Part shown: positions 1-58,590 of the stretch, piece after piece
How the letters are laid out: every line of letters begins with the position of its first letter
Numbering within the stretch: the stretch's first letter is position 1
Notes under the pieces: model-generated
Database searches by the model: none
Told to the model about the DNA's origin: nothing
What the model saw: the letters and a program-made list of their open reading frames with translations, nothing else
From: Methanotrichaceae archaeon
GTDB lineage: Archaea; Halobacteriota; Methanosarcinia; Methanotrichales; Methanotrichaceae
Direction of reading: 5' to 3'
NCBI GenBank assembly: GCA_963813075.1
Contig: CAWEXU010000027.1
Location: 1-58,590 of the forward strand
Length of the DNA stretch: 58,590 nt
Translations under genes and position numbers: made by a program

Positions 1-2802
1 GAATGCTTGTGGAGGGATAGCATCTGATCCACCAGGGAGACCATACGTGTTTTGTAGGTGATATCAATCATTTCTGGAAATGGTAACGCCTTTAGATCCT
101 TTATGGTCACCTGTGGAAAATCGTCTTTGGTAGCTTGTGTCACTTGGTTAACATACAGATAGGAAATCAAACGACTATTCAGTACTCCCAATATAGCCAT
201 AATGGGAAGACCGTTATCTTTAGGCAAGACACTATAAAGATTCTTGTTGGTGATAAATGTGTCTGAGGCAAAGGTTGCCATAAGTCTCTGACGACGGTTT
301 ACCAATCGACGTAAAAGAATCCTTGGCCCATCAAACCAGATAAATTCTTTGGGACGTTCTTTCATCTGGTCACCAAATTCGATCCAATTATTTGTGACAA
401 GATTGAGTTGGTATCTAAAGACGTCACCTTCAAAGTATCTGTGACTATTGGTGGAGATGCACGTCTTGGTAAGCAAGCTCTTGTCAAACAGAACTCCACG
501 CTTGATGTTTGCCATATCTCCGAAAATAGAAGAACATCGCAGGCGGATTTGTTCAAGTAGTTTTATGGTCTCTGGCTCAAGTACAAACTTCTTGCTTTCA
601 GTTCTTCTCCAAAGGTCTTGGCTAACAGATTTGTAATCTTGCTCATTAAGAGTAATACTTGTTAGTTTTTCTTTCTTCCCGTAGATGTAAGTTAGCACTT
701 GATGATCGTTTAGGGTATCTGATTTAGAAACTACGAAAATGACGGTATCTATGTACACATCTGCAAAGACATCGAATGGCAAAAGCACTATGGTGTCAAT
801 GCTATAAGACAATAAATACCGTCGAATGCATTCGTAATCCGGTCCACCTAGCCAAGCCGATGGGACAATGAAAGAGAACTCACCGTCTTTTTTTAATAGT
901 GTCAGTCCAGCTTCCATGAAGCAATTATAAACATCTTTTACCCCACGAAATACACGATACCGTTTTCGGAAGTAAGCTGCTTCAGCTTCACCAAACGAAG
1001 CACCATAAGGCGGATTCCCTATCATCACATGAAGCCGCCTCTGCTCAAAACCTCCGGATACTCCGCTCTCCCAGTCAAACGGATTGATCCTCTCGATCTC
1101 CTTCCTGCTCAAGACTCGGATTGTCCTCCAGGATGTCCCAGCCGATCAACGAATTACCGCATTTGATGTTCCGGCTCAGGTCCGGCAGCGCCCTTTCAGA
1201 GAAGAGCGTGAGCTGCTTGGAGATCGTCTCCTCGTTCTCCCCCTCCAGCACCTTCAAGAGAAGCGAGAGCTTGGTCACCTCCACCGCCTGGCGGTCGATG
1301 TCCACTCCATAGATGCTGTTCAAGAGAATCCTCTTTCTCTCCGCCGTGGTCAGCCTCCACTCCCCGCCCCGGCCCTGAAAGATGGGCAGCTCCGGCTCCC
1401 GATCCTTCTTCCTGCCCTTGCTCGCCCCCTCATTGGCCGGCAGCATATGCCTTATCTGGACAGACGATGGCCTCAGGCCGCTCTGCAGCATAGGGACGAG
1501 ATTTTGCACATACCACTCTCTATGCCAGTCCAGCAGATGCTGATAGGCCACAATCAGAAATGAGCCCGAGCCGCAGGCTGGATCAAGAACGCTTATCTTC
1601 GTTGCATCCGACGGCGTCTTCTCTTCCAATGTGGGCCCCAGGGTGTTCTTCACAATATAGTCCACGATGTAGGCCGGGGTGTACTTGACCCCGCCCGCCT
1701 TTTTCACCTCCGGCTTGTCCTCCACCACCGCCCGGTGGCCGTCGGTGAGGCGAATGACCTTTCCTAAAAATTGCTCATAGACCTGGCCTAAGATCTCCGC
1801 CGGCAGGACTGAGAACTCATAGGGGCTGTCCGGATAGTAGAGCCGCCGGATGATGTCTTTTAGAGGCTTGTCATCGATCGTGAGCCCCAGGCTGAGAGTG
1901 TCCGGATTCTCCCTGCCCGGTTCCCTCTCGAAATGGAATATGCCGGAGTTGTAGCGCTCGTCCGCCCGACGGAACAGCTCAGAGAGCCTGGGGTAGACCC
2001 TCTCCCCCTGGAGTAGGTCCTCCATCTTCATCAGCCTCTCGATTCCCCGGTCCTCGCATATCCTGAGGAAGACTATGCGGTTGACCGTCGCCTGAACGGC
2101 ATAGTTGAGGTCACTGGTGTCAAGCTCCGGGTTTCGCAGGGCGATATTCCTGGCCAGGATCTCCCTCCAGCCGGCGATCTCCTCCAGGAAGGCAGAATCC
2201 ACCTGGGCCGTGCCTCTCTTGCCCCTCTTATCTTGAGCATACTTGTCAAAAGAGCCCTTGAGGATGGCGTTCTTGGAGAATATCGCCTCGATCTCGTCCC
2301 ACTGCTCCAGATAATCCTTGTAGGTCAGATAGAGTATCCGCCCTTTGGAGGGCTTATCGCTCTTGTCCGGCTTTATGGTGCAGTCGTAGACCGAGAACTC
2401 CTCGAAGTCGGTGAGGATGGACAGGGGCAGCTTTGCCGTCCAGGCATACCGCCGCAGCTGGAAGGCGGGGTGGATGTCCTCTTTGATGTCCACCGAGGGC
2501 TTCTTGGTCTCCAAAAAGAACTTGCGCTGGCCGCCGATGCGAAAAGAGTAGTCCGGAGCCCTGGTGGTGCCGCCCACCTTGATGGCGTCCTCATGAATCA
2601 CATCCTTGTAGGCCTCGGCAAATCCCTGCTCGTTATCGATATCCCAGCCCAGGGCCTTGAAGAGAGGATCGACAAACTCCCGTCGCACCTGGGTCTCATT
2701 GTAGTGCCCTGATTTGTAGGCCTCCCGATTGCTCTTGAACCTCTCCACAAGCTCTACGATCTCTTTGGGTGCCGGCAAATCAGTCTCCCTCGGATGCAAC
2801 AA
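1..2802 (-). CDS. Type IIG (Eco57I/TaqI-like) fused restriction endonuclease-N6 adenine methyltransferase; frameshift near 1105; runs off the window start
   Basis: N-terminal PD-(D/E)xK-like motif (RAPDYSF...FFLETKKP) and MTase motif I VLDPACGSGSFL. Another frame continues EIERINPFDWE...MIGNPPYG (motif IV, ~1005-1020) and stays open to base 1 through a TaqI-C-like specificity region (RILLRRLV...LGVLNSRLISYLY...FPQVTIKDLKALPF). Confidence 0.9.
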
Positions 2803-3089
2803 CTACCTCACCCACAAAAAACCTTTTGGTTGAACATCCGAACATGCAGAGCATCGCCAGATCCATGCCGCGTATGCTTCCACTAGCCTGCCTTTCTGTG
2901 CAGAACGCCTGTCGCTTTCACTCGCTAAATCAAAATCAGTTAGCACCACAACCTTCGTCTCCGGCTGCACTACATTTGGGAAGAACATCTCAATTGATCG
3001 TTCTCACTTTGTGCTAAATTCACGACTTGTGTCATAAAATCCTTATTTCAGAAAGCATATAAAATCAATACTTGTGGAGAGGAAATCGT

Positions 3090-3542
3090 ATGCAAAAACT
3101 GAATTTTTCTATCGTGATCAATGCCCCAAAGGAAAAGGTGTGGCATGCAATGCTGGATGATAGACCATATCGGGAGTGGACACGTGCCTTCAACCCGGGT
3201 TCATACTACAAAGGAGATTGGAGCCGGGGATCAAAGATGCTTTTCCTTGGACCAGACCCGGAGACCGGTCAGGAAGGCGGCATGGTAAGCCGGATCGCTG
3301 AGAATAGGCCGTATGAGTATATCTCCATCGAACATATCGGCATCATTCAGAACGGCATTGAGGATACAACCAGCGAAGCCGCAAGAAAGTTGGCTCCTGC
3401 ATTTGAAAATTACGCTTTTAAAGAAAAAGATGGAGCAACGGAAGTGCTCGTGGATATGGATGCAGATGACGAATACGCGGAAATGTTCAATAAAATGTGG
3501 CCGGAAGGGCTGCAGAGACTAAAAAAGATAGCAGAAGCATGA
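3090..3542 (+). CDS. SRPBCC/START-like domain protein
   Basis: FSIVINAPKEKVWHAM start and C-terminal MWPEGLQRLKKIAE helix typical of SRPBCC/AHSA1 proteins. Confidence 0.85.
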   Translation: MQKLNFSIVINAPKEKVWHAMLDDRPYREWTRAFNPGSYYKGDWSRGSKMLFLGPDPETGQEGGMVSRIAENRPYEYISIEHIGIIQNGIEDTTSEAARKLAPAFENYAFKEKDGATEVLVDMDADDEYAEMFNKMWPEGLQRLKKIAEA

Positions 3543-3739
3543 ATATGAAATGTAATGCATAGGTTGCTTCCCTGCGGCGCACCTTCCTTTCGCCCTGCTA
3601 TTGGGCGCATTAAAGGGCCCTGATGGGATGCAGCCTGGCCCCTCGTCACGGACGGCGTCCGGCAACCGATTCCCGGTCCGGGCGCAAATACCCGGATCGC
3701 TCCAAGTTCTGTCCTTAATCGAAATTATATCTGCAACCT

Positions 3740-4210
3740 TTAGCTTATAGGGACAGAGATTACGGTGAGGATCTCCTCCGGGGCGACCTCTCTGGGATCG
3801 TTGACATAACCCTCTCTTATCGGTCCGGCGATCTGGTGGTTATTCTCTTGCAGCCAGTCAAAGAGCTTCATATATGTCGATTCGCATTCCTGGTAGGGTC
3901 CCCTGTGAACCGCCCGGGCCATCTTTCCGCCACTAAGCTCATAGCATCTGATCCTATCGTTCTCCGGGATCCTCTCGGCAATGGGAACGCAGACCTCTAT
4001 CTCGGCATTGCCAGCCTCATCCGCTCTCTTTGCCTCCTCAACGCTCTTTTCGTGACATAAATAAAGGGGATGCCCGACAATTATGGCTTTATGGCTCATG
4101 GCATATTCAAAGAGAGTGCCAAGCATTTCTGCGATCTCCCGGTAATGCCCCTTCCGCCTCATCCCTGCAACCAGTTGAGGCTTCTCTTCTATTACGGTAA
4201 TTTCCACCAT
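3740..4210 (-). CDS. GyrI-like small-molecule-binding domain protein
   Basis: GGKMARAVHRGPYQ...YMKLFDWL...GPIREGYVNDP...ILTVISVPI signature. Confidence 0.88.
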   Translation of the reverse strand: MVEITVIEEKPQLVAGMRRKGHYREIAEMLGTLFEYAMSHKAIIVGHPLYLCHEKSVEEAKRADEAGNAEIEVCVPIAERIPENDRIRCYELSGGKMARAVHRGPYQECESTYMKLFDWLQENNHQIAGPIREGYVNDPREVAPEEILTVISVPIS

Positions 4211-4434
4211 GCTATCACGTCCATTCGTCTGATTCCATTTCAGATATACTTTTTCGCACTGTTCTTAACTACCTTTTGGGAATAAGTCATCGAATGTTCG
4301 ATTCTTCAAGCTCGACGGCTGTTCCAGATATTTTGGTGAGGTAGTACAGGCCAACGATCAACCAGGTGGTATACTTGAGAAAACATTCCCATGAAGAAAA
4401 TACAGATCGCTGTTGATCATCGATCGGTGGTATT

Positions 4435-4549
4435 GGCTCTTCGCTAAATTGTGTGGGTAATGTACTGCAGAAAATTTTACTTTGTGCCTTTGTGGTGAGG
4501 CCTAAGCATCCCGATTTCACCAGAGGGACAAATAGGCACAAAGAAGAGA
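4435..4549. repeat. Dispersed ~115-bp MITE/REP-like element, copy 1
   Basis: Colinear similarity to 48843-48964 (GGCTCT..CGCT..ATTGTGTGG..AATGTACTGC.GAAAATTTT..TGTGCCTTTGTGGTGAGG..GGCACAAAGAAGAGA); internal imperfect inverted repeat CTTTGTGCC/GGCACAAAG. Confidence 0.75.
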
Positions 4550-4551
4550 AT

Positions 4552-5982
4552 TCACTCTAATGTCACTGCTATACTCCGCCCATCTATTCCCGCTGGCAGA
4601 TCGTGCCCCATCAGTTGGAGTATGGTAGGAAAGACATCGACCGTTCTGCACCACTTCGAGCCCAGCGGTGCATTGGTGCAGATGGGAACCTCCATATGAG
4701 ATTTATTGAGAGATCCGTGGGAGCTTTTGTGCTCCGGCCACTCGTACCTTTTCCGGAGGTCGAACCCCTCCCGGGCGAAGACCACCAGGTCTCCAGTCCG
4801 ATCAGAGCGGAAGAGCTGCTCCAGCTGGGCAGGAGAGTCAGGATATGAGGTCTGCAGGGAGATCCGGGTCAGATCATCCGCCTTTATCAGCCCACCGTCC
4901 ACGGCAAAACCGAGTGGATTTGCGCCCACAATGTCGATTCTCGCACGACCGTCCTCAAGAAAGTGCATCCGGATCTCCCCCGAGGGACCCCTCACCCCCA
5001 GGATCGAATCCTTGACCCGGTAGGCCAAAAAGTCAATTCCCTGGCAGGATAAGAGCTGATCCAGAAACCTCCTGTTCTTCTCCACATTCATGAACTCGCT
5101 GAAAAATGAGGGTCTCCCTTCCACCGGATCTCTGAAATACACCGATGCCATCGCATTTCCGCTCTCCATGATGGCAACATCCCACTTCCGGGCGAATATC
5201 CGGGGATAGAACACCGGCCTGTGGTGGGTTGTTCTGGATATGTCGGCCAGGGATATGTGGGTGTGAGTTTTTGACAGGCCATGATCGCTCACTATAAAGG
5301 CCAGGGTCTCATTCATCATCTCCTCAGACCAACCGTCGAAGATCTCGCCGATAAGTCGGTCGAGCCTGGCGTACTGTTTGAGCACCTGCTCAGACCTTGG
5401 ATGCTGCAGGTGGGTGATCTCGTCGACCGCCGGAAATACTGCAAATATAAAATCGCAGCCCTGGCCGAGATATTTCTGGACGCACTCCGAGGCCAGGTCG
5501 TCGATCCCCTCCCAGCGATTGGTGCAATGGGCGAAGATGTAGGACCCGACCTTCAGCAGCCTGTTCGTCCTGATCTTCACCCCGTTTCCGCCGTCCAGAG
5601 AACTGAATATGCTCGCAGGACTCTGGAAATAGTCGTATATGGGAAGATATCCGCTCTTGATGTCTGAGGACATGGAAAAGCTCCCCGGACCGACGTAGGA
5701 TCTCTGCCGGAGCCCTTGAAGCCCCCTTATTGCGGTCTTGTCCATCCACCTTATGCCCGGCACGTTTGCGGTTCCGGGATGGATCCCGTACAGGAACGGT
5801 ATGTGAGCCGGACCGGTGGCAGTGGCGATCGAGGAGTAACCCTTCAGGAAAGAGCCCCGAGAGGTCAGGTGGTTTTCAATATTGGGGAGATGACCGGCAT
5901 CGAGCAGATCCCGGAAGACGTCGTACCTCGCGCCATCGAATAGGATTATCAGAGCTCTTGTTGTATCCCAATTCATTCTCAC
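4552..5982 (-). CDS. Alkaline phosphatase superfamily / nucleotide pyrophosphatase-phosphodiesterase
   Basis: IILFDGAR, TATGPAH nucleophile region, DEITH, VSDHG and SHGSL metal-binding motifs. Confidence 0.85.
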   Translation of the reverse strand: MRMNWDTTRALIILFDGARYDVFRDLLDAGHLPNIENHLTSRGSFLKGYSSIATATGPAHIPFLYGIHPGTANVPGIRWMDKTAIRGLQGLRQRSYVGPGSFSMSSDIKSGYLPIYDYFQSPASIFSSLDGGNGVKIRTNRLLKVGSYIFAHCTNRWEGIDDLASECVQKYLGQGCDFIFAVFPAVDEITHLQHPRSEQVLKQYARLDRLIGEIFDGWSEEMMNETLAFIVSDHGLSKTHTHISLADISRTTHHRPVFYPRIFARKWDVAIMESGNAMASVYFRDPVEGRPSFFSEFMNVEKNRRFLDQLLSCQGIDFLAYRVKDSILGVRGPSGEIRMHFLEDGRARIDIVGANPLGFAVDGGLIKADDLTRISLQTSYPDSPAQLEQLFRSDRTGDLVVFAREGFDLRKRYEWPEHKSSHGSLNKSHMEVPICTNAPLGSKWCRTVDVFPTILQLMGHDLPAGIDGRSIAVTLE

Positions 5983-6112
5983 TCCCTCAGATCATAAAAC
6001 CAGTTTTGAATCATCCTCTGCTCAAAAGCGTTGAATCCCATCCTGCTCTTGGCGATATAACTACAAGATGTTTGGCCTTTCAAAGTGCATATCAATTAAT
6101 GCAGTCAAATGA

Positions 6113-6838
6113 TCATTCAGACTTATCCAGCCCCCATCTCTTCCTGAATTCGAGCTTCTGCTCGCTGTTCATCCAGTGGCTGCCGTCGCAGTAGGGCTTG
6201 TTCTCTGACCTTCCGCAGCGGCAGAGGGTCACCCGGTTGCGGGATTCGTACATGCTGCCGTCCGCCGACTGAATAGGAACTCCTCCCCGGACCCACAGCG
6301 GCCCCTCGCAGCCCTTCTGCCGGTCAGCTACCAGCACCAGCGAGGGCTCGTATTCATTCTCAAATGGCCGGCCCGTCCTCTTATCCCACAGGACCAACCT
6401 TCCCGAGGGACAGATCATGGCCTCCTCAATGGCCGTCTGCCTGGCCTCTGGGTCATTCGATTTCTGAATCAGCTCCCGGATGCCGCCGGAGCGCAGACAG
6501 AAGCGGGAGTGATCGCAGAACTCCTGGACATCGGTCAGCCTCAGTTGGGGCCCCTCAAACACCTCCGCCTTTTCCAGATAGGGTTTTCTGCTGACGGTCT
6601 CACTGCCGTCGAATCCTGCCTTCTGGTGGCTGCCGTCACAGAAGGGCTTTCTCTTCGACGATCCGCAGCGACAGAGGCTGTAAGTCTCCGGCAGATCATA
6701 CTTCTTCTCTTCCTTCAGCTCACGGGTGTGGCCTGCCTCATCGGTTACAATCGCCTGCTCATAAAGGGGCAGATTGCCTGTCACCAGATAGGGGCCGTTC
6801 TTGATTATCCTGATCTTCTTCTCCTTCTCTTCCGTCAT
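6113..6838 (-). CDS. CDGSH iron-sulfur domain protein (two CDGSH motifs around a divergent ferredoxin)
   Basis: LCRCGSSKRKPFCDGSH and LCRCGRSENKPYCDGSH; central CDHSRFC...CPSGRL. Confidence 0.92.
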   Translation of the reverse strand: MTEEKEKKIRIIKNGPYLVTGNLPLYEQAIVTDEAGHTRELKEEKKYDLPETYSLCRCGSSKRKPFCDGSHQKAGFDGSETVSRKPYLEKAEVFEGPQLRLTDVQEFCDHSRFCLRSGGIRELIQKSNDPEARQTAIEEAMICPSGRLVLWDKRTGRPFENEYEPSLVLVADRQKGCEGPLWVRGGVPIQSADGSMYESRNRVTLCRCGRSENKPYCDGSHWMNSEQKLEFRKRWGLDKSE

Positions 6839-7110
6839 GCTCTCCACCTGGGCAGCAATGGTAATGGGTTCTCTATCAAAGATCTCTAGTTATTGATCTA
6901 TCCGGTTATTCGCTGCTAATGCATAAATCCTCCTCATGACTTTTGGGCCCGTCCCCTGCCAATGGAGAAATGCTTCTTCAATCGTGATTTGCTTTTGGAA
7001 GCCCAACACTAAACCAACTAAAACCAATATCTCACAACCGATATATAGAAAGACGGCAATGCCAATATTAACATGGATTCATTTCCATTTGATTTATAGG
7101 AGATTTGTTT

Positions 7111-7620
7111 ATGGGAATAAAAGAGAGCTTTACCGATGAGGAATGGAGGGGGCTGGTCAGCCTTCCATATGCCGTCTCAATGGCCATTGTCCTGGCAGCA
7201 CCGTCATTGCTGGGCACATTTCATGAATCAAAGGCGCTGATCACTGAGCCCGCCAGGCTTGCCGCTTCCTCCAGCAGCGACCTGGTTGGCATACTCTCCG
7301 CTGAGGTCCAATCCAGAGGAAAAGAGCTGATCGATGAGCAGAAGGACCTGTTCAAAAAGGGCCAGGATGGCTACAGATCGATGACCATCGAGGCCAGCCG
7401 GTCAGCCGCCTCTGCTCTTTCCAAGGTCTCCCCGAAAGAGGCTGCTGCCTACAAGGAGTGGGTGCTCGCGATAGGGCAAAAGGTTGCAGAGGCTGCAAAA
7501 GAGAAGGGCGTGGCAGTCAGCGAACCGGAAAAAGCGCTCCTCAAAGAGGTCTCCGCCGCTCTTGGCCTGAGTGCGTCAATACCCCACCGGCTAAAGGATG
7601 GGGCTTGTAGCTATGGTTAG
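7111..7620 (+). CDS. Hypothetical helical protein; native stop codon displaced by the IS605-family insertion
   Basis: GGAG RBS and coherent ORF. Removing 7575-8441 restores CTG AGT GCA TAA, so the last 14 codons come from the element. Confidence 0.7.
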   Translation: MGIKESFTDEEWRGLVSLPYAVSMAIVLAAPSLLGTFHESKALITEPARLAASSSSDLVGILSAEVQSRGKELIDEQKDLFKKGQDGYRSMTIEASRSAASALSKVSPKEAAAYKEWVLAIGQKVAEAAKEKGVAVSEPEKALLKEVSAALGLSASIPHRLKDGACSYG

Positions 7621-7675
7621 TTACTGCTACGATTGGGCAGCAGCCTGCTAGGTAGCTTACTGAAGGTAGCGACTC
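7575..7675 (-). ncRNA. Putative TnpB omega/reRNA scaffold (3' part); guide would be the flank GCACTCAGGCCAAGAG...
   Basis: Position at the element right end with the subterminal hairpin; follows the established TnpB architecture. 5' boundary uncertain because of the deletion. Confidence 0.55.
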
Positions 7676-8326
7676 TTGAAGCTTTCTTTTAGCTGATCGA
7701 GTGCCTTTGGACTGAAGTTTGGATCTCAAATATTGATATTTGCCTTTCACAGCTTTAACTGGTCCAGATTGCCAGAACGTATTATCGCTACATACTGCTA
7801 TGTTATTGATCCCAAGATCTACGCCGATCCTCTTATCTCCAACAAGTGTTTCTGGATCGGGTTGCTCTACTTGAACATTGAGGTAGCAAGCATTCTTAGT
7901 TATCTTGAGTTGAGCATTCATGACTTTCCATGTAGCGTATTTCTGGTAATAGTCTGCTAACTGGAAGTCATATCGTAGTCTCCCAAAAATGGTTGTGAGC
8001 TTGCAGTATCCCGATTCCAAGAATACCTTCATGGTCCTAACGTCGAATCGAACTGCTCCGAAAGGATGCTTGAAAGGCTTAGTCTCGAATTTGAGCCTCT
8101 TGAGCATGTCGCTGGCTTGATCCCTTGCTGTTTGGATGAGGGCGGAAGGCAATGTAGAATACTTTTCTCGGAGATCTTTGTATGTAGCTTTGTTAAGTCT
8201 GGTCTTGTTGTAATCATGTGCCGCAAAGCCGTAGTCTATGACATCCTGGCAGGCGGCGTTCCAAAGCCGAGCTGTTTGGATGAGTTCATTTGATCGATCT
8301 AGCTTTATTTTGATGGTGCGGTACAT
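7675..8326 (-). pseudogene. tnpB: Truncated TnpB RNA-guided endonuclease
   Basis: MYRTIKIKL start, LPSALIQTARDQA, RuvC-I IGVDLGINNIA, SAKRKLQE; then joins the 3' tail directly, with no RuvC-II Glu segment, zinc finger or RuvC-III. Confidence 0.88.
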
Positions 8327-8564
8327 GTTAATGGGTAGTTAATAATTTTATTAAATTTATAGTTTTTGGTGGTTATGCAAGGGGCACGATTCATCTCCAC
8401 CCTGAAGGGCTGGGGTCTTCTCTACCCCTTGACCCCACGAGATAAAACACAACGATAAAAGGCATGCTGGGTCCCAGAATCATCTGGCATCATCCATAAG
8501 CGGATGCTCTATTTGCCCCGGCCTTTGCAAAGCCTGATGCCTTGCACATCGGACTCTGGCAAAT

Positions 8565-8804
8565 TCATCCCCTCTTTTTTGCCAGCAGCCTTTTGGCTAT
8601 CTTTTCCTCATTCCAGTCCTTGAATGTCCTCCCCTTTATCGCCAGATTCAGGAATATCAATGCAATAAGCCACAGACCCAATCCGATTATGGCCGGGAAC
8701 ACCAGCCAGAACAAGAGAACGATCAGGACAAGCCCAATGATGAAAAGGCCGGCTGCTATTCCGCCGTAAAGCAGCCTTCCGGTGGGATCCAGCTTTCCTG
8801 GCAT
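8565..8804 (-). CDS. Small two-TM membrane protein
   Basis: Long hydrophobic stretch followed by a basic tail. Confidence 0.65.
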   Translation of the reverse strand: MPGKLDPTGRLLYGGIAAGLFIIGLVLIVLLFWLVFPAIIGLGLWLIALIFLNLAIKGRTFKDWNEEKIAKRLLAKKRG

Positions 8805-9019
8805 AATAGGTCAATTGGTCTGTAGACTATTTAAATCGATCAGTCAAGGTTCCTCTCTATCATCCCTGGAGACGCAGCCGATACTTTATTTAAAAAATCT
8901 CAGACGACGATTTATCATCACTGTTACTTAATTGTCCACATCTGTTCAGCTAAATCGTCTATATATTCTTTAAATTGTACATTGTGCTTAGTGTTAGGAG
9001 CATAAAGGAGGAGAAAAAA

Positions 9020-9283
9020 ATGAGGTCAAAATCCAAATCCAGTGAAATGATAACATCTATGGTTTTAAAGACATGTATGAATGGAGCAAAAGGGACGAAG
9101 ATCGTGACCAAGCCCGGCCCATCCTCCCTTAAATTGATATCGTATTTGCTCCTGATCGATGACGGGCTGATTGAGGTGCGATCCAATGGCCCCCGGTCAG
9201 TTCATAAGACCACCAAAAAAGGAATGGAAGCAATAGAGAGGTTCGAGCGGTTCCAGGGCGGCAGGGAGAAGATCCATGCCTGA
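9020..9283 (+). CDS. Winged-helix DNA-binding protein (ArnR1/HTH_45-like)
   Basis: GGAGG RBS; VLKTCMNGAKGTKIV...LLIDDGLIEV...HKTTKKGMEAIE pattern of methanogen wHTH proteins. Confidence 0.75.
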   Translation: MRSKSKSSEMITSMVLKTCMNGAKGTKIVTKPGPSSLKLISYLLLIDDGLIEVRSNGPRSVHKTTKKGMEAIERFERFQGGREKIHA

Positions 9284-9440
9284 GGTGAAGGCTCATCCGC
9301 TGCCCGAGAAAGAGGCGTTTGACTGCCCTTATTTCGAGCAGCGGGCGTCATCTGGCAAGAGGTCCTGGATCAGGCCGGAGGGGCCAAGGCCGCTGAAAAA
9401 GCCCCTGGGCCCGGCAAATCCAGTATCTTTTGCCACCCAT

Positions 9441-9656
9441 CTATCTCCAGATCTGCCACCATCGCTTTTTCTTCTTGATCTCGACCTTCTTTAAGGGTGG
9501 CTGAACTTTCGTCAGATGAATGGAGTCTCGAATCATCTCCTTTGCTCTCGCTCTTTCCTCTTCATCGCTCTTGATCTCATTTTTGCCCAATAGGCAGACG
9601 ACTGAGAGCAGAGATGATGCTGACATAGATAATAGGTGAAAATTCCAGTGTATCAA
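9441..9656 (-). CDS. Hypothetical small protein (start uncertain)
   Basis: Ends in KKKKRWWQIWR, a tail type seen in archaeal small proteins. Confidence 0.4.
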   Translation of the reverse strand: MIHWNFHLLSMSASSLLSVVCLLGKNEIKSDEEERARAKEMIRDSIHLTKVQPPLKKVEIKKKKRWWQIWR

Positions 9657-9870
9657 GCTTTGCCCGTTTATGGCAGGGACTTATTCATAAGAGTTGTGCA
9701 ATCCATTCCCATCATCATTTACAGGGCATAAAAAGGGCCTGCATTTCTCTCCTTCAGAAATCATCATTCAGTCTTTTGTATCTTATTCATACTTTCTATT
9801 ATGTAAAAATGCTTTTATGCTATCAATTTCAGGCAAAAATACTTAAACTTACACGTAGTAGATTTCTGCT

Positions 9871-10095
9871 ATGGCAGGAGTCTTCCCGCAGCGGACCAGG
9901 CAGCGAATGAAGGCAGTTCGTAGCAACCTTGAGGCCATGGAGCTGGAGGCAGCAAAGGAGATCCTGGCGGAGGTATTCAGAATCGACCTGGAGGAGGTGG
10001 AAGAGATGATCTCCAGCCGCCTGCAAGAGGTGCAGGCTGAGGTGAGCCCCGAAGGGAACGGTCTATGGCCGCAGGAGTTCTGGGTGGAGAGCTGA
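9871..10095 (+). CDS. Hypothetical 74-aa protein
   Basis: Host-like codon usage, upstream TATA-like sequence, acidic helical composition. Confidence 0.6.
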   Translation: MAGVFPQRTRQRMKAVRSNLEAMELEAAKEILAEVFRIDLEEVEEMISSRLQEVQAEVSPEGNGLWPQEFWVES

Positions 10096-10197
10096 GGCCG
10101 TATCCAGAAGAGCAATCGTCTGGACAAAAAAATTATAGCTGCCCGCCTCAGCAGAATACGACCGCCCGGAGGGGCATTACCTGACTACGGGATCACA

Positions 10198-11064
10198 CTA
10201 TGGGTCGGTTGCTGTCACACCACCATTCTCGGCTCCCGGATTTTCATCAGAACATGTGGGCTTGCATTCTCCAGAGCAGCAATCCCAACCAGCTGGGCAG
10301 GCAATTCCACATTCTCCGCAGTTCTCCGCATCTTGCAAGATATTGACGCACTCACCCAGGTGCGGGCAGCATGTAACGCCCAACAAGGCTATACAGACTA
10401 CGCTGTCAGATACGCATTCACCATTCTCGCATCGATGATTGACTGTGCACAGGTCGCCGTCGTCCGGGCAGCCACCAGGACACTCTGAAACGGGATCGAA
10501 GGGCACACAGCTCTTGGTCACGCTGTCAAAGCACATTCCATCTCCGCATTGGCAGACCAGTGTCTCCTTGCTGTCTTCTGGAGAGCAGCCGCAGGCGCCT
10601 ATCAGGCAGGTGTCGGGAAAGTCCGTTGCAGAATTGCAGCACATCTCTTTGGTTACCGTTCCGCCTGATGCCAGGCAGGAGGCGTATTCCGGATAACAGA
10701 CTCCTTCAAAGCATGCACCATCACCGCATTCCGTGCCATCAGCTTTGGGCGTATGCAGACACTTGCCCCGGCTCCAGACATCCCTGGTGCAGGGATTTCC
10801 GTCACTGCAATTTATTCCTGGTGGAGTGCGCACGCATTTTCCACCCCTGCAGATATCGCCTTCTTCACATGTATTTTGGCATTTTCCGCAGTTGTTCGCA
10901 TCAGTCTGGACATTGACGCATTCTCCATCGCAGTTTATATAGCCATAAGGTCCCGTGCATCTTTGAGGGGTGTTTGGATTTTCTATGCAAAGACCGCCCG
11001 CCAGCAACAAAACAATCGACAGGCAAGTTATCGCCATAATGGAAGGTATTAATCTCAGACGCAT
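10198..11064 (-). CDS. Secreted cysteine-rich repeat protein (Stig1-like and CxDGNxCT repeats)
   Basis: N-terminal signal/TM segment; CVNVQTDANNCGKCQNTC and CVNILQDAENCGECGIAC; CSDGNPCTRD and CPDDGDLCTVNHRC. Confidence 0.8.
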   Translation of the reverse strand: MRLRLIPSIMAITCLSIVLLLAGGLCIENPNTPQRCTGPYGYINCDGECVNVQTDANNCGKCQNTCEEGDICRGGKCVRTPPGINCSDGNPCTRDVWSRGKCLHTPKADGTECGDGACFEGVCYPEYASCLASGGTVTKEMCCNSATDFPDTCLIGACGCSPEDSKETLVCQCGDGMCFDSVTKSCVPFDPVSECPGGCPDDGDLCTVNHRCENGECVSDSVVCIALLGVTCCPHLGECVNILQDAENCGECGIACPAGWDCCSGECKPTCSDENPGAENGGVTATDP

Positions 11065-11305
11065 AACCAATCATCTCCTCGGATATCTCCGCAGAAATTA
11101 CACCAAGCATATGACGCATCCTATACTAATAATCGATTGAACAAAAAATTATAAAAGATGGATTCGGAGGTCCACAGCAAAGACGGAGATATCGTACTCA
11201 TTTGCCAGAGATATCGATGGCATCCTCTTATGCCGCCCAGGTCAAGGACTCTTTTTCCTCTTTTGAGGTTCAATCAAGCTGGTCGCCATGATATTTATTC
11301 TAACC

Positions 11306-11503
11306 TTACTTTTGCCGGCTCATCAACTGATCGGCTGCCAGGAACAGCACCACCCCGGCACCGAGGAGCAGAAAAGCGAGCATCCACCAGGGCAGAAAGG
11401 TCACCACTATAATCCTGAGCCGGGAGAGGACAAACCATAAAACAAACAGGGCAGCGAATGCGAGCAATAAAGTGTTAAGACGCTCCTTTGTCCTATTGGT
11501 CAT
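11306..11503 (-). CDS. Small two-TM membrane protein
   Basis: MTNRTKERLNTLLLAF... two hydrophobic helices; directly downstream of the MATE gene. Confidence 0.65.
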   Translation of the reverse strand: MTNRTKERLNTLLLAFAALFVLWFVLSRLRIIVVTFLPWWMLAFLLLGAGVVLFLAADQLMSRQK

Positions 11504-11573
11504 ACCTGGCAGATCCGGTCCATCATATAAATAATTCTCTCCTGCATAAGGTCCTGAAGGTAAATGCAATCCG

Positions 11574-12980
11574 TTATCCTGTCCCTTTAACCTTCATCAA
11601 CCGGCTTATATAGAGCCGGGCCCATAAATAGCTCAAGAGGCTGCCTGCGATGTTTCCAAACACAATTCCCCACCAGATTCCTTCCTGACCTAGCCCCAGG
11701 ACCATTCCCAGGATATAGGCCACTCCTGTTATGAGGACCACATCTCTGAGTACATTGAGCAATAGAGAGGTGAGCCCTTTGCCTGCCCCCTGGAAGAGGC
11801 AGGCGGACATTATTCCCGGGGACATGAACGGATAGAACAGGCACATTACATGCATGAATGCCACCATCGTTCCGGCTAGGTGAGCGCTCTCGGGGGTATA
11901 GGTGAAAAACAGGGTTATCTGGGGGGCAAATATGCCGGTGATCAGGGCGGTTACCGTTCCAATGGCAAAGCCAAGCTTTGTGGAATAGTTATGAATTACC
12001 GGCAGATTTCCGTATTTTCTGGCACCGATTGCTGCTCCTGCGACCGAGATCTCTGCCGTGGCAATGGCGATCAGAGGAATGACGGCCATCATTATCACCC
12101 GCCAGCCTGCAGTATAAACGGCTACCGCGTCCGTCCCCGAGACCCGGACCAGCATGCTGTTGATGATGATGGCATCTATGGAGTAGAGGAGGAACTCGAC
12201 GCTGGCCGGAATCCCCACCCTGAGGATATCGATCATCACCTTTCTGCTGGGGACAAAGGCTTTCCTGGATATGGAGACGTATGTATCCCTCTTGATGATC
12301 AGCCAGTAGATCTGAACCCCGGAGACGATCATAAGAGAGATGACCGTGCCCCATGCCGCTCCAGCAATTCCCATCCCCATCCAGTAGATCAGAATGGGGT
12401 CCAGCACGGCATTGATCAGCGATCCCGCGCCCATGGCATACATGGTGCGCCTGGTATCCCCTTCACCTCTCAGGATGGCATAAGCGATGTTGTTGAAGAC
12501 CAGGAATATGGAGCCGAAAAAGACGATATTGCCGTACTCCATGGCCAGGCCAATAGAGTCTCCTGCACCCATTGCGATAAGGAGGGGCTCCAGGGTGATG
12601 AAAAGGCCCACAGTCAGTATCACTGAGACGGCTAAAACCAGCAGGAGGGCATGCATGGTGGTATTGTCCGCCCCCCTTTTGTCCTGTGCTCCTATCCGGC
12701 GGGAGATGGAGGAGGAGACCCCTGCCCCCAGGCCGTTGCTCAGACCAACCACCACCATGAATATGGGGCTCACAAATCCTACTGCCGCCAGGGCATCTGA
12801 TCCCAGGCCTGCCACCCAGATGGCGTTCACCAGATTGTAGGCGGCAAGGATCAGCATGGCGACGATCATAGGGCCGGAAAGCTTCAAGAGGGCCTTTTTC
12901 GGCTCTCCGATCAACAGGGAAACCCCTCGGGTTATCTCTTTTTGGGCCTCTTCCTCCCTCGGTTCCATTTCGTCGCTCAT
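11574..12980 (-). CDS. MATE family efflux transporter
   Basis: LGSDALAAVGFVSP, GLSNGLGAG, ILRGEGDT, NAVLDPILI, GIAGAAWGT motifs; about 12 TM segments. Confidence 0.95.
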   Translation of the reverse strand: MSDEMEPREEEAQKEITRGVSLLIGEPKKALLKLSGPMIVAMLILAAYNLVNAIWVAGLGSDALAAVGFVSPIFMVVVGLSNGLGAGVSSSISRRIGAQDKRGADNTTMHALLLVLAVSVILTVGLFITLEPLLIAMGAGDSIGLAMEYGNIVFFGSIFLVFNNIAYAILRGEGDTRRTMYAMGAGSLINAVLDPILIYWMGMGIAGAAWGTVISLMIVSGVQIYWLIIKRDTYVSISRKAFVPSRKVMIDILRVGIPASVEFLLYSIDAIIINSMLVRVSGTDAVAVYTAGWRVIMMAVIPLIAIATAEISVAGAAIGARKYGNLPVIHNYSTKLGFAIGTVTALITGIFAPQITLFFTYTPESAHLAGTMVAFMHVMCLFYPFMSPGIMSACLFQGAGKGLTSLLLNVLRDVVLITGVAYILGMVLGLGQEGIWWGIVFGNIAGSLLSYLWARLYISRLMKVKGTG

Positions 12981-13044
12981 CCGATCACAAAGGGCCCTTT
13001 GAATTCGCTGTCTTGAAATTGGAGATGCGACTGCCGTTCTCTTT

Positions 13045-15015
13045 TCAAGTCACCTTCATCTCCCTCTCCAGCCTGCGGACGGTATCCCGGAGCTGAATGG
13101 CCCTCTCGAACTCCAGCCTTTCTGCCGCTGCCATCATCTCCGCCTCCAGCTCGATGATCGCATTTGGAATATCCGATTTCGGAATATGTCTGGTGTCGGT
13201 GATCTCCACCACCTTTTCCCGGATGGGCTTTTTGATGGTCTGAGGGATGATGCCGTGTTTTTGGTTGTAGGCCATCTGCAGCGCTCTGCGCCTCTCTGTG
13301 GTCTCCAGTGCCTTCTTTATGGAGCCGGTCATCCGGTCTGCATATAGTACCACCCGCGAGTTGGCGTTCCTTGAGGCCCGGCCGATGGTCTGAATCAGGC
13401 TCTTCTCATCCCGGAGGAATCCCTCTTTGTCTGCGTCCAAAATTCCAATGAAGCCCACCTCGGGGATGTCCAGCCCCTCCCGGAGGAGGTTGATTCCCAC
13501 CAGGACATCGAATTTGCCCAGCCTCAGCTCACGGATGATCTCCGTCCTCTCCAGGGGCTGAATCTCTGAGTGCAGGTATCGGGCCCGAATATCATTCTGG
13601 CTCAGATAGTCGGTCAACTCCTCTGCCAGCCGTTTGGTGAGGGTGGTAACCAGTGCTCGATCACCTCTCAAGATCACCCCCGCGATCTCGGTCATCACAT
13701 CCTTCACCTGCCCGTCGATTGGTCGGACCTCCACCTCCGGGTCGAGAAGACCGGTGGGGCGGATGATCTGTTCCACCGGGGAATTGGAATGCTCCAGCTC
13801 GTAATCTCCTGGAGTGGCGGAGACGAATATCACATTTTTCATGAACCGCTCAAACTCCTCAAAATCGAGCGGCCGGTTGTCATAGCTGCTGGGCAGCCGG
13901 AAGCCGTAGTCCACCAGGTTCTTTTTGCGGGACCGGTCGCCTTTGTTCATAGCCCGGATCTGGGGGAGGGTCTGGTGGCTCTCGTCGATTATGAGCAGAA
14001 AGTCATCGGGAAAATAGTCGATCAAGCAGTATGGAGGCTCTCCAGGCTGGCGGCGGTCGAAATGGCGGGAATAGTTCTCAATTCCCTTGCAGCTTCCGGT
14101 CTCTTCGATCATCTCTATGTCATGCATTGTCCGCTGCCGGAGCCTATGGGCCTCGATCATCCCCAGCTCGGGAAGCCTCTCGTCCAGCTCCGCCTTTATG
14201 GATTCATTCGCCGATTTCAGCTCGTTCTCCGGTATGACATAATGCCTGGCCGGATAGACGAAGAAGTAATTCATATCCTCTACTCTCTTGCCGGTGATCC
14301 TGTCGACCTCAGAGATCCTCTCCACTGTATTTCCGAATAGCTCAATTCGAATGATGTTGTTGAAGTAGCCGGGGATGATATCGATGGTCTCGCCGTTCAC
14401 CCGGAAGCGTCCCGGCGAGAGGTCCAGGTCGGAGCGCTCATAGAGGATGTCCACCAGCCTCCCCAGGATATCCTTTCTGGAGATCCTGTCACCCACCTTC
14501 AGCTCAAACCCCATGCTCTGGAAGTTCTCGGGATTGCCCAGGCCGTAGATGCAGGAGACAGAGGCCACTACGATCACATCCCGGCGGGAGAGGAGGGAGG
14601 CGGTGGTGGCCAGCCTCATCTGCTCTATTTTGGGATTGATAAGCGAGTCCTTCTCTATGTACTGATCCTTTGAGGGGATGTACGACTCCGGCTGATAATA
14701 ATCATAATAGGAGATGAAATATTCAACCCGGTTGTCCGGGAAGAACTCTTTGAACTCATTGTAAAGTTGCTCCGCCAGGGTCTTGTTATGGGCGATAACC
14801 AGGGTGGGCTTCTGAACCCGGGAAATGACATTGGCCGCCGTATAGGTCTTGCCTGAGCCCGTGACCCCGATCAGGGTTTGGAACCTCTCATTCCTTTCCA
14901 GACCCCTGACCAGCTGATCTATGGCCTCCGGCTGGGAGCCGCAGGGAGCAAAGCTGGATTGGAGGCGGAACTGCTGCTCGTGCGGAGGGTGCCGGGATGA
15001 AGAATCTTTTGCCAT
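13045..15015 (-). CDS. uvrB: Excinuclease ABC subunit B
   Basis: GVTGSGKT, ISYYDYYQPESY, DESHQT, GINLLREGLDIPEV, C-terminal LEFERAIQLRD. Confidence 0.98.
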   Translation of the reverse strand: MAKDSSSRHPPHEQQFRLQSSFAPCGSQPEAIDQLVRGLERNERFQTLIGVTGSGKTYTAANVISRVQKPTLVIAHNKTLAEQLYNEFKEFFPDNRVEYFISYYDYYQPESYIPSKDQYIEKDSLINPKIEQMRLATTASLLSRRDVIVVASVSCIYGLGNPENFQSMGFELKVGDRISRKDILGRLVDILYERSDLDLSPGRFRVNGETIDIIPGYFNNIIRIELFGNTVERISEVDRITGKRVEDMNYFFVYPARHYVIPENELKSANESIKAELDERLPELGMIEAHRLRQRTMHDIEMIEETGSCKGIENYSRHFDRRQPGEPPYCLIDYFPDDFLLIIDESHQTLPQIRAMNKGDRSRKKNLVDYGFRLPSSYDNRPLDFEEFERFMKNVIFVSATPGDYELEHSNSPVEQIIRPTGLLDPEVEVRPIDGQVKDVMTEIAGVILRGDRALVTTLTKRLAEELTDYLSQNDIRARYLHSEIQPLERTEIIRELRLGKFDVLVGINLLREGLDIPEVGFIGILDADKEGFLRDEKSLIQTIGRASRNANSRVVLYADRMTGSIKKALETTERRRALQMAYNQKHGIIPQTIKKPIREKVVEITDTRHIPKSDIPNAIIELEAEMMAAAERLEFERAIQLRDTVRRLEREMKVT

Positions 15016-15107
15016 GCTCGAATAGCAGTGGCATAATCCTTGGTGCTAATAGCCTTTGCCCTGCACTGCACAATGGATAAATAATCCGGAGATAGTGGTT
15101 AAGGGGG

Positions 15108-15794
15108 ATGAAATCTGAAACCACTGGAGAACTGAAAAAAAAGAGGGCAAAGAATGAGCCCCTCTCGGTGCAGGAACTTTTAGAGCTCTACGATCCAATA
15201 AAAGAGCAGATAGAGAAAAGATTAGCCGAGTTTCAGCATATCTGGAAGGCGGCCAGCGATGAGGACCTCTTCCGGGAGCTGGTCTTCTGTCTTCTCACCC
15301 CTCAGTCCAAGGCCAGAGTATGCTGGAGGGCGGTGCAGAGGCTGGAGAGAAAGTGCCTCATTGCTTCTGGAGAGCCCTGCCAGGTTCAAGAGGAGCTGGT
15401 GGGGGTGAGGTTCAACCAGCGGAAGGCGGAGTATGTTTGCCTTGCCCGGTCCATGTTCTGCCATCGATCCCTTCGCACCACTCTGGCCGGATTTTCCAGC
15501 CATGCCGCTGCCCGGGAGTGGCTGGTGGAGAACGTCAAAGGACTTGGCTATAAGGAGGCCAGCCATTTCTTGAGGAATATCGGTCTGGGAGAGGATCTGG
15601 CCATCCTTGACCGGCATATCCTCAAGAACCTGGCCCTGCTGGGAGTGATAGCAATGGTTCCAGAATCGCCCACCAAGAGGCTTTACCTTGAGATCGAGAA
15701 GCAGATGACTGTCTTCTCTTCCCAGGCAGGAATTCCCATGGGCCAGCTTGATCTATTGCTCTGGTACAAAGAAGCGGGAGAGATATTTAAATAA
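15108..15794 (+). CDS. ogg: 8-oxoguanine N-glycosylase/DNA lyase
   Basis: FRELVFCLLTPQS and HhH motif VKGLGYKEASHFLRNIG...AILDRHIL. Confidence 0.93.
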   Translation: MKSETTGELKKKRAKNEPLSVQELLELYDPIKEQIEKRLAEFQHIWKAASDEDLFRELVFCLLTPQSKARVCWRAVQRLERKCLIASGEPCQVQEELVGVRFNQRKAEYVCLARSMFCHRSLRTTLAGFSSHAAAREWLVENVKGLGYKEASHFLRNIGLGEDLAILDRHILKNLALLGVIAMVPESPTKRLYLEIEKQMTVFSSQAGIPMGQLDLLLWYKEAGEIFK

Positions 15795-15809
15795 ATAAAA
15801 ATTCTTCTA

Positions 15810-16646
15810 TCAGATGATCCCTTTTTCTATCAGGGCAGAACGCAATCTTTCAACCTCAGATTCCAGCTTTTCGAATCTTTGATCCAGATATCCTTTGAAA
15901 TCCTTTCTGGAGTCTTTTACCTCTTCTTTCAGCTCTTCTTCGACCTCCAGACTATCTCTCTGGAGCTGGATCATGCTGTCCATCTTGCCGCTCATCTCGC
16001 CCTGCGCCATGATCATAGTGTCCATCTTGCCGCTCATCTCGCCCTGCGCCATGATCATAGTGTCCATCTTGCCGCTCATCTCGCCCTGCGCCATGATCAT
16101 AGTGTCCATCTTTCCACCCAGGTTCCTGCTCATCTCACCCTGTGCCTGGATCATGGTGTCCATCTTTCCACCCAGGTTCCTGCTCATCTCACCCTGTGCC
16201 TGGATCATGGTGTCCATCTTTCCACCCAGGTTCCTGCTCATCTCACCCTGTGCCTGGATCATGGTGTCCATCTTTTGGCCTAAATTATCGTTCAATTTGT
16301 TCACGGCAGCAATCAGGTCTTTAAGATATACCGCAGCAGCATCCAGCCTGGAGTCGGTCTCGCCCTTTTCCACGAGCTTATAGAATTTTGCGAATTCCCC
16401 TTTTGGCTCTGAATACTCCATCTCAATGGCCGAGACATTGATCATGGTATTCTTGATATCAATGGCCTCTTCAAACCACTTCAGCTTTTCACTATCGCCT
16501 TCGGCCACTATCTTGACCCGGCCGTCATCCAGGTTCTCAACCGTGCCGGTCAATATCAGCGCTTTGGCAAGATCGACCATTCTGGCACGATATCCAACCT
16601 TTTGCACCGTACCTGAGACGTAGGCCACAAGCCTCTTTTTCATCAT
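15810..16646 (-). CDS. Acylphosphatase with a repeat-containing coiled-coil C-terminal extension
   Basis: VSGTVQKVGYR...GTVENLDDGRVKIVAEG with the catalytic Arg and Asn. Confidence 0.88.
   Translation of the reverse strand: MMKKRLVAYVSGTVQKVGYRARMVDLAKALILTGTVENLDDGRVKIVAEGDSEKLKWFEEAIDIKNTMINVSAIEMEYSEPKGEFAKFYKLVEKGETDSRLDAAAVYLKDLIAAVNKLNDNLGQKMDTMIQAQGEMSRNLGGKMDTMIQAQGEMSRNLGGKMDTMIQAQGEMSRNLGGKMDTMIMAQGEMSGKMDTMIMAQGEMSGKMDTMIMAQGEMSGKMDSMIQLQRDSLEVEEELKEEVKDSRKDFKGYLDQRFEKLESEVERLRSALIEKGII
15979..16266. repeat. Intragenic tandem repeats: 3 x 42 bp (15979-16104) and 3 x 54 bp (16105-16266)
   Basis: Perfect copies encoding MDTMIMAQGEMSGK and MDTMIQAQGEMSRNLGGK. Confidence 0.95.
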
Positions 16647-16700
16647 TCTACAGGACTGACCTCTTTGTATATGGCTCTGTCGATTTCCAAAACTCTATGT

Positions 16701-17384
16701 TCAAATATCTCTGGACAGTCGCGATAGCCTATTTATCATCCATTTGGTCATGAACCCGACTAAAAAGCAGATGAACATTATGCTGAAGGCTCCATTTCCG
16801 ATATCATCATTCAACGCTATCAGTCCAGAGCTTGATATCAGATAGGCCATATAGCCGAAGACCATGCTGAGCAGGGGCAGGGCCATATACCAGAGCCTCC
16901 TGTATCGTGTGGCCAGGCCGTAGCGGCGCAGGTCGTCTGCCACCCCGGTGAGTATCTGAGCTGATGCCCCCAGGCCGGCGAAGAATGAGGACCAGAGAGG
17001 GACGTCAAGAAGCTTCGCCCCGGGAAACTCGTAGATCAGCAGGCTGAAGAGGATGATGGCCAGGGTGGCAAATAGTATGGCATAAAGGCCGTAGAGCTGG
17101 AAGAAGTAGGAGATGGTCCTTAAGCTATGGAACCTGGAGCCTCTGATATTGATCTTGGCCTCATTGACCGCACTTGTGAGCTCGTAGTTCGCCCGGTCGC
17201 AATAGAGGAATGAGTCGGATAGGTTCTCCTTGTTGAACTCCTTTAAGGCCAGGACATAGAAGTCATAGCCATCTCTTATGTCTATGGAGCTTCTATGAGC
17301 GGCCTGAAGCATCCGGTCAAGCCTCTTAAGGTCTATCTCCAGATCGGAGGATGACTGGGGGATGGAGCAGGATTTGGAGTTCAC
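16701..17384 (-). CDS. Hypothetical multi-pass membrane protein
   Basis: Soluble helical N-terminus plus about four TM segments; host-like codon usage. Confidence 0.75.
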   Translation of the reverse strand: MNSKSCSIPQSSSDLEIDLKRLDRMLQAAHRSSIDIRDGYDFYVLALKEFNKENLSDSFLYCDRANYELTSAVNEAKINIRGSRFHSLRTISYFFQLYGLYAILFATLAIILFSLLIYEFPGAKLLDVPLWSSFFAGLGASAQILTGVADDLRRYGLATRYRRLWYMALPLLSMVFGYMAYLISSSGLIALNDDIGNGAFSIMFICFLVGFMTKWMINRLSRLSRDI

Positions 17385-18136
17385 ATCATAATAACTTACT
17401 AAATTAATATATATAGTTTTGTGTGGCAGCGACTTTGTAACATAATTAAAATAATTTTAGAAGATTTGAATTTAAGAGCGCAGACAAATAGCTCGGTTAT
17501 ATTCTGATAAGTCTCTTCGGTGGCAGATTATTAAATATAGTATATTTTTCATAAAATAGGACTGTTGTATCGAATAAAGGAGCGTTATTTGATATGTTCT
17601 TCCTATAAAATATTTTAGTATTATTTCGTTTTTGTCATCACACCACATTTTGGTCATCATATCGTATTATTCTCATCCAACCATTGCAAACCTCCTGGCA
17701 TTTCTTATCTGTTGCATTATCTTTCGTTTGAATGAGCCCTTGTGCCTTCCAACGTCTGAAGGGATGGCCATTCGGTCAGGTATTGCGATCTGATGCAATT
17801 CATCGATAATGCTCTCCGCTATGAGACAACACTCATCTGTTCCCTGATTGGATCGGTCAGACCTATCTTTGTTTATTTTCTTCATAAGTATTAATTGTAC
17901 ATCTTCCTTAAAAAATTTTCCCTGTATGGAATCTGGAATACTTTTCATAAAAAGTATCTGAATTACTGGGGGCCAGGACAAAATTAAATCAAAACGATTG
18001 AGAGTGGCATTGAAAGCGGATGTGCCCGCCCTGCCAGATGAAAACCCTCCCCTCCATTTGATGTGGTTTCCCTCAGGTCGACTGATTTATCCTCCTCTGC
18101 GGTCATGCTTAATACCTCAAAGGACAACTGTATTCC

Positions 18137-18700
18137 ATGCTTGAAGATCAAATCTTCTGCCCGGCCTGCGGGACGGATACCGACCACACCCTGATCAAAT
18201 CCGGACAGGAGAACCTGGTGCGCTGCGATGAATGCCAGACGGTCCATTCCGTTGAGGTGAGACGGGAGCGTTTGGTCGACCTCAAAGTGATCGTCAACAA
18301 GGATGAGCAATCCCTGCCCTATTACATCACCATCCCGGCAAAGGAGGTGTTGAACGTCGGAGATGAGCTCTTGGTGGACGATCCGACGAAGGACGTGGTG
18401 ATGACCCAGATCGCGTCTTTAGAGACGGATCGCCGGGTCAGGAGCGCCCCTGCCGGGGAGGTTAAGACCGTTTGGGCAAGGGGTACGGACGAGGTACCCC
18501 TGAGGATAACTGTCTTTCGTGCGGGCAAGAGCCACCCCCTTAAGATCACAGTTCCCGGAGATGAGGTATTTGAGGTGGGCGAGAAGAGGAGGGTGGAGAA
18601 CTTCCAGTTCATCATAGTCAAGATCAAGCTGCGAGGAGAGGGTTTTGCTGATTCGGCGGAGGCGAAAGAAATCGTCCGGGTTTGGGGGCGAGAGATCTGA
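18137..18700 (+). CDS. Archaeal zinc-ribbon protein (HVO_0476 family)
   Basis: FCPACG...LVRCDECQTVH, then VGDELLVD and EIVRVWG; upstream of pcm as usual for this family. Confidence 0.85.
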   Translation: MLEDQIFCPACGTDTDHTLIKSGQENLVRCDECQTVHSVEVRRERLVDLKVIVNKDEQSLPYYITIPAKEVLNVGDELLVDDPTKDVVMTQIASLETDRRVRSAPAGEVKTVWARGTDEVPLRITVFRAGKSHPLKITVPGDEVFEVGEKRRVENFQFIIVKIKLRGEGFADSAEAKEIVRVWGREI

Positions 18701-18702
18701 AT

Positions 18703-19338
18703 ATGGACCCAAAAAACAGGCTTCTTGACGGCATGCGGGGCAGGGTAAACGAATCGGTCCTGGCAGCCATGCGCAGCGTTCCACGAGAGCTATTCGTCCC
18801 CTCGCAGCTTCGAGATCGGGCTTATGAGGACCTTCCTCTGCCCATAGGACTGGGCCAGACCATCTCCGCCCCCCATATGGTGGCCATAATGTGCGATCTT
18901 CTTGATGTCAGGCCAGGAATGAAGATCCTGGAGGTGGGCGGGGGAAGCGGCTACCATGCGGCTGTGCTGGCGGTCCTGGCCGGCCCCGAGGGCCAGGTCT
19001 ACTCGGTGGAGAGGATGCCGGATCTCGCTGATGCTGCCAGACAAAATCTGCAGGCGGCGGGAATTGAAGGCGTCACGGTGGTGGAGGGCGACGGCAGCCT
19101 GGGGCTTCCCGAGCATGCTCCCTACGACAGGATTAGCGTTGCGGCAGCAGCTCCCAGGATTCCCGAGCCCTTAACTGAGCAGCTCCGGGTGGGGGGAAAG
19201 CTGATCCTTCCGGTGGGAGGAGGCTCCCAGGAGCTGATCCTGGTCACCAGAAAGAATGGTTTATTGGTCGAGGAGAAGATGGGGGTGGTCTTCGTCCCCC
19301 TCATCGGCAAAGAGGGGTTCGGAGAACGGCAGATTTGA
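18703..19338 (+). CDS. pcm: Protein-L-isoaspartate O-methyltransferase
   Basis: VPRELFVP, GQTISAPHMVA, LEVGGGSGYHAA, APYDRISV, VVFVPLIG. Confidence 0.95.
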   Translation: MDPKNRLLDGMRGRVNESVLAAMRSVPRELFVPSQLRDRAYEDLPLPIGLGQTISAPHMVAIMCDLLDVRPGMKILEVGGGSGYHAAVLAVLAGPEGQVYSVERMPDLADAARQNLQAAGIEGVTVVEGDGSLGLPEHAPYDRISVAAAAPRIPEPLTEQLRVGGKLILPVGGGSQELILVTRKNGLLVEEKMGVVFVPLIGKEGFGERQI

Positions 19339-19368
19339 TATATTCGGCGGAATGATCAATCAGGCAAG

Positions 19369-20900
19369 ATGAGGCCAATAGCGATAATAATCATGGACGG
19401 CTTCGGCATAAGCCCCATCCTGGATGCAAATGCCATTGCTCATGCCCGTAAACCCAACCTGGAGCGATTGTGGAAGGAATATCCCACCACCACCCTCAAG
19501 GCCTCCGGCCTGGCGGTGGGACTGCCCCGGGGCCAGATGGGAAACTCCGAGGTGGGGCACCTCAACCTGGGCGGGGGAAGGATCGTCTATCAGGAGCTGA
19601 CCAGGATCAGCCTGGCGGTGGAGAAGGGCACATTTGGGAGTAATCCCGTCTCTGCAGGAGGCGATGAAGCCGGGCCAAGAATGGAGGCAGAAAGCTTCAC
19701 CTGATCGGTCTTCTCTCCGACGGCGGTGTGCACAGCCACATCACTCACCTTTATGCCCTGCTGGAGATGGCAAAGTCCATGGACCTCTCCCGGGTATTTG
19801 TGCATGCCATTTTGGATGGCCGGGATGTGCCGCCCCGCAGCGCTCTTGGCTTTTTCCGGGATCTAGAAGAGAAGTTCATTCAGATAGGCACGGGCAGGAC
19901 GGCCACGGTGAGCGGCCGCTACTATACCATGGACAGGGACCGCCGCTGGGAGAGGGTAGAGAAGGCCTACCGCTGCCTGGTGTATGGCGAGGGTATGCGG
20001 GCGAAGAGCGCAGAAGAGGCGGTGCAGTCGGGGTATGACCGTGGGGAGAACGACGAGTTCATCCTGCCCACAGTGGTGGATGAAATGGGTTTGGTGGAGG
20101 ATGGGGATAGCATCATCTTCTTCAACTTCCGGCCGGACAGGGCGCGAGAGATAGCCCGCGCTTTTGTGGATCGGGATTTTTGCGAGTTTGCCACCAAATC
20201 GATCCGGGTCCATTACACCTGCATGACCCAGTATGATGCCACCCTGAACGCTCCAGTGGCCTTCCCGCCGGAGGACCTCACTGACACCTTAGGAGAGGTG
20301 GTCAGCCGGGCAAAATTGATGCAGTTGAGGATAGCGGAGACAGAGAAGTATGCTCATGTCACCTACTTTTTCAATGGGGGAAAGGAAGCGGTCAATCCGG
20401 GGGAGGATCGGGTGCTGATACCCTCGCCGAAAGTGGCAACCTACGACCTGCAGCCCGAGATGAGCGCCTATGAGGTCAGAGATGAGCTTCTTGCCCGTCT
20501 CGATTCCGGCCGGTATGATTTGGTCGTCCTCAATTTCGCCAATCCGGATATGGTCGGCCATACGGGCATCTTTGAGGCGGCGGTGAAGGCGGTGGAGGTG
20601 GTGGACGGCTGTGTGGGTGAGATTGTGGACCGGATACTGAGCCTGGGCGGAGCGGTCCTTCTCACCGCTGACCACGGCAATGCAGAGAAGATGAGGGATT
20701 CTGATACCGATCAGCCCCATACCGCCCATACCACCAATCCAGTGCCATTCACCTTAATCACCTCTGACCGGAAAAGCTACCCGCTTCGAGAGGACGGAAT
20801 TTTGGCTGACGTGGCACCGACAGTACTGCAGCTCATGCATATTCCCCAGCCCGAGGCCATGACCGGAAGGACTCTCATAAATCTCAGAAGCATTTTATAG
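19369..20900 (+). CDS. gpmI: 2,3-bisphosphoglycerate-independent phosphoglycerate mutase (frameshifted ~19650-19700)
   Basis: [52 protein letters not shown] across two frames. Confidence 0.95.
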
Positions 20901-20943
20901 CTTGCAATGATTGTTATTACCGGTTTAGAGAAGGGATAAAGAG

Positions 20944-22188
20944 ATGCGAGACGATTTGAAGCCAGAGGAGTCCATTTTTCCAGATCGGGATTACCTTATG
21001 GATCTGCTGAAAAATATAATAAGCTTCAGGACGGTTGCCCCTCCGGGAGACTGCTATCAGGAGATAGTAGAGTGGCTGGAGCCCATATTCAAGGATATGG
21101 GATTCAAGACCACTAAAATGAAGATGCCGGCGGAGGTATTTGCCGCCAAATGCAGTGATAACCGGCTGGTGGGTGACCGGTACAACCTCCGGGCTGATCT
21201 GTCAGTGGGGGCGGAAAAGACCCTGGTGATATATGCCCACCTGGATGTGGTGCCGGCAGAGGGTGAATGGGAGACCGATCCCTTCTGTGCGGTGCAGAAG
21301 AACGGCCGGGTCTATGGTCGGGGGGTCTCGGATTGCAAGGGATCGGTCGCTGCCCTCATCGCTGCCCTGAAGGCGCTCCTGTCCAGGAATATGCCCCGGT
21401 ACAATTTGAGCGTTCTTTTGACCACGGACGAGGAGGTGGGAGGCTACTCCGGCCTGTGCTATCTGACCGATCTGGGCCAGGTGAAAGGAGATCTGATGCT
21501 CTGCATGGACGGATTTTCCGATGACGTGGTGATCGGGAGCAATGGCATCATAACCTGGGACTTAATGGTTAAAGGTCGGTCGGCTCATAGTGGATCTAGC
21601 TTCCTGGGAGTGAATGCGGTGGAAAGGTCGATACCAGTAATGGAGCGGCTTATGGAGCTGAAGAAGGTGGTTCAGGCCAGACGCTCCCGCCTTCCTGGCA
21701 GCTCAGCGGTGAAGACCCTGGGCATCAAGAACCTCATCCCCATGCTCAATATCACCGTGATCAATGGTGGGATCAAGGAGAACATAGTGCCCGATAGATG
21801 CGTTCTCCGGGGGGACCGCAGGGTGATACCGGAGGAGAGTATGGAAGAGGCGATGGAGGAGATCGAGAGGACTCTGGAGCCTTTGAGGTCGGATATCGAC
21901 TTTGAGTTGAAGTTCTATCCCGGATATCCGCCCATGAGCGTTGACCCGGAGCATGCCTGGGTCAATGAGGTGAGAGAAGCGGTGGAGAGGGGGATGGGAT
22001 TTGTGCCCCAGCTCTCTGCCGCCCAGGGAAGCTTAGATCAGGCCTATGCCACCGAGAAGACGGGGATTCCCACCTGCGTCTACGGCGTCGGCCGGCAGCT
22101 GGAGAGCAATATCCATGCTCCCAATGAGAACGTGCGCATAGCCGATCTGGAAGGATATACCAGATTTTTAATTGAGCTATTGCAGTAG
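20944..22188 (+). CDS. M20 family (ArgE/DapE-like) metallopeptidase/deacylase
   Basis: AHLDVVP, YGRGVSDCKG, TDEEVGG, GRSAHSG, NIHAPNE. Confidence 0.92.
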   Translation: MRDDLKPEESIFPDRDYLMDLLKNIISFRTVAPPGDCYQEIVEWLEPIFKDMGFKTTKMKMPAEVFAAKCSDNRLVGDRYNLRADLSVGAEKTLVIYAHLDVVPAEGEWETDPFCAVQKNGRVYGRGVSDCKGSVAALIAALKALLSRNMPRYNLSVLLTTDEEVGGYSGLCYLTDLGQVKGDLMLCMDGFSDDVVIGSNGIITWDLMVKGRSAHSGSSFLGVNAVERSIPVMERLMELKKVVQARRSRLPGSSAVKTLGIKNLIPMLNITVINGGIKENIVPDRCVLRGDRRVIPEESMEEAMEEIERTLEPLRSDIDFELKFYPGYPPMSVDPEHAWVNEVREAVERGMGFVPQLSAAQGSLDQAYATEKTGIPTCVYGVGRQLESNIHAPNENVRIADLEGYTRFLIELLQ

Positions 22189-22212
22189 GCGATTAAGAGA
22201 TAAAATGAAGGA

Positions 22213-22647
22213 ATGAAGGTCATAGCGGTCGTCGGGACCAAGAAGACGGGAAAGACCACCCTGGTGGAGGCTTTGGTCAGCTCCCTGGCAAAGTATGGCC
22301 GGGTGGGGACGATAAAGAATATGGTCTCTCATCCCGTGGACCGGGGGGACACCAAGAGGCACTTCGATGCCGGGGCGGATGTGGTCATAGGTCTGGGTGA
22401 GGCCCGGCTTTTGGTGAGACGGGATCGAGGAGACCTGGTGTCTGCCCTGGCGGAGCTGGAAAGAGAGGGGATGGATTACGCCGTGGTGGAGGGGTTCAAG
22501 AACAGCTCTCTACCCAAGATCGTCATGGCGGATATAGAGGTGCCGAACATGGTGCGAAAGGTGACGCTCCCCGAGGTGGACGTGGCCCTGGTGGCGGAGC
22601 TGATGGAGATGATATTGAAAATGGAGGATTACAAAACAACAGGCTAG
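22213..22647 (+). CDS. mobB: Molybdopterin-guanine dinucleotide biosynthesis protein B
   Basis: VVGTKKTGKTTL P-loop, VGTIK, GDTKRH, VVEGFK..LPKIV. Confidence 0.88.
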   Translation: MKVIAVVGTKKTGKTTLVEALVSSLAKYGRVGTIKNMVSHPVDRGDTKRHFDAGADVVIGLGEARLLVRRDRGDLVSALAELEREGMDYAVVEGFKNSSLPKIVMADIEVPNMVRKVTLPEVDVALVAELMEMILKMEDYKTTG

Positions 22648-22707
22648 AGAATTAACCTTAGCGAAAAAAATGTCAAGACTGCAGAATGGGCAATTAAATG
22701 CTGCTTA

Positions 22708-23511
22708 TCACTTCTCTTTTCTCATCCCGGCCATCGCCCCGGCCAGCATCACCGGCCCGTCAAATCCATTTCTCGCCCGGCTGGAGTCGATGAAGATCTT
22801 CTCCTCCCACAAAACCGGAGCGCCAAAAGACCTGGCACCGCACAGGAGCATCAACGTCCTGAAGATGAGGTTGCCTGAAATGCCCTCCGGAGCGATGAGG
22901 ATGTCGTCTCCCCGGCAATTCTCGATCAGAATTCCCTTATGCGCGGCATTAATCCCTTCATTGAGCGCGCGGGAGGCGATCTGGTCGCCCTCCAAAAGGC
23001 TCCTGTCCACCCGCTCGCACCTTCCCCGGTCCTCCATTCTCCCCCCGGAGAGGACCGCCGCCCGGGGCAGGACGCCCAGATTTTGCAGGAGCCTTGAGCC
23101 CCCAAGCAATAGATCCAGACGATCGCGAGCCGTCTCGCCCTCATCGATTCCCACCGGTCCCAGAAGGAAGGCCCAGCCGGATAGCTCGAGCAGGGCCAGG
23201 CGGCGGACGGGCAGGCCGAACTCCTCTTTCAGGGCGCGCATGGTCCTTCCGGCGGGCAGGTTTCCCCGCACAGCGCCATCAATCTTTTCGTCTGCCAGGA
23301 GCCGCACCAATTCCCTCCAGGGCTCATCGGTGCAAATATGCTCATAAGGGCAGCTTTCATCGACGTTGCCCACCACCAGCAGCTCTGCGAACCTCTCCGC
23401 CGAGCGCAGGGATGCTATCAGCTCTCGGTCGGCGTTCCAGATGCCGATTCCTATGCGGGCGTGCCTTTTTTCTGCCCGATCCTGCAGGGATTTGATGAAG
23501 CTTGCGTCCAT
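22708..23511 (-). CDS. mtxX: Methanogenesis marker protein 4 (MtxX, phosphotransacetylase-like)
   Basis: IDGAVRGNL, LGPVGIDEG, VLSGGRMEDRGR, IAPEGISGNLIFRTL, FIDSSRA. Confidence 0.88.
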   Translation of the reverse strand: MDASFIKSLQDRAEKRHARIGIGIWNADRELIASLRSAERFAELLVVGNVDESCPYEHICTDEPWRELVRLLADEKIDGAVRGNLPAGRTMRALKEEFGLPVRRLALLELSGWAFLLGPVGIDEGETARDRLDLLLGGSRLLQNLGVLPRAAVLSGGRMEDRGRCERVDRSLLEGDQIASRALNEGINAAHKGILIENCRGDDILIAPEGISGNLIFRTLMLLCGARSFGAPVLWEEKIFIDSSRARNGFDGPVMLAGAMAGMRKEK

Positions 23512-23514
23512 GTC

Positions 23515-24477
23515 CTAATGAATTCCGGTCACGCACTCCCGCGCCAGGTCAAAGAGCACAGCCTCTTCCTTTCCGCTGCGGATTATCAGCTTTCTTTCCT
23601 CTGTCACCCGGCCGATGACCCTCGCCGTGAGACCGCGCCTGGTGAAGACCTCCAGGACTTTCTCCTGGTTCTCGGATCTAGTGGTGACCACAAATCCCAT
23701 TCCCGGATACATCTGCAGCCAGCCGACCAGGGTCAGGCCCTCAGGCACCACAATGGCCTCCACATCCACCACCCCGCCCACCTTGCTGGTCTCCAGGAGC
23801 ATGGCCAGGGTGCCGAGAAGCCCGGGGTTGCTGATGTCCTTGCCCGCCCGGACCAGGCCGCTTTCGCCCAGTTCTCGCATTGCTCCCAGTTGCTCCGCCA
23901 GCACACTGCTTTCCTTGAAGCTGGTGGAGTCGAAGCTCAATTGAAACTTGGGATGGGGGCTGCCGTCGGTATCATAAGCGGCTATGACCACCTCTCCTGG
24001 CTGTGCGGTGCTGCTCAGGATCACAGCATTCTTCTTCGCCTTTCCTAGGATCGCTACGTCCAGGGCGCTGTAAGGGGTATCGGGATGGAGGTGGCCGCCG
24101 ATGATGGGCACACCGAGCTTCTCTATTCCCTTTTTCATACCCTGGAGAACCCTTTTGGATATCTCGGGGTCTCCTGCGGAGAGGACGTCCACCATGGCCA
24201 CCGGCCAGCCGCCCATAGCGGCGATGTCGTGCACATTCACCAGCACCGAGCAGTAGCCCGACCACTCGGGATCGGCGTCCATGAGCTTGGACCAGATGCC
24301 GTCCGCGGCAAAGAGCATGACCTCATCGCCGTCGTCTATCACTGCCGCATCCTCACCAAAGGATGCAATGATCTGCTTGGATTCTATGGGAAAGAATGAT
24401 ATGAGTTCACCAATCTGCTTTTTCCTGGTGACTCCCACAAATCCGCGCAGCTCAGCTGCCAGAGACTCAAGATTCAT
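23515..24477 (-). CDS. Methanogenesis marker protein 2 (AIR synthase/SelD-related)
   Basis: FVGVTRKK, FGEDAAVI, LVNVHDIAAMGG, GGHLHPDTPY, GKDISNPG. Confidence 0.9.
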   Translation of the reverse strand: MNLESLAAELRGFVGVTRKKQIGELISFFPIESKQIIASFGEDAAVIDDGDEVMLFAADGIWSKLMDADPEWSGYCSVLVNVHDIAAMGGWPVAMVDVLSAGDPEISKRVLQGMKKGIEKLGVPIIGGHLHPDTPYSALDVAILGKAKKNAVILSSTAQPGEVVIAAYDTDGSPHPKFQLSFDSTSFKESSVLAEQLGAMRELGESGLVRAGKDISNPGLLGTLAMLLETSKVGGVVDVEAIVVPEGLTLVGWLQMYPGMGFVVTTRSENQEKVLEVFTRRGLTARVIGRVTEERKLIIRSGKEEAVLFDLARECVTGIH

Positions 24478-25201
24478 CGGAGTATGCTGGAGCTTTAATC
24501 AAAAATAGATGTCGCTAAAACTCGGCCGCAAAGTTCTTAACCAGTTTACTCCATCAAGAAAATGAGCCTTTTTAGGTCGCGGATTTTCTCGTCAAGGGTT
24601 CCAATGGAAATGAATCTTCAAAAATTTTATAATGTTTTTAGAGATGCTGCTTTTTGAGAACTGCGTAAAGAATAGTAATACATTACTTATGCTATTTCTT
24701 GCTTAAACGATATGTAATGATTTATGTGCACACTAGCAGCAGGGGGGTTAAATAATAAAATATCTTCTAATGTTTGGTGGGGTGGTATCATGAGTCTTTT
24801 TTTCTTTTGGATGGACGGACAGAGAAAGGCATGCGGGATCAGATTTGTGGAAAGGGCATTCAGGGAAGCTGCGCCAGTATAGGAAATGGTACTGCAATGG
24901 CTGAGGGATATCCGCTAAGCCATCAATTCTGCTTTCTCGCCGAACGAGGCGGCGATGCTATCGCGTCGAATGAGGATAATGGTCTAATATATATGAGAAA
25001 GATGGAGGGGGAAAGCGGGCACCATCATGGATTATTAATGGGCCAGTGGATTGGGACGTGGTATTGAAAGGTAGGGTCATCTATGATCTGGATTGAAATT
25101 CAGGCGCATCCTTCAATAGCCCATAACTCCCTTATCCGATTAGTGAACGAAGATACTGGCCCATGGATGCATCAGAATAGCAACGGGAGGAGGGATACAG
25201 A

Positions 25202-25631
25202 TTGCTGATCAAGGAGTTTCAGAGTGGAAGGCAACTGTTGGCCAGGCTGGACCACGGCGAGGAGATAATCGGCCAGGTCATGTGCATCATAAGAGAGAAA
25301 GATATCCGGGCGGGCCAAGTTGAGCATCATCGGCGCCCTGGAGCAGGCGGAGATCGGCTACTACGACCAGGTCTCTCAGAAGTACCAGGGCATTCAGATC
25401 AACGAGCCGGTGGAGCTTGCCTCCTGCTCGGGCAATATCTCCCTCCTGAGAGGCCAGCCCTTTGCCCACGTTCATGCCGTCCTCTCCGGCATGAAGGGGA
25501 CAGTCTGGGCGGGGCACCTGACCTCGGGCCGGATCTTTGCCGCTGAGCTATATATCCAGGAGCTGACCGGACGGGATCTGATAAGATCTCCCGACTCCGT
25601 CACCGGGCTTAATCTGTGGAGAGAAGAGTGA
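25202..25631 (+). CDS. PPC/DUF296 domain protein (frameshift ~25320)
   Basis: [10 protein letters not shown], then in the next frame IIGAL...[10 protein letters not shown]...[10 protein letters not shown]...GHL. Confidence 0.88.
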
Positions 25632-28600
25632 ATAACCAGGATTATTTTCAGCTATTGCAGGATGGCCTTGGTGATGCCATGGCCGTAGCCAAAGAGGCTC
25701 GCAGCCGGGGGCTGGACCCCACTATTGATGTGGAGATACCCCTGGCGGTGGACCTGGCAGAGAGGGTGGAGAAGCTGATCGGCATCCCAGGCATTGCGGA
25801 GAGGATCAGGCATCATGAAGCGGAAGGATTGAGCCGGGAGGAGTCTGCGCTTGCCATTGGTATTGACTTCGCTGAGGGCCGGCTGGGAGCCGGCGCAAGC
25901 AAGATCGAGTCGGTGGAGAACGCCATCCGCACCTCGGTGGCCCTGCTCACCGAGGGGGTCGTCGCCGCTCCCATTGAGGGCATCGCCCGGGTGGACCTGG
26001 GAAAGAACGATGACGGCACCGAGTACCTCAAGGTCTACTATGCCGGGCCGATAAGGTCTGCCGGGGGCACAGCTCAGGCGCTCTCAGTTCTCGTTGCCGA
26101 CTATGTGAGGAGGAGCGTGGGTATCGCCCCCTGGAAGCCGCGCCCGGAGGAGGTGGAGCGCTATGTGGAGGAGATTGGCCTGTACAAGAGGGTGGCCGGT
26201 CTGCAGTACTCCCCCTCGGATGACGAGATCAGGACCATTGTGAGAAACTGCCCCATCTGCATAGACGGCGAGCCGACGGAAGAAGAGGAGGTCTCTGGCT
26301 ACCGGGACCTGGACAGAATAGAGACCAATCGGGTGCGAGGGGGTATCGCCCTGGTCTCGGCTGAGGGAATCGCCCTGAAGCGGCCCAAGCTCAAAAAGCA
26401 TGTCAGCAAGCTTGGCATCTCCGGCTGGGAGTGGCTGGACTCTCTGGCCAGCGGCAAGAAGGATGGCGGGGACTCAACTCCCAAGTTCCTCCGCGACCTT
26501 ATAGCGGGAAGGCCGGTGTTCTCTCATCCCTCCCGGCCTGGAGGCTTCAGGCTGCGCTACGGCCGGGCGAGGAATACCGGGCTTGCTGCTGCGGGAATCA
26601 ATCCGGCCAGCATGCTCCTTTTAGGGGAGTTCATGGCCGCCGGCACCCAGATCAAGGTGGAGCAGCCGGGCAAAGCGGCGGCGGTAGCGCCGGTCAGCTC
26701 GATTGAGGGGCCAACAGTGAGGCTGCTCAACGGGGATGTGGTCCGCTTTGACTCTGATCAGGATATACTGGAGTGGATGCCGATCACCTGCAAAGATCCC
26801 AAGACCATCCAGACCGCTCTCAAGGCCCATGTATCCAGGATCCTGGACCTGGGGGAGATCCTGATCAGCTATGGGGAGTTTTTGGAGAACAACCGGCCCC
26901 TGGCACCGGCCTCATATGCCTTTGAGTGGTGGGCGGCAGAGCTGCTAAAAGCGGGCGGCGACCCCGCGGGCTGCGAGTCTGTCAATGGCGAAGAGGCTAT
27001 TGCCCTGTCCAGAGAATATGGCGTTCCCCTTCATCCTGCTCATACCCACCTGTGGCATGACCTTTCCCTGGAGGATTACGAGCTATTGCAGGGAGGTTGC
27101 GGCGTCAAAGGGCATTATGGAGTCTGGACGGCTGATCCTCCCTCTGGAGGTCAAGGAGTCCTTGGAGACCCTGCTGGTGCTGCACAAAGTTCGAGAGGGA
27201 CGGATAATGATCGAGGACCCTCTGCCCTTCTTGCTGTGTCTGGGAATTGACGGGGAGGGTGGTTTATTGAAGAAGAGGGCCGGGGAGGCTGGGGGCCCGC
27301 CGGATGGGGGCAAACCGGTTGAGGGCGATCAGGCAGAGGACTCGACCCTGGCCAGGGTCAACCGCCTGGCAGGCATTGTGGTTCGAGCGCGTGCGCCCAC
27401 CCGCATCGGCGCCCGCATGGGCCGGCCTGAGAAGTCGGACAAGAGGCTGATGAGGCCGCCCCCTCATGTCCTCTTCCCGGCGGGGGAGGAGGGAGGCAAG
27501 GGCCGATCCATTCAGGAGGCGGCAAAGCACTCCACCAACAGCTCCTCCGGGATCATCAATGTGCAGATCGAGCGGCGGGTTTGCAAGAGCTGCGGAAAGG
27601 AGGGCTTTGCCTTCAATTGCGTGTGCGGCAGCCATACTGAGAAGAAGAGGGTCTGCCCCAAATGCAATATCCCCGCTCCCGAAAAGTGCCCCAAATGCGG
27701 CCAGGAGAGCAATGCGGTAGCTGAGATGCAGATCGATGTCAAAAAACTCTACCATCAGGCTTTAGAGAATCTGGGGGAGAGGGAGCCCGATTCTCTGAAA
27801 GGGGTTTTGGGCCTCTCCTCCCGCGATAAGACCCCCGAGCCCCTGGAGAAGGGAATCCTGCGGGCCAAGCAGGGGATCAACATCTTCAAGGACGGCACAG
27901 TGAGGTACGACCTCACCGACCTGCCTCTCACCCATTTCCGGCCGGACGAGATCGGCACCAGCCCCCTGGTTTTGCAGAGCCTGGGCTATGCCGTGGATAT
28001 GCATGGCGATCCTTTAACCCGTCCGGATCAGGTCTGCGAGCTGAGGATCCAGGATATCATCCTATCGAGGGATGCGGGCGAGTACCTCTTGAAGGTATCC
28101 TGGTTTGTGGACGAGCTGCTGGCCAGGTTCTATCACCTGCAGCCCTTCTACAATGCCCAGACCCCTCAGGACCTGATCGGAAAGCTGATGGTGGGCCTGG
28201 CCCCCCATACCTCTGCGGGCGTTCTCTGCCGGCTGATAGGCTACAGCCCGGCCTCGGCGGGGTTTGGCCATCCGTTCTTTCATGCCGCCAAACGGAGGAA
28301 CTGCGATGGGGATGAGGACTGCGTGATGCTGCTCATGGATGCCCTGATCAACTTCTCCATGTCCTATCTTCCAGCAAAGCGGGGTGGGAAGATGGACGCC
28401 TGCCTGGTCATGACCACCATTCTCAATCCGGCTGAGGTGGACAAAGAGGCTCATAACCTGGATCTGACCCCGGTCTATCCCCTGGAGTTCTACGAGGCCA
28501 CCCTCAACCAACACCAACCCCAAAGACCTGGAGGGGAGGTTTGATCTGGTCTCTAAAAGGCTGGGCACCGACCAGCAGTATGAGGGGTTCAACTTCAGCC

Positions 28601-29055
28601 ATGCCACCACGGACATCGCTGCCGGGCCGAAGAACAGCGCCTACAAGACCCTGGAGACCATGGTCGATAAGATGGATGCCCAGCTGGAGCTGGCGCGGAT
28701 GATCCGGGCGGTGGACGAGCAGGACGTAGCTGAAAGGGTGATCAACTCTCATTTCCTGCCCGACCTGATAGGCAATCTGCATGCCTTCTCCAAGCAGAAG
28801 GTCAGGTGCGTGAAGTGCGGGGCCAAGTATAGAAGGCCTCCACTGAAGGAGACCTGCCCCAAATGTGGCGGCAGGATGATTCTCACTGTGCACGAGGGCA
28901 GCGTGAGGAAGTATCTGGAGGTCTCAATTAAGGTGGCAGAGGAGTATGGGGTGAGCAGCTACACCAAGCAGAGGCTGCAGCTTTTGAAGATGGAGATCGA
29001 CTCTCTCTTCAAGAACGAGAAGGCCAGGCAGACGGGCCTTGCGGATTTCATGTAG
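25628..29055 (+). CDS. polC: DNA polymerase D large subunit DP2 (indels ~27090 and ~28515; no intein seen)
   Basis: [38 protein letters not shown], catalytic [11 protein letters not shown]-terminal RCVKC...CPKCGG zinc finger. Confidence 0.97.
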
Positions 29056-29149
29056 AAAGAAAGGGCACTTTCGCTCTTTCCTGTGGGCCGCCTCTACAGA
29101 CCGACCTGATCATTGGCCTTCTGTTGCCTCTTCGGTTGTTCCTTTCGAT

Positions 29150-29302
29150 AGCACAAAAAATGAACCACAAAGACACAAAGGCACAAAGATGTCTCTTCAT
29201 ATTGCTGATTAATCTTCATATTGAGGATAGAATCCTTTGTGGCTTTGTGCCTTTGTGGTTTTAAGTTTGAGTCACAATGCCCACACAAAACCGCAAAGAG
29301 CC
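29150..29302. repeat. CACAAAG-microrepeat inverted-repeat element related to the 4435 and 48843 copies
   Basis: CCACAAAGACACAAAGGCACAAAG versus CTTTGTGGCTTTGTGCCTTTGTGG; minus-strand terminus GGCTCTTTGCGGTTTTGTGTGGG resembles the start of the other copies. Confidence 0.65.
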
Positions 29303-29567
29303 CGATTTTTATCAGGATTTCGATGCTGAATTTCCCTGAAATTCATTTTAAGTACTTATGATTTGTCAGAACGAATATACGCCAAAAAATATATACTGCA
29401 TCCAGCAAAAAGCTATTTCTACAGGCGAACATATTGTCTAGGGAAGAGGAGGAATGGAGCGTTCTGCTGGGTGAATACCGGTTTTATTCTGGCTATTTCT
29501 TAATGGAAGTCGTCAGAGCGTTCTTCTCAAAGTCATTCTCACAGAAAGGCAGAGCGGAGGTACGGCC

Positions 29568-30315
29568 TTGAAGCCCACAGTGGCCCGCTATGCCCTGGCC
29601 GATCAGGCCAAGGCCACTTCTCACCCAGACCATCCTCCTGGCGGAGAGGGTCCACCGGGCGCTGGTGGAGCTATCCGATGGCTCGGCGGTTTTCACCGGC
29701 TGCGACGAGCTGCACCGGCCCTTGCGAGGCCACGAGCATGCCCATATCTTCTGCGAGTCAAACCCCGGCGGCGGGGGCGAGATCACCAACATCAGCATCT
29801 ATGCTCCCAGAGGCTTTGACTCCGGGGAAGAAGAGGCCTTGGAGAGATTGGCGGAGATCTATGATGGTCAGGGGGCAAGCACCAGTCTGGTCTTTCTGGG
29901 CTTTGCCCGGCCAGCGGACCTGGTCGGCATAAGCCCGCTATTCGCCAGGTCGAGGGTCTGGCTCTCTCATACCCCCTTCCTTCCCACCCGCCATCCCAAG
30001 GCCACAAGAGCGGGGGTGCCGAAGTTCGACTGCACCGGCTTTCAGATCGGCAGCCCGGAGCACGAACTCTTGCGGCTGCTGGGGCTGGCAGGCTTTCCTG
30101 AGCCTGATATGATGGAGAGGGTGGACCACACCAGGTTGGGCGAAAGGGAGGTTCCCTGGGATGCCTTTGTGCGCCGGAGGGAGGGGGATGAGAGGAGGCC
30201 GGCGGCGAATGGGGAAGGGTACGGCTTTCGCATCGTATTTCCCGAGGCGGTGCAGGGGCCGGTGGCGGTGGGATATGGGGGGCATTTTGGGATGGGGGGA
30301 TTTGAGGGTGAATAA
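29568..30315 (+). CDS. csb2: Stand-alone Cas6-like C-terminal domain of type I-G Csb2 (1-bp indel ~29610)
   Basis: GGAGGT RBS before TTG; KPTVARYAL...LAERVHRALV, GHEHAHIF, SRVWLSHTPFLPTRHPK and the terminal Gly-rich loop FPEAVQGPVAVGYGGHFGMGGF. Confidence 0.85.
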
Positions 30316-30399
30316 GTTAAAACAAGATGTGTAATATCATAAATTTTTAGTGAAGTTAGGAGCGATAGGCTGATATAGGATTAAAGCAGATTATTAATT

Positions 30400-30484
30400 T
30401 AATCCGCAGCTAAAAAAAAGCCGCGGCCCAATTGAAACAAATATAATGGGCGATCAAGTCTAAAAGTCGTCCATGTTTTTTTTT
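30400..30484 (+). CRISPR. Orphan CRISPR repeat (type I-G-like) plus one spacer-like guide and T9 terminator (crRNA-like RNA)
   Basis: 30400-30438 TAATCCGCAGCTAAAAAAAAGCCGCGGCCCAATTGAAAC has a CCGC.GCT/AGC.GCGG stem and the canonical ATTGAAAC handle; followed by 37 unique nt and T9 (30476-30484). No second repeat. Confidence 0.8.
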
Positions 30485-30643
30485 ATTATAATAGATAGAT
30501 TTGTACCTGGCTACAACTGGATAGTATTCATTATAATTAATATATTTCAGTATTTTTTTTATGCCTGTAACCATACAAAATTTTCATATACTTTGAGCGA
30601 TATCTTACCATAGAGGGATACACAAAGTCCTCTAGGTGGTAAG

Positions 30644-30811
30644 ATGAAAATAAATAGACTTAGAACGGGAATAGATAACGACTTTGAGACTCGATCGGCC
30701 ATCAGCAAATGCCTAACTAGGCTAATATTTTATGCGCTGAGCGCTATCGGGATACATCTAATTGCGCAGTCCATTGAGATAAATGTGAATGTGTGGATAG
30801 TGATGCATTAA
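30644..30811 (+). CDS. Putative 55-aa small protein with hydrophobic C-terminus; contains the guide target
   Basis: AGGTGGT RBS at 30634-30640; MKINRLRTGIDNDFETRSAISKCLTRLIFYALSAIGIHLIAQSIEINVNVWIVMH; below the ORF-track cutoff; no recognised family. Confidence 0.5.
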   Translation: MKINRLRTGIDNDFETRSAISKCLTRLIFYALSAIGIHLIAQSIEINVNVWIVMH

Positions 30812-30840
30812 ATGAGGGTTAATGCATCATATATTTTTTT
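30801..30840 (+). terminator. Hairpin plus T-tract after the small ORF
   Basis: Perfect 11-bp inverted repeat TGATGCATTAA (30801-30811) / TTAATGCATCA (30819-30829), then T7 (30834-30840). Confidence 0.6.
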
Positions 30841-30927
30841 AGTTATACATAACATTTTGTTAACTACTCTGGATTTAATTCAACTACCTGAATCATATAA
30901 AATGCTAGCAATCAAAGGTGAGCAATT

Positions 30928-32217
30928 ATGAATCGCAGTATTCCAGACTTTCCAGGAAAACCTATTAATGTAGATCCTCATCCAAATAAGATTAAAAGGG
31001 TTTACAGCATTCATGTTATAACGCCGATCTTTAGTGGTGGTGTCAGAGCTAACGAGAATGATCCTATTACACTCATACGCCCATCGAGCATTCGCGGCCA
31101 TCTTAGGTTCTTATGGCGGGCGACAAGAGGAGCAAATTGCACCACAGTCGCCGAGCTTCGGCAACGCGAGGGCGAGATCTGGGGAACGACCGATAATCCC
31201 AGCCAGGTGATCGTTGAAGCCTCAGTTACATCAAAAGGGTCAACATATCCATGTGCGTACATCCCTGATGGAAAAAACTTTGCCAGATTCAGGGAAAGCC
31301 ATCCAGGATATGCACTTTTTCCATTTCAGGGAAATAAAAAAGAAGGAATTCCAATTGCCAATTGCACCTCGAAAGTCTCTTTTGATTTGAAGCTGATCTA
31401 TCCACAGAGCCTATCAGATGACTTGGAGGCAGCTGTCTGGGCTTGGGTGAACTTCGGAGGTATAGGCGCTCGCACCAGAAGGGGCGGCGGGTCACTGTAT
31501 TGCCAGGAGCTTGCGCCGCCGGATGCATCCAGCATCGCATCTTGGTATAAAGAACGTTTAAAGAGCTTAGGCATCATTCTGTCCCATCCCAAACAATGGC
31601 CTATCTTGCCAGATAGCCTGCTTGTTAAGAGCAGCAACAATGCAATGCAGGCATGGAATGATGTTGTGACCCTGATGCAGACATTCAGGCAGGGCCAGAA
31701 TGTAGGCAGAAATCCTGGCAAGGCACCGAATCGCCCAGGACGATCACGATGGCCTGAACCAGAGACTATCAGAAGCGCGACTTCTCAGCGGGATCCAAAG
31801 CACTCCAGAATGTCGGGAATTCCCAATGATGCTTTCCCCAGAGCTGAGCTTGGTCTGCCTATAGTGTTCCATTTTAAGGACTACAATGATCCTAAAGACA
31901 CTGAGCTTTACCCAATAGTGGATGGTGAGGAGAAGACAAGAATGGCAAGTCCATTGATATTGAGACCGATAGTCTGTCAAAATGGAGAGGTGCAGCAGAT
32001 GATCCTTTGCTTAAAGGCACCATCACCCAATGAAGTCGTTCTAAAAAAAGCACCTGAAAATCCAAAGTTCAAGAAAATTCGAGATCCTATGCTCAATGCA
32101 TATCCACAATCCCCTCTAGGAAGTCCAGGGCCCGGACTGCCTGCAAGATCTCGATCCGGTTCAGCAATTGAAGGATTCCTCGCCTTTGCTGAGGAGAATA
32201 AATTCCGGGTGGTTTAA
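30928..32217 (+). CDS. cmr1: Type III-B RAMP protein Cmr1
   Basis: VITPIFSGGV, RPSSIRGHLRFLWRA, FGGIGARTRRGGGSL, RAELGLPIVF, RMASPLILRP. Confidence 0.95.
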   Translation: MNRSIPDFPGKPINVDPHPNKIKRVYSIHVITPIFSGGVRANENDPITLIRPSSIRGHLRFLWRATRGANCTTVAELRQREGEIWGTTDNPSQVIVEASVTSKGSTYPCAYIPDGKNFARFRESHPGYALFPFQGNKKEGIPIANCTSKVSFDLKLIYPQSLSDDLEAAVWAWVNFGGIGARTRRGGGSLYCQELAPPDASSIASWYKERLKSLGIILSHPKQWPILPDSLLVKSSNNAMQAWNDVVTLMQTFRQGQNVGRNPGKAPNRPGRSRWPEPETIRSATSQRDPKHSRMSGIPNDAFPRAELGLPIVFHFKDYNDPKDTELYPIVDGEEKTRMASPLILRPIVCQNGEVQQMILCLKAPSPNEVVLKKAPENPKFKKIRDPMLNAYPQSPLGSPGPGLPARSRSGSAIEGFLAFAEENKFRVV

Positions 32218-32218
32218 C

Positions 32219-34213
32219 TTGGCGTCATATCTATATGTTCTCTCAATCGGCCCTGTCCAGGACTTCATTAAAAATGCCAGGAGGACAAGGGACCTCTGGT
32301 TTGGCTCACACCTGCTTTCAGAGATCAGCAAAGCTGCAGCAAGAGAAGTATCTGGACATGGTGAGCTCATATTTCCCGCATTGAATGCAGGAAATAAAGA
32401 ACTGGAACCTGACAGTAAACCTGGAGCCTTTAATGTCTCTAATATAATACTTGCCAAACTGGACGAAAATCCCATCAAAATTAACGAACTGGCCAAGGAA
32501 GCAGCTCGCAAAGAATGGATGCGCTACGCCGACGGTGCGAAAGATCTGGCAGATTATCTGGCCCCAGGATTTGTCAGTGATGAGAGGTGGTCGGAGCAGA
32601 TTCACGATGTAATAGAGTTTTATTCAGCTTGGGTGCCTTTCAGTGATGATCACGAAGGAAATTACAAAGAATCTCGAATAAGGTTGATGCGTCTTTTGGA
32701 TGGTAGAAAGGCTATAAGGAACTTCGATCAGCCAAAGAAGCATCCAGGAATCCCAAAGTGCTCCCTTGATGGAGCTAGAGATAGCATCATTGAAAAAGAT
32801 AAGGAGATTCTCAAGGAGAACGAGCTAGCTCTAAAGATGCGGCTCCAGGCAGGGGAGCAACTCTGTGCCATTGGACTCACCAAGAGGCTTGGTCGACGTA
32901 AGAAAAGTGATGACGAAGATTTGTCTTCGGTGAGACTTGAGGCGTTTCCATCTGTCGTGCGTGTATCACTCGATCCATGGATTCGAGGAGTTCATAACTC
33001 AGATGCAGGCGCTAGGATTCTTCTAGATGACATCGGGAAGATATGCGAGGATAATACCAAAGCTAATGTTATGAGCGGTGGAATCGGAAATGGCTATATT
33101 GCCCAGGGAACCGGCTGTATGAGCAACGGAAAACGGCGTTATCCCGAGTTTCCTTTCGATGGTCAGGTTTTGCATCTTCCGAGAATTGATAGGATGATGA
33201 AAGCCAGAGAAGAGAAGAACCGTGATAGTTATAATAGTTGGGAAGCTTTTCTCTCTGATACAGATATAAGCGATCTTAAAACCATAAAAAGGATGGTGGA
33301 AAGACTACAGCGGAGCGGAGAGACAAAGGATGGAGAGAGATTTTTCGGATTGGGTGAGCCAGGTCGCTATTTAGCGATTCTAGTCGCAGATGGCGATCGC
33401 ATGGGCAAAATAATTTCATACATAGAGGAGAGACCAGAGCATAGAAGCCTCTCGAAAAAGTTAGCTGAATTCGCCAAGGAAGCCAGAAAGATTGTTGATA
33501 AAGATAATCATGGTTGTTTAATATATTCGGGGGGAGATGATGTTCTGGCTTTTGTGCCATTGGATTTCTGTCTTCAAGCTGCTAGGGATCTGCATGACGG
33601 TTTTGGAAAATATTTGGAGAAATTCTCTTACAATGAAGGAGACAAGACTATCAAACCAAGCCTTTCAGTAGGTATCGCCATTGGCCATTCAATGGAACCT
33701 CTTGAAGATCTGCTAAGCGCAGGAAGAGACGCGGAAGAGGCAGCAAAAAAGGGAACAGTACCTGATGATGAGAGAAACGGCCTTGCAGTCCATCTCTATC
33801 CCAGAAGTGGCACACCTATCAAGATTCGCGAAAGATGGAATCCAGAGGGGGAAATCAGCCTCGATAAGCGTCTCCTCAAGTGGGCGGAGATGCATTGTAT
33901 GGATATGCTGCCGGATGGCGCCGCTTACGACATGCATGAGCTAGCAGAGGATTACAAAGATTGGAAAGGAACCACTAAAGCTCAGCTTGAAAGTCTCATT
34001 ATTGCAGATAGTTGGAGACTTCTAAAGCGCAAAAAGGCAGGCAGCATAAGTTCTGAGGCTCTCAAATTAGATCATATCAAAGACCTACTAGCAGGGGTCG
34101 ATTCTTATGAAAAGATCAAAATGAGATCAGATGAGCTTATTTTGTCTCGACAGATAGCATCTGCGATGAAGAAGGCGAAATGGAATATTCAAAAAGAAAA
34201 GGAAATCAATTAG
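32219..34213 (+). CDS. cas10: Cas10/Cmr2 without HD nuclease domain, Palm motif intact
   Basis: Starts directly at SIGPVQDFIKNARRTRDLWFGSHLLS; ADGDRMGK and YSGGDDVLAF. Confidence 0.96.
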   Translation: MASYLYVLSIGPVQDFIKNARRTRDLWFGSHLLSEISKAAAREVSGHGELIFPALNAGNKELEPDSKPGAFNVSNIILAKLDENPIKINELAKEAARKEWMRYADGAKDLADYLAPGFVSDERWSEQIHDVIEFYSAWVPFSDDHEGNYKESRIRLMRLLDGRKAIRNFDQPKKHPGIPKCSLDGARDSIIEKDKEILKENELALKMRLQAGEQLCAIGLTKRLGRRKKSDDEDLSSVRLEAFPSVVRVSLDPWIRGVHNSDAGARILLDDIGKICEDNTKANVMSGGIGNGYIAQGTGCMSNGKRRYPEFPFDGQVLHLPRIDRMMKAREEKNRDSYNSWEAFLSDTDISDLKTIKRMVERLQRSGETKDGERFFGLGEPGRYLAILVADGDRMGKIISYIEERPEHRSLSKKLAEFAKEARKIVDKDNHGCLIYSGGDDVLAFVPLDFCLQAARDLHDGFGKYLEKFSYNEGDKTIKPSLSVGIAIGHSMEPLEDLLSAGRDAEEAAKKGTVPDDERNGLAVHLYPRSGTPIKIRERWNPEGEISLDKRLLKWAEMHCMDMLPDGAAYDMHELAEDYKDWKGTTKAQLESLIIADSWRLLKRKKAGSISSEALKLDHIKDLLAGVDSYEKIKMRSDELILSRQIASAMKKAKWNIQKEKEIN

Positions 34214-34224
34214 GTGGTCCTATA

Positions 34225-35484
34225 ATGGAGACATACCTGACAATAACACCCTACGATCCGATAATTGCTAGAGACGGTCGTCCATTTGGATTCGGACAAA
34301 GGCGAATGCATTCCTTAAATTGGCCTTATCCATCGGTCCTGGCAGGCTCTTTGAGAACTATAATTGGAAAAGAGATGGGGACAGACTTCAGGGATCCAAA
34401 ATTTTTAGAGGATTTAAAGAAAATTATTATCTCTGGGCCTCTGCCTTTGTGTAGTGATAAGCTATTCTTTCCAGCTCCTAAGGATCTTATTGTGCGAGAA
34501 GAGGGGAATAAGCGAGATGCATTTGCACTTCGACCGATGAAGTTGAATAAAAATAAGGATGACTCGGATGAAGGCTGTGATCTGCCGAATAGAGATCTTC
34601 TTCCTACATTGCTTCCTATGGATATAGAGGATTTTAAGCCAGCCGCAGTGCCCTCATTCTGGTCAGCTGAAATGATGATTCAGTGGCTAATGAATCCTTT
34701 TGGAAAAGATTTTCGGGCACCACCTGATCCTGAAAAGGCTAACTCTCATACGGATTTTCTTCCATCTATGCCGAAAGATTCGAGAGTTCATGTTAAGATC
34801 TCTCCAGAGCTAGGTTCAGTTGAAGAATCTGATGGCGAAGGTATGCTTTTTATGACTGTGGGACTGGATCTATCCCAAAAGGAAAAGCCTCAAGGAATAA
34901 AGCTTGCTGCAAGGTGCGAAGCTGAAAAAATCCTTGGAGAGAAATTGCAAAATATCAATTCCTTCGGCACATTTGGTGGAGAGAGGCGACTTGCTCACTG
35001 GAAAACGGAAGCGAAGGATAAGATGCAGAAGATTTGGAGCTTCCCAGAGGAGATTAAGCAGGCTCTTGAGGATCAAAAAGAGAAATCTGGTAGACAACTG
35101 CTTCGCATGATATTGGTGACCCCTGCTATATTCTCTGATGGTTGGCTTCCAGGATGGATTAATTGCCATGGTGGTTCGCTTGTTGGTTCCCCTCCTCTCG
35201 AAAATCGAGCTAATTTGGAATTGAGATTGATATCGGCATCTATTGATCGCTGGAAGCCTATTTCCGGCTGGAGTCCTGAACGCCTCAAAGACGGCCCTAA
35301 ACCTGGCCCAAAACCAATTCGAAGGCTTGTTGCTGCGGGTTCGGTTTATTTCTTTGAAGTTTTATCTGGGAATGCAGAAGATATAGTCAAAGAACTCTGG
35401 CTGAGGTCGGTATGTGATGATGATCAGGATAGGCGAGATGGATTTGGACTTGCGGTCTGGGGAATATGGGATTATGCTGATTGA
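34225..35484 (+). CDS. cmr3: Type III-B protein Cmr3
   Basis: PYDPIIARDGRPF, WPYPSVLAGSLRT, FGGERRLA, LVTPAIF, AGSVYFF, DGFGLAVWG. Confidence 0.95.
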   Translation: METYLTITPYDPIIARDGRPFGFGQRRMHSLNWPYPSVLAGSLRTIIGKEMGTDFRDPKFLEDLKKIIISGPLPLCSDKLFFPAPKDLIVREEGNKRDAFALRPMKLNKNKDDSDEGCDLPNRDLLPTLLPMDIEDFKPAAVPSFWSAEMMIQWLMNPFGKDFRAPPDPEKANSHTDFLPSMPKDSRVHVKISPELGSVEESDGEGMLFMTVGLDLSQKEKPQGIKLAARCEAEKILGEKLQNINSFGTFGGERRLAHWKTEAKDKMQKIWSFPEEIKQALEDQKEKSGRQLLRMILVTPAIFSDGWLPGWINCHGGSLVGSPPLENRANLELRLISASIDRWKPISGWSPERLKDGPKPGPKPIRRLVAAGSVYFFEVLSGNAEDIVKELWLRSVCDDDQDRRDGFGLAVWGIWDYAD

Positions 35485-35516
35485 GATGAATATAGATATG
35501 TGAAGAGGTGTGATAT

Positions 35517-36437
35517 TTGACAACTAAAATATATTGGCTGGAGGCTATAACGCCTCTGCATGTTGGGACGGGTCGAGGAGTAGGATTCATAGATCTTCCA
35601 ATTATCAGGGAAAAGGTGACTGGTTGGCCTCTTGTGCCAGGATCGTCAGTCAAAGGTGTAATTAGGGACTACTTCGATCAAGAGAAGAGCAAAAAAACGG
35701 ATGAAGAGAAAAAAGCCTTTGAGAAGCTTATTAATGCGGCCTTCGGAAAGCCAGACGATGATAAAGGCAACGCTAACTCAGGCAGCCTTGTCTTTACAGA
35801 TGCCAGAATTGTCTGCCTTCCCATTCGCAGCCTTTATGGCACCTTTGCCTACATAACAAGCCGTCTAGTTCTTGAGAGGATGAAAAGAGATCTTAGAGAT
35901 GCTGGATACACAGATGTACCAGAAGTGCCTGACGCAAGCGAGACCGAAGTGCTTCTTGCGCAAGAATCCAAATTAGCTGCGGATGGCAAGGTTTTCTTTG
36001 AGGATCTAGACTTCACAGCCAGAAAAGGTAATGATCTTGTTCAAAAATGGGCAGGTTTGCTTGCAAGAGCAATCTTTTCTGGAGATGTTAAATGGCAAGG
36101 CATCTTTCAGGAGCGCTTTGCAGTAGTATCGGATAATAGCTTCAACTTCCTGTCTGAGACTGGGACTGAGGTTGCGGCCCATATCAGAATTAAGGATGAA
36201 ACAAAGACTGTCGACGAGGGTGCCCTATGGTATGAGGAGGCTTTGCCGGTGGAGACGATCCTGGCTGGTATTGTCTGGTGTGATAGGGTCTATGGCTGCA
36301 ATGGCGGCGATCAGAAGACGCTTGTTGAAAAGATGATGAGCACATTTTGTGGTGGTGACTCAGCGCGGGAGCTGCAGATCGGCGGAAAGGCGACTGTTGG
36401 CAAAGGCAGAGCGAGATGCCAATTCACGAGGGGTTGA
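35517..36437 (+). CDS. cmr4: Type III-B backbone RNase Cmr4
   Basis: TPLHVGTG, catalytic Asp in FIDLPIIRE, PGSSVKG, ALWYEEALP, QIGGKATVGKG. Confidence 0.96.
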   Translation: MTTKIYWLEAITPLHVGTGRGVGFIDLPIIREKVTGWPLVPGSSVKGVIRDYFDQEKSKKTDEEKKAFEKLINAAFGKPDDDKGNANSGSLVFTDARIVCLPIRSLYGTFAYITSRLVLERMKRDLRDAGYTDVPEVPDASETEVLLAQESKLAADGKVFFEDLDFTARKGNDLVQKWAGLLARAIFSGDVKWQGIFQERFAVVSDNSFNFLSETGTEVAAHIRIKDETKTVDEGALWYEEALPVETILAGIVWCDRVYGCNGGDQKTLVEKMMSTFCGGDSARELQIGGKATVGKGRARCQFTRG

Positions 36438-36438
36438 A

Positions 36439-36783
36439 ATGGCAGGAAATACTCTCCAGACCAGACAGCAGAAAAGAGCGCAGCTTGCTTATAGCTGTGT
36501 TTCATCTCGCTTGAAAGGGGATGAGAAGTACGGACAAATTGCCAAAAAATTTCCTGCTCTTGTTCACAATTGCGGCCTGGCTCAATCCATTGCTTTTGTG
36601 CAGGCAAAGGAGGGAGCAACAGGTGATGCCTACATATCCCATCTAACCCAGGTGATGGGCGAAACGGGAGATCTTGGGAGCACCAGTAGAAGTGCCGATA
36701 TGATGAAGTATCAGAGGCTAACCCGCGAGGCAATCGAGTCAGCTACATGGATTAAACGCTACTCTGAAGCCCTTCTGGAGTGA
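36439..36783 (+). CDS. cmr5: Type III-B small subunit Cmr5
   Basis: TRQQKRAQLAY, KKFPALVHNCGLAQSIAF, YQRLTREA...WIKRYSEA. Confidence 0.93.
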   Translation: MAGNTLQTRQQKRAQLAYSCVSSRLKGDEKYGQIAKKFPALVHNCGLAQSIAFVQAKEGATGDAYISHLTQVMGETGDLGSTSRSADMMKYQRLTREAIESATWIKRYSEALLE

Positions 36784-36791
36784 GACTGACC

Positions 36792-37933
36792 ATGGCAGAT
36801 GCTTGTAGATCGGTTATCTCTGATTGGTGGGCACTAGATAAAGCTAGCGAGAATGCGGGGCTATTGAGAGATAGGTTTCTGCGAATAGCTGTTAAAGACA
36901 AAAAGAATCACCCTCAAGCGCGAGACGATCTTTTCGAGGCGATGTGCCAGTCTCTAGTTAATTCTCAAGAGATTTACATAATAGCTTATCAAAAACAAGA
37001 GTCTGCAATTAAAAATTTGAAATCCAAAGGATTCTTCAACACAGATGGCAGGATGATCATCGGCCTCGGGGGAGAGAATGTTCTGGAGACAGGTCTCACA
37101 TTAAATCATACTTATGGGACACCGATGATCCCAGGAACAGCGCTTAAGGGACTGGCGGCACACTACTGCCATAAGGCCTGGGGGGAAGCAGATGAGCGGT
37201 TCAAGATCGGCGGTGAGTACCATCGGGCCATCTTCGGGACCACTGAATATTCAGGGCACCTCATATTCCATGATGCCTGGATCACGCCTGAGAGCTTGAT
37301 CGGATCGCTCCAGCCTGATGTGATGACGCCACACCATGGTGATTACTACTCTGATGAGAAGGGCCTGACTCCACCGACAGACTTCGATGATCCAAATCCC
37401 GTAACATTCCTCTCAGTAGTGGGAAAATTTTTGATTGCAGTCTCATGTGATGTTCCGGGACCTGTTGGTGACGAATGGGCCGAGAGGGTCTTCGATCTGC
37501 TCACTGATGCGCTCAGAGAATGGGGGATCGGTGGCAAGACCAATGCGGGTTATGGGAGACTCATCCTAGAGAATCCAGAAGAGATGAGCGAAAAGGCCGC
37601 CGAACCAACGATTGTATCTTCGAACTCCGATTTACAGAAATCACGGAAACAAATCTCATCAGTTGCGAAAAAATTAAAATATAAAAAGGGCGATACTGTT
37701 GAGGTTACCAGAGTTGCCGATCCTAAGGAGAAACGAGGTGCTTCCTATTTCATGGCTGATGATGGCATCGGTGGACTTGTAGTTTTGGAACACCGCCTTC
37801 TGCTGAGATCGGTGAGAAAGTCCTCTTGGAAATAAATGGAGTAATGGAAAAAGAGGGTTTATACAATTTTGCTGCCGTCGGCGCAAAGAGAGAATCTGCT
37901 CATCAGACAAAGGGCAAGAGAGGACGAAGATGA
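36792..37933 (+). CDS. cmr6: Type III-B RAMP protein Cmr6 with C-terminal extension (probable indel ~37787; end approximate)
   Basis: RMIIGLG, ETGLTLNHTYGTPMIPGTALKG, DVMTPHH..YY, DDPNPVTFL, GIGGKTNAGYG. Confidence 0.93.
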
Positions 37934-39242
37934 GGATCTTATTATGCCTTATTAGCGACCAGCATGTGCCGAACCTATTGACTGTTCATAAGGTAATGCC
38001 GGATCTTCTTATTTTGGTTGTAACACCAGATATGAAGCGCAGGAATGTGGCCACTAATTTCATGGATGCTCTGGATATAGGTGGATTGAGTTACCTTCAT
38101 GAAAATGATCGGCACGAAATAATCCCTCTCGAAGACGAGAACTCTATGCCTTCAGCCTTCAAGGTCTTTACAGATATCACTTCAAAGTATCCAGAAGCCG
38201 AGTGGATTATTAATATCACTGGTGGGACTAAGATAATGAGCATCGCTGCATTTGAATTCTTCAAAGATCGAAACAATTGCACAATGCTTTATGTGCCAAT
38301 TAATGATCAAACCAAAGCTCTGAAATTCACTGGAAAAAAACGGCTCAATCCATTCGACGAAAAGAATGCTGCGATCCAACGTGAGGCATTTTCTATTGCC
38401 AATAAAACTGAGCAATTAGATCATGAGGTCTCAATCAGTCAATTCCTGGCAGGATACGGATTTAAGCTATCTAAAGATGCAAAAGATATAGAAGAGAATG
38501 AGAAGCTTGCTTTGAAGTGGTTCGAAACCTCAGTATACCTTGTGGAAAATTATGATAAAAAAGATGTGATTGAGTTCTTGCGACATTTCACAGAAGTCTC
38601 ACATAACAGAAATGGTCGCGATAACGGCCTAAGTATCCATGAATCCGACAAGATAGATTTAAAAGACGAGCGTTTGATTGAGAACCTAACTCGGAATATT
38701 TCCTTCAATTGGCTTAAAAGATTCCCGGATAACAGGGTGTTTAGAGTCTAACGAGGTTGAATTTCTAACTGGAGGCTGGCTCGAAGTTTTCATTTGGGCC
38801 TTACTCTATCATCATTCGGATAATCTGGGGGGGTCAGAGAGGTACATCTAAATCTTGAAATAGCAAGCAAAGGAATAATTGAACCAAGGCCTAAGAATGA
38901 ATGGGACGTCACTTTTATGCAGGATCAGTCCCTTTGCTTTATTGAGTGCAAGACGGGAAAACAAAAGAAAAAGAAAGGAGAAGACATTCTCTATAAAGTG
39001 GAGGCGATCAAGAAGCATTTAGGTGCTCTGAGAGTTAAATATGTTATCTTGCGACAACCTCATCTAATGTTATCGATAAGGATACCGGCAAGATATATGA
39101 GCAATTATCAACACGATGCGCGCTCTACAACTGCAAGATTATTGATGGGGAGAAGCTTCAGAAGATCGCTAGAATGCACCTTGATCCAGGCAGACTCGGG
39201 AGCTCAGAGATAGTTGCATTAATAGATCAGATTCTCTTATAA
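37930..39242 (+). CDS. CARF + PD-(D/E)xK nuclease effector, Card1/Can2 (DUF1887) family; several indels
   Basis: CARF region LISDQHVPNL...INITGGTKIMSIAA; later frames give EFLTGGWLEVF, NEWDVTF and FIECKTG, ending IDQILL*. Confidence 0.85.
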
Positions 39243-39268
39243 TGAGCCCTGGGAAAGAAGGTTTGCAC

Positions 39269-39547
39269 TTGACCGCACCTATCATCTACTCCATCGCCGT
39301 CTCCTCGCCCATCACCCCCGCCGAGCCGCTCCCGCCTCTGCCCGACATCCCCCGCGGCTCGCTGGTGATCGTGGAGGGCCGGGCTCCCATCTGGCGCTAT
39401 GGAATGGCACTGCACAAATTGCACGCCTCGCCCGCTGCAGCCATCGCTTTCTACGATCCCCGCCTGGGGGCGGTGGTGGTGGCCACCCACAGCCAGGAGT
39501 GGCAGGTGGGCCAGGTGGTGGATGTGACGCTGCCGGTGGAGAAATAG
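39269..39547 (+). CDS. csx3: CRISPR ring nuclease Csx3/Crn3
   Basis: VIVEGRAPIWRYGMALH...IAFYDPRLGAVVVATHS signature. Confidence 0.92.
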   Translation: MTAPIIYSIAVSSPITPAEPLPPLPDIPRGSLVIVEGRAPIWRYGMALHKLHASPAAAIAFYDPRLGAVVVATHSQEWQVGQVVDVTLPVEK

Positions 39548-39579
39548 GGCTAAGGGCTTGAACTGCTGGGCAAGGTATA

Positions 39580-40018
39580 CAGTTCAACCGGGCCCGCCTG
39601 GAGAATATTAACCGTGATATAATCCAGAACCATCAACGGCTCGCCCCGATTGTATCCAAGCCACCCCGGCGTTGAGGGGACCAGGGCATAGCGCGGGAGG
39701 CCCGAAGGGCCGACTCGCGGCGTGCACAAAAAAATAGTCTGTGTAGATCAAAATTAGCCCAGATAAACAGCCTGGATTAAGAACTCAACTATGCTAAATT
39801 CGATCTTTCGATCCCCATAAAAGCAGTTCAGACATTCACCTGGGCCCGCCCGTAGAATTTCGTCTTTAATATATCTTAATCCAAAACCATCAACGGCTCA
39901 TTTCGATCTCTCTGGCTTTGAGGGGCCCTCTTTTCCTGAGTCCCGAAGGGCCGACTCGCGGCGTCCACTGAAAAACAGCTCGCATGAATAGATCAAATTC
40001 CTCTAAGAACCTGGCCTG
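39580..40018. repeat. Two diverged ~200-bp tandem units (about 39580-39775 and 39824-40018)
   Basis: Shared blocks in the same order: CAGTTCA, GGGCCCGCC, AACCATCAACGGCTC, CCCGAAGGGCCGACTCGCGGCGT (39701-39723 and 39942-39964), TAGATCAAATT. Confidence 0.75.
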
Positions 40019-40025
40019 AAAAAAA

Positions 40026-40255
40026 ATGACCGCATCCATCATCTGCGTTCCAACTTGCCCGACATCCTCCGCGACTCGCTGGTGATCGTGCATGGGTGCC
40101 ATCTGGCGCTATGGAATGGCACTGCACAAATTGCACGCTCCCCCCGCCGCTGCCATCGCCTTCTACGATCCGCGTACGGTGGTTATGGCCAATCACCGCC
40201 CATGCAATGGCAATTGAGCCAGGCGTCGGATGCCATCCTGCCGGTGGAAAAGCAG
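40026..40255 (+). pseudogene. csx3: Degenerate second copy of csx3
   Basis: Near-identical DNA blocks to 39269-39547 (CCATCTGGCGCTATGGAATGGCACTGCACAAATTGCACGC, TTCTACGATCC, CTGCCGGTGGA) with multi-base deletions and substitutions. Confidence 0.85.
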
Positions 40256-40319
40256 AGCGATGGGTAGACTTGCCGGGCAAGAGGGCAATGGATATATGAA
40301 TATTGCATTAGCTCCAGAC

Positions 40320-41457
40320 TCACCCTCTCAAATACCCCTCGATCCTCTCCAGCCCTTCTGCTATCTTCTCTAATGAGTTGGCATAGCTGAAGCGCAGATA
40401 TCCTTCCCCGTGCGGTCCGAAGTCAATGCCCGGAGTGACGCCCACATGGGCTTTTTCCAGAATATCGAAGGCCAGGGCATAAGAATCTCCAGATAAATGC
40501 CGGGCATTGGCGAAGACATAAAAGGCTCCTGTGGGCTCAATGGTAATTCCAAGGCCCAGCTCCCGCAACCGCCGGACCATGAACTGCCGCCGCTGATTGT
40601 AAATCCTCTTCATCTCCGCCACATCCGGAGCAGGTCTCCTCTAAAGCCGCAATTCCCGCCCGCTGGCCAAGAGAGCTGGCGCAGATGAAGAAGTTCTGCT
40701 GCATCTTCTGAATGGGCCGGACGAACCTCTCCGGGGCGATCAGATATCCCAGCCTCAGCCCGGTCATGGCATAGAGCTTGGAAAAGCCGTTCAGCACAAA
40801 GGCCTCTTCTGTGAACTCCAGGATGGAATGCTCCTTTCCCTCATAGACCAGTCCGTGATAGATCTCGTCCGAAATGACGTACGGACCGAGCCCGGCGATG
40901 GCCTTCATATTCTCCTCCGAAAGGAGATTCCCGGTGGGATTGGAGGGGGAGTTGATCAGAATGGCCCGGGTCTTGTCACTTATCCGCTCTCGGATCGCCT
41001 CCGCCCTCAGCTGGAAGCCGTCCTTTTCATAGACCGGAACCCTTGCCGGCACTCCCCCCAGGAAGCTTATGAAATTAGGATAACAGGAGTAGCCCGGATC
41101 GGAGAGGATCACCTCCTGGCCCCTCTCCAGGAAAGCGGAGAATACCAGCATCATCGCCGGCGAGGTGCCGGAGGTCACCACCACCTGCTCCGGCTTTATA
41201 AAGACGCCATAGGTCTTTTCATAGTGCCGGCATATGGCCTCTCGCAGCTCCAGATCCCCCAGGCTGTGGGTGTAGTGGGTCAATCCCTGGTCCAGAGCCT
41301 TTTTTGTTGCCTCTTTGACCGCTAAAGGGACATCGAAATCCGGCTCGCCCACCTCCAGATGGATGACATCAACTCCCTCTCTCTCCAGCTCCCTCGCCCT
41401 CTCCAAAACCTCCATCACAATGAAAGGCGTTATCTGTTCTGCTCTCCTGGCGATCAA
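40320..41457 (-). CDS. PLP-dependent class I aminotransferase (frameshift ~40625)
   Basis: LEVGEPDF, INSPSNPTG, ISDEIYH, NGFSKLYAMTGLRLGY, GAFYVF, YLRFSYA. Confidence 0.93.
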
Positions 41458-41543
41458 GATCCTTCTCCCCTATTGCCAGTCCAGTTGCCGCTTTACCTAA
41501 ATAACGCCTTTCATGCAGCAGCTCTCATCCGCATCGGCCCGGC

Positions 41544-42709
41544 TCAGCCGAATAGGGGATATTCTCCTTCAGGCACCAGGCCAGCTGGGCGAGCATGGGA
41601 ACGGATCTCCTTCTCCTCCCCAAGCCTCTGGACCATGATCTCCGCCAGGCTGCCCTGCTCGATTCTCTTTTCGATCAGGGGAAGATATCTATGCTCCTCT
41701 CGGGTGGCATTCCTCTGTGCCAGGGCATAAAGCCTTTCCAGCTCCGGCCTCATGGCCGCCACCCCGCGACGCATGCCGTCCTCCAGCATCGCTAAAAGGC
41801 TGCCCTCATCCTCCTCCAGCTCCAGGTCAGAGCGAAGGAGAGCCATGATGAATGCACATATTGCCATATCCGAATGCAGACACTCCTGCTCATCTATGGC
41901 CTTGATCTCCAGGCACCTCCTGGTGAAGCGCACGATCTCCCCTCTGGAGTTCACCCACTCGTGGCACAAGATCTCAGCATGCTGCTTTTTCAATTCCCGG
42001 TAGATATTGCGGTTGATCTGGACATAATCTCTGATTCCCTCCAGCCTCTCGGGAAGCACGTCCCGGCAGATCTGGGGGATCTGGGCCTGATTTTTTCGGT
42101 AGTAAACCAGCCGGTTGTCCATATAGGAATTTGCCCGTCCCTCCACAAAGGGAGAGGATGCAGATACCGCCACCAGATAGGGCATGAGCGAGCGGACCTT
42201 GTTGAACATCTCCACCAGCTCCTGCTCATCCTTATAGGGGATATTGATCTGCAGCGCCTGGATGTTCAGCCAGCCGTGCTGCCTGATGCCAAAGAGCCGG
42301 TCGTACGCCTGGTAGTAGTCCTGCTCATCGTGGTCCCAGAAGGTGGTCTGATCCAGGGTCAGAAGGGGATGCATTCCCAGGCCCAGGAAGTGGTACTCAT
42401 TTTTCGTCGCCCGGTACAGCTCTTGCAATCCACTAAAGAGATTCTCCTCCAGGCAGCTTAAGCTGCCGGGAGACGCCGGGATAAGCTCCAGGACATGCTT
42501 TTGCAGCTCTTTGGAGACCCGAATCCCGCCGAAGGCCACCTCATGCTCTACCCTGCCGTTAAGCCTCTGGATGATCCGGTCGGAGATGGCCAGAGGGCCG
42601 GAAGTTGCAGTCGTTTATGGAGTACTCGTGCTCCGTTCCTAAAGGAGATTGTGCAGGCAGGGCCCGGTGGAGCGCTGACTCGGGAGGTTTGCTGCAGTTG
42701 CGTTGCCAT
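41544..42709 (-). CDS. Glutamate-cysteine ligase family 2 (GCS2)-like amidoligase (indels near both ends)
   Basis: LGTEHEYSIND (upstream frame), KELQKHVLEL, LGLGMHP, NIQALQINI, SASSPFVEG, NSRGEIVRF, LEIKAIDEQEC. Confidence 0.85.
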
Positions 42710-42715
42710 TCCCGT

Positions 42716-43207
42716 TCAGCCCTCCAGCCGGATCTCGGCCACCAGATCGGTCTCGGGCTCTTCGATCTGCAGAATTTCGGCCATCTCCTCCGGGGACATG
42801 GCTCTCACCAGATCCATAATCATCTCCACCGAGGTCTCAAAGAGGGCGTCGTATGCCTTTCGGTTAGCCCTCAGGAATCGGACCATGGGGCAGATGTTCT
42901 CCCTCTTGAGGAATATCTGCAGCATATCCCCATTTATATCAAAGGTGAACGGCCCGGCAACGCAGGTCTCAGGCTTGACGTCATGGATGCTGCACTTCCC
43001 ATCCCGGAAGAGCACACAGAATCCATCCTGCCTGAGTCGCAGCCTCTTATATCCGGCAAACTCCACCGCATCCGGGCTGACCCCGTTTTCCATCAGTATG
43101 TCAATCCGCTTCTGGCTCAGGGGAGGCCTGGCCTCAAAGCAGCAGCCACCAGCCAGATGGCAATCATCGCAGGCCTGGCTCAAGGCCTGGCAAAGGTCCT
43201 CATCCAT
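42716..43207 (-). CDS. YkgJ-family cysteine-cluster protein
   Basis: CDDCHLAGGCC, DGFCVLF..GKCSIHDVKPETCVAGPF. Confidence 0.88.
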   Translation of the reverse strand: MDEDLCQALSQACDDCHLAGGCCFEARPPLSQKRIDILMENGVSPDAVEFAGYKRLRLRQDGFCVLFRDGKCSIHDVKPETCVAGPFTFDINGDMLQIFLKRENICPMVRFLRANRKAYDALFETSVEMIMDLVRAMSPEEMAEILQIEEPETDLVAEIRLEG

Positions 43208-44226
43208 TCAAGTATCATCTCTTCGAGTAGATCTCGCTCTCGCTCAATTGGCCCACATCCGCAAAGGCGGATTCTGCTTCCTGCGGATATCTGCCCATCA
43301 GGCCGGCAGAGGGGACTGGACTCCCTGGAAAGGTCGCGGGCATCGTCCAGAGCCTCGGCGGACATGAGGTGGGAGATGATCTGTCCGAACATCTCCGGGT
43401 AGTGCTCGTCCTCCCCTCCTTCCAGAGAGGGATTGTCGTTCACCTCGATGACGAAGAGCTTTCCGTTGCTCTCTTTTATGTCCACCCCATACAGCCCTTT
43501 GCCGATAGCCCCTGCCGCCTGCTTTCCCAGGTCGATGACCTCTGGGGGCACCTGATCCGCAGGCACGCTCTCCACATCGCAGTAGACAATATGGCCGTTG
43601 ACAGAAGCCTGGATCTTGAAGGTCTCTGAGGGTATGATATACCGGCAGGCGTAAAGCAGCTCTCCGTTGATCACCCCCACCCGCCAGTCGAATCGGCTCT
43701 CGATGTACTCCTGAACCACAATCCAGTCGGATAGCTTGAAGAACCTCTTGGCCACCTTCAAAAGCTCATCCACATCCGAGACCTTCTCCACCCGCACGGA
43801 AAAGGATGTGGACGGCTCTTTAAGAATCAGGGGGCTGCCCAGCTCCTCGAAAAGCTGCCTGGCCTGCAGGTCATCCAATTCCTTCTTCTTCAAAAATCTG
43901 GTCATTGGCATGGAGACATTCATTTTTTGCAGGTGCATGTACATGTTTATCTTGTCGGCGCAGATCCTGATGGATGTGGGGTCGTCTATCACCGGCACCC
44001 CGTACATCTCCGCCATCCTGGCGGCGACGTATGTGGTGTTCATGGGATCGGTGTCGGCACGAATGAAGAGCGCATCCAGCCTGGGAATCTTTTTCATATC
44101 CACGGGAAAGATGAACTCGACGGTATGGCCCATGCTCTCTGCCACGTCCCGGCACTTCACCAGGGCCATGAGCTGAGAGGAGCTGCTCAATGTCTTTCTG
44201 TTGACGAAGATTCCAAGTTTACTCAA
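43180..44226 (-). CDS. RimK-family ATP-grasp ligase (C-terminal end uncertain)
   Basis: LDALFIR, ICADKINMY, PLILKEP, VQEYIESRFDWRVGV, LYGVDIKE, VIEVNDNPS. Confidence 0.92.
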   Translation of the reverse strand: MSKLGIFVNRKTLSSSSQLMALVKCRDVAESMGHTVEFIFPVDMKKIPRLDALFIRADTDPMNTTYVAARMAEMYGVPVIDDPTSIRICADKINMYMHLQKMNVSMPMTRFLKKKELDDLQARQLFEELGSPLILKEPSTSFSVRVEKVSDVDELLKVAKRFFKLSDWIVVQEYIESRFDWRVGVINGELLYACRYIIPSETFKIQASVNGHIVYCDVESVPADQVPPEVIDLGKQAAGAIGKGLYGVDIKESNGKLFVIEVNDNPSLEGGEDEHYPEMFGQIISHLMSAEALDDARDLSRESSPLCRPDGQISAGSRIRLCGCGPIERERDLLEEMILEWMRTFARP

Positions 44227-44875
44227 AGCGTTTCACCCTCTTGTCCAGAAGGTCCTGGAGCATTTCCTTTTCCTCTTTGGATAATTGAGAGTATTTCACC
44301 GGCGCCAGGGAGGAAAGGTTATAGGTGCCGGAGCTGTCCTTCACCATTACGATCTCCACTAGCGGCAGCTTGAAGACCTGGTAGATCTTCTCCGCAATTC
44401 TGGATACCTTCTCACAGCAGTTTATGCTCCGGCCGAATATGGAGACGCATCTGGTCACATCTGAGGTATCGGCGATCTTCTGGTAGCAGAAAGGATACCT
44501 TCCGTGGTTGGTGATGTGACGTACCACCTTCTTTGCCTCTTCATGATCACTTACCAGGAAGTAATCTCTGGGGGTGGAGAAGTAGTTCAGGCCGTAGATG
44601 ATGGCCGGAATGGGCACGAACTGGTAGGAAACGGTCCAGTCGCAGACGGAGATTCCCGCCAATTTCGCCTTCTCCAGGCAGATGGGAACTATATATGCGT
44701 CCAGAACATCTCTGCTGCTGGGTGTGGTTATGGTTCCCTCATTCTCATTCTTGACGATGGCATAGTACGGCTCAGTCTTGTAGAAGTAGCTCTCATTAAC
44801 GATATATAGAGAGCCATCCTCCTCCAGGGTGTACATTATATCCTTCTTAGGAATCGGATCCCGTCGTTGGTTCAT
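44219..44875 (-). CDS. RimK-like ATP-grasp N-terminal (RLAN) domain protein
   Basis: IVNESYFYKTEPYYAI...TPSSRDVLD pattern; overlaps the ATP-grasp start. Confidence 0.7.
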   Translation of the reverse strand: MNQRRDPIPKKDIMYTLEEDGSLYIVNESYFYKTEPYYAIVKNENEGTITTPSSRDVLDAYIVPICLEKAKLAGISVCDWTVSYQFVPIPAIIYGLNYFSTPRDYFLVSDHEEAKKVVRHITNHGRYPFCYQKIADTSDVTRCVSIFGRSINCCEKVSRIAEKIYQVFKLPLVEIVMVKDSSGTYNLSSLAPVKYSQLSKEEKEMLQDLLDKRVKRFE

Positions 44876-45237
44876 TAAATGATCACCGCACGAATTGCGT
44901 GTGAGAGAATAGATCTTTTAATTGGGACAAAAAAAGCGTCCACATGTTCCACATTGTGCTGCCAGGCAGGTTTTTTTCCAGACGGTACCCTACGGTGTCT
45001 TATATGACTACGGTGCCGCTCCGGATCGGATGCAACTTCAATCTCTGAAATCTGAATCCCCAAAATGCGTTTAATTAGCATGTAGTATTTATCGTTGTCG
45101 TCCTGGCTACCAAAAGTGGATCTCTGAAAGGCCCCTTCCTATCATAAATCATTTTATTCGTCAGTAAATAGGGAATTGATCCCCGGAAAACAGGGATCAT
45201 TCGCGAGGATATACTGAAAGCTCATTTTCTTGCCAAG

Positions 45238-47382
45238 TCAATTTTTTTCCAACAGAGCGATCAGCTCTGCTGCGCTGGTCACTGGAAGCTGGCAGACATG
45301 ATCCACGCAGACATATGCTGCCGCCTTCCCCTTCACCGGGACCAGATCTTTAGTGAAGGGTGCGAATTTGACGATCTCGCTTCCCGATACTAAAACCACC
45401 GCCTTATTGGGCAGGAATCTAATTCTCATTGCCGTCAGCATCTCTTCCAGCCCCACCTCGCCCGGGCTGCCGGCCAGGGCAACCTCATATGTCGGACCCA
45501 GAGCATAGTCCAGGGCACAGAGAAACATGGTAAATCCCAGAGGCTGGGCGGAGACTGCAGGAAGGGCAGAGCGAGCGAGGAGGGCGGCCTTCTCCTCGAA
45601 CTTCTGATCTCCGGTCAGATGTAGCAGCCGGAGGTGGTTTAGGAGGGCAATGGAGTTTCCAGAGGGCAGAGCGCCATCGTAGTACTCCTTCTTCCTGACC
45701 AGCAGCTCTTCGCCATCATCCGCCGTGAAGAAAAAGCCTCCTGCATCTCTATCCCAGAAGTGCTGCTCTGTGACCTCATTCAGACGGAGGGCGGCCTTCA
45801 GATACTTAACATCAAATATCGCCTCATACAGCTCGATCAATCCCCAGATGAGGAAGGCATAGTCGTCCAGGTTGGCCGGAATGTCTGCACCCTCTCGGTA
45901 GCGGTGCATCAGTCGCCCATCGGGGGTCTGCATCACCTCTAAAAGGAAGTCCGCCGCCCTGCTCGCTGCTCTGGCGAGATTGGGATCCTGCAGTGCTCCT
46001 GCCGCTCGTGCCAGGGAGGCGATCATCAATCCATTCCAGTCGGTGAGGATCTTGTCGTCCTTCAGGGGGTGGACTCTCTTCTCTCTGGCCAGAAAGAGCC
46101 TGGACCTCATCTCGCCTGTGCGGCGGTACAGCTCCTCCTCCGGGATCTTCAGAACGTCAGCGGCATCGCTAACGCTTGATCTATGCCGGAGGATGTTCGT
46201 TCCCTGCTCGAAGTTTCCGCCCTCATAAACATCAAAGAGCCGGATCAACAGCCGGAAATCCTCTTCGCCCAGGGATTCCTTGAGCTCATCTGCCGTCCAG
46301 GTATAGAATTTGCCCTCCTCTCCCTCGCTATCAGCGTCCTCCGCCGAGTAGAAACCTCCTTCCGGGGAGGTCATATCCCTCAGGATGTACTCTTTGATCT
46401 CGCGCACGGTCCGGGCGTACTCCTCTTCACCCGTGGCCTGATAGGCCTCGGTATAGGCCAGGGCTATGAGCGCCTGGTCATAGAGCATCTTCTCGAAGTG
46501 GGGGACGAACCACTCCGGATCGGTGGAGTATCTGTGAAAGCCGAAGCCCACATGATCGTAGATTCCTCCCATCCTCATGCCCTGAAGGGTGGTTTTGGCC
46601 ATCTCCAGGGGCAGGATGTTTTTGGTTCTCTTCCAGCAGCGCAAAAGGAACATTATGTGGTGAGGGGTGGGAAACTTGGGGGCGGTGCCAAAGCCACCAT
46701 GCTCAGGATCGTAGATCGAGGAGAGGGCGCCAAAGCCGCGGGAGAGGAGAGTTGAATCGAATGGCGACCTATTGAGGGAGTCCTTATGACCCTCTTTCTG
46801 CCCCTTTTTCTGCTCATCGTTCACCTGGCTGCTCTGCCCTCCCCTCAGATGATCCACAATTAAGTTCGCCGAGTTCAAGAGGCTCTCCCGATCATTATCC
46901 CAGATCTCTTTGACCTGGGGGATCAGCTCCATTAATCCGGTCAGGCCCAAATGTCCCTTTTTTGGTATATAGGTGGCAGCGAAGAAGGGCTTTTTATCCG
47001 GAGTCATGATGACGGTCAGCGGCCATCCCCCTCTTCCGCTGAAAGCTATGGCCGCGGCCATGTAAATCTGGTCTATATCCGGCCTTTCCTCCCGGTCGAC
47101 CTTAATGCAGATGAAGGACTGGTTCATGAGGCGGGCCACATCAGGATCCTCAAAGGACTCATGGGCCATGACATGGCACCAGTGGCAGGTGGAGTAGCCC
47201 ACGGAGAGAAATATCGGCTTATCCTCCCTCCGGGCAGCCTCGAATGCCTCCTCCCCCCAGGGGTACCAGTCCACTGGATTGCAGGCATGCTGCAATAGAT
47301 AGGGGCTCTTCTCCTTGTAAAGGCGGTTTGGCTGGCAGCTGGATCTCGACTGATCTATGCCGGAGCTGAATTCTTCTGTCAT
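45238..47382 (-). CDS. Thioredoxin-domain protein, YyaL/SSP411 (DUF255) family
   Basis: [54 protein letters not shown]. Confidence 0.95.
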
Positions 47383-47902
47383 GGCAACCTCGGATATCTA
47401 TTTGATGCTCTCTTGTATATATGGTCATCAGAGATGGGTCAACAAAGAAGAGGTCAACAAAGAAGGGGTTAACAAAAATGCAGCGATCCTCTAATGGAAA
47501 AGGCTGAATTCCTTATGTGTTGAGTATATGCGCAGTATATGCTAAGCCTGTATCGAAATAGAAGGGCCGATGCATTCGGTTTTGCCTCGAGATACATGAT
47601 CAGGGCTCCGGCCTCCGGCTCCTCGCGCATGATACTAATATTATTTGTATTGTTGATTGTTCTGATAACTGGACCTAAATTTTTCTCCGAATCACCGCCA
47701 TCGCTATCTTCTGACCTAATTCTTCTGATGCTCATTAATCATAATTGACGGTGGTACTATCACTATCATTAATTTTATAACGATTGCTATCACTTCACTG
47801 AATATTTAGATGATATTCCATCTCGATAATCTTCGATATGTTTATATGCTTTTGAGACAAATTGGGCGTATACTCTTTGGAGTATAGGGGTGAACTAGAA
47901 AC

Positions 47903-48789
47903 ATGAAGGGAGTAATAGTTGCGATAGCTTTAGTCGTAGCTCAATTGCTTTGCTGCATCGCACTGGCAAATCCACCGCTTGTGCCTCCTGTGCAGTATGA
48001 ACAGTTTTGCGAGAGCCAGAAGGTATCCGGAAACGGAATCATAGATGTCAGCACATCTATTGTCGACAAGAAGATCGCTCTTGAATACTACAATACCATG
48101 GCAGGAGATGGCGATTTCGAGCTTGACTCTGAGCATGCTTATTCACAGAATTCCGATAAGCTGAAGAGAAATGTATCCTCGGTAAATGGAGGAGATAAAT
48201 CCGGCCTGAATATGTATGAGAGGACGAAGATGACATATGCCGGAGCCACTCCGCTCATGGGCGCCAAGTTCCTGCATTCAAAGGAGTTTTATGGCGGCAT
48301 TGGAGCCAATGTCCAGGAAACCTTCGCGGTAACAGAGATGGAGAAGGACCAGACGACATTCTTTGCCTCAACCACGCCATACGATCCCCAGGAGCCGGCA
48401 GATCCCGAGTGCGAGGACTACCTGAAGCTCCTTGAGGCTTATTATCCTGAGGAGTACGCCAAGTACATGGCCGAGTCCAAGCACAGCATAACTCCTGAGG
48501 AGCTCATAAATAGGCTCAAGAATACCGGTAGGGACACAGATACGGTCGAGAAGCTGATGACCTCCAAGGATGGGACCTATAATCCGGCCCACCTGATCGG
48601 CCTGGAGACCAAGAACTCCTTCAATGGTACCTGGGGCACAGATGCCTCATGGCACAGGATATTCTACAAGGACATCAAGGCCCACGAGCTGTTCTCCGGA
48701 ACATTCGAGGCTGAGAAGACCATCAAGTTCCATGAGAATCCAGTGCCTGAGACAGAAGCACAGTCCCATGTGAGGGCATAGATTGCTAG
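47903..48789 (+). CDS. Secreted hypothetical protein (probable 3' indel; likely ends CEGIDC)
   Basis: Upstream TTTATA box, GGGGTGA RBS, signal peptide; alternate frame TGT GAG GGC ATA GAT TGC TAG followed by a T-tract. Confidence 0.75.
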
Positions 48790-48842
48790 GTATCACCTGG
48801 CAATCATCCCTTTTTTTGCTTTTTAATTGATCGGGTTATCGC

Positions 48843-48964
48843 GGCTCTCCGCTCTATTGTGTGGCAATGTACTGCGGAAAATTTTCCTTTGTACTTCTGT
48901 GCCTTTGTGGTGAGGTCTTAGCATGCCGATTTTACTAGAGCTACAAATGGGCACAAAGAAGAGA
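48843..48964. repeat. Dispersed MITE/REP-like element, copy 2
   Basis: Colinear similarity to 4435-4549. Confidence 0.75.
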
Positions 48965-49081
48965 CGAATAGTGGCCCCTGGTTTGCCCATATAAAACGGC
49001 GAAGAATCGTTATCATTAATAGCCCAAAAAAGTTGTCGGATCGGGAAATATCACGATCCAAATCTCGCGAAAGCAGCTGCT

Positions 49082-49681
49082 TTATACCGGCCCCAGGGGC
49101 AAGACGACCTTCTTGTACACCTCATTCAAGACCTGGGCAAGTGCCGCATAGATTGCAGACAGTCCGCAGATGATGCCCTCATATCCAGCCAGCGTCCCGA
49201 TGGCAGCGCTTCCGAAGTAGTCTCTGGCCGCCAGCAGGAAGAACAGAATGGTAAGGGTGAAGAATACAACCTGCAGGGCTCTGTTGATCCTCAGGGTTCC
49301 AATGAACATCACAAAGGTGAACAGTCCCCACATGAAGAAATAGGCCGCAAAGGCCACCTTGCTGGTGGCAGTGCCAAGGCCCAAATTGGGCATGAGGATC
49401 AATCCCACAAGGGTGAGCCAGAATAGGCCGTATGATGTGAAGGCAGTGGTTCCGAAGGTGTTGTTCTTCTTCCACTCCATTATTCCGGCGATGATCTGGG
49501 CCATGCCGCCATAGAATATTCCCATGGCCAGGATCATGGTATTCAGCTCATAGTATCCTGCATTGTGAATGTTCAGCAAAACAGTGGTCATACCGAAGCC
49601 CAGCAGGCCTAATGGAGCCGGGTTTGCAGTGTTATCGATCAGTCGCAGCGAACTTACTGCACCTTTCTTAACATCTTCCAT
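49082..49681 (-). CDS. satP: Acetate uptake transporter, GPR1/FUN34/YaaH (SatP/Ady2) family
   Basis: [15 protein letters not shown] signature, [15 protein letters not shown]; six TM segments. Confidence 0.95.
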
Positions 49682-50354
49682 ATTCTTTCCCTCCTGAATT
49701 CTTGATGTGTCTGATGAGCTATTCCTAAATATTAATCCTTTATCCTTAAAAATATTAATTGATGATAATGCGAAATGATTGATAAAATGCGAACATAGAT
49801 ATCTTTTTGTTAGGTTAATTAATGATAATAAACTTATTGTGAGATCGATAACCTCTGATATACAATTTTTTGCCGGTATTGGTCCTGGATAATAGTATCA
49901 GCTTTTTTCATAAGACATAATTCCAGAACCTTTCTTGAAAAGATCCATTTCGCGAGGCGCAGCCCTGGGTGCGGGCGAAAAGATGGGTCTCCTGTCAGAT
50001 GGCCTGCCCTCCAATTCCAGATATGGCTCCCGTGAGCCGCTTGATGATTTTTGAGCCGGCATTATTGCACTGCCCACTTTTATGTCCTGGTATAGTTTTA
50101 TATATTTTACTTTCCAATTGACTACTGAAATTATAGCTAAAATAATTTAGAATGAAATTCTTCATGCCATATACAGTAAAATTTATATATGATAGCGGAT
50201 GAGTTATATTAAGGATCCGGGGTTAGCTTTAAATGACTTTTTAAGTCATCCATCCCCTCAAGATGAATATACCCGGATCCTCCCTTCGAATTTTTGATAA
50301 TGTTATACCGGAATTTTGATCTATCATCCAGGTCTATGGAAGCTGTGATTGGCT

Positions 50355-50756
50355 ATGATCGAGATCAACACAAGTGGGCCTGTAGACGTGAGAGATATCA
50401 CAATAGAGGTAGAAAAATCACTGCAGGAGGACGGTATTCAGACCGGCATTGCCCTGATCTCTACCCTCCATACCACCACTGGATTAACAGTGAATGAGGC
50501 CGATCCGGCTCTCATGCAGGACATGTTAAACCTTCTGGAGAAATTAGCCCCGGAGAGTGGCGAATATCTTCACGACCACGGAGAGAGAAATGCCCATGCC
50601 CATCTGCGGGCAGCACTAATCGGAAATAGCGTCACTGTCCCTGTTATGCAGGGCCGGCTGTCGTTGGGGACCTGGCAGAGAATCATTTTCTTTGAGTTCG
50701 ACGGTCCCAGGAGGAGAAGAATTCAGGTCAAAACCATCTCCATCCCTGAAAAATAA
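50355..50756 (+). CDS. yjbQ: YjbQ/UPF0047 family protein
   Basis: HTTTGLTVNE, NAHAHLRA, LGTWQRIIFFEFDGPR. Confidence 0.93.
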   Translation: MIEINTSGPVDVRDITIEVEKSLQEDGIQTGIALISTLHTTTGLTVNEADPALMQDMLNLLEKLAPESGEYLHDHGERNAHAHLRAALIGNSVTVPVMQGRLSLGTWQRIIFFEFDGPRRRRIQVKTISIPEK

Positions 50757-50786
50757 TTATAATACAAAATGAGGAAAAGGGAGTTG

Positions 50787-50841
50787 GATGAAACGGAGAT
50801 GAAACAAAGATGAAACGGAGATGAAACAAAGATGAAACAGA
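50787..50841. repeat. Five tandem 11-bp units GATGAAACRRA between convergent genes
   Basis: Directly visible; units alternate GGA and AAA endings, last unit AGA. Confidence 0.9.
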
Positions 50842-50888
50842 GGGCGAGGAAAAGATATGCTCTTCCTGCCAAATCCAATAGATCCGCC

Positions 50889-51755
50889 TCAGATAGGCGT
50901 TCCTGAGCTCATTGCCATCTTTCTGAATGCCGCCATGAGCGCCTTTGTTATCGGCCCAGGTTTGCCGCTGCCTATGATTCTGCCATCGATTTTAGTGACG
51001 GGAGCGACCTCTGCCGCCGTGCCTGTGACGAAGACCTCGTCGCCGGTGTAAAGGTCGAACAGGCCCAGATCAGTTTCCTTGACCTCGATTCCATTCTTCT
51101 CCGCCAGCTCTATGACCGCCTCCCTGGTTATACCTTTCAGGTTATTCAGAGTGTGAGGGGTATAGATTTTTTTATTCTTTATAACAAATATATTGTCCCC
51201 GCTCCCCTCGGATATCCTTCCCTGAGCATCAAGGATGATGGCCTCATTTCCCCCTTTGACATTGGCCTCTATCTTGGCCAGGATGTTGTTCAGATAGTTG
51301 AGGCTCTTGATATTTGGGGGCAGGGCATCGGGGGCATTTCTGCGAACGGAAACGCTGATGGCGGTCAGGCCGACCTCATAGAGGCTTCCATACATCGCTC
51401 CCCATTCGACGGCAACGATGATAACCGTGGGCTTCTCGCACTTCAGGGGATCCAGGCCCAGGTCTCCATATCCTCTGGTGACTATGGGCCGGATATAGGC
51501 ATCGCGCAGGCCGTTCTTGCGCAGCGTCTCTCTGATCGCCAGGGCCATCTCCTCCTGGCTCAGGGGGATGGAAAGCATGATCGCCTGAGCAGAGTCGTAG
51601 AGCCTTTTGACATGATCTTCCAGCCTGAAGACCCGTCCATCATAGGCTCTTATGCCCTCGAAGACTCCATCGCCATAAAGAAATCCGTGATCAAAGACCG
51701 AGACCGCGGCTTTTTCAGCCGGAACATACTCGCCGTCAAGATAAATAAGGTTCAT
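50889..51755 (-). CDS. ilvE: Branched-chain amino acid aminotransferase
   Basis: [50 protein letters not shown]. Confidence 0.96.
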
Positions 51756-51871
51756 TGAGGATCTTGTAGTTGGACTATTGCCAAGGATATATGCATTTTG
51801 ATCGATGGGTTTATTAGAGAAGGAAGGAAGCTAGGTGCCTACTCTCTACTCTTTCACGGGGTTTGAAGCTA

Positions 51872-52282
51872 ATGGCAAAACTCGGTTTCGTTGTCTCGGA
51901 GTTCAATAGGGACATCACCTATCAGATGGAGCTTTTGGGCAGGGAACATGCCCAGTTCCTGGGAGCAGATGTCGCCGCAGTGGTTTATGTTCCTGGAGTA
52001 TTTGACATGCCCATAGCGGTAAAGAAGATGCTTTGTCGCGAGGACATCGATGCCGTCGTGACAATCGGCTGTGTGATCCAGGGGGATACCGCCCATGATG
52101 AGGTTGTGGTCAATCATGCTGCCAGAAAGCTGATGGATCTATCTTTAGAATTCAATAAACCGGTGACACTGGGCATCACCGGCCCCAAGATGTCCCGCGC
52201 GGATGCCCAGAAGAGGGTGGACTATTCCAAGAGGGCGGTCGAAGCTGCCGTCAAGCTCCTGCAGAGGCTCGGTGGGGACTAG
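51872..52282 (+). CDS. ribH: 6,7-dimethyl-8-ribityllumazine synthase
   Basis: VVSEFNRDIT, VPGVFDMP, IGCVIQGDTAHD, KPVTLGITGP. Confidence 0.95.
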   Translation: MAKLGFVVSEFNRDITYQMELLGREHAQFLGADVAAVVYVPGVFDMPIAVKKMLCREDIDAVVTIGCVIQGDTAHDEVVVNHAARKLMDLSLEFNKPVTLGITGPKMSRADAQKRVDYSKRAVEAAVKLLQRLGGD

Positions 52283-52285
52283 AGC

Positions 52286-53422
52286 ATGGTTTCTGCACGA
52301 CTGGCCTCCATTCACGAGTCAACCACCCTGAAGATCTCGGCCACAGCCAAAAGGCTCACTGCCAGCGGCCTTGATATTATCGATATGGGAGTTGGCGAGC
52401 CGGACTTCGACACCCCCAGGCATATCGTCGAGGCGGGATGCAACTCCATCCGGATGGGCGAGACTCATTATGCACCAACCGGAGGCATTCCCGAATTGCG
52501 GCAGGCGATAGCGGAGAAGCTAAACCGGGAGAATCAAATTCATGCCGGGGCAGAGGACGTGATAGTCACTCCGGGGGCAAAGATGGCCGTCTTTGCCGCC
52601 GTCCAGGCGCTCATGCAGGAGGGCGAGGAGTGCGTATTGATAGGCCCATCCTGGGTGAGCTATGAGCCCAGCGTGGCCTTTGCCGGTGGGTCGGTGGTCT
52701 GGGGCGAGGTTGATTCGGATTTCATGCCCCAGAACATCGCCCAGAAGATCAACTCCAAGACCCGGCTGATCATAGTCAACTCCCCCTCCAATCCCACCGG
52801 GGCGGTCTTCGAGCGGCCGGTGCTGGAGGAGATCCGCGACCTGGCAGTAGATCACGATCTTTTTGTGATATCCGACGAGATATATGAGAAGATAATCTAC
52901 GATCATGAGCACATCAGCATAGGTTCATTGCCGGGGATGGAGGAGCGGACGGTTACCATCAATGGATTCTCCAAGGCCTATGCCATGACCGGCTGGCGTC
53001 TGGGCTATCTGACCGGCCCCAAGGAGACGATGAAGTGGGTGATCAGGCTTCTGTCCCATTCCGTATCCCAGGCTACCACATTTGTGCAGCGGGCGGGGGT
53101 TGCCGCCATGCAGGGCCCCCAGGATGATGTCGAGTTGATGGTGGCGGAGTTCCGCGCCCGGCGAGATATTCTGGTCGCGGGCCTGACGAGATTGGGAATA
53201 CCCTGCAGCGTTCCAGGTGGTGCTTTTTATGTGTTCCCGGATGTATCCGCCTATGGGGGAGGAGACCAGTTCACCGAGAGGCTGCTCAAAGAGGCCCTCA
53301 TCGCCGCCACTCCCGGATCTGCCTTCGGGCCGGGTGGCGAGAATTACGTCCGCCTCTCCTATGCCACCAGCCAAAAAAGGATCCTTGAGGCTCTGGAGAG
53401 GATAGAGAAGAATATTATGTGA
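52286..53422 (+). CDS. PLP-dependent class I (aspartate-type) aminotransferase
   Basis: GVGEPDFDTP, VNSPSNPTG, ISDEIYE, NGFSKAYAMTGWRLGY. Confidence 0.95.
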   Translation: MVSARLASIHESTTLKISATAKRLTASGLDIIDMGVGEPDFDTPRHIVEAGCNSIRMGETHYAPTGGIPELRQAIAEKLNRENQIHAGAEDVIVTPGAKMAVFAAVQALMQEGEECVLIGPSWVSYEPSVAFAGGSVVWGEVDSDFMPQNIAQKINSKTRLIIVNSPSNPTGAVFERPVLEEIRDLAVDHDLFVISDEIYEKIIYDHEHISIGSLPGMEERTVTINGFSKAYAMTGWRLGYLTGPKETMKWVIRLLSHSVSQATTFVQRAGVAAMQGPQDDVELMVAEFRARRDILVAGLTRLGIPCSVPGGAFYVFPDVSAYGGGDQFTERLLKEALIAATPGSAFGPGGENYVRLSYATSQKRILEALERIEKNIM

Positions 53423-53540
53423 GATTGGGCATAATATCGCTTCTCCACTATTGAGGCCTCATCTTTCTTTTTTGTCTTTGCTTATCAATTCACGTCTTTA
53501 TATCCAAGTTCCATTCGCGTCTTGGCTTTTGTATCATTGA

Positions 53541-54209
53541 CTATTCAGTTTCATTGACTACCTGCAATGCTATCTCATTTCTGCGGTAGAAGGGCGGCGT
53601 CCAGGGATCGTTATACTGCATCAATAAAGGCTCTCCTTTGGTCAGGATCCCCCTTTCCTCCAGGGTCTTATTCAATCGCTCCAGATTATCTCTATAACTG
53701 CCTTCATTCATGTAGCCAGAGAACCTGATGGTGGCAAGGGTTCGGGGCTCGATCAGCTGGATTTCAACATCGCTTGATGTGGGCCGGGGAATGGTCTGGA
53801 TATCGTAGCGCTCCGGCATGATAAAAGCCATGGACAGGCCTTTTTCGGTATCCGTTGTGACCACCGGTGCGGTCATCTCGATCTTCTCACCCTCACCCGG
53901 GGCGGATTCCGCATTTGCTGGGGGCGCAGGAGTCACCACCGGCGTGGTCATCTCGATCTTCTCTCCTTTCTCGTTCTCTCCGGAGATATATCTGAACAAT
54001 GGGCCAAAGGCACTATTCTCGTCCTTTGCAGCTGCTGTGGCCCAGATCTCCTCGGGATACTCCCTGATCTCCACACCATTATCCAGAGTCTCTTTGACAA
54101 GGTAGCTTGCCTGGGGTACGGACATAGTTACAAACACTCCATAAAGGGTCCAGATAACCAGCAGCAGGATGATGACCAGCCCTGCCTTAATCAGCCAGGA
54201 TGAATTCAT
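53541..54209 (-). CDS. SOUL heme-binding family protein
   Basis: AFGPLFRYISGEN, KIEMTTPV and KIEMTAPV duplicate, MAFIMP, YNDPWTPPFYRRNEI. Confidence 0.92.
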   Translation of the reverse strand: MNSSWLIKAGLVIILLLVIWTLYGVFVTMSVPQASYLVKETLDNGVEIREYPEEIWATAAAKDENSAFGPLFRYISGENEKGEKIEMTTPVVTPAPPANAESAPGEGEKIEMTAPVVTTDTEKGLSMAFIMPERYDIQTIPRPTSSDVEIQLIEPRTLATIRFSGYMNEGSYRDNLERLNKTLEERGILTKGEPLLMQYNDPWTPPFYRRNEIALQVVNETE

Positions 54210-54283
54210 GAAAATACCTCAAACTCGGATGATTATTATAGATCCATCCCTGGGATTTATAGCTTTTTCAACTTATTTTTTGA

Positions 54284-55762
54284 TCAGGATAGACCATGCA
54301 AAAACTCCTCCGCCACCGCCAGGTGATTGCGCAGCACACTATTATCCATGCGGTCAAGGTGGGAGATGGCCAGCCTCATGCGGGGATTTTTGGCCAGGAG
54401 ATCGCGATGCCGGGAAGAGGAACCTCCAGTACAGGCCATCCCAGATAGCGCACCAGGGACCCTTTTTGTAGTTGCTCATGCGCAGGATGTAGCTGGAGGA
54501 GCTGATGTAGGGCTTGGTGGTGATCCTGCCCCCATCGGCGTGCTGGCTCATGCCGTAGACATTGGGCACCATGACCCAATCATAGGAATCGATGAACATC
54601 TCCATGAACCAGCGGTAGATCTCATCAGGGTCAAATTCGCATAGCAGCATGAAGTTCCCCAGAATCATCAGCCTTTCTATATGGTTCAGGTAAGCAGTAT
54701 CCAAAAGCCGGCTTATTGACCGGTCAACGGGCTCAATGCCGGTTGACCCCCGGTAAAAGGATGCGGGCAAAGGTCGATGGTGACCCCAGAAGTTGCTTTT
54801 TCGCTCTCGCTCTCCTTCCAGGACATAGACCGCACGCATGAACTCTCTCCAGCCGATTATCTGTCGCAGAAATCCTTCCAGGGAGTTCAGCGGGATCTCG
54901 CGGTTGCGGGAGTGTCTCATGGTCTCGCTGACCACCTGCCTGGGGTCGAGCAGGCCTATATTGAGCAGGGGAGACAAGAGAGAATGGAAGAGAACGGAGT
55001 TATCCATGACGATCGCATCCTGGTAGCGGCCGAAGTTCGCCAGCCTGTGCTCCAGGAAGTGGTCGAGCCATGCGGCAGCCTGCGGGTGGGAGATGGGATA
55101 GAAGAAGTTTTCTGTGGATCCGGGATGATCTGGAAAGTTCTGCTCGACATATTCCCGGGATTGGGCGATATAGCGATTCATTTCGAATTCGAATCGAGGG
55201 AGATCGGGCAGCTGGATATCACCCGGCAGCCTCTTTCTATTCTGAGCGTCGAAGCTCCACTTTCCTCCATGTGGCCGGCCGTCATCGTCTATGAGGATAT
55301 TGAGCCTCTTTCTCATGGCGATATAAAAACGGGTCTGGGAGAGGCGAGCTGCCCCAGAGAAGAAATCCCTAATCCAGGGGATGGGAGCAAGAAAGCCTGG
55401 AGTCTCCAGGATCTTCAGCTCAGCCTGCAGCTCTTTGGCGGCGGCAGAGATCCGGCTGTGGAGCATTTGGTCTGAGGGATCGGCGACGTAGATTCTCGAT
55501 ATGCCTTTCTGCTCTAGTTCACCGAGAAAGTCCTGATGAAATTCCAGGTAGGATACATCGTAACCCTTTTTCCAGCAGACTGATCTCGATAGAGCTGCAT
55601 AGTGGCTCGATGGAACATGATCTTCAGCTTATGAAACCTCATCCCTCCACCCGGCCCCTGAAAGAATTGGGGGTCCTCGATAATGATGATCTCTCGGCCT
55701 CTTTGGAAGGCGGGATGATGCTCATAGAGCTGATGAGGAAATACCAATGCCACTTCGTCCAT
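54284..55762 (-). CDS. Cryptochrome/photolyase family protein, prokaryotic (6-4) photolyase (PhrB-like); several indels
   Basis: LVFPHQL, FHKLKIMFHRATM, GGKWSFDAQNR, FHSLLSPLLNIGLL, EGFLRQIIGWREF, HIERLM, FIDSYDWVMVPNVYGM, TKPYISSS. Confidence 0.92.
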
Positions 55763-56097
55763 CAGTTCATATTGTCCGGTTTAGTTATTTAAGAATCCGG
55801 GCGAAAGGCTCTGAAGGGATTATTGCAGCTGTCGCTCACATTCGAGGATGAATATGCATTCGGAAATGAGACCGGCTCGTGCCTCATCATCCCCAGTAAG
55901 TCAAGTTATCTTAATCTCAAGCGGAGAAAAAGACCTGAGCAGGAGACGATTGGCCGCGCAATGGAGAACGGACAAATGAGAATGGTCTCACCGCAATCAA
56001 CCAGGCATCTGGAAATCCCTCGAATCACAGACGATCTTGCTGGAGCCTTGCAGGCGATTATCGGTCTTCAGGGCCTCTACTCGGAGCGATTGCGCAG

Positions 56098-56280
56098 TTA
56101 TGATCGCCAGATAAATGTGCAGCCAAGGCCACAAGCGACATAGACCGTCTTTTCCAGGATGGGCATCCAAGCGAAGAGCACGTTCACCAGGATGTAGCCG
56201 CAAGCATATAAGCCCCAGTTCAGACCGCCGTCGACTACAAGGACTATGGCTAGTAGATCCGACAGAGCAAATGCAGCCAT
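56098..56280 (-). CDS. DUF378-like small membrane protein (possibly degenerate)
   Basis: GGAGGT RBS; LAIVLVVDGGLNWGL motif and a second hydrophobic helix. Confidence 0.65.
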   Translation of the reverse strand: MAAFALSDLLAIVLVVDGGLNWGLYACGYILVNVLFAWMPILEKTVYVACGLGCTFIWRS

Positions 56281-56398
56281 TCTTGAACCTCCATGCGATC
56301 AGGTCAACTTGCAGTCCCGATAAAAAACATAATCAACTTATCGGTCAAATCATTAAAACCTTCCGCTTGCTGCCGTTGTTGAACTGGGACTTTTCCTG

Positions 56399-56552
56399 CT
56401 AAATTGCAGTGCAGGCGGCCCGGGGCCCCGTCCGCAGGCGAGCATGCGCACAGGGGGCGAGCGTGCGGGAGGGGTGGGCGCGTGCCTGGAGGATGGCGGC
56501 ACTGTCTCGTGCATGAAGTAAATTGGGATTGGGAGGATAGCGGCGTGGTCGG
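56399..56552. repeat. GC-rich dispersed repeat, copy A
   Basis: Shares GCGTGCGGGAGGG..GGGCGCGTGCCTGGAGGATGGCG and GGGATTGG with 57257-57388, and TGCGCACA.GGGGGCGAGCGTGCGGGAGGG with 57874-57906. Confidence 0.8.
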
Positions 56553-56710
56553 GCCTGGCTAGAGGAGAAAATCGTCGTCGTTCAAGATGGTCAGAGGGCC
56601 TATCTGATCAGGGATGCCCTGCGCGGATAATGGGGGCAGGCGGCAATTGAGCACGCCGCCGGATCGTCTCTAGAAGAAGCTATTTAATCCCGACAAGCCT
56701 GTTATGTTCT

Positions 56711-56857
56711 ATGTCTGGGCAATCTGCTCCAAAGTCAAAGGGGATGCAAGATATATCTGAAAATAGACTCGAAGGTCTAACCCCTGGGGAGAGACAGCGC
56801 CTTGAAGAAAGCATGCATCGCAATAAGAGACTTATGAAGCGTCTGGCCGAAATGTGA
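56711..56857 (+). CDS. 48-aa peptide, candidate Doc antitoxin
   Basis: MSGQSAPKSKGMQDISENRLEGLTPGERQRLEESMHRNKRLMKRLAEM; the last helix resembles C-termini of Doc-associated antitoxins; convergent with doc. Confidence 0.45.
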   Translation: MSGQSAPKSKGMQDISENRLEGLTPGERQRLEESMHRNKRLMKRLAEM

Positions 56858-56861
56858 GCGC

Positions 56862-57221
56862 TTAGAGTTTGTCGGTGTTTTCGAGAAGCCAAATGTTGAT
56901 TTCATCAACCTTGCATTGGTAGCTGGCGATTCTCAGCAGCATTTGGATTATTCTCTCTTCGCTTGCCGTGATTGCGCGCCCTTCCCAGCCTAAAATCAAC
57001 TCGGCGATTTGAAAAGCAGATCTCTTGTTTCCATCAAGAAAGGGGTGGCAGTTGGCTACGATATGCAGAGCTAGAGCCGCTTTACGGAAGATATCGGGCT
57101 CTGCATTGATCTGATCTACAAGGTAATCGATCGTACCATGGCAAAGAACGCCATCTACTCCGCCGAAATTGCTGATTATCAGCCTATGGACCTCAATTAT
57201 CTTCTCGGAAGTGAGGATCAT
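56862..57221 (-). CDS. doc: Fic/Doc family toxin (death-on-curing type)
   Basis: HPFLDGNKRSA motif; IIEVHRLII..FGG; KAALAL. Confidence 0.9.
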   Translation of the reverse strand: MILTSEKIIEVHRLIISNFGGVDGVLCHGTIDYLVDQINAEPDIFRKAALALHIVANCHPFLDGNKRSAFQIAELILGWEGRAITASEERIIQMLLRIASYQCKVDEINIWLLENTDKL

Positions 57222-57256
57222 GATTGCCGCTGTTGTATGTGCTGAGACCATTACTA

Positions 57257-57388
57257 CTAACTTGCGGTGCCAGGCGGGGCCGCTCGCGGGAGCGCGCGGG
57301 TGCGCGTGCGGGAGGGCGGGCGCGTGCCTGGAGGATGGCGACAGTCATCGGCAGAAATAAGGGATTGGTGGAGAGAAGCGCGATCGGG
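57257..57388. repeat. GC-rich dispersed repeat, copy B
   Basis: See copy A; both begin CTAA.TTGC.GTGC..AGGCGG. Confidence 0.8.
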
Positions 57389-57522
57389 TATTGCTCGATG
57401 AAGCAATCGCTCTAAGTTCGAGACAGTCCGAAGACTGCGCTGCCTGTCTGATCTATCTTGGATCTCATATTGGGACTCTTTTTTAGAGGCAGGGACATGT
57501 TGTTAATGCTCTGGTGAGATAG

Positions 57523-57741
57523 ATGGAGGTTCTGGTTAAGAAAGGTGGGATAATTGAGCTTCCGAGTTCAATATTATCTGAAATTGACCTTTGTGAAGGC
57601 AAACGAGTAGCCTGGAGCGTGAAAGACGGAGAATTGATCGTCAAGCCGATCAAGAGTCTTACTGACAAACTTGTTGGCTGGATCAAATTAGATGACCAAA
57701 AACTTATAGAAGATATAATCGAATCCGAGGATTGGCTGTGA
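57523..57741 (+). CDS. AbrB/MazE/SpoVT-family antitoxin-like DNA-binding protein
   Basis: GGTGAG RBS; VKKGGIIELPSSILSEIDLCEGKRVAWSVKDGELIVKP fold pattern. Confidence 0.8.
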   Translation: MEVLVKKGGIIELPSSILSEIDLCEGKRVAWSVKDGELIVKPIKSLTDKLVGWIKLDDQKLIEDIIESEDWL

Positions 57742-57873
57742 TTATATAGATGATATCAATATCTATAGGCCATGAGAGAACGGAAGCAAAAACCTTTGAG
57801 ACTTGCTTGAGCATAACGTCGCTTGTAGCTCAAAATTTTGTCTCTCGATTAGGCTCTCGCCCACTCGATGGAG

Positions 57874-57906
57874 TGCGCACACGGGGGCGAGCGTGCGGGA
57901 GGGCGG
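57874..57906. repeat. GC-rich dispersed repeat, partial copy C
   Basis: TGCGCACACGGGGGCGAGCGTGCGGGAGGGCGG matches copies A and B. Confidence 0.75.
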
Positions 57907-58050
57907 ACAAGTGTCGGATTTATAGCGAGACGATATATCATCTGCAGAAATCGAATATGCGTGGTTCACGCAATGAAGCGATTCAATCTTCTGCTTGATC
58001 CGAATAATCTAAATACTGTTGATTGATACAACTAAACTCGGAGCCACTTA

Positions 58051-58590
58051 ATGAAGCCAAGAGTTTTTCTTTCTCATTCGAAAAAGGATCGCGAATATAT
58101 CGAAGAATTAGCAACGGATCTGCGTTCAGCTCGAATAGATGTTTGGTACGATGATTGGGAAATCCCACCTGGAACCTCTCTTCGGGCCAAAATATTTGAA
58201 GAAGGTATCACGGAATGCGATCTCTTTTTTATATATTTGACCAAAAATTCAAGAGACTCTTCCTGGGTTTGACGGGAGCTGGATGCTGCATTCGTTCTTG
58301 AACTTGAAAAGATTGGTGGATTCATAGCGATATTTGTTGATTCCGATGATACTAGGCAGTCATTATCGCCGGATCTTCGATCACTCCGCATTCCGACGAT
58401 TAATTCTGAAAACTATTCCAGATGCCTACTTGAATTAACCGCGAAATCTTGGGAGGCGCTTTTGAGAAAGAGAATTGTGAAAGCAAACGAAACCAATAAT
58501 ATTAATATTATAAGATTGGAGAAGAAAATTGTGGAACTGGATCTCGAATTGACTAAGTTAAAACTTTTGGGAGCCATTGATCGAGATAAG
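58051..58590 (+). pseudogene. TIR-domain protein with in-frame TGA at 58270-58272; runs off the window end
   Basis: KPRVFLSHSKKDRE, IDVWYDDWEIPPG, CDLFFIYLTKNSRDSSWV*RELDAA; the frame stays open to 58590 with a coiled-coil-like segment. Confidence 0.85.

What the first reader, a model, noticed from the sequence alone, without database searches (positions are those of the whole stretch)
30400..30709. Orphan CRISPR repeat whose guide matches a neighbouring transcript with a type III silence-without-alarm mismatch pattern
Seen: one repeat ending ATTGAAAC (30438), then guide AAATATAATGGGCGATCAAGTCTAAAAGTCGTCCATG and T9. Guide positions 8-32 are complementary to plus-strand 30678-30702 at 22/25 nt. 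The three mismatches are at positions 12, 18 and 24 from the handle; positions 1-5 and 7 are unpaired. Established: Cas7/Cmr4 backbones flip out every sixth guide base; type I Cascade needs the 5' seed; type III binding tolerates 5' mismatches, but Cas10 cOA synthesis needs handle-proximal pairing; crRNA-like regulators (CreA/CreR) are known mainly as DNA-binding repressors used by type I effectors. Inference: this RNA loads into the adjacent Cmr complex (Cmr4 catalytic Asp intact) and slices a self RNA without firing the Card1-like effector. That would be an RNAi-like type III toxin-antitoxin or cas-autoregulation system, which I do not recognise as described.
Basis: partly seen in the sequence, partly recalled or inferred. 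Interest (0 to 1): 0.93.

Follow-up and report, generated by a model that had tools for sequence, protein, structure and literature searches.

The report
CRISPR guide silencing a neighbouring peptide
In a family of methane-making archaea, a lone CRISPR repeat makes a guide RNA that matches the messenger RNA of a tiny neighbouring gene in just the pattern that would let the RNA-cutting CRISPR machine next door destroy that message without raising its cell-wide alarm, which would be a natural RNAi-like gene-silencing circuit, probably holding a small toxin in check.

Summary
The lone repeat (30402-30438), its guide and the T-run are real. The same repeat-guide-small-ORF cassette sits in front of cmr1 in 6 of 20 related III-B loci, in two genera. 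Guides and targets co-vary (12 compensatory columns). Guide positions 1-5 are largely unpaired (4 of 30 paired), pairing runs from 8 to 32/33, and non-pairs cluster at 12/18/24 (15 of 24 cells at sixth positions, 8 of 126 elsewhere). This fits published Cmr rules (3' seed; positions 1-7 needed for cOA) and fails the type I rule (PAM-proximal promoter match). The type I subtype differs from genome to genome while an intact Cmr is always adjacent. Best reading: Cmr cuts the small-ORF mRNA without making cOA, as a CrePA-like toxin-antitoxin working on RNA. Autoregulation of the cmr operon is the main rival. Processing, cleavage and toxicity are all inferred, not shown. Nine literature searches found no type III equivalent; one survey called type III mini-arrays non-functional. 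The scan had not noted this module on other DNA.

The parts
29590..30315 (+). Stand-alone Cas6-like gene (C-terminal half of Csb2); likely processes this repeat family. 5' end frameshifted in this assembly, whole in near-identical contigs
   Evidence: TIGR02165 profile positions 252-487 of 492, above cut-off; 255-290 aa ORFs in L064-L067; the Csb2 C-terminal domain cuts 4 nt 3' of the hairpin leaving an 8-nt handle (PMC9638904, passages)
30364..30378 (+). Conserved promoter-like motif about 25 nt before the repeat (inferred promoter of the guide RNA); unlike the array leaders
   Evidence: Conserved in the alignment of 7 cassettes; differs from the 5 array leaders printed; coordinates
30402..30438 (+). 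Solitary, diverged CRISPR repeat; hairpin, 4-nt gap, 8-nt handle at 30431-30438
30439..30475 (+). Guide: 1-5 and 7 unpaired, 8-32 antisense to the small-ORF mRNA with gaps at 12, 18, 24. Its 3' end also folds back on positions 8-16 as a hairpin before the T-run
30476..30484 (+). T9 run, inferred terminator of the guide RNA
   Evidence: a T-run follows the guide (in three relatives after a separate hairpin) in all 6 cassettes
30577..30593 (+). Archaeal BRE/TATA-like promoter of the small ORF (inferred)
   Evidence: Conserved in G000, G036, G019 and more loosely in the others; coordinates
30612..30640 (+). 5' leader hairpin (30612-30633) and ribosome-binding site (30635-30640)
   Evidence: Hairpin kept with different letters in G000, G036, G019; RNA contigs of two studies begin at 30627 (weak hint)
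30644..30811 (+). Small ORF, 55 aa, basic N-terminus and hydrophobic segment from residue 23; candidate toxin; unknown family
   Evidence: no Pfam, NCBIfam or Atlas assignment
30678..30702 (+). Target site, nucleotides +35 to +59 of the small ORF
30800..30840 (+). Hairpin plus T-run after the small ORF (terminator-like)
   Evidence: Only terminator-like site found in 30250-31000 (shuffles mean 0.3); similar hairpins in G036 and G019
30928..37835 (+). cmr1-cmr6 operon (type III-B); Cas10 with GGDD and no evident HD domain; Cmr4 with Asp26
37930..39213 (+). Card1-like CARF nuclease, in pieces in this assembly; whole (417 aa) in G019
39242..39547 (+). Csx3/Crn3 ring nuclease

Best explanation
An RNA-level, CRISPR-run toxin-antitoxin cassette. 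The lone repeat and guide are transcribed from their own promoter (inferred). The Csb2-like Cas6 cuts the repeat and leaves the 8-nt handle (inferred from geometry). The RNA is loaded into the adjacent Cmr complex and trimmed to about 40 nt, handle plus 32 (inferred: pairing stops at 32/33 in all six). Its 3' seed binds the mRNA of the small hydrophobic ORF, either early in the coding sequence (four species) or over the ribosome-binding site and start codon (two species) (complementarity shown). Cmr4 cuts at 6-nt steps; because positions 1-5/7 are unpaired, Cas10 makes no cOA and the Card1-like nuclease stays off (follows from published Cmr rules; not tested here). If Cmr is lost or blocked by an anti-CRISPR, the peptide is made and harms the cell, which makes the cell keep the III-B operon and aborts infections that disable it (inferred by analogy with CreTA/CrePA; toxicity not shown).
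For: Six species-level cassettes with three fixed parts in fixed order before cmr1. The peptide profile hits at E<=2.6e-6 in only those 6 of 105 family genomes; 5 further hits (E 0.02-0.04) lie in long unrelated frames: repeat-guide and peptide come and go together. Each guide matches its own target at least as well as any other target (diagonal 22,19,23,22,19,22 of 25), with 6 of 21 compensatory columns in each of two guide groups. Non-Watson-Crick cells: 15 of 24 at positions 12/18/24/30, 8 of 126 elsewhere in 8-32, and 3 of 24 at 9/15/21/27, which share the codon position of the sixth positions in group A, so codon wobble does not explain it. Three of the 8 other cells are G-U. Positions 1-5 paired in 4 of 30 cells, never more than 2 of 5. 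In TtCmr, segment-1 mismatches leave cleavage but abolish cOA, the Cas10-activating region is nt 1-7 except 6, and the 40-nt complex has its seed at 17-32 (PMC8376896, passages); the HD-less VmeCmr loses cA3 output on single segment-1 mismatches (PMC8682760, passages). Cas10 GGDD present in 7 of 7 loci checked, Cmr4 Asp in 4 of 4 whose contig reaches it, Card1-like and Csx3 in the same 4. ORF: open in all six, ribosome-binding site conserved, other two plus frames carry 4-11 stops in 5 of 5 sequences, peak 19-residue hydropathy 1.5-2.1. Patchy on the Cmr1 tree (5 changes, not clustered: 213 of 500 shuffles as low), as expected of an accessory addiction cassette.
Against: No direct evidence of the processed RNA, of cleavage or of toxicity. 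dN/dS of the ORF is only 0.42-0.70 between species, and the closest pair differs by 2 non-synonymous and 0 synonymous codons. The peptide has no known relative. RNA contigs run from 30627 on through cmr1, which fits a small ORF that is simply the first cistron of the cmr mRNA. Some cassettes have mismatches off the sixth positions (G036: 9; G069: 10, 11, 25; G068: 25; L064/L066: 16), and position 30 is never mismatched. In three species position 12 is also used by the guide's own hairpin, a second reason for that mismatch. The 5' segment is no less paired than chance, so selection against pairing there is not shown, only its absence. The six are kin and form two guide groups, so pooled P values overstate.
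Confidence: 0.55

Rival explanations
1. Same RNA mechanism, other purpose: the small ORF heads the cmr operon mRNA, and Cmr cuts its own transcript near the 5' end. This is negative autoregulation (an RNA-level CreR); the peptide is a harmless leader or helper. It can coexist with the best explanation.
For: RNA contigs of two studies (X18, X22) start at 30627 and run on into cmr1, one being 7401 nt long, while two DNA-like runs extend further upstream. No conserved TATA-like element is evident between the small ORF and cmr1 in the alignment. In G019 and G036 no csb2 lies upstream, so the cassette's promoter may drive the operon.
Against: A hairpin plus T-run closes the small ORF. Contigs cannot show a single transcript. 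In G069 and G083 the guide covers exactly the ribosome-binding site and start of the peptide (-22 to +2). A hydrophobic peptide is kept in 6 of 6 cassettes.
Confidence: 0.22
2. The RNA is a plain antisense antitoxin (as in type I toxin-antitoxins) that came from a CRISPR unit, or it binds through Cmr or Csm and blocks translation without cutting.
For: Predicted duplex energies of -29 to -40 kcal/mol need no protein. Targets lie at or near the start of the ORF. G000 also has a Csm3 gene.
Against: Plain antisense pairing gives no reason for gaps at 12/18/24, for the kept handle and hairpin, or for the fixed position before cmr1. Csm3 passed the cut-off in only 1 of 5 genomes tested. Cmr4 Asp26 is intact.
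Confidence: 0.11
3. A type I Cascade elsewhere in the genome uses the guide to bind DNA and repress transcription, as in CreTA/CreR/CrePA.
For: Type I backbones also flip every sixth base (PMC8376896). Five of the six genomes have a type I system. The three bases where a PAM would lie are GCA, GCA, GTA, GCA in group A.
Against: The PAM-proximal seed is unpaired in 6 of 6. The flank is GAA and AGC in group B and lies in coding sequence in group A. The targets are in the transcribed, translated region, always on the sense strand. The subtype changes: I-D (G000, G069), I-B (G019, G083), I-G plus a second type I locus (G068), none found in G036 (81% complete; one of these family searches, missed G083's Cas7, so absence is not shown). 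The complete G019 has only I-B, with another repeat family.
Confidence: 0.07
4. A decaying relic: an old self-targeting spacer whose 5' part mutated to escape autoimmunity, now without function.
For: Shmakov et al. found no targets or conservation for type III mini-arrays and judged them degraded repeats (10.1101/2023.03.03.530964, passages). The cassette is absent from 14 of 20 related loci.
Against: 12 compensatory columns, own-target specificity and kept promoter, hairpin and ORF across species whose Cmr1 proteins are 47-80% identical to this one.
Confidence: 0.05

Closest known systems
CrePA (CreA guide plus CreP protein toxin, type I-F, Acinetobacter; 10.1101/2024.01.05.574328, passages read)
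   Same: Degenerate repeat with one guide inside a cas locus; small ORF beside it; partial match; CRISPR effector as the silencer.
   Different: CreA matches promoter DNA next to a PAM and Cascade blocks transcription. Here the match is to mRNA, there is no PAM, the 5' segment is the unpaired part and the adjacent effector is an RNA-cutting Cmr. Only one repeat, closed by a T-run.
CreTA (type I-B haloarchaea, I-F Pseudomonas; PMC12737573 and 10.64898/2026.06.02.729485, passages read)
   Same: Addiction logic, patchy accessory cassette in front of effector genes, diverged repeat.
   Different: [quoted passage not shown] Here a peptide ORF is targeted in its coding sequence or ribosome-binding site.
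CreR / regulatory mini-arrays / CRISIS (10.1101/2023.03.03.530964, 10.1101/2024.12.27.630466, PMC12737573, passages read)
   Same: Stand-alone repeat with a guide aimed just upstream of cas effector genes; possible autoregulation.
   Different: Described for types I and V-A, acting on promoters. The 2023 survey reports mini-arrays near 10-14% of type III systems without targets or conservation and calls them likely non-functional; it shows one target upstream of a III-C cmr1 beside a I-B system and leaves the effector open.
Type I toxin-antitoxin systems (hydrophobic peptide plus antisense RNA; described in PMC12737573, passages read)
   Same: Short hydrophobic peptide; antitoxin is an RNA antisense to the toxin mRNA near its start.
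   Different: The antitoxin here is built as a crRNA (repeat hairpin, handle, sixth-position gaps) and is tied to a cmr operon. No sequence likeness to known toxins.
Engineered type III knock-down in Sulfolobales (PMC7951960, search listing and start of abstract only)
   Same: Cmr guided to a host mRNA silences it after transcription.
   Different: Artificial guides; this would be a natural, dedicated one.

Membership tests
crRNA-like RNA (crlRNA) genes | Stand-alone repeat related to the host's CRISPR repeats, outside an array, keeping the Cas6 hairpin and handle | tested here: met
crRNA-like RNA (crlRNA) genes | Spacer-like part partly complementary to a nearby self sequence, conserved in relatives | tested here: met
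crRNA-like RNA (crlRNA) genes | Transcribed and processed by Cas6 into a mature RNA | not testable with these tools
   Only assembled contigs were on offer; a Csb2-like Cas6 gene is present in 5 of 5 genomes searched and in G068
CreTA / CrePA / CreR | Match is PAM-proximal (seed paired) with a cognate PAM | tested here: not met
   Positions 1-5 paired in 4 of 30 cells; flank not conserved across six
CreTA / CrePA / CreR | Target is promoter DNA | tested here: not met
   Targets are +35..+59 of the ORF (4 species) or -22..+2 (2 species); the TATA-like element lies 85 nt further upstream in G000
CreTA / CrePA / CreR | Adjacent effector is type I Cascade or Cas12a | tested here: not met
   Adjacent genes are cmr1-6 in all; type I subtype elsewhere varies
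CreTA / CrePA | A small toxin gene beside the guide whose product arrests growth | tested here: inconclusive
   Conserved hydrophobic small ORF that co-occurs strictly; toxicity cannot be tested; no known relative
Type III-B (Cmr) guide with silent Cas10 | 3' seed (17-32) paired with a sense-strand RNA | tested here: met
   at non-sixth positions 17-32, 2 true mismatches and 2 G-U in 6 species
Type III-B (Cmr) guide with silent Cas10 | Cas10-activating region (1-5, 7) unpaired | tested here: met
   6 of 36 cells paired; rule from PMC8376896
Type III-B (Cmr) guide with silent Cas10 | Catalytic Cmr4 Asp and Cas10 GGDD intact | tested here: met
Type III-B (Cmr) guide with silent Cas10 | Loading into Cmr, cleavage of the target, no cOA | not testable with these tools
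   Needs biochemistry
Type I toxin-antitoxin | Toxin of a known peptide family; Cas-independent antisense RNA | tested here: inconclusive
   No family match; Cas independence untestable and made unlikely by the sixth-position pattern

The most novel reading that the evidence does not exclude
The first natural, dedicated RNAi-like circuit of a type III CRISPR system: a host-encoded single guide that has evolved to separate Cmr4 slicing from Cas10 signalling, used to hold down a peptide toxin (and perhaps the cmr operon itself), with at least two independently placed target sites and movement between III-B loci.
Probability: 0.7. Interest if true: 0.93.

Novelty: new variant of a known kind. Interest (0 to 1): 0.88.

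Why it matters
All CRISPR-run regulators and toxin-antitoxins that I found in print act on promoter DNA through type I or V-A effectors, and the one systematic survey dismissed type III stand-alone repeats as debris. Whether type III systems regulate host mRNAs by design is an open question (stated as such in 10.1101/2024.09.02.610847, abstract passages). This cassette gives a named guide, a named target, predicted cut positions and a natural design rule (pair 8-32, leave 1-7 open) in six versions, so the question becomes directly testable with a reconstituted Cmr. It would also be the first anti-anti-CRISPR or addiction module for type III, and a new small toxin family in methanogens that matter in anaerobic digesters.

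Tried and rejected
Assembly artefact: rejected by four independent metagenome contigs. Chance inverted repeat: rejected by shuffles; the weakest cassettes were reached by 1 (G036) and 3 (G069) of 2000 shuffles, the other four by 0. Codon-wobble origin of the periodic mismatches: rejected, they fall on first codon positions and the equivalent 9/15/21/27 positions are paired. A second, seed-paired DNA target in the genome: none; sites with a full 5' seed match have at most 11 of 25 in 8-32. Handle-antitag pairing as the brake on Cas10: not seen; handle positions -4 to -2 are unpaired in 5 of 6 and partly paired in G069. Wider spread: no cassette in 20 non-Methanotrichaceae cmr1 loci (26 of 27 loci scanned, L097 left out for lack of upstream DNA) nor in 57 further cmr1 regions of the class (60 regions fetched, 2 were known positives that the scan recovered, 1 was a type I locus; three contig-end fragments were not fetched); the 6 other hits of that scan lacked a repeat hairpin. 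These scans need a handle-like motif and a near-perfect match, and the first version missed G083 and G069's target, which I found by eye, so other cassettes may be missed. A promoter-plus-repeat pattern over 105 genomes gave 12 matches: 5 known cassettes and 7 others, of which 6 were checked and lie in arrays and 1 lies in G000's C7 array. Viruses: 2 peptide hits are a short chance likeness without a start; 4 repeat-pattern hits have no hairpin or target. Peptide identity: Atlas best score 0.81, lead only; protein search found 7 of 46 candidates, all close kin of group A, without context; Rfam nothing above gathering. RNA: all 24 runs offered were contigs at 12-15% shared words; 4 were laid; they cannot show ends, strand or level. 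The lack of cover over the guide in X18 and X22 is no finding. Supplements of the bioRxiv survey (its lists of type III repeat-like sequences) were not seen and could contain these loci.

Full report
Setting. The window is a whole contig of a 2.71-Mb archaeal assembly. Close relatives of its Cmr1 are titled Methanothrix or Methanotrichaceae. The finding lies between a Cas6-like gene (C-terminal half of Csb2) and a type III-B operon, cmr1-cmr6, followed by a Card1-like CARF nuclease and a Csx3 ring nuclease. Several genes, the essential DP2 polymerase among them, are in pieces, so the assembly probably has indel errors; this was checked for the finding itself.

Observation. One search confirms every number given. 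The handle is 30431-30438, the guide 30439-30475, nine T follow. Positions 8-32 pair with 30702-30678 at 22 of 25, mismatched at 12, 18, 24; 1-5 and 7 are unpaired. No other site in the genome exceeds 18 of 25, and 0 of 2000 shuffles reach 22 locally. The repeat is of the family of this genome's arrays. In an alignment of six lone and three array repeats the 8-pair hairpin holds, with both-sided changes in 2 pairs, followed by 4 nt and the handle, the geometry at which the Csb2 C-terminal domain cuts (PMC9638904, passages). Four metagenome contigs keep the register; two of them add a mismatch at 16.

What the target is. The site lies at +35 to +59 of a 55-codon ORF, 30644-30811. The ORF has a TATA-like element, a 5' hairpin, a ribosome-binding site and a hairpin plus T-run behind it. 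The guide is antisense to its mRNA. The peptide has a basic start and a hydrophobic stretch (peak 1.74) and no known family.

Relatives. Of 105 family genomes, 19 have a close Cmr1 (20 loci). Six loci carry the cassette: G000, G019, G036, G068, G069 and G083, the last in another genus. A profile of the peptides finds these six and no other credible hit in the 105 genomes. Pairing strings for positions 1-33 (| pair, o G-U. none): G000 .....|.||||.|||||.|||||.||||||||.; G036 .||....|.|o.|||||.|||||.||o|||||.; G019 ..|..o|||||.|||||||||||.||||||||.; G068 |....|.||||||||||.|||||..|||||||.; G069 .....||||...|||||o|||||..|||||||.; G083 .......||||.||||||||o||.|||||||||. The guides form two groups that do not cross-match (7-10 of 25 between groups). 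Group A aims at +35..+59 of a 55-58 aa ORF, group B at -22..+2 of a 29-31 aa ORF, over the ribosome-binding site. Each group shows 6 compensatory columns of 21. Non-Watson-Crick cells number 15 of 24 at 12/18/24/30, 8 of 126 elsewhere, 3 of 24 at the control positions 9/15/21/27; positions 1-5 pair in 4 of 30 cells, 33-38 in 6 of 36. The six are kin, so the pooled Fisher value (2e-9) overstates; the per-species values run from 0.0017 to 0.057. On a Cmr1 tree of 23 rows the cassette needs 5 changes and is not clustered: G081, 85% identical to this Cmr1, lacks it, and G068, 47% identical, has a group A version. So it is gained, lost or moved as a unit.

Which effector. Sixth-position gaps mark a Cas7 backbone, type I or III. 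Type I regulators use PAM-proximal matches to promoters (10.64898/2026.06.02.729485, passages); here that segment is the unpaired one, no flank is shared by all six, and the target is mRNA. Type I systems in these genomes differ: I-D in G000 and G069, I-B in G019 and G083, I-G plus a second type I locus in G068, none found in G036 (81% complete; the PF01905 search missed G083's Cas7, so these blanks are weak). The complete G019 has one I-B system with a different repeat, and no Csm3 above cut-off. Cmr is adjacent in all, with GGDD in 7 of 7 loci and the Cmr4 Asp in 4 of 4 that could be read; the window's Asp26 aligns with Asp26 of a solved Cmr4. For TtCmr, segment-1 mismatches leave target cleavage but abolish cOA; the Cas10-activating region is nt 1-7 except 6; the 40-nt complex has its seed at 17-32 (PMC8376896, passages). 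VmeCmr behaves alike (PMC8682760, passages). The cassette's pattern, open at 1-5/7 and closed at 8-32, is that of a guide that cuts without signalling. This step rests on rules from other organisms.

What for. Strict co-occurrence with a hydrophobic small ORF, group B's aim at its start, and patchy spread point to a toxin-antitoxin. Against: selection on the peptide is modest (dN/dS 0.42-0.70), toxicity is untested, and RNA contigs from two studies start at 30627 and run into cmr1 (relatives at about 90% identity, contigs only, a weak hint), which also fits autoregulation of a shared transcript. I put Cmr-guided silencing of this RNA at about 0.77 in all, split 0.55 toxin-antitoxin and 0.22 autoregulation.

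Range. No cassette was found in 20 cmr1 loci outside the family, in 57 further cmr1 regions of the class or in viral contigs. The scans are strict and can miss diverged cases.

Literature. Nine searches (seven aimed at type III regulators or toxin-antitoxins, two at mechanism) found no type III crRNA-like regulator or toxin-antitoxin. I read passages, not whole texts, of: 10.1101/2023.03.03.530964 (type III mini-arrays: no targets, no conservation, likely degraded; one I-B/III-C example left open), PMC12737573 (CreR in types I and V-A), 10.1101/2024.12.27.630466, 10.1101/2024.10.29.618823 (no mention of type III, Cmr or Csm), 10.1101/2024.01.05.574328, 10.64898/2026.06.02.729485, 10.1101/2024.09.02.610847, and the three mechanism papers above. 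The library lacks most subscription papers, and preprint supplements were not seen. The scan's own notes held no look-alike and one note on a lone type III repeat in a cyanophage, which I did not test.

Verdict. A real, conserved, co-evolving guide-target pair. It works like CrePA but fails three defining tests of that family, and fits a type III guide built to slice without alarm. New variant of a known kind, at the far edge of it; interest 0.88.

Noticed in passing
G000 C7:518-2005, C7:108430-109917, C10:94992-96479; L068:4053-5534 and 6307-7788 (G019): A 493-495 aa ORF interrupts CRISPR arrays; in G000 three copies share the same left end directly behind a repeat's last base. The G019 copy is an IS110-family RNA-guided transposase and lies in an array of another repeat family. 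Looks like an IS110 that targets CRISPR repeats.
   Followed up: partly
L064-L067, just upstream of csb2; also L041, L048, L049: A HepT-family RNase gene, with what looks like its nucleotidyltransferase partner, sits beside csb2 or cmr1 in many of these III-B loci, including ones without the cassette.
   Followed up: partly
window 29590-30315 and G000 C7:18404-19149, C13:42029-42858: Type III-B and III-A loci here use a stand-alone C-terminal half of Csb2 with I-G-like repeats, without any I-G Cascade found in G000.
   Followed up: partly
window 19369-20900, 25616-29055, 37930-39213: iPGM, DP2 and the Card1-like gene are split by apparent frameshifts; probably assembly indels, since DP2 is essential and Card1 is whole in G019.
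   Followed up: partly
window 30446-30474: In G000, G019 and G036 the guide folds on itself into the hairpin before the T-run, so one sequence serves as guide and terminator; G068, G069 and G083 use a separate or partly overlapping hairpin.
   Followed up: partly
G000 C31:23320-28694: Type I-D module (cas6, cas10d, csc2-like) with no cas3 above cut-off and no array found on that contig.
   Followed up: partly
L069:4477-7625 (G019): Several partial copies of csx3 and a csb2 fragment lie downstream of the cmr operon.
   Followed up: no
window 15968-16329 and 50787-50841: A 54-nt coding tandem repeat and an 11-nt tandem repeat.
   Followed up: no

Follow-up and report, generated by a model that had tools for sequence, protein, structure and literature searches.

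A solitary CRISPR guide and a gene for a small hydrophobic peptide form a two-part module upstream of cmr1-6 in a type III-B locus of Methanothrix; the module is real and conserved and is probably a new RNA-targeting variant of CRISPR-guided self-regulation. The window, a stretch of 58,590 nt from a Methanotrichaceae archaeon, places it between the gene for a Csb2-like Cas6 and a complete cmr1-6 operon; the 55-aa ORF and its flanking elements, on which the original prediction had focused, make up one half of it and the lone guide the other. Judging from the arrangement of guide and target, it is very probable that the guide is loaded into the type III-B effector and directs it to the peptide mRNA, which would be control of the CreA/CreR kind at the RNA level. 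The parts of the locus are as follows:

29560..30315, plus strand: gene for a Csb2-like stand-alone Cas6, matching the C-terminal half of TIGR02165
30363..30382, plus strand: promoter-like motif of the guide gene, aligned in 8/8 Methanotrichaceae modules, with L121 the most diverged
~30401..30438, plus strand: solitary degenerate CRISPR repeat, with a stem at 30404-30426 and the 8-nt handle ATTGAAAC at 30431-30438
30439..30484, plus strand: guide spacer (30439-30475) with self-hairpin, then a T9 run; the part pairing with the target is positions 8-32 (30446-30470)
30576..30590, plus strand: BRE/TATA-like box, candidate promoter for a peptide-cmr transcript that is predicted to start at 30612; a similar box is found in G036 and G019
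30611..30640, plus strand: 5' hairpin (6 bp, 30611-30634) and RBS (30634-30640)
30644..30811, plus strand: 55-aa peptide ORF, family A, its N-half variable, basic and bearing the target, its C-half hydrophobic
30678..30704, plus strand: stretch of the mRNA targeted by the guide, with 30698, 30692 and 30686 as predicted ends of the 5' products of Cmr
30801..30840, plus strand: 11-bp hairpin (30801-30829) and T7 run (30834-30840)
30928..37835, plus strand: cmr1-cmr6 operon; Cas10/Cmr2 with GGDD and without an HD domain
37930..39547, plus strand: Card1-type CARF effector and csx3 ring nuclease, the cOA arm

The assignment to type III-B rests on the presence of cmr1-6, the catalytic Asp of Cmr4, which retains the H...D catalytic spacing, and the GGDD motif of Cas10. 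Several genes of the window are broken: the essential polD DP2 gene is split over three overlapping ORFs (25616-29055), and single breaks interrupt the Cas6 gene near its 5' end (29560-29590) and shift the frame of the CARF effector gene (38751). Since the orthologs are intact, including an uninterrupted 290-aa Cas6 in L036 and a CARF effector of 417 aa in G019, these breaks are probably indel errors of the assembly. Direct repeats of 81 and 57 nt (39382-39556 and 40094-40264) mark a second, degraded csx3 copy. Other repeats of the window are a 54-nt coding tandem repeat (15968-16329) and a small dispersed element, MITE- or REP-like, at 4483-4549, 29163-29260 and 48898-48964, whose copy at 29163-29260 has a 26-nt inverted repeat. 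The same genome contains a second, fragmented type III-B operon on contig C7 (L143:9782-19251), in which a Csb2-like Cas6 gene directly precedes cmr1 with no module between them. Three IS110 copies on its contigs C7 and C10 (L143:521-2005, L145:13434-14918 and L146:9993-11477) start directly after the handle end of a CRISPR repeat, indicating insertion of IS110 in CRISPR arrays.

The guide gene has the anatomy of a single-repeat CRISPR unit. Its 8-nt handle is identical to that of the CRISPR arrays of its own genome, and the Csb2-like Cas6 likely processes the solitary repeat. The motif at 30363..30382 is a candidate guide promoter; it is not common to the CRISPR array leaders with which it was compared. 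The spacer can fold into a 9-bp self-hairpin (30446-30474) ahead of the T9 run, retained in G036 and G019, which occupies positions 12 and 33-36 left free by the target and may serve as the guide terminator. Scored at its 22 pairing positions against both strands of the 2.7-Mb genome, the guide reaches 21 at its own target and 18 at the next best site; among 93 array spacers used as a control, the high scorers are IS110 ends, repeat-repeat matches and two scattered 19-of-22 chance matches.

Within the genus, cmr1 is matched in 13 of 59 genomes, and the module occurs at 5 of the 16 cmr1 loci with upstream DNA (window, G036, G019, G068 and G069). On the Cmr1 tree its distribution is patchy: G081, nearest by cmr1, lacks it, and at most module-free loci of the genus the Cas6 gene lies close upstream of cmr1. 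A wider scan brought the total to 101 regions by adding 26 of 27 genome loci and 59 of 80 metagenome loci (the remainder having <450 nt of upstream sequence), and covered 262 handle-like sites at a threshold of at least 19/26 matches at positions 7-32, all positions counted. Sixteen of its 17 hits have the guide on the plus strand, antisense to plus-strand RNA, and one is a direct repeat. In 786 tests with shuffled targets there was 1 hit. Deduplication leaves 10 distinct modules with 5 unrelated guide families, no two of which have more than 12 of 26 letters in common. L121 and L050 were picked up only with looser handle patterns; L124 was seen only when positions 12, 18, 24 and 30 were ignored and is therefore excluded from the tally of ten, and the repeat-derived hits at L049 were dropped. 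Up to 1.5 kb upstream of 30 cmr1 loci of the class, only three already known modules were found.

The lone-guide geometry also occurs at bacterial-type III-B loci (L058:1999-2850, L124:1540-2030 and L050:540-980), whose modules carry cargo other than hydrophobic peptides. Those of L058 and L124 lie near helix-turn-helix genes; the target of L124 covers the region before the RBS of a 239-aa ORF of no assigned function, and that of L050 is duplicated in tandem before a 60-aa ORF. The Planctomycete helix-turn-helix homologs L159 and L161 have no guide. In G068 (L149:6336-7173) a HepT/MntA type VII toxin-antitoxin pair separates the Cas6 gene from the guide module, and ORFs like this pair precede cmr1 in other relatives.

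The original prediction placed the guide target on codons 12-20, with the mismatched bases at first codon positions, and this is borne out: pairing covers 30678-30702 plus 30704, and the mismatches at 30686, 30692 and 30698 lie opposite guide positions 24, 18 and 12. Across the 10 modules of 5 guide families, pairing spans about positions 8 to 32. Positions 12, 18 and 24 match in 4/30 cases against 211/230 at the other positions from 7 to 32; position 30 matches in 10/10, positions 1-5 in 9/50 and positions 33-36 in 7/40. Related modules are not independent, so the count was repeated by hand with one module per guide family, giving 1/15 at positions 12, 18 and 24 and 107/115 elsewhere. According to the accessible text of Steens et al. 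(PMC8376896), Cmr leaves every sixth nucleotide unpaired, has a 3' seed and carries guides of 40 and 46 nt, and mismatches at nucleotides 1-5 abolish cOA production while cleavage is retained. The modules agree with all of these points, and the end of pairing at position 32 is what a 40-nt guide should give. The cut register is taken from the accessible part of a review (PMC5965380), not from primary Cmr4 work: the first cut is placed 5 nt from the duplex end next to the handle and the later ones at 6-nt intervals, and 5' products are accordingly predicted to end opposite guide positions 6, 12, 18 and 24, position 18 corresponding to 30692 (further sources on Cmr chemistry, likewise available in part, are PMC11127173, PMC7192623 and PMC4770243). 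As far as base pairing can tell, the geometry fits RNA binding and cutting by Cmr without Cas10 signalling and does not appear to fit DNA targeting of type I.

Guide and target have also changed together. Changes in the target are mirrored in the guide in 5/5 cases between the window and G068, 1/1 for G019 and 2/4 for G036, and in family B (see below) in 5/8, 6/10 (G069 against L121) and 1/4. Synonymous sites under the guide are constrained, with pS 0.14 against 0.55-0.59 downstream (window against G036 and G019). A degraded array remnant holding an old, functionless self-spacer is accordingly contradicted by these compensatory changes, as well as by the conserved promoter motif and position and the non-random register of mismatches; we regard it as highly improbable, even though the distribution of the module is patchy and the survey of Shmakov et al. 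(10.1101/2023.03.03.530964) describes, in its accessible text, type III mini-arrays as without conserved position or target and probably non-functional.

Whether another effector uses the guide can be judged from the same geometry. A type I Cascade (I-G or other) acting on DNA as in CreTA, or a co-resident type III-A Csm complex, has a slim chance of being the partner. The repeat and the Csb2-like Cas6 do belong to the I-G family, I-G is present in G068, and the genome of the window (G000) has Csm1 fragments (contig C13) beside an array with the same handle, so that its type III-A Csm could share the guide. For type I, CreA needs handle-proximal pairing, with positions 1, 5 and 10 reported to matter in the available portion of 10.1101/2024.01.05.574328, whereas positions 1-5 are unpaired here; the predicted start 30612 is 66-92 nt upstream of the target, which falls inside the ORF and not in a promoter; all 16 module hits are antisense to RNA; and no I-G Cas7 was found in 4 of the 5 module genomes, among them the one-contig G019 (99% completeness). 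Use by type I is therefore unlikely.

Type I toxin-antitoxin systems such as Hok, Ldr and Fst combine a small hydrophobic peptide with a nearby small antisense RNA and structured mRNA ends. The peptide here is likewise hydrophobic and below 60 aa, and the naked guide-target duplex is stable (-29 to -40 kcal/mol), so the module might be imagined as a protein-independent pair of this kind in which a crRNA-derived RNA now works as plain antisense RNA. We consider this very unlikely: mismatches fall where Cas7 flips bases out, in each of 5 unrelated guides, pairing goes no further than position 32, and the handle and repeat stem are kept, none of which would be needed without Cmr. The putative antitoxin here differs from those of type I in its crRNA anatomy and Cas7 register, and no sequence likeness to these systems was found.

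Everything listed in the original prediction around the ORF is present: the BRE/TATA-like box at 30576-30590, the hairpin at 30611-30634, whose first base would lie outside the RNA if transcription starts at 30612, the RBS abutting it (30634-30640), and the perfect 11-bp hairpin with its T7 run. The 5' hairpin is present in the window, G036 and G019 and is not evident in G068, and an SD-like motif occurs in 4/4. The ORF itself, with its basic N-half and hydrophobic C-half, is conserved in orthologous loci, being open from the same start in 4/4 family A genomes (55, 55, 55 and 58 aa; 35-55% identity to the window). Its maximal Kyte-Doolittle 19-mer is 1.74, within the ranges of 1.44-2.11 for six family A ORFs from loci and 1.51-1.81 for family B. 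Family B (G069, L063 and L121) comprises hydrophobic ORFs of 24-31 aa in the same slot with the RBS under the guide, and L045 has a longer hydrophobic ORF; altogether 8/8 Methanotrichaceae module types inspected place a hydrophobic ORF, of two sequence families, over or just behind the target. Two further ORFs were set aside, one of 39 aa (30812-30931), absent from the ORF lists of G036, G019 and G068, and an antisense one of 49 aa, those lists covering sense frames.

A profile search of 105 genomes of the order gave 4 strong hits, all within the module; six weak genome hits (five in frames of 817-1022 aa, the sixth being G086) and three other weak hits (the two inspected are an unrelated gene) were not counted. 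Searches of protein databases with family A returned 7 and 9 proteins, given without genomic context, and P0016, a 511-aa repeat protein, was judged spurious. Neither Pfam (best weak match PycTM, E 0.003, below cut-off, for homolog P0013), PHROGs nor the ESM Atlas (best 0.81) gave a usable match for the peptide or a likeness to any toxin family, and Rfam gave nothing above the gathering score. AlphaFold models the peptide as a single long helix (pTM 0.49). Over codons 23-49, pS is higher than pN in 6/6 pairs, with p<0.05 in 4/6 of these non-independent pairs, and dN/dS is 0.32-0.64 where computable; in the N-half dN/dS is above 1 in most pairs. Because a shifted-frame control is not clean (window against G036, pS 0.50 and pN 0.24, though with 6 stop codons) and the chance of a frame staying stop-free is 0.06-0.23 per pair, the evidence for a selected peptide is moderate. 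Family A appears to be under modest purifying selection, and we think it likely that the peptide is translated and selected, which agrees with the earlier proposal of a hydrophobic peptide with an mRNA targeted by a guide of the Cmr type. A toxic RNA like CreT, a mini-ORF whose rare codons sequester a tRNA, is not supported, as the ORF has 55 codons and no rare-codon doublet at its start (relative use 0.45-1.0 at codons 2-5).

Public RNA data (4 of 24 listed runs from 4 studies, as assembled contigs of a strain ~94% alike the window) bear on the extent of the transcript. In 3/4 runs (X9, X19 and X21), contigs of 7401, 7135 and 1333 nt start at ~30622-30627, close to the predicted start, and cross the 11-bp hairpin into cmr1, with no cover over 30327-30620; such contig starts hint weakly at a start site, and contigs do not prove one transcript. 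The ORF is thus probably the first cistron of the cmr mRNA, and its description as a self-contained unit is not supported. The hairpin with its T7 run (30801..30840) is the one terminator-like site found, against 0.2 expected in shuffles, and 2/10 of its pairs are changed on both sides among 5 sequences, a weak covariation; it could be a leaky terminator or a stabilising stem. The contigs also contain intact mRNA across the target. The guide is uncovered in 3/4 runs, which is uninformative about its expression. Run X18 has an 81-nt piece whose ends are exactly 30612 and 30692, the former ~26 nt past the TATA box, and one of 60 nt in which 30692 is followed directly by 30612 with no letters in common at the joint (one contig, depth 2.8). 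The junction end 30692 is the predicted Cmr cut opposite guide position 18, a coincidence with a chance of ~1.5% (three sites in ~200 positions) that was noticed after the fact. Such a head-to-tail joint could arise from ligation or template switching in library making; X18 has low cover upstream and may therefore hold DNA, and relatives of its strain type (L038) have a guide mismatch at position 16, near this cut. The junction is at most a hint of Cmr cutting at 30692.

The alternative offered with the original prediction, that the ORF is the leader of the cmr mRNA and the circuit a feedback on cas expression, is at least as well supported as the toxin idea, and compatible with it, since the contigs run into cmr1 and no conserved promoter is visible by eye between ORF and cmr1 in 7/7 modules. 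In its pure form, a CreR-like autoregulation in which the guide clips the leader cistron to tune cmr and the peptide is a harmless accessory or tolerated uORF, it is the main rival explanation, and one we hold to be less probable, though worth serious attention. The read-through and the missing promoter favour it, as do the absence in G019 of any cas gene upstream of the module, the constancy of the guide geometry while the cargo varies between lineages, and the modest selection on the peptide. However, a leader needs no ORF, and yet 8/8 of the Methanotrichaceae module types have a hydrophobic one, from two families; the guide of family B covers the peptide RBS, and a hairpin with a T-run stands between peptide and cmr1.

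We propose that a dedicated promoter drives the guide gene, that the single repeat of this gene is cut by the Csb2-like Cas6, and that the product would be loaded into Cmr as a crRNA of roughly 40 nt (8 + 32). Cmr would then bind the peptide mRNA through positions 8-32 and cut it in the 6-nt register, a cleavage of which the RNA data give a weak hint. With positions 1-5 unpaired, Cas10 should make no cOA and the CARF nuclease should stay off, which would be silencing without immunity. The transcript seems, from the contigs, to read at least partly into cmr1-6, and its first cistron holds the target, so that a cut would lower both the peptide and Cmr in a negative feedback; that it damps both by way of such partial read-through is reasonably likely. 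Peptide and Cmr would rise together whenever Cmr is missing, is fully taken up by other crRNAs or meets an anti-CRISPR that blocks it. The least certain steps are the last: the peptide would be a translated, membrane-active protein and, once derepressed, would act as an addiction or abortive toxin. Toxicity of the derepressed peptide is a putative property to which we give slightly less than an even chance; the patchy distribution of the module, its absence from G081 and the visible uncut mRNA speak against addiction. The reading as a whole, a type III-B counterpart of CreA/CreR at the RNA level with feedback on Cmr and a toxic peptide, is the one we favour, with some reserve.

Known crRNA-like regulators, CreA, CreR and scaRNA, are described in the accessible texts of 10.1101/2023.03.03.530964, PMC12737573 and PMC9458426 as using effectors of type I, II or V to act on DNA. 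In CreTA (type I-B, Haloarcula; PMC9458426), as here, an ectopic degenerate repeat with a spacer partly complementary to the adjacent cargo gene lies in the cas locus and uses its own effector. The portions of that paper available describe CreA as guiding Cascade to promoter DNA with a PAM and repressing transcription of an RNA toxin, whereas the present module targets RNA at the coding region or RBS (in the window, codons 12-20), leaves the 5' positions of its guide (1-5 in the window) without pairing, and has a type III-B complex as effector and a peptide as cargo. CrePA (type I-F, Acinetobacter; 10.1101/2024.01.05.574328, accessible part) resembles the module in placing a protein cargo under a crRNA-like RNA as a candidate anti-CRISPR sensor; CreP is given as a KilA-N protein repressed at its promoter (accessible text of the review PMC12737573), while the cargo here is a 55-aa hydrophobic peptide without family match, targeted as mRNA. 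The CreR and other cas-regulating mini-arrays (types I and V-A; PMC12737573, 10.1101/2023.03.03.530964) feed back on their own cas operon, and the target RNA here is contiguous with cmr1 in the contigs; those cases, as far as the available texts describe them, bind the cas promoter, but here the target is 66-92 nt past the predicted start and control would be by cutting a leader cistron. An engineered type III knockdown (PMC9297841, accessible part) likewise uses a type III complex to lower an endogenous mRNA, but it is artificial and of type III-A, while the present system is natural and apparently avoids immunity by guide design. A 2025 review (PMC12737573) lists, in its accessible text, the extension to other CRISPR types as open, and no natural type III case of such self-regulation was found in a literature search with most subscription journals beyond its reach; the supplementary files of the survey 10.1101/2023.03.03.530964 may list these loci.

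The locus is a conserved counter-example to the view of type III mini-arrays as non-functional, and it names two uncharacterised peptide families and makes exact predictions: the guide length, three cut positions and no cOA. If the reading is true, evolution has turned the separability of RNA cutting from Cas10 signalling to self-regulation, and the module would offer a design rule by which native Cmr could be used in methanogens for immunity-free knockdown. At its furthest, and here we are tentative, type III-B may be a natural RNAi-like silencer. Its lone guides, with five or more separate origins among archaea and bacteria, would pair with the cutting segments only, keep the segment that activates Cas10 unpaired, and hold down a new membrane-toxic peptide family together with the cmr operon on a shared transcript; losing or inhibiting Cmr would then both raise Cmr and arrest the cell.
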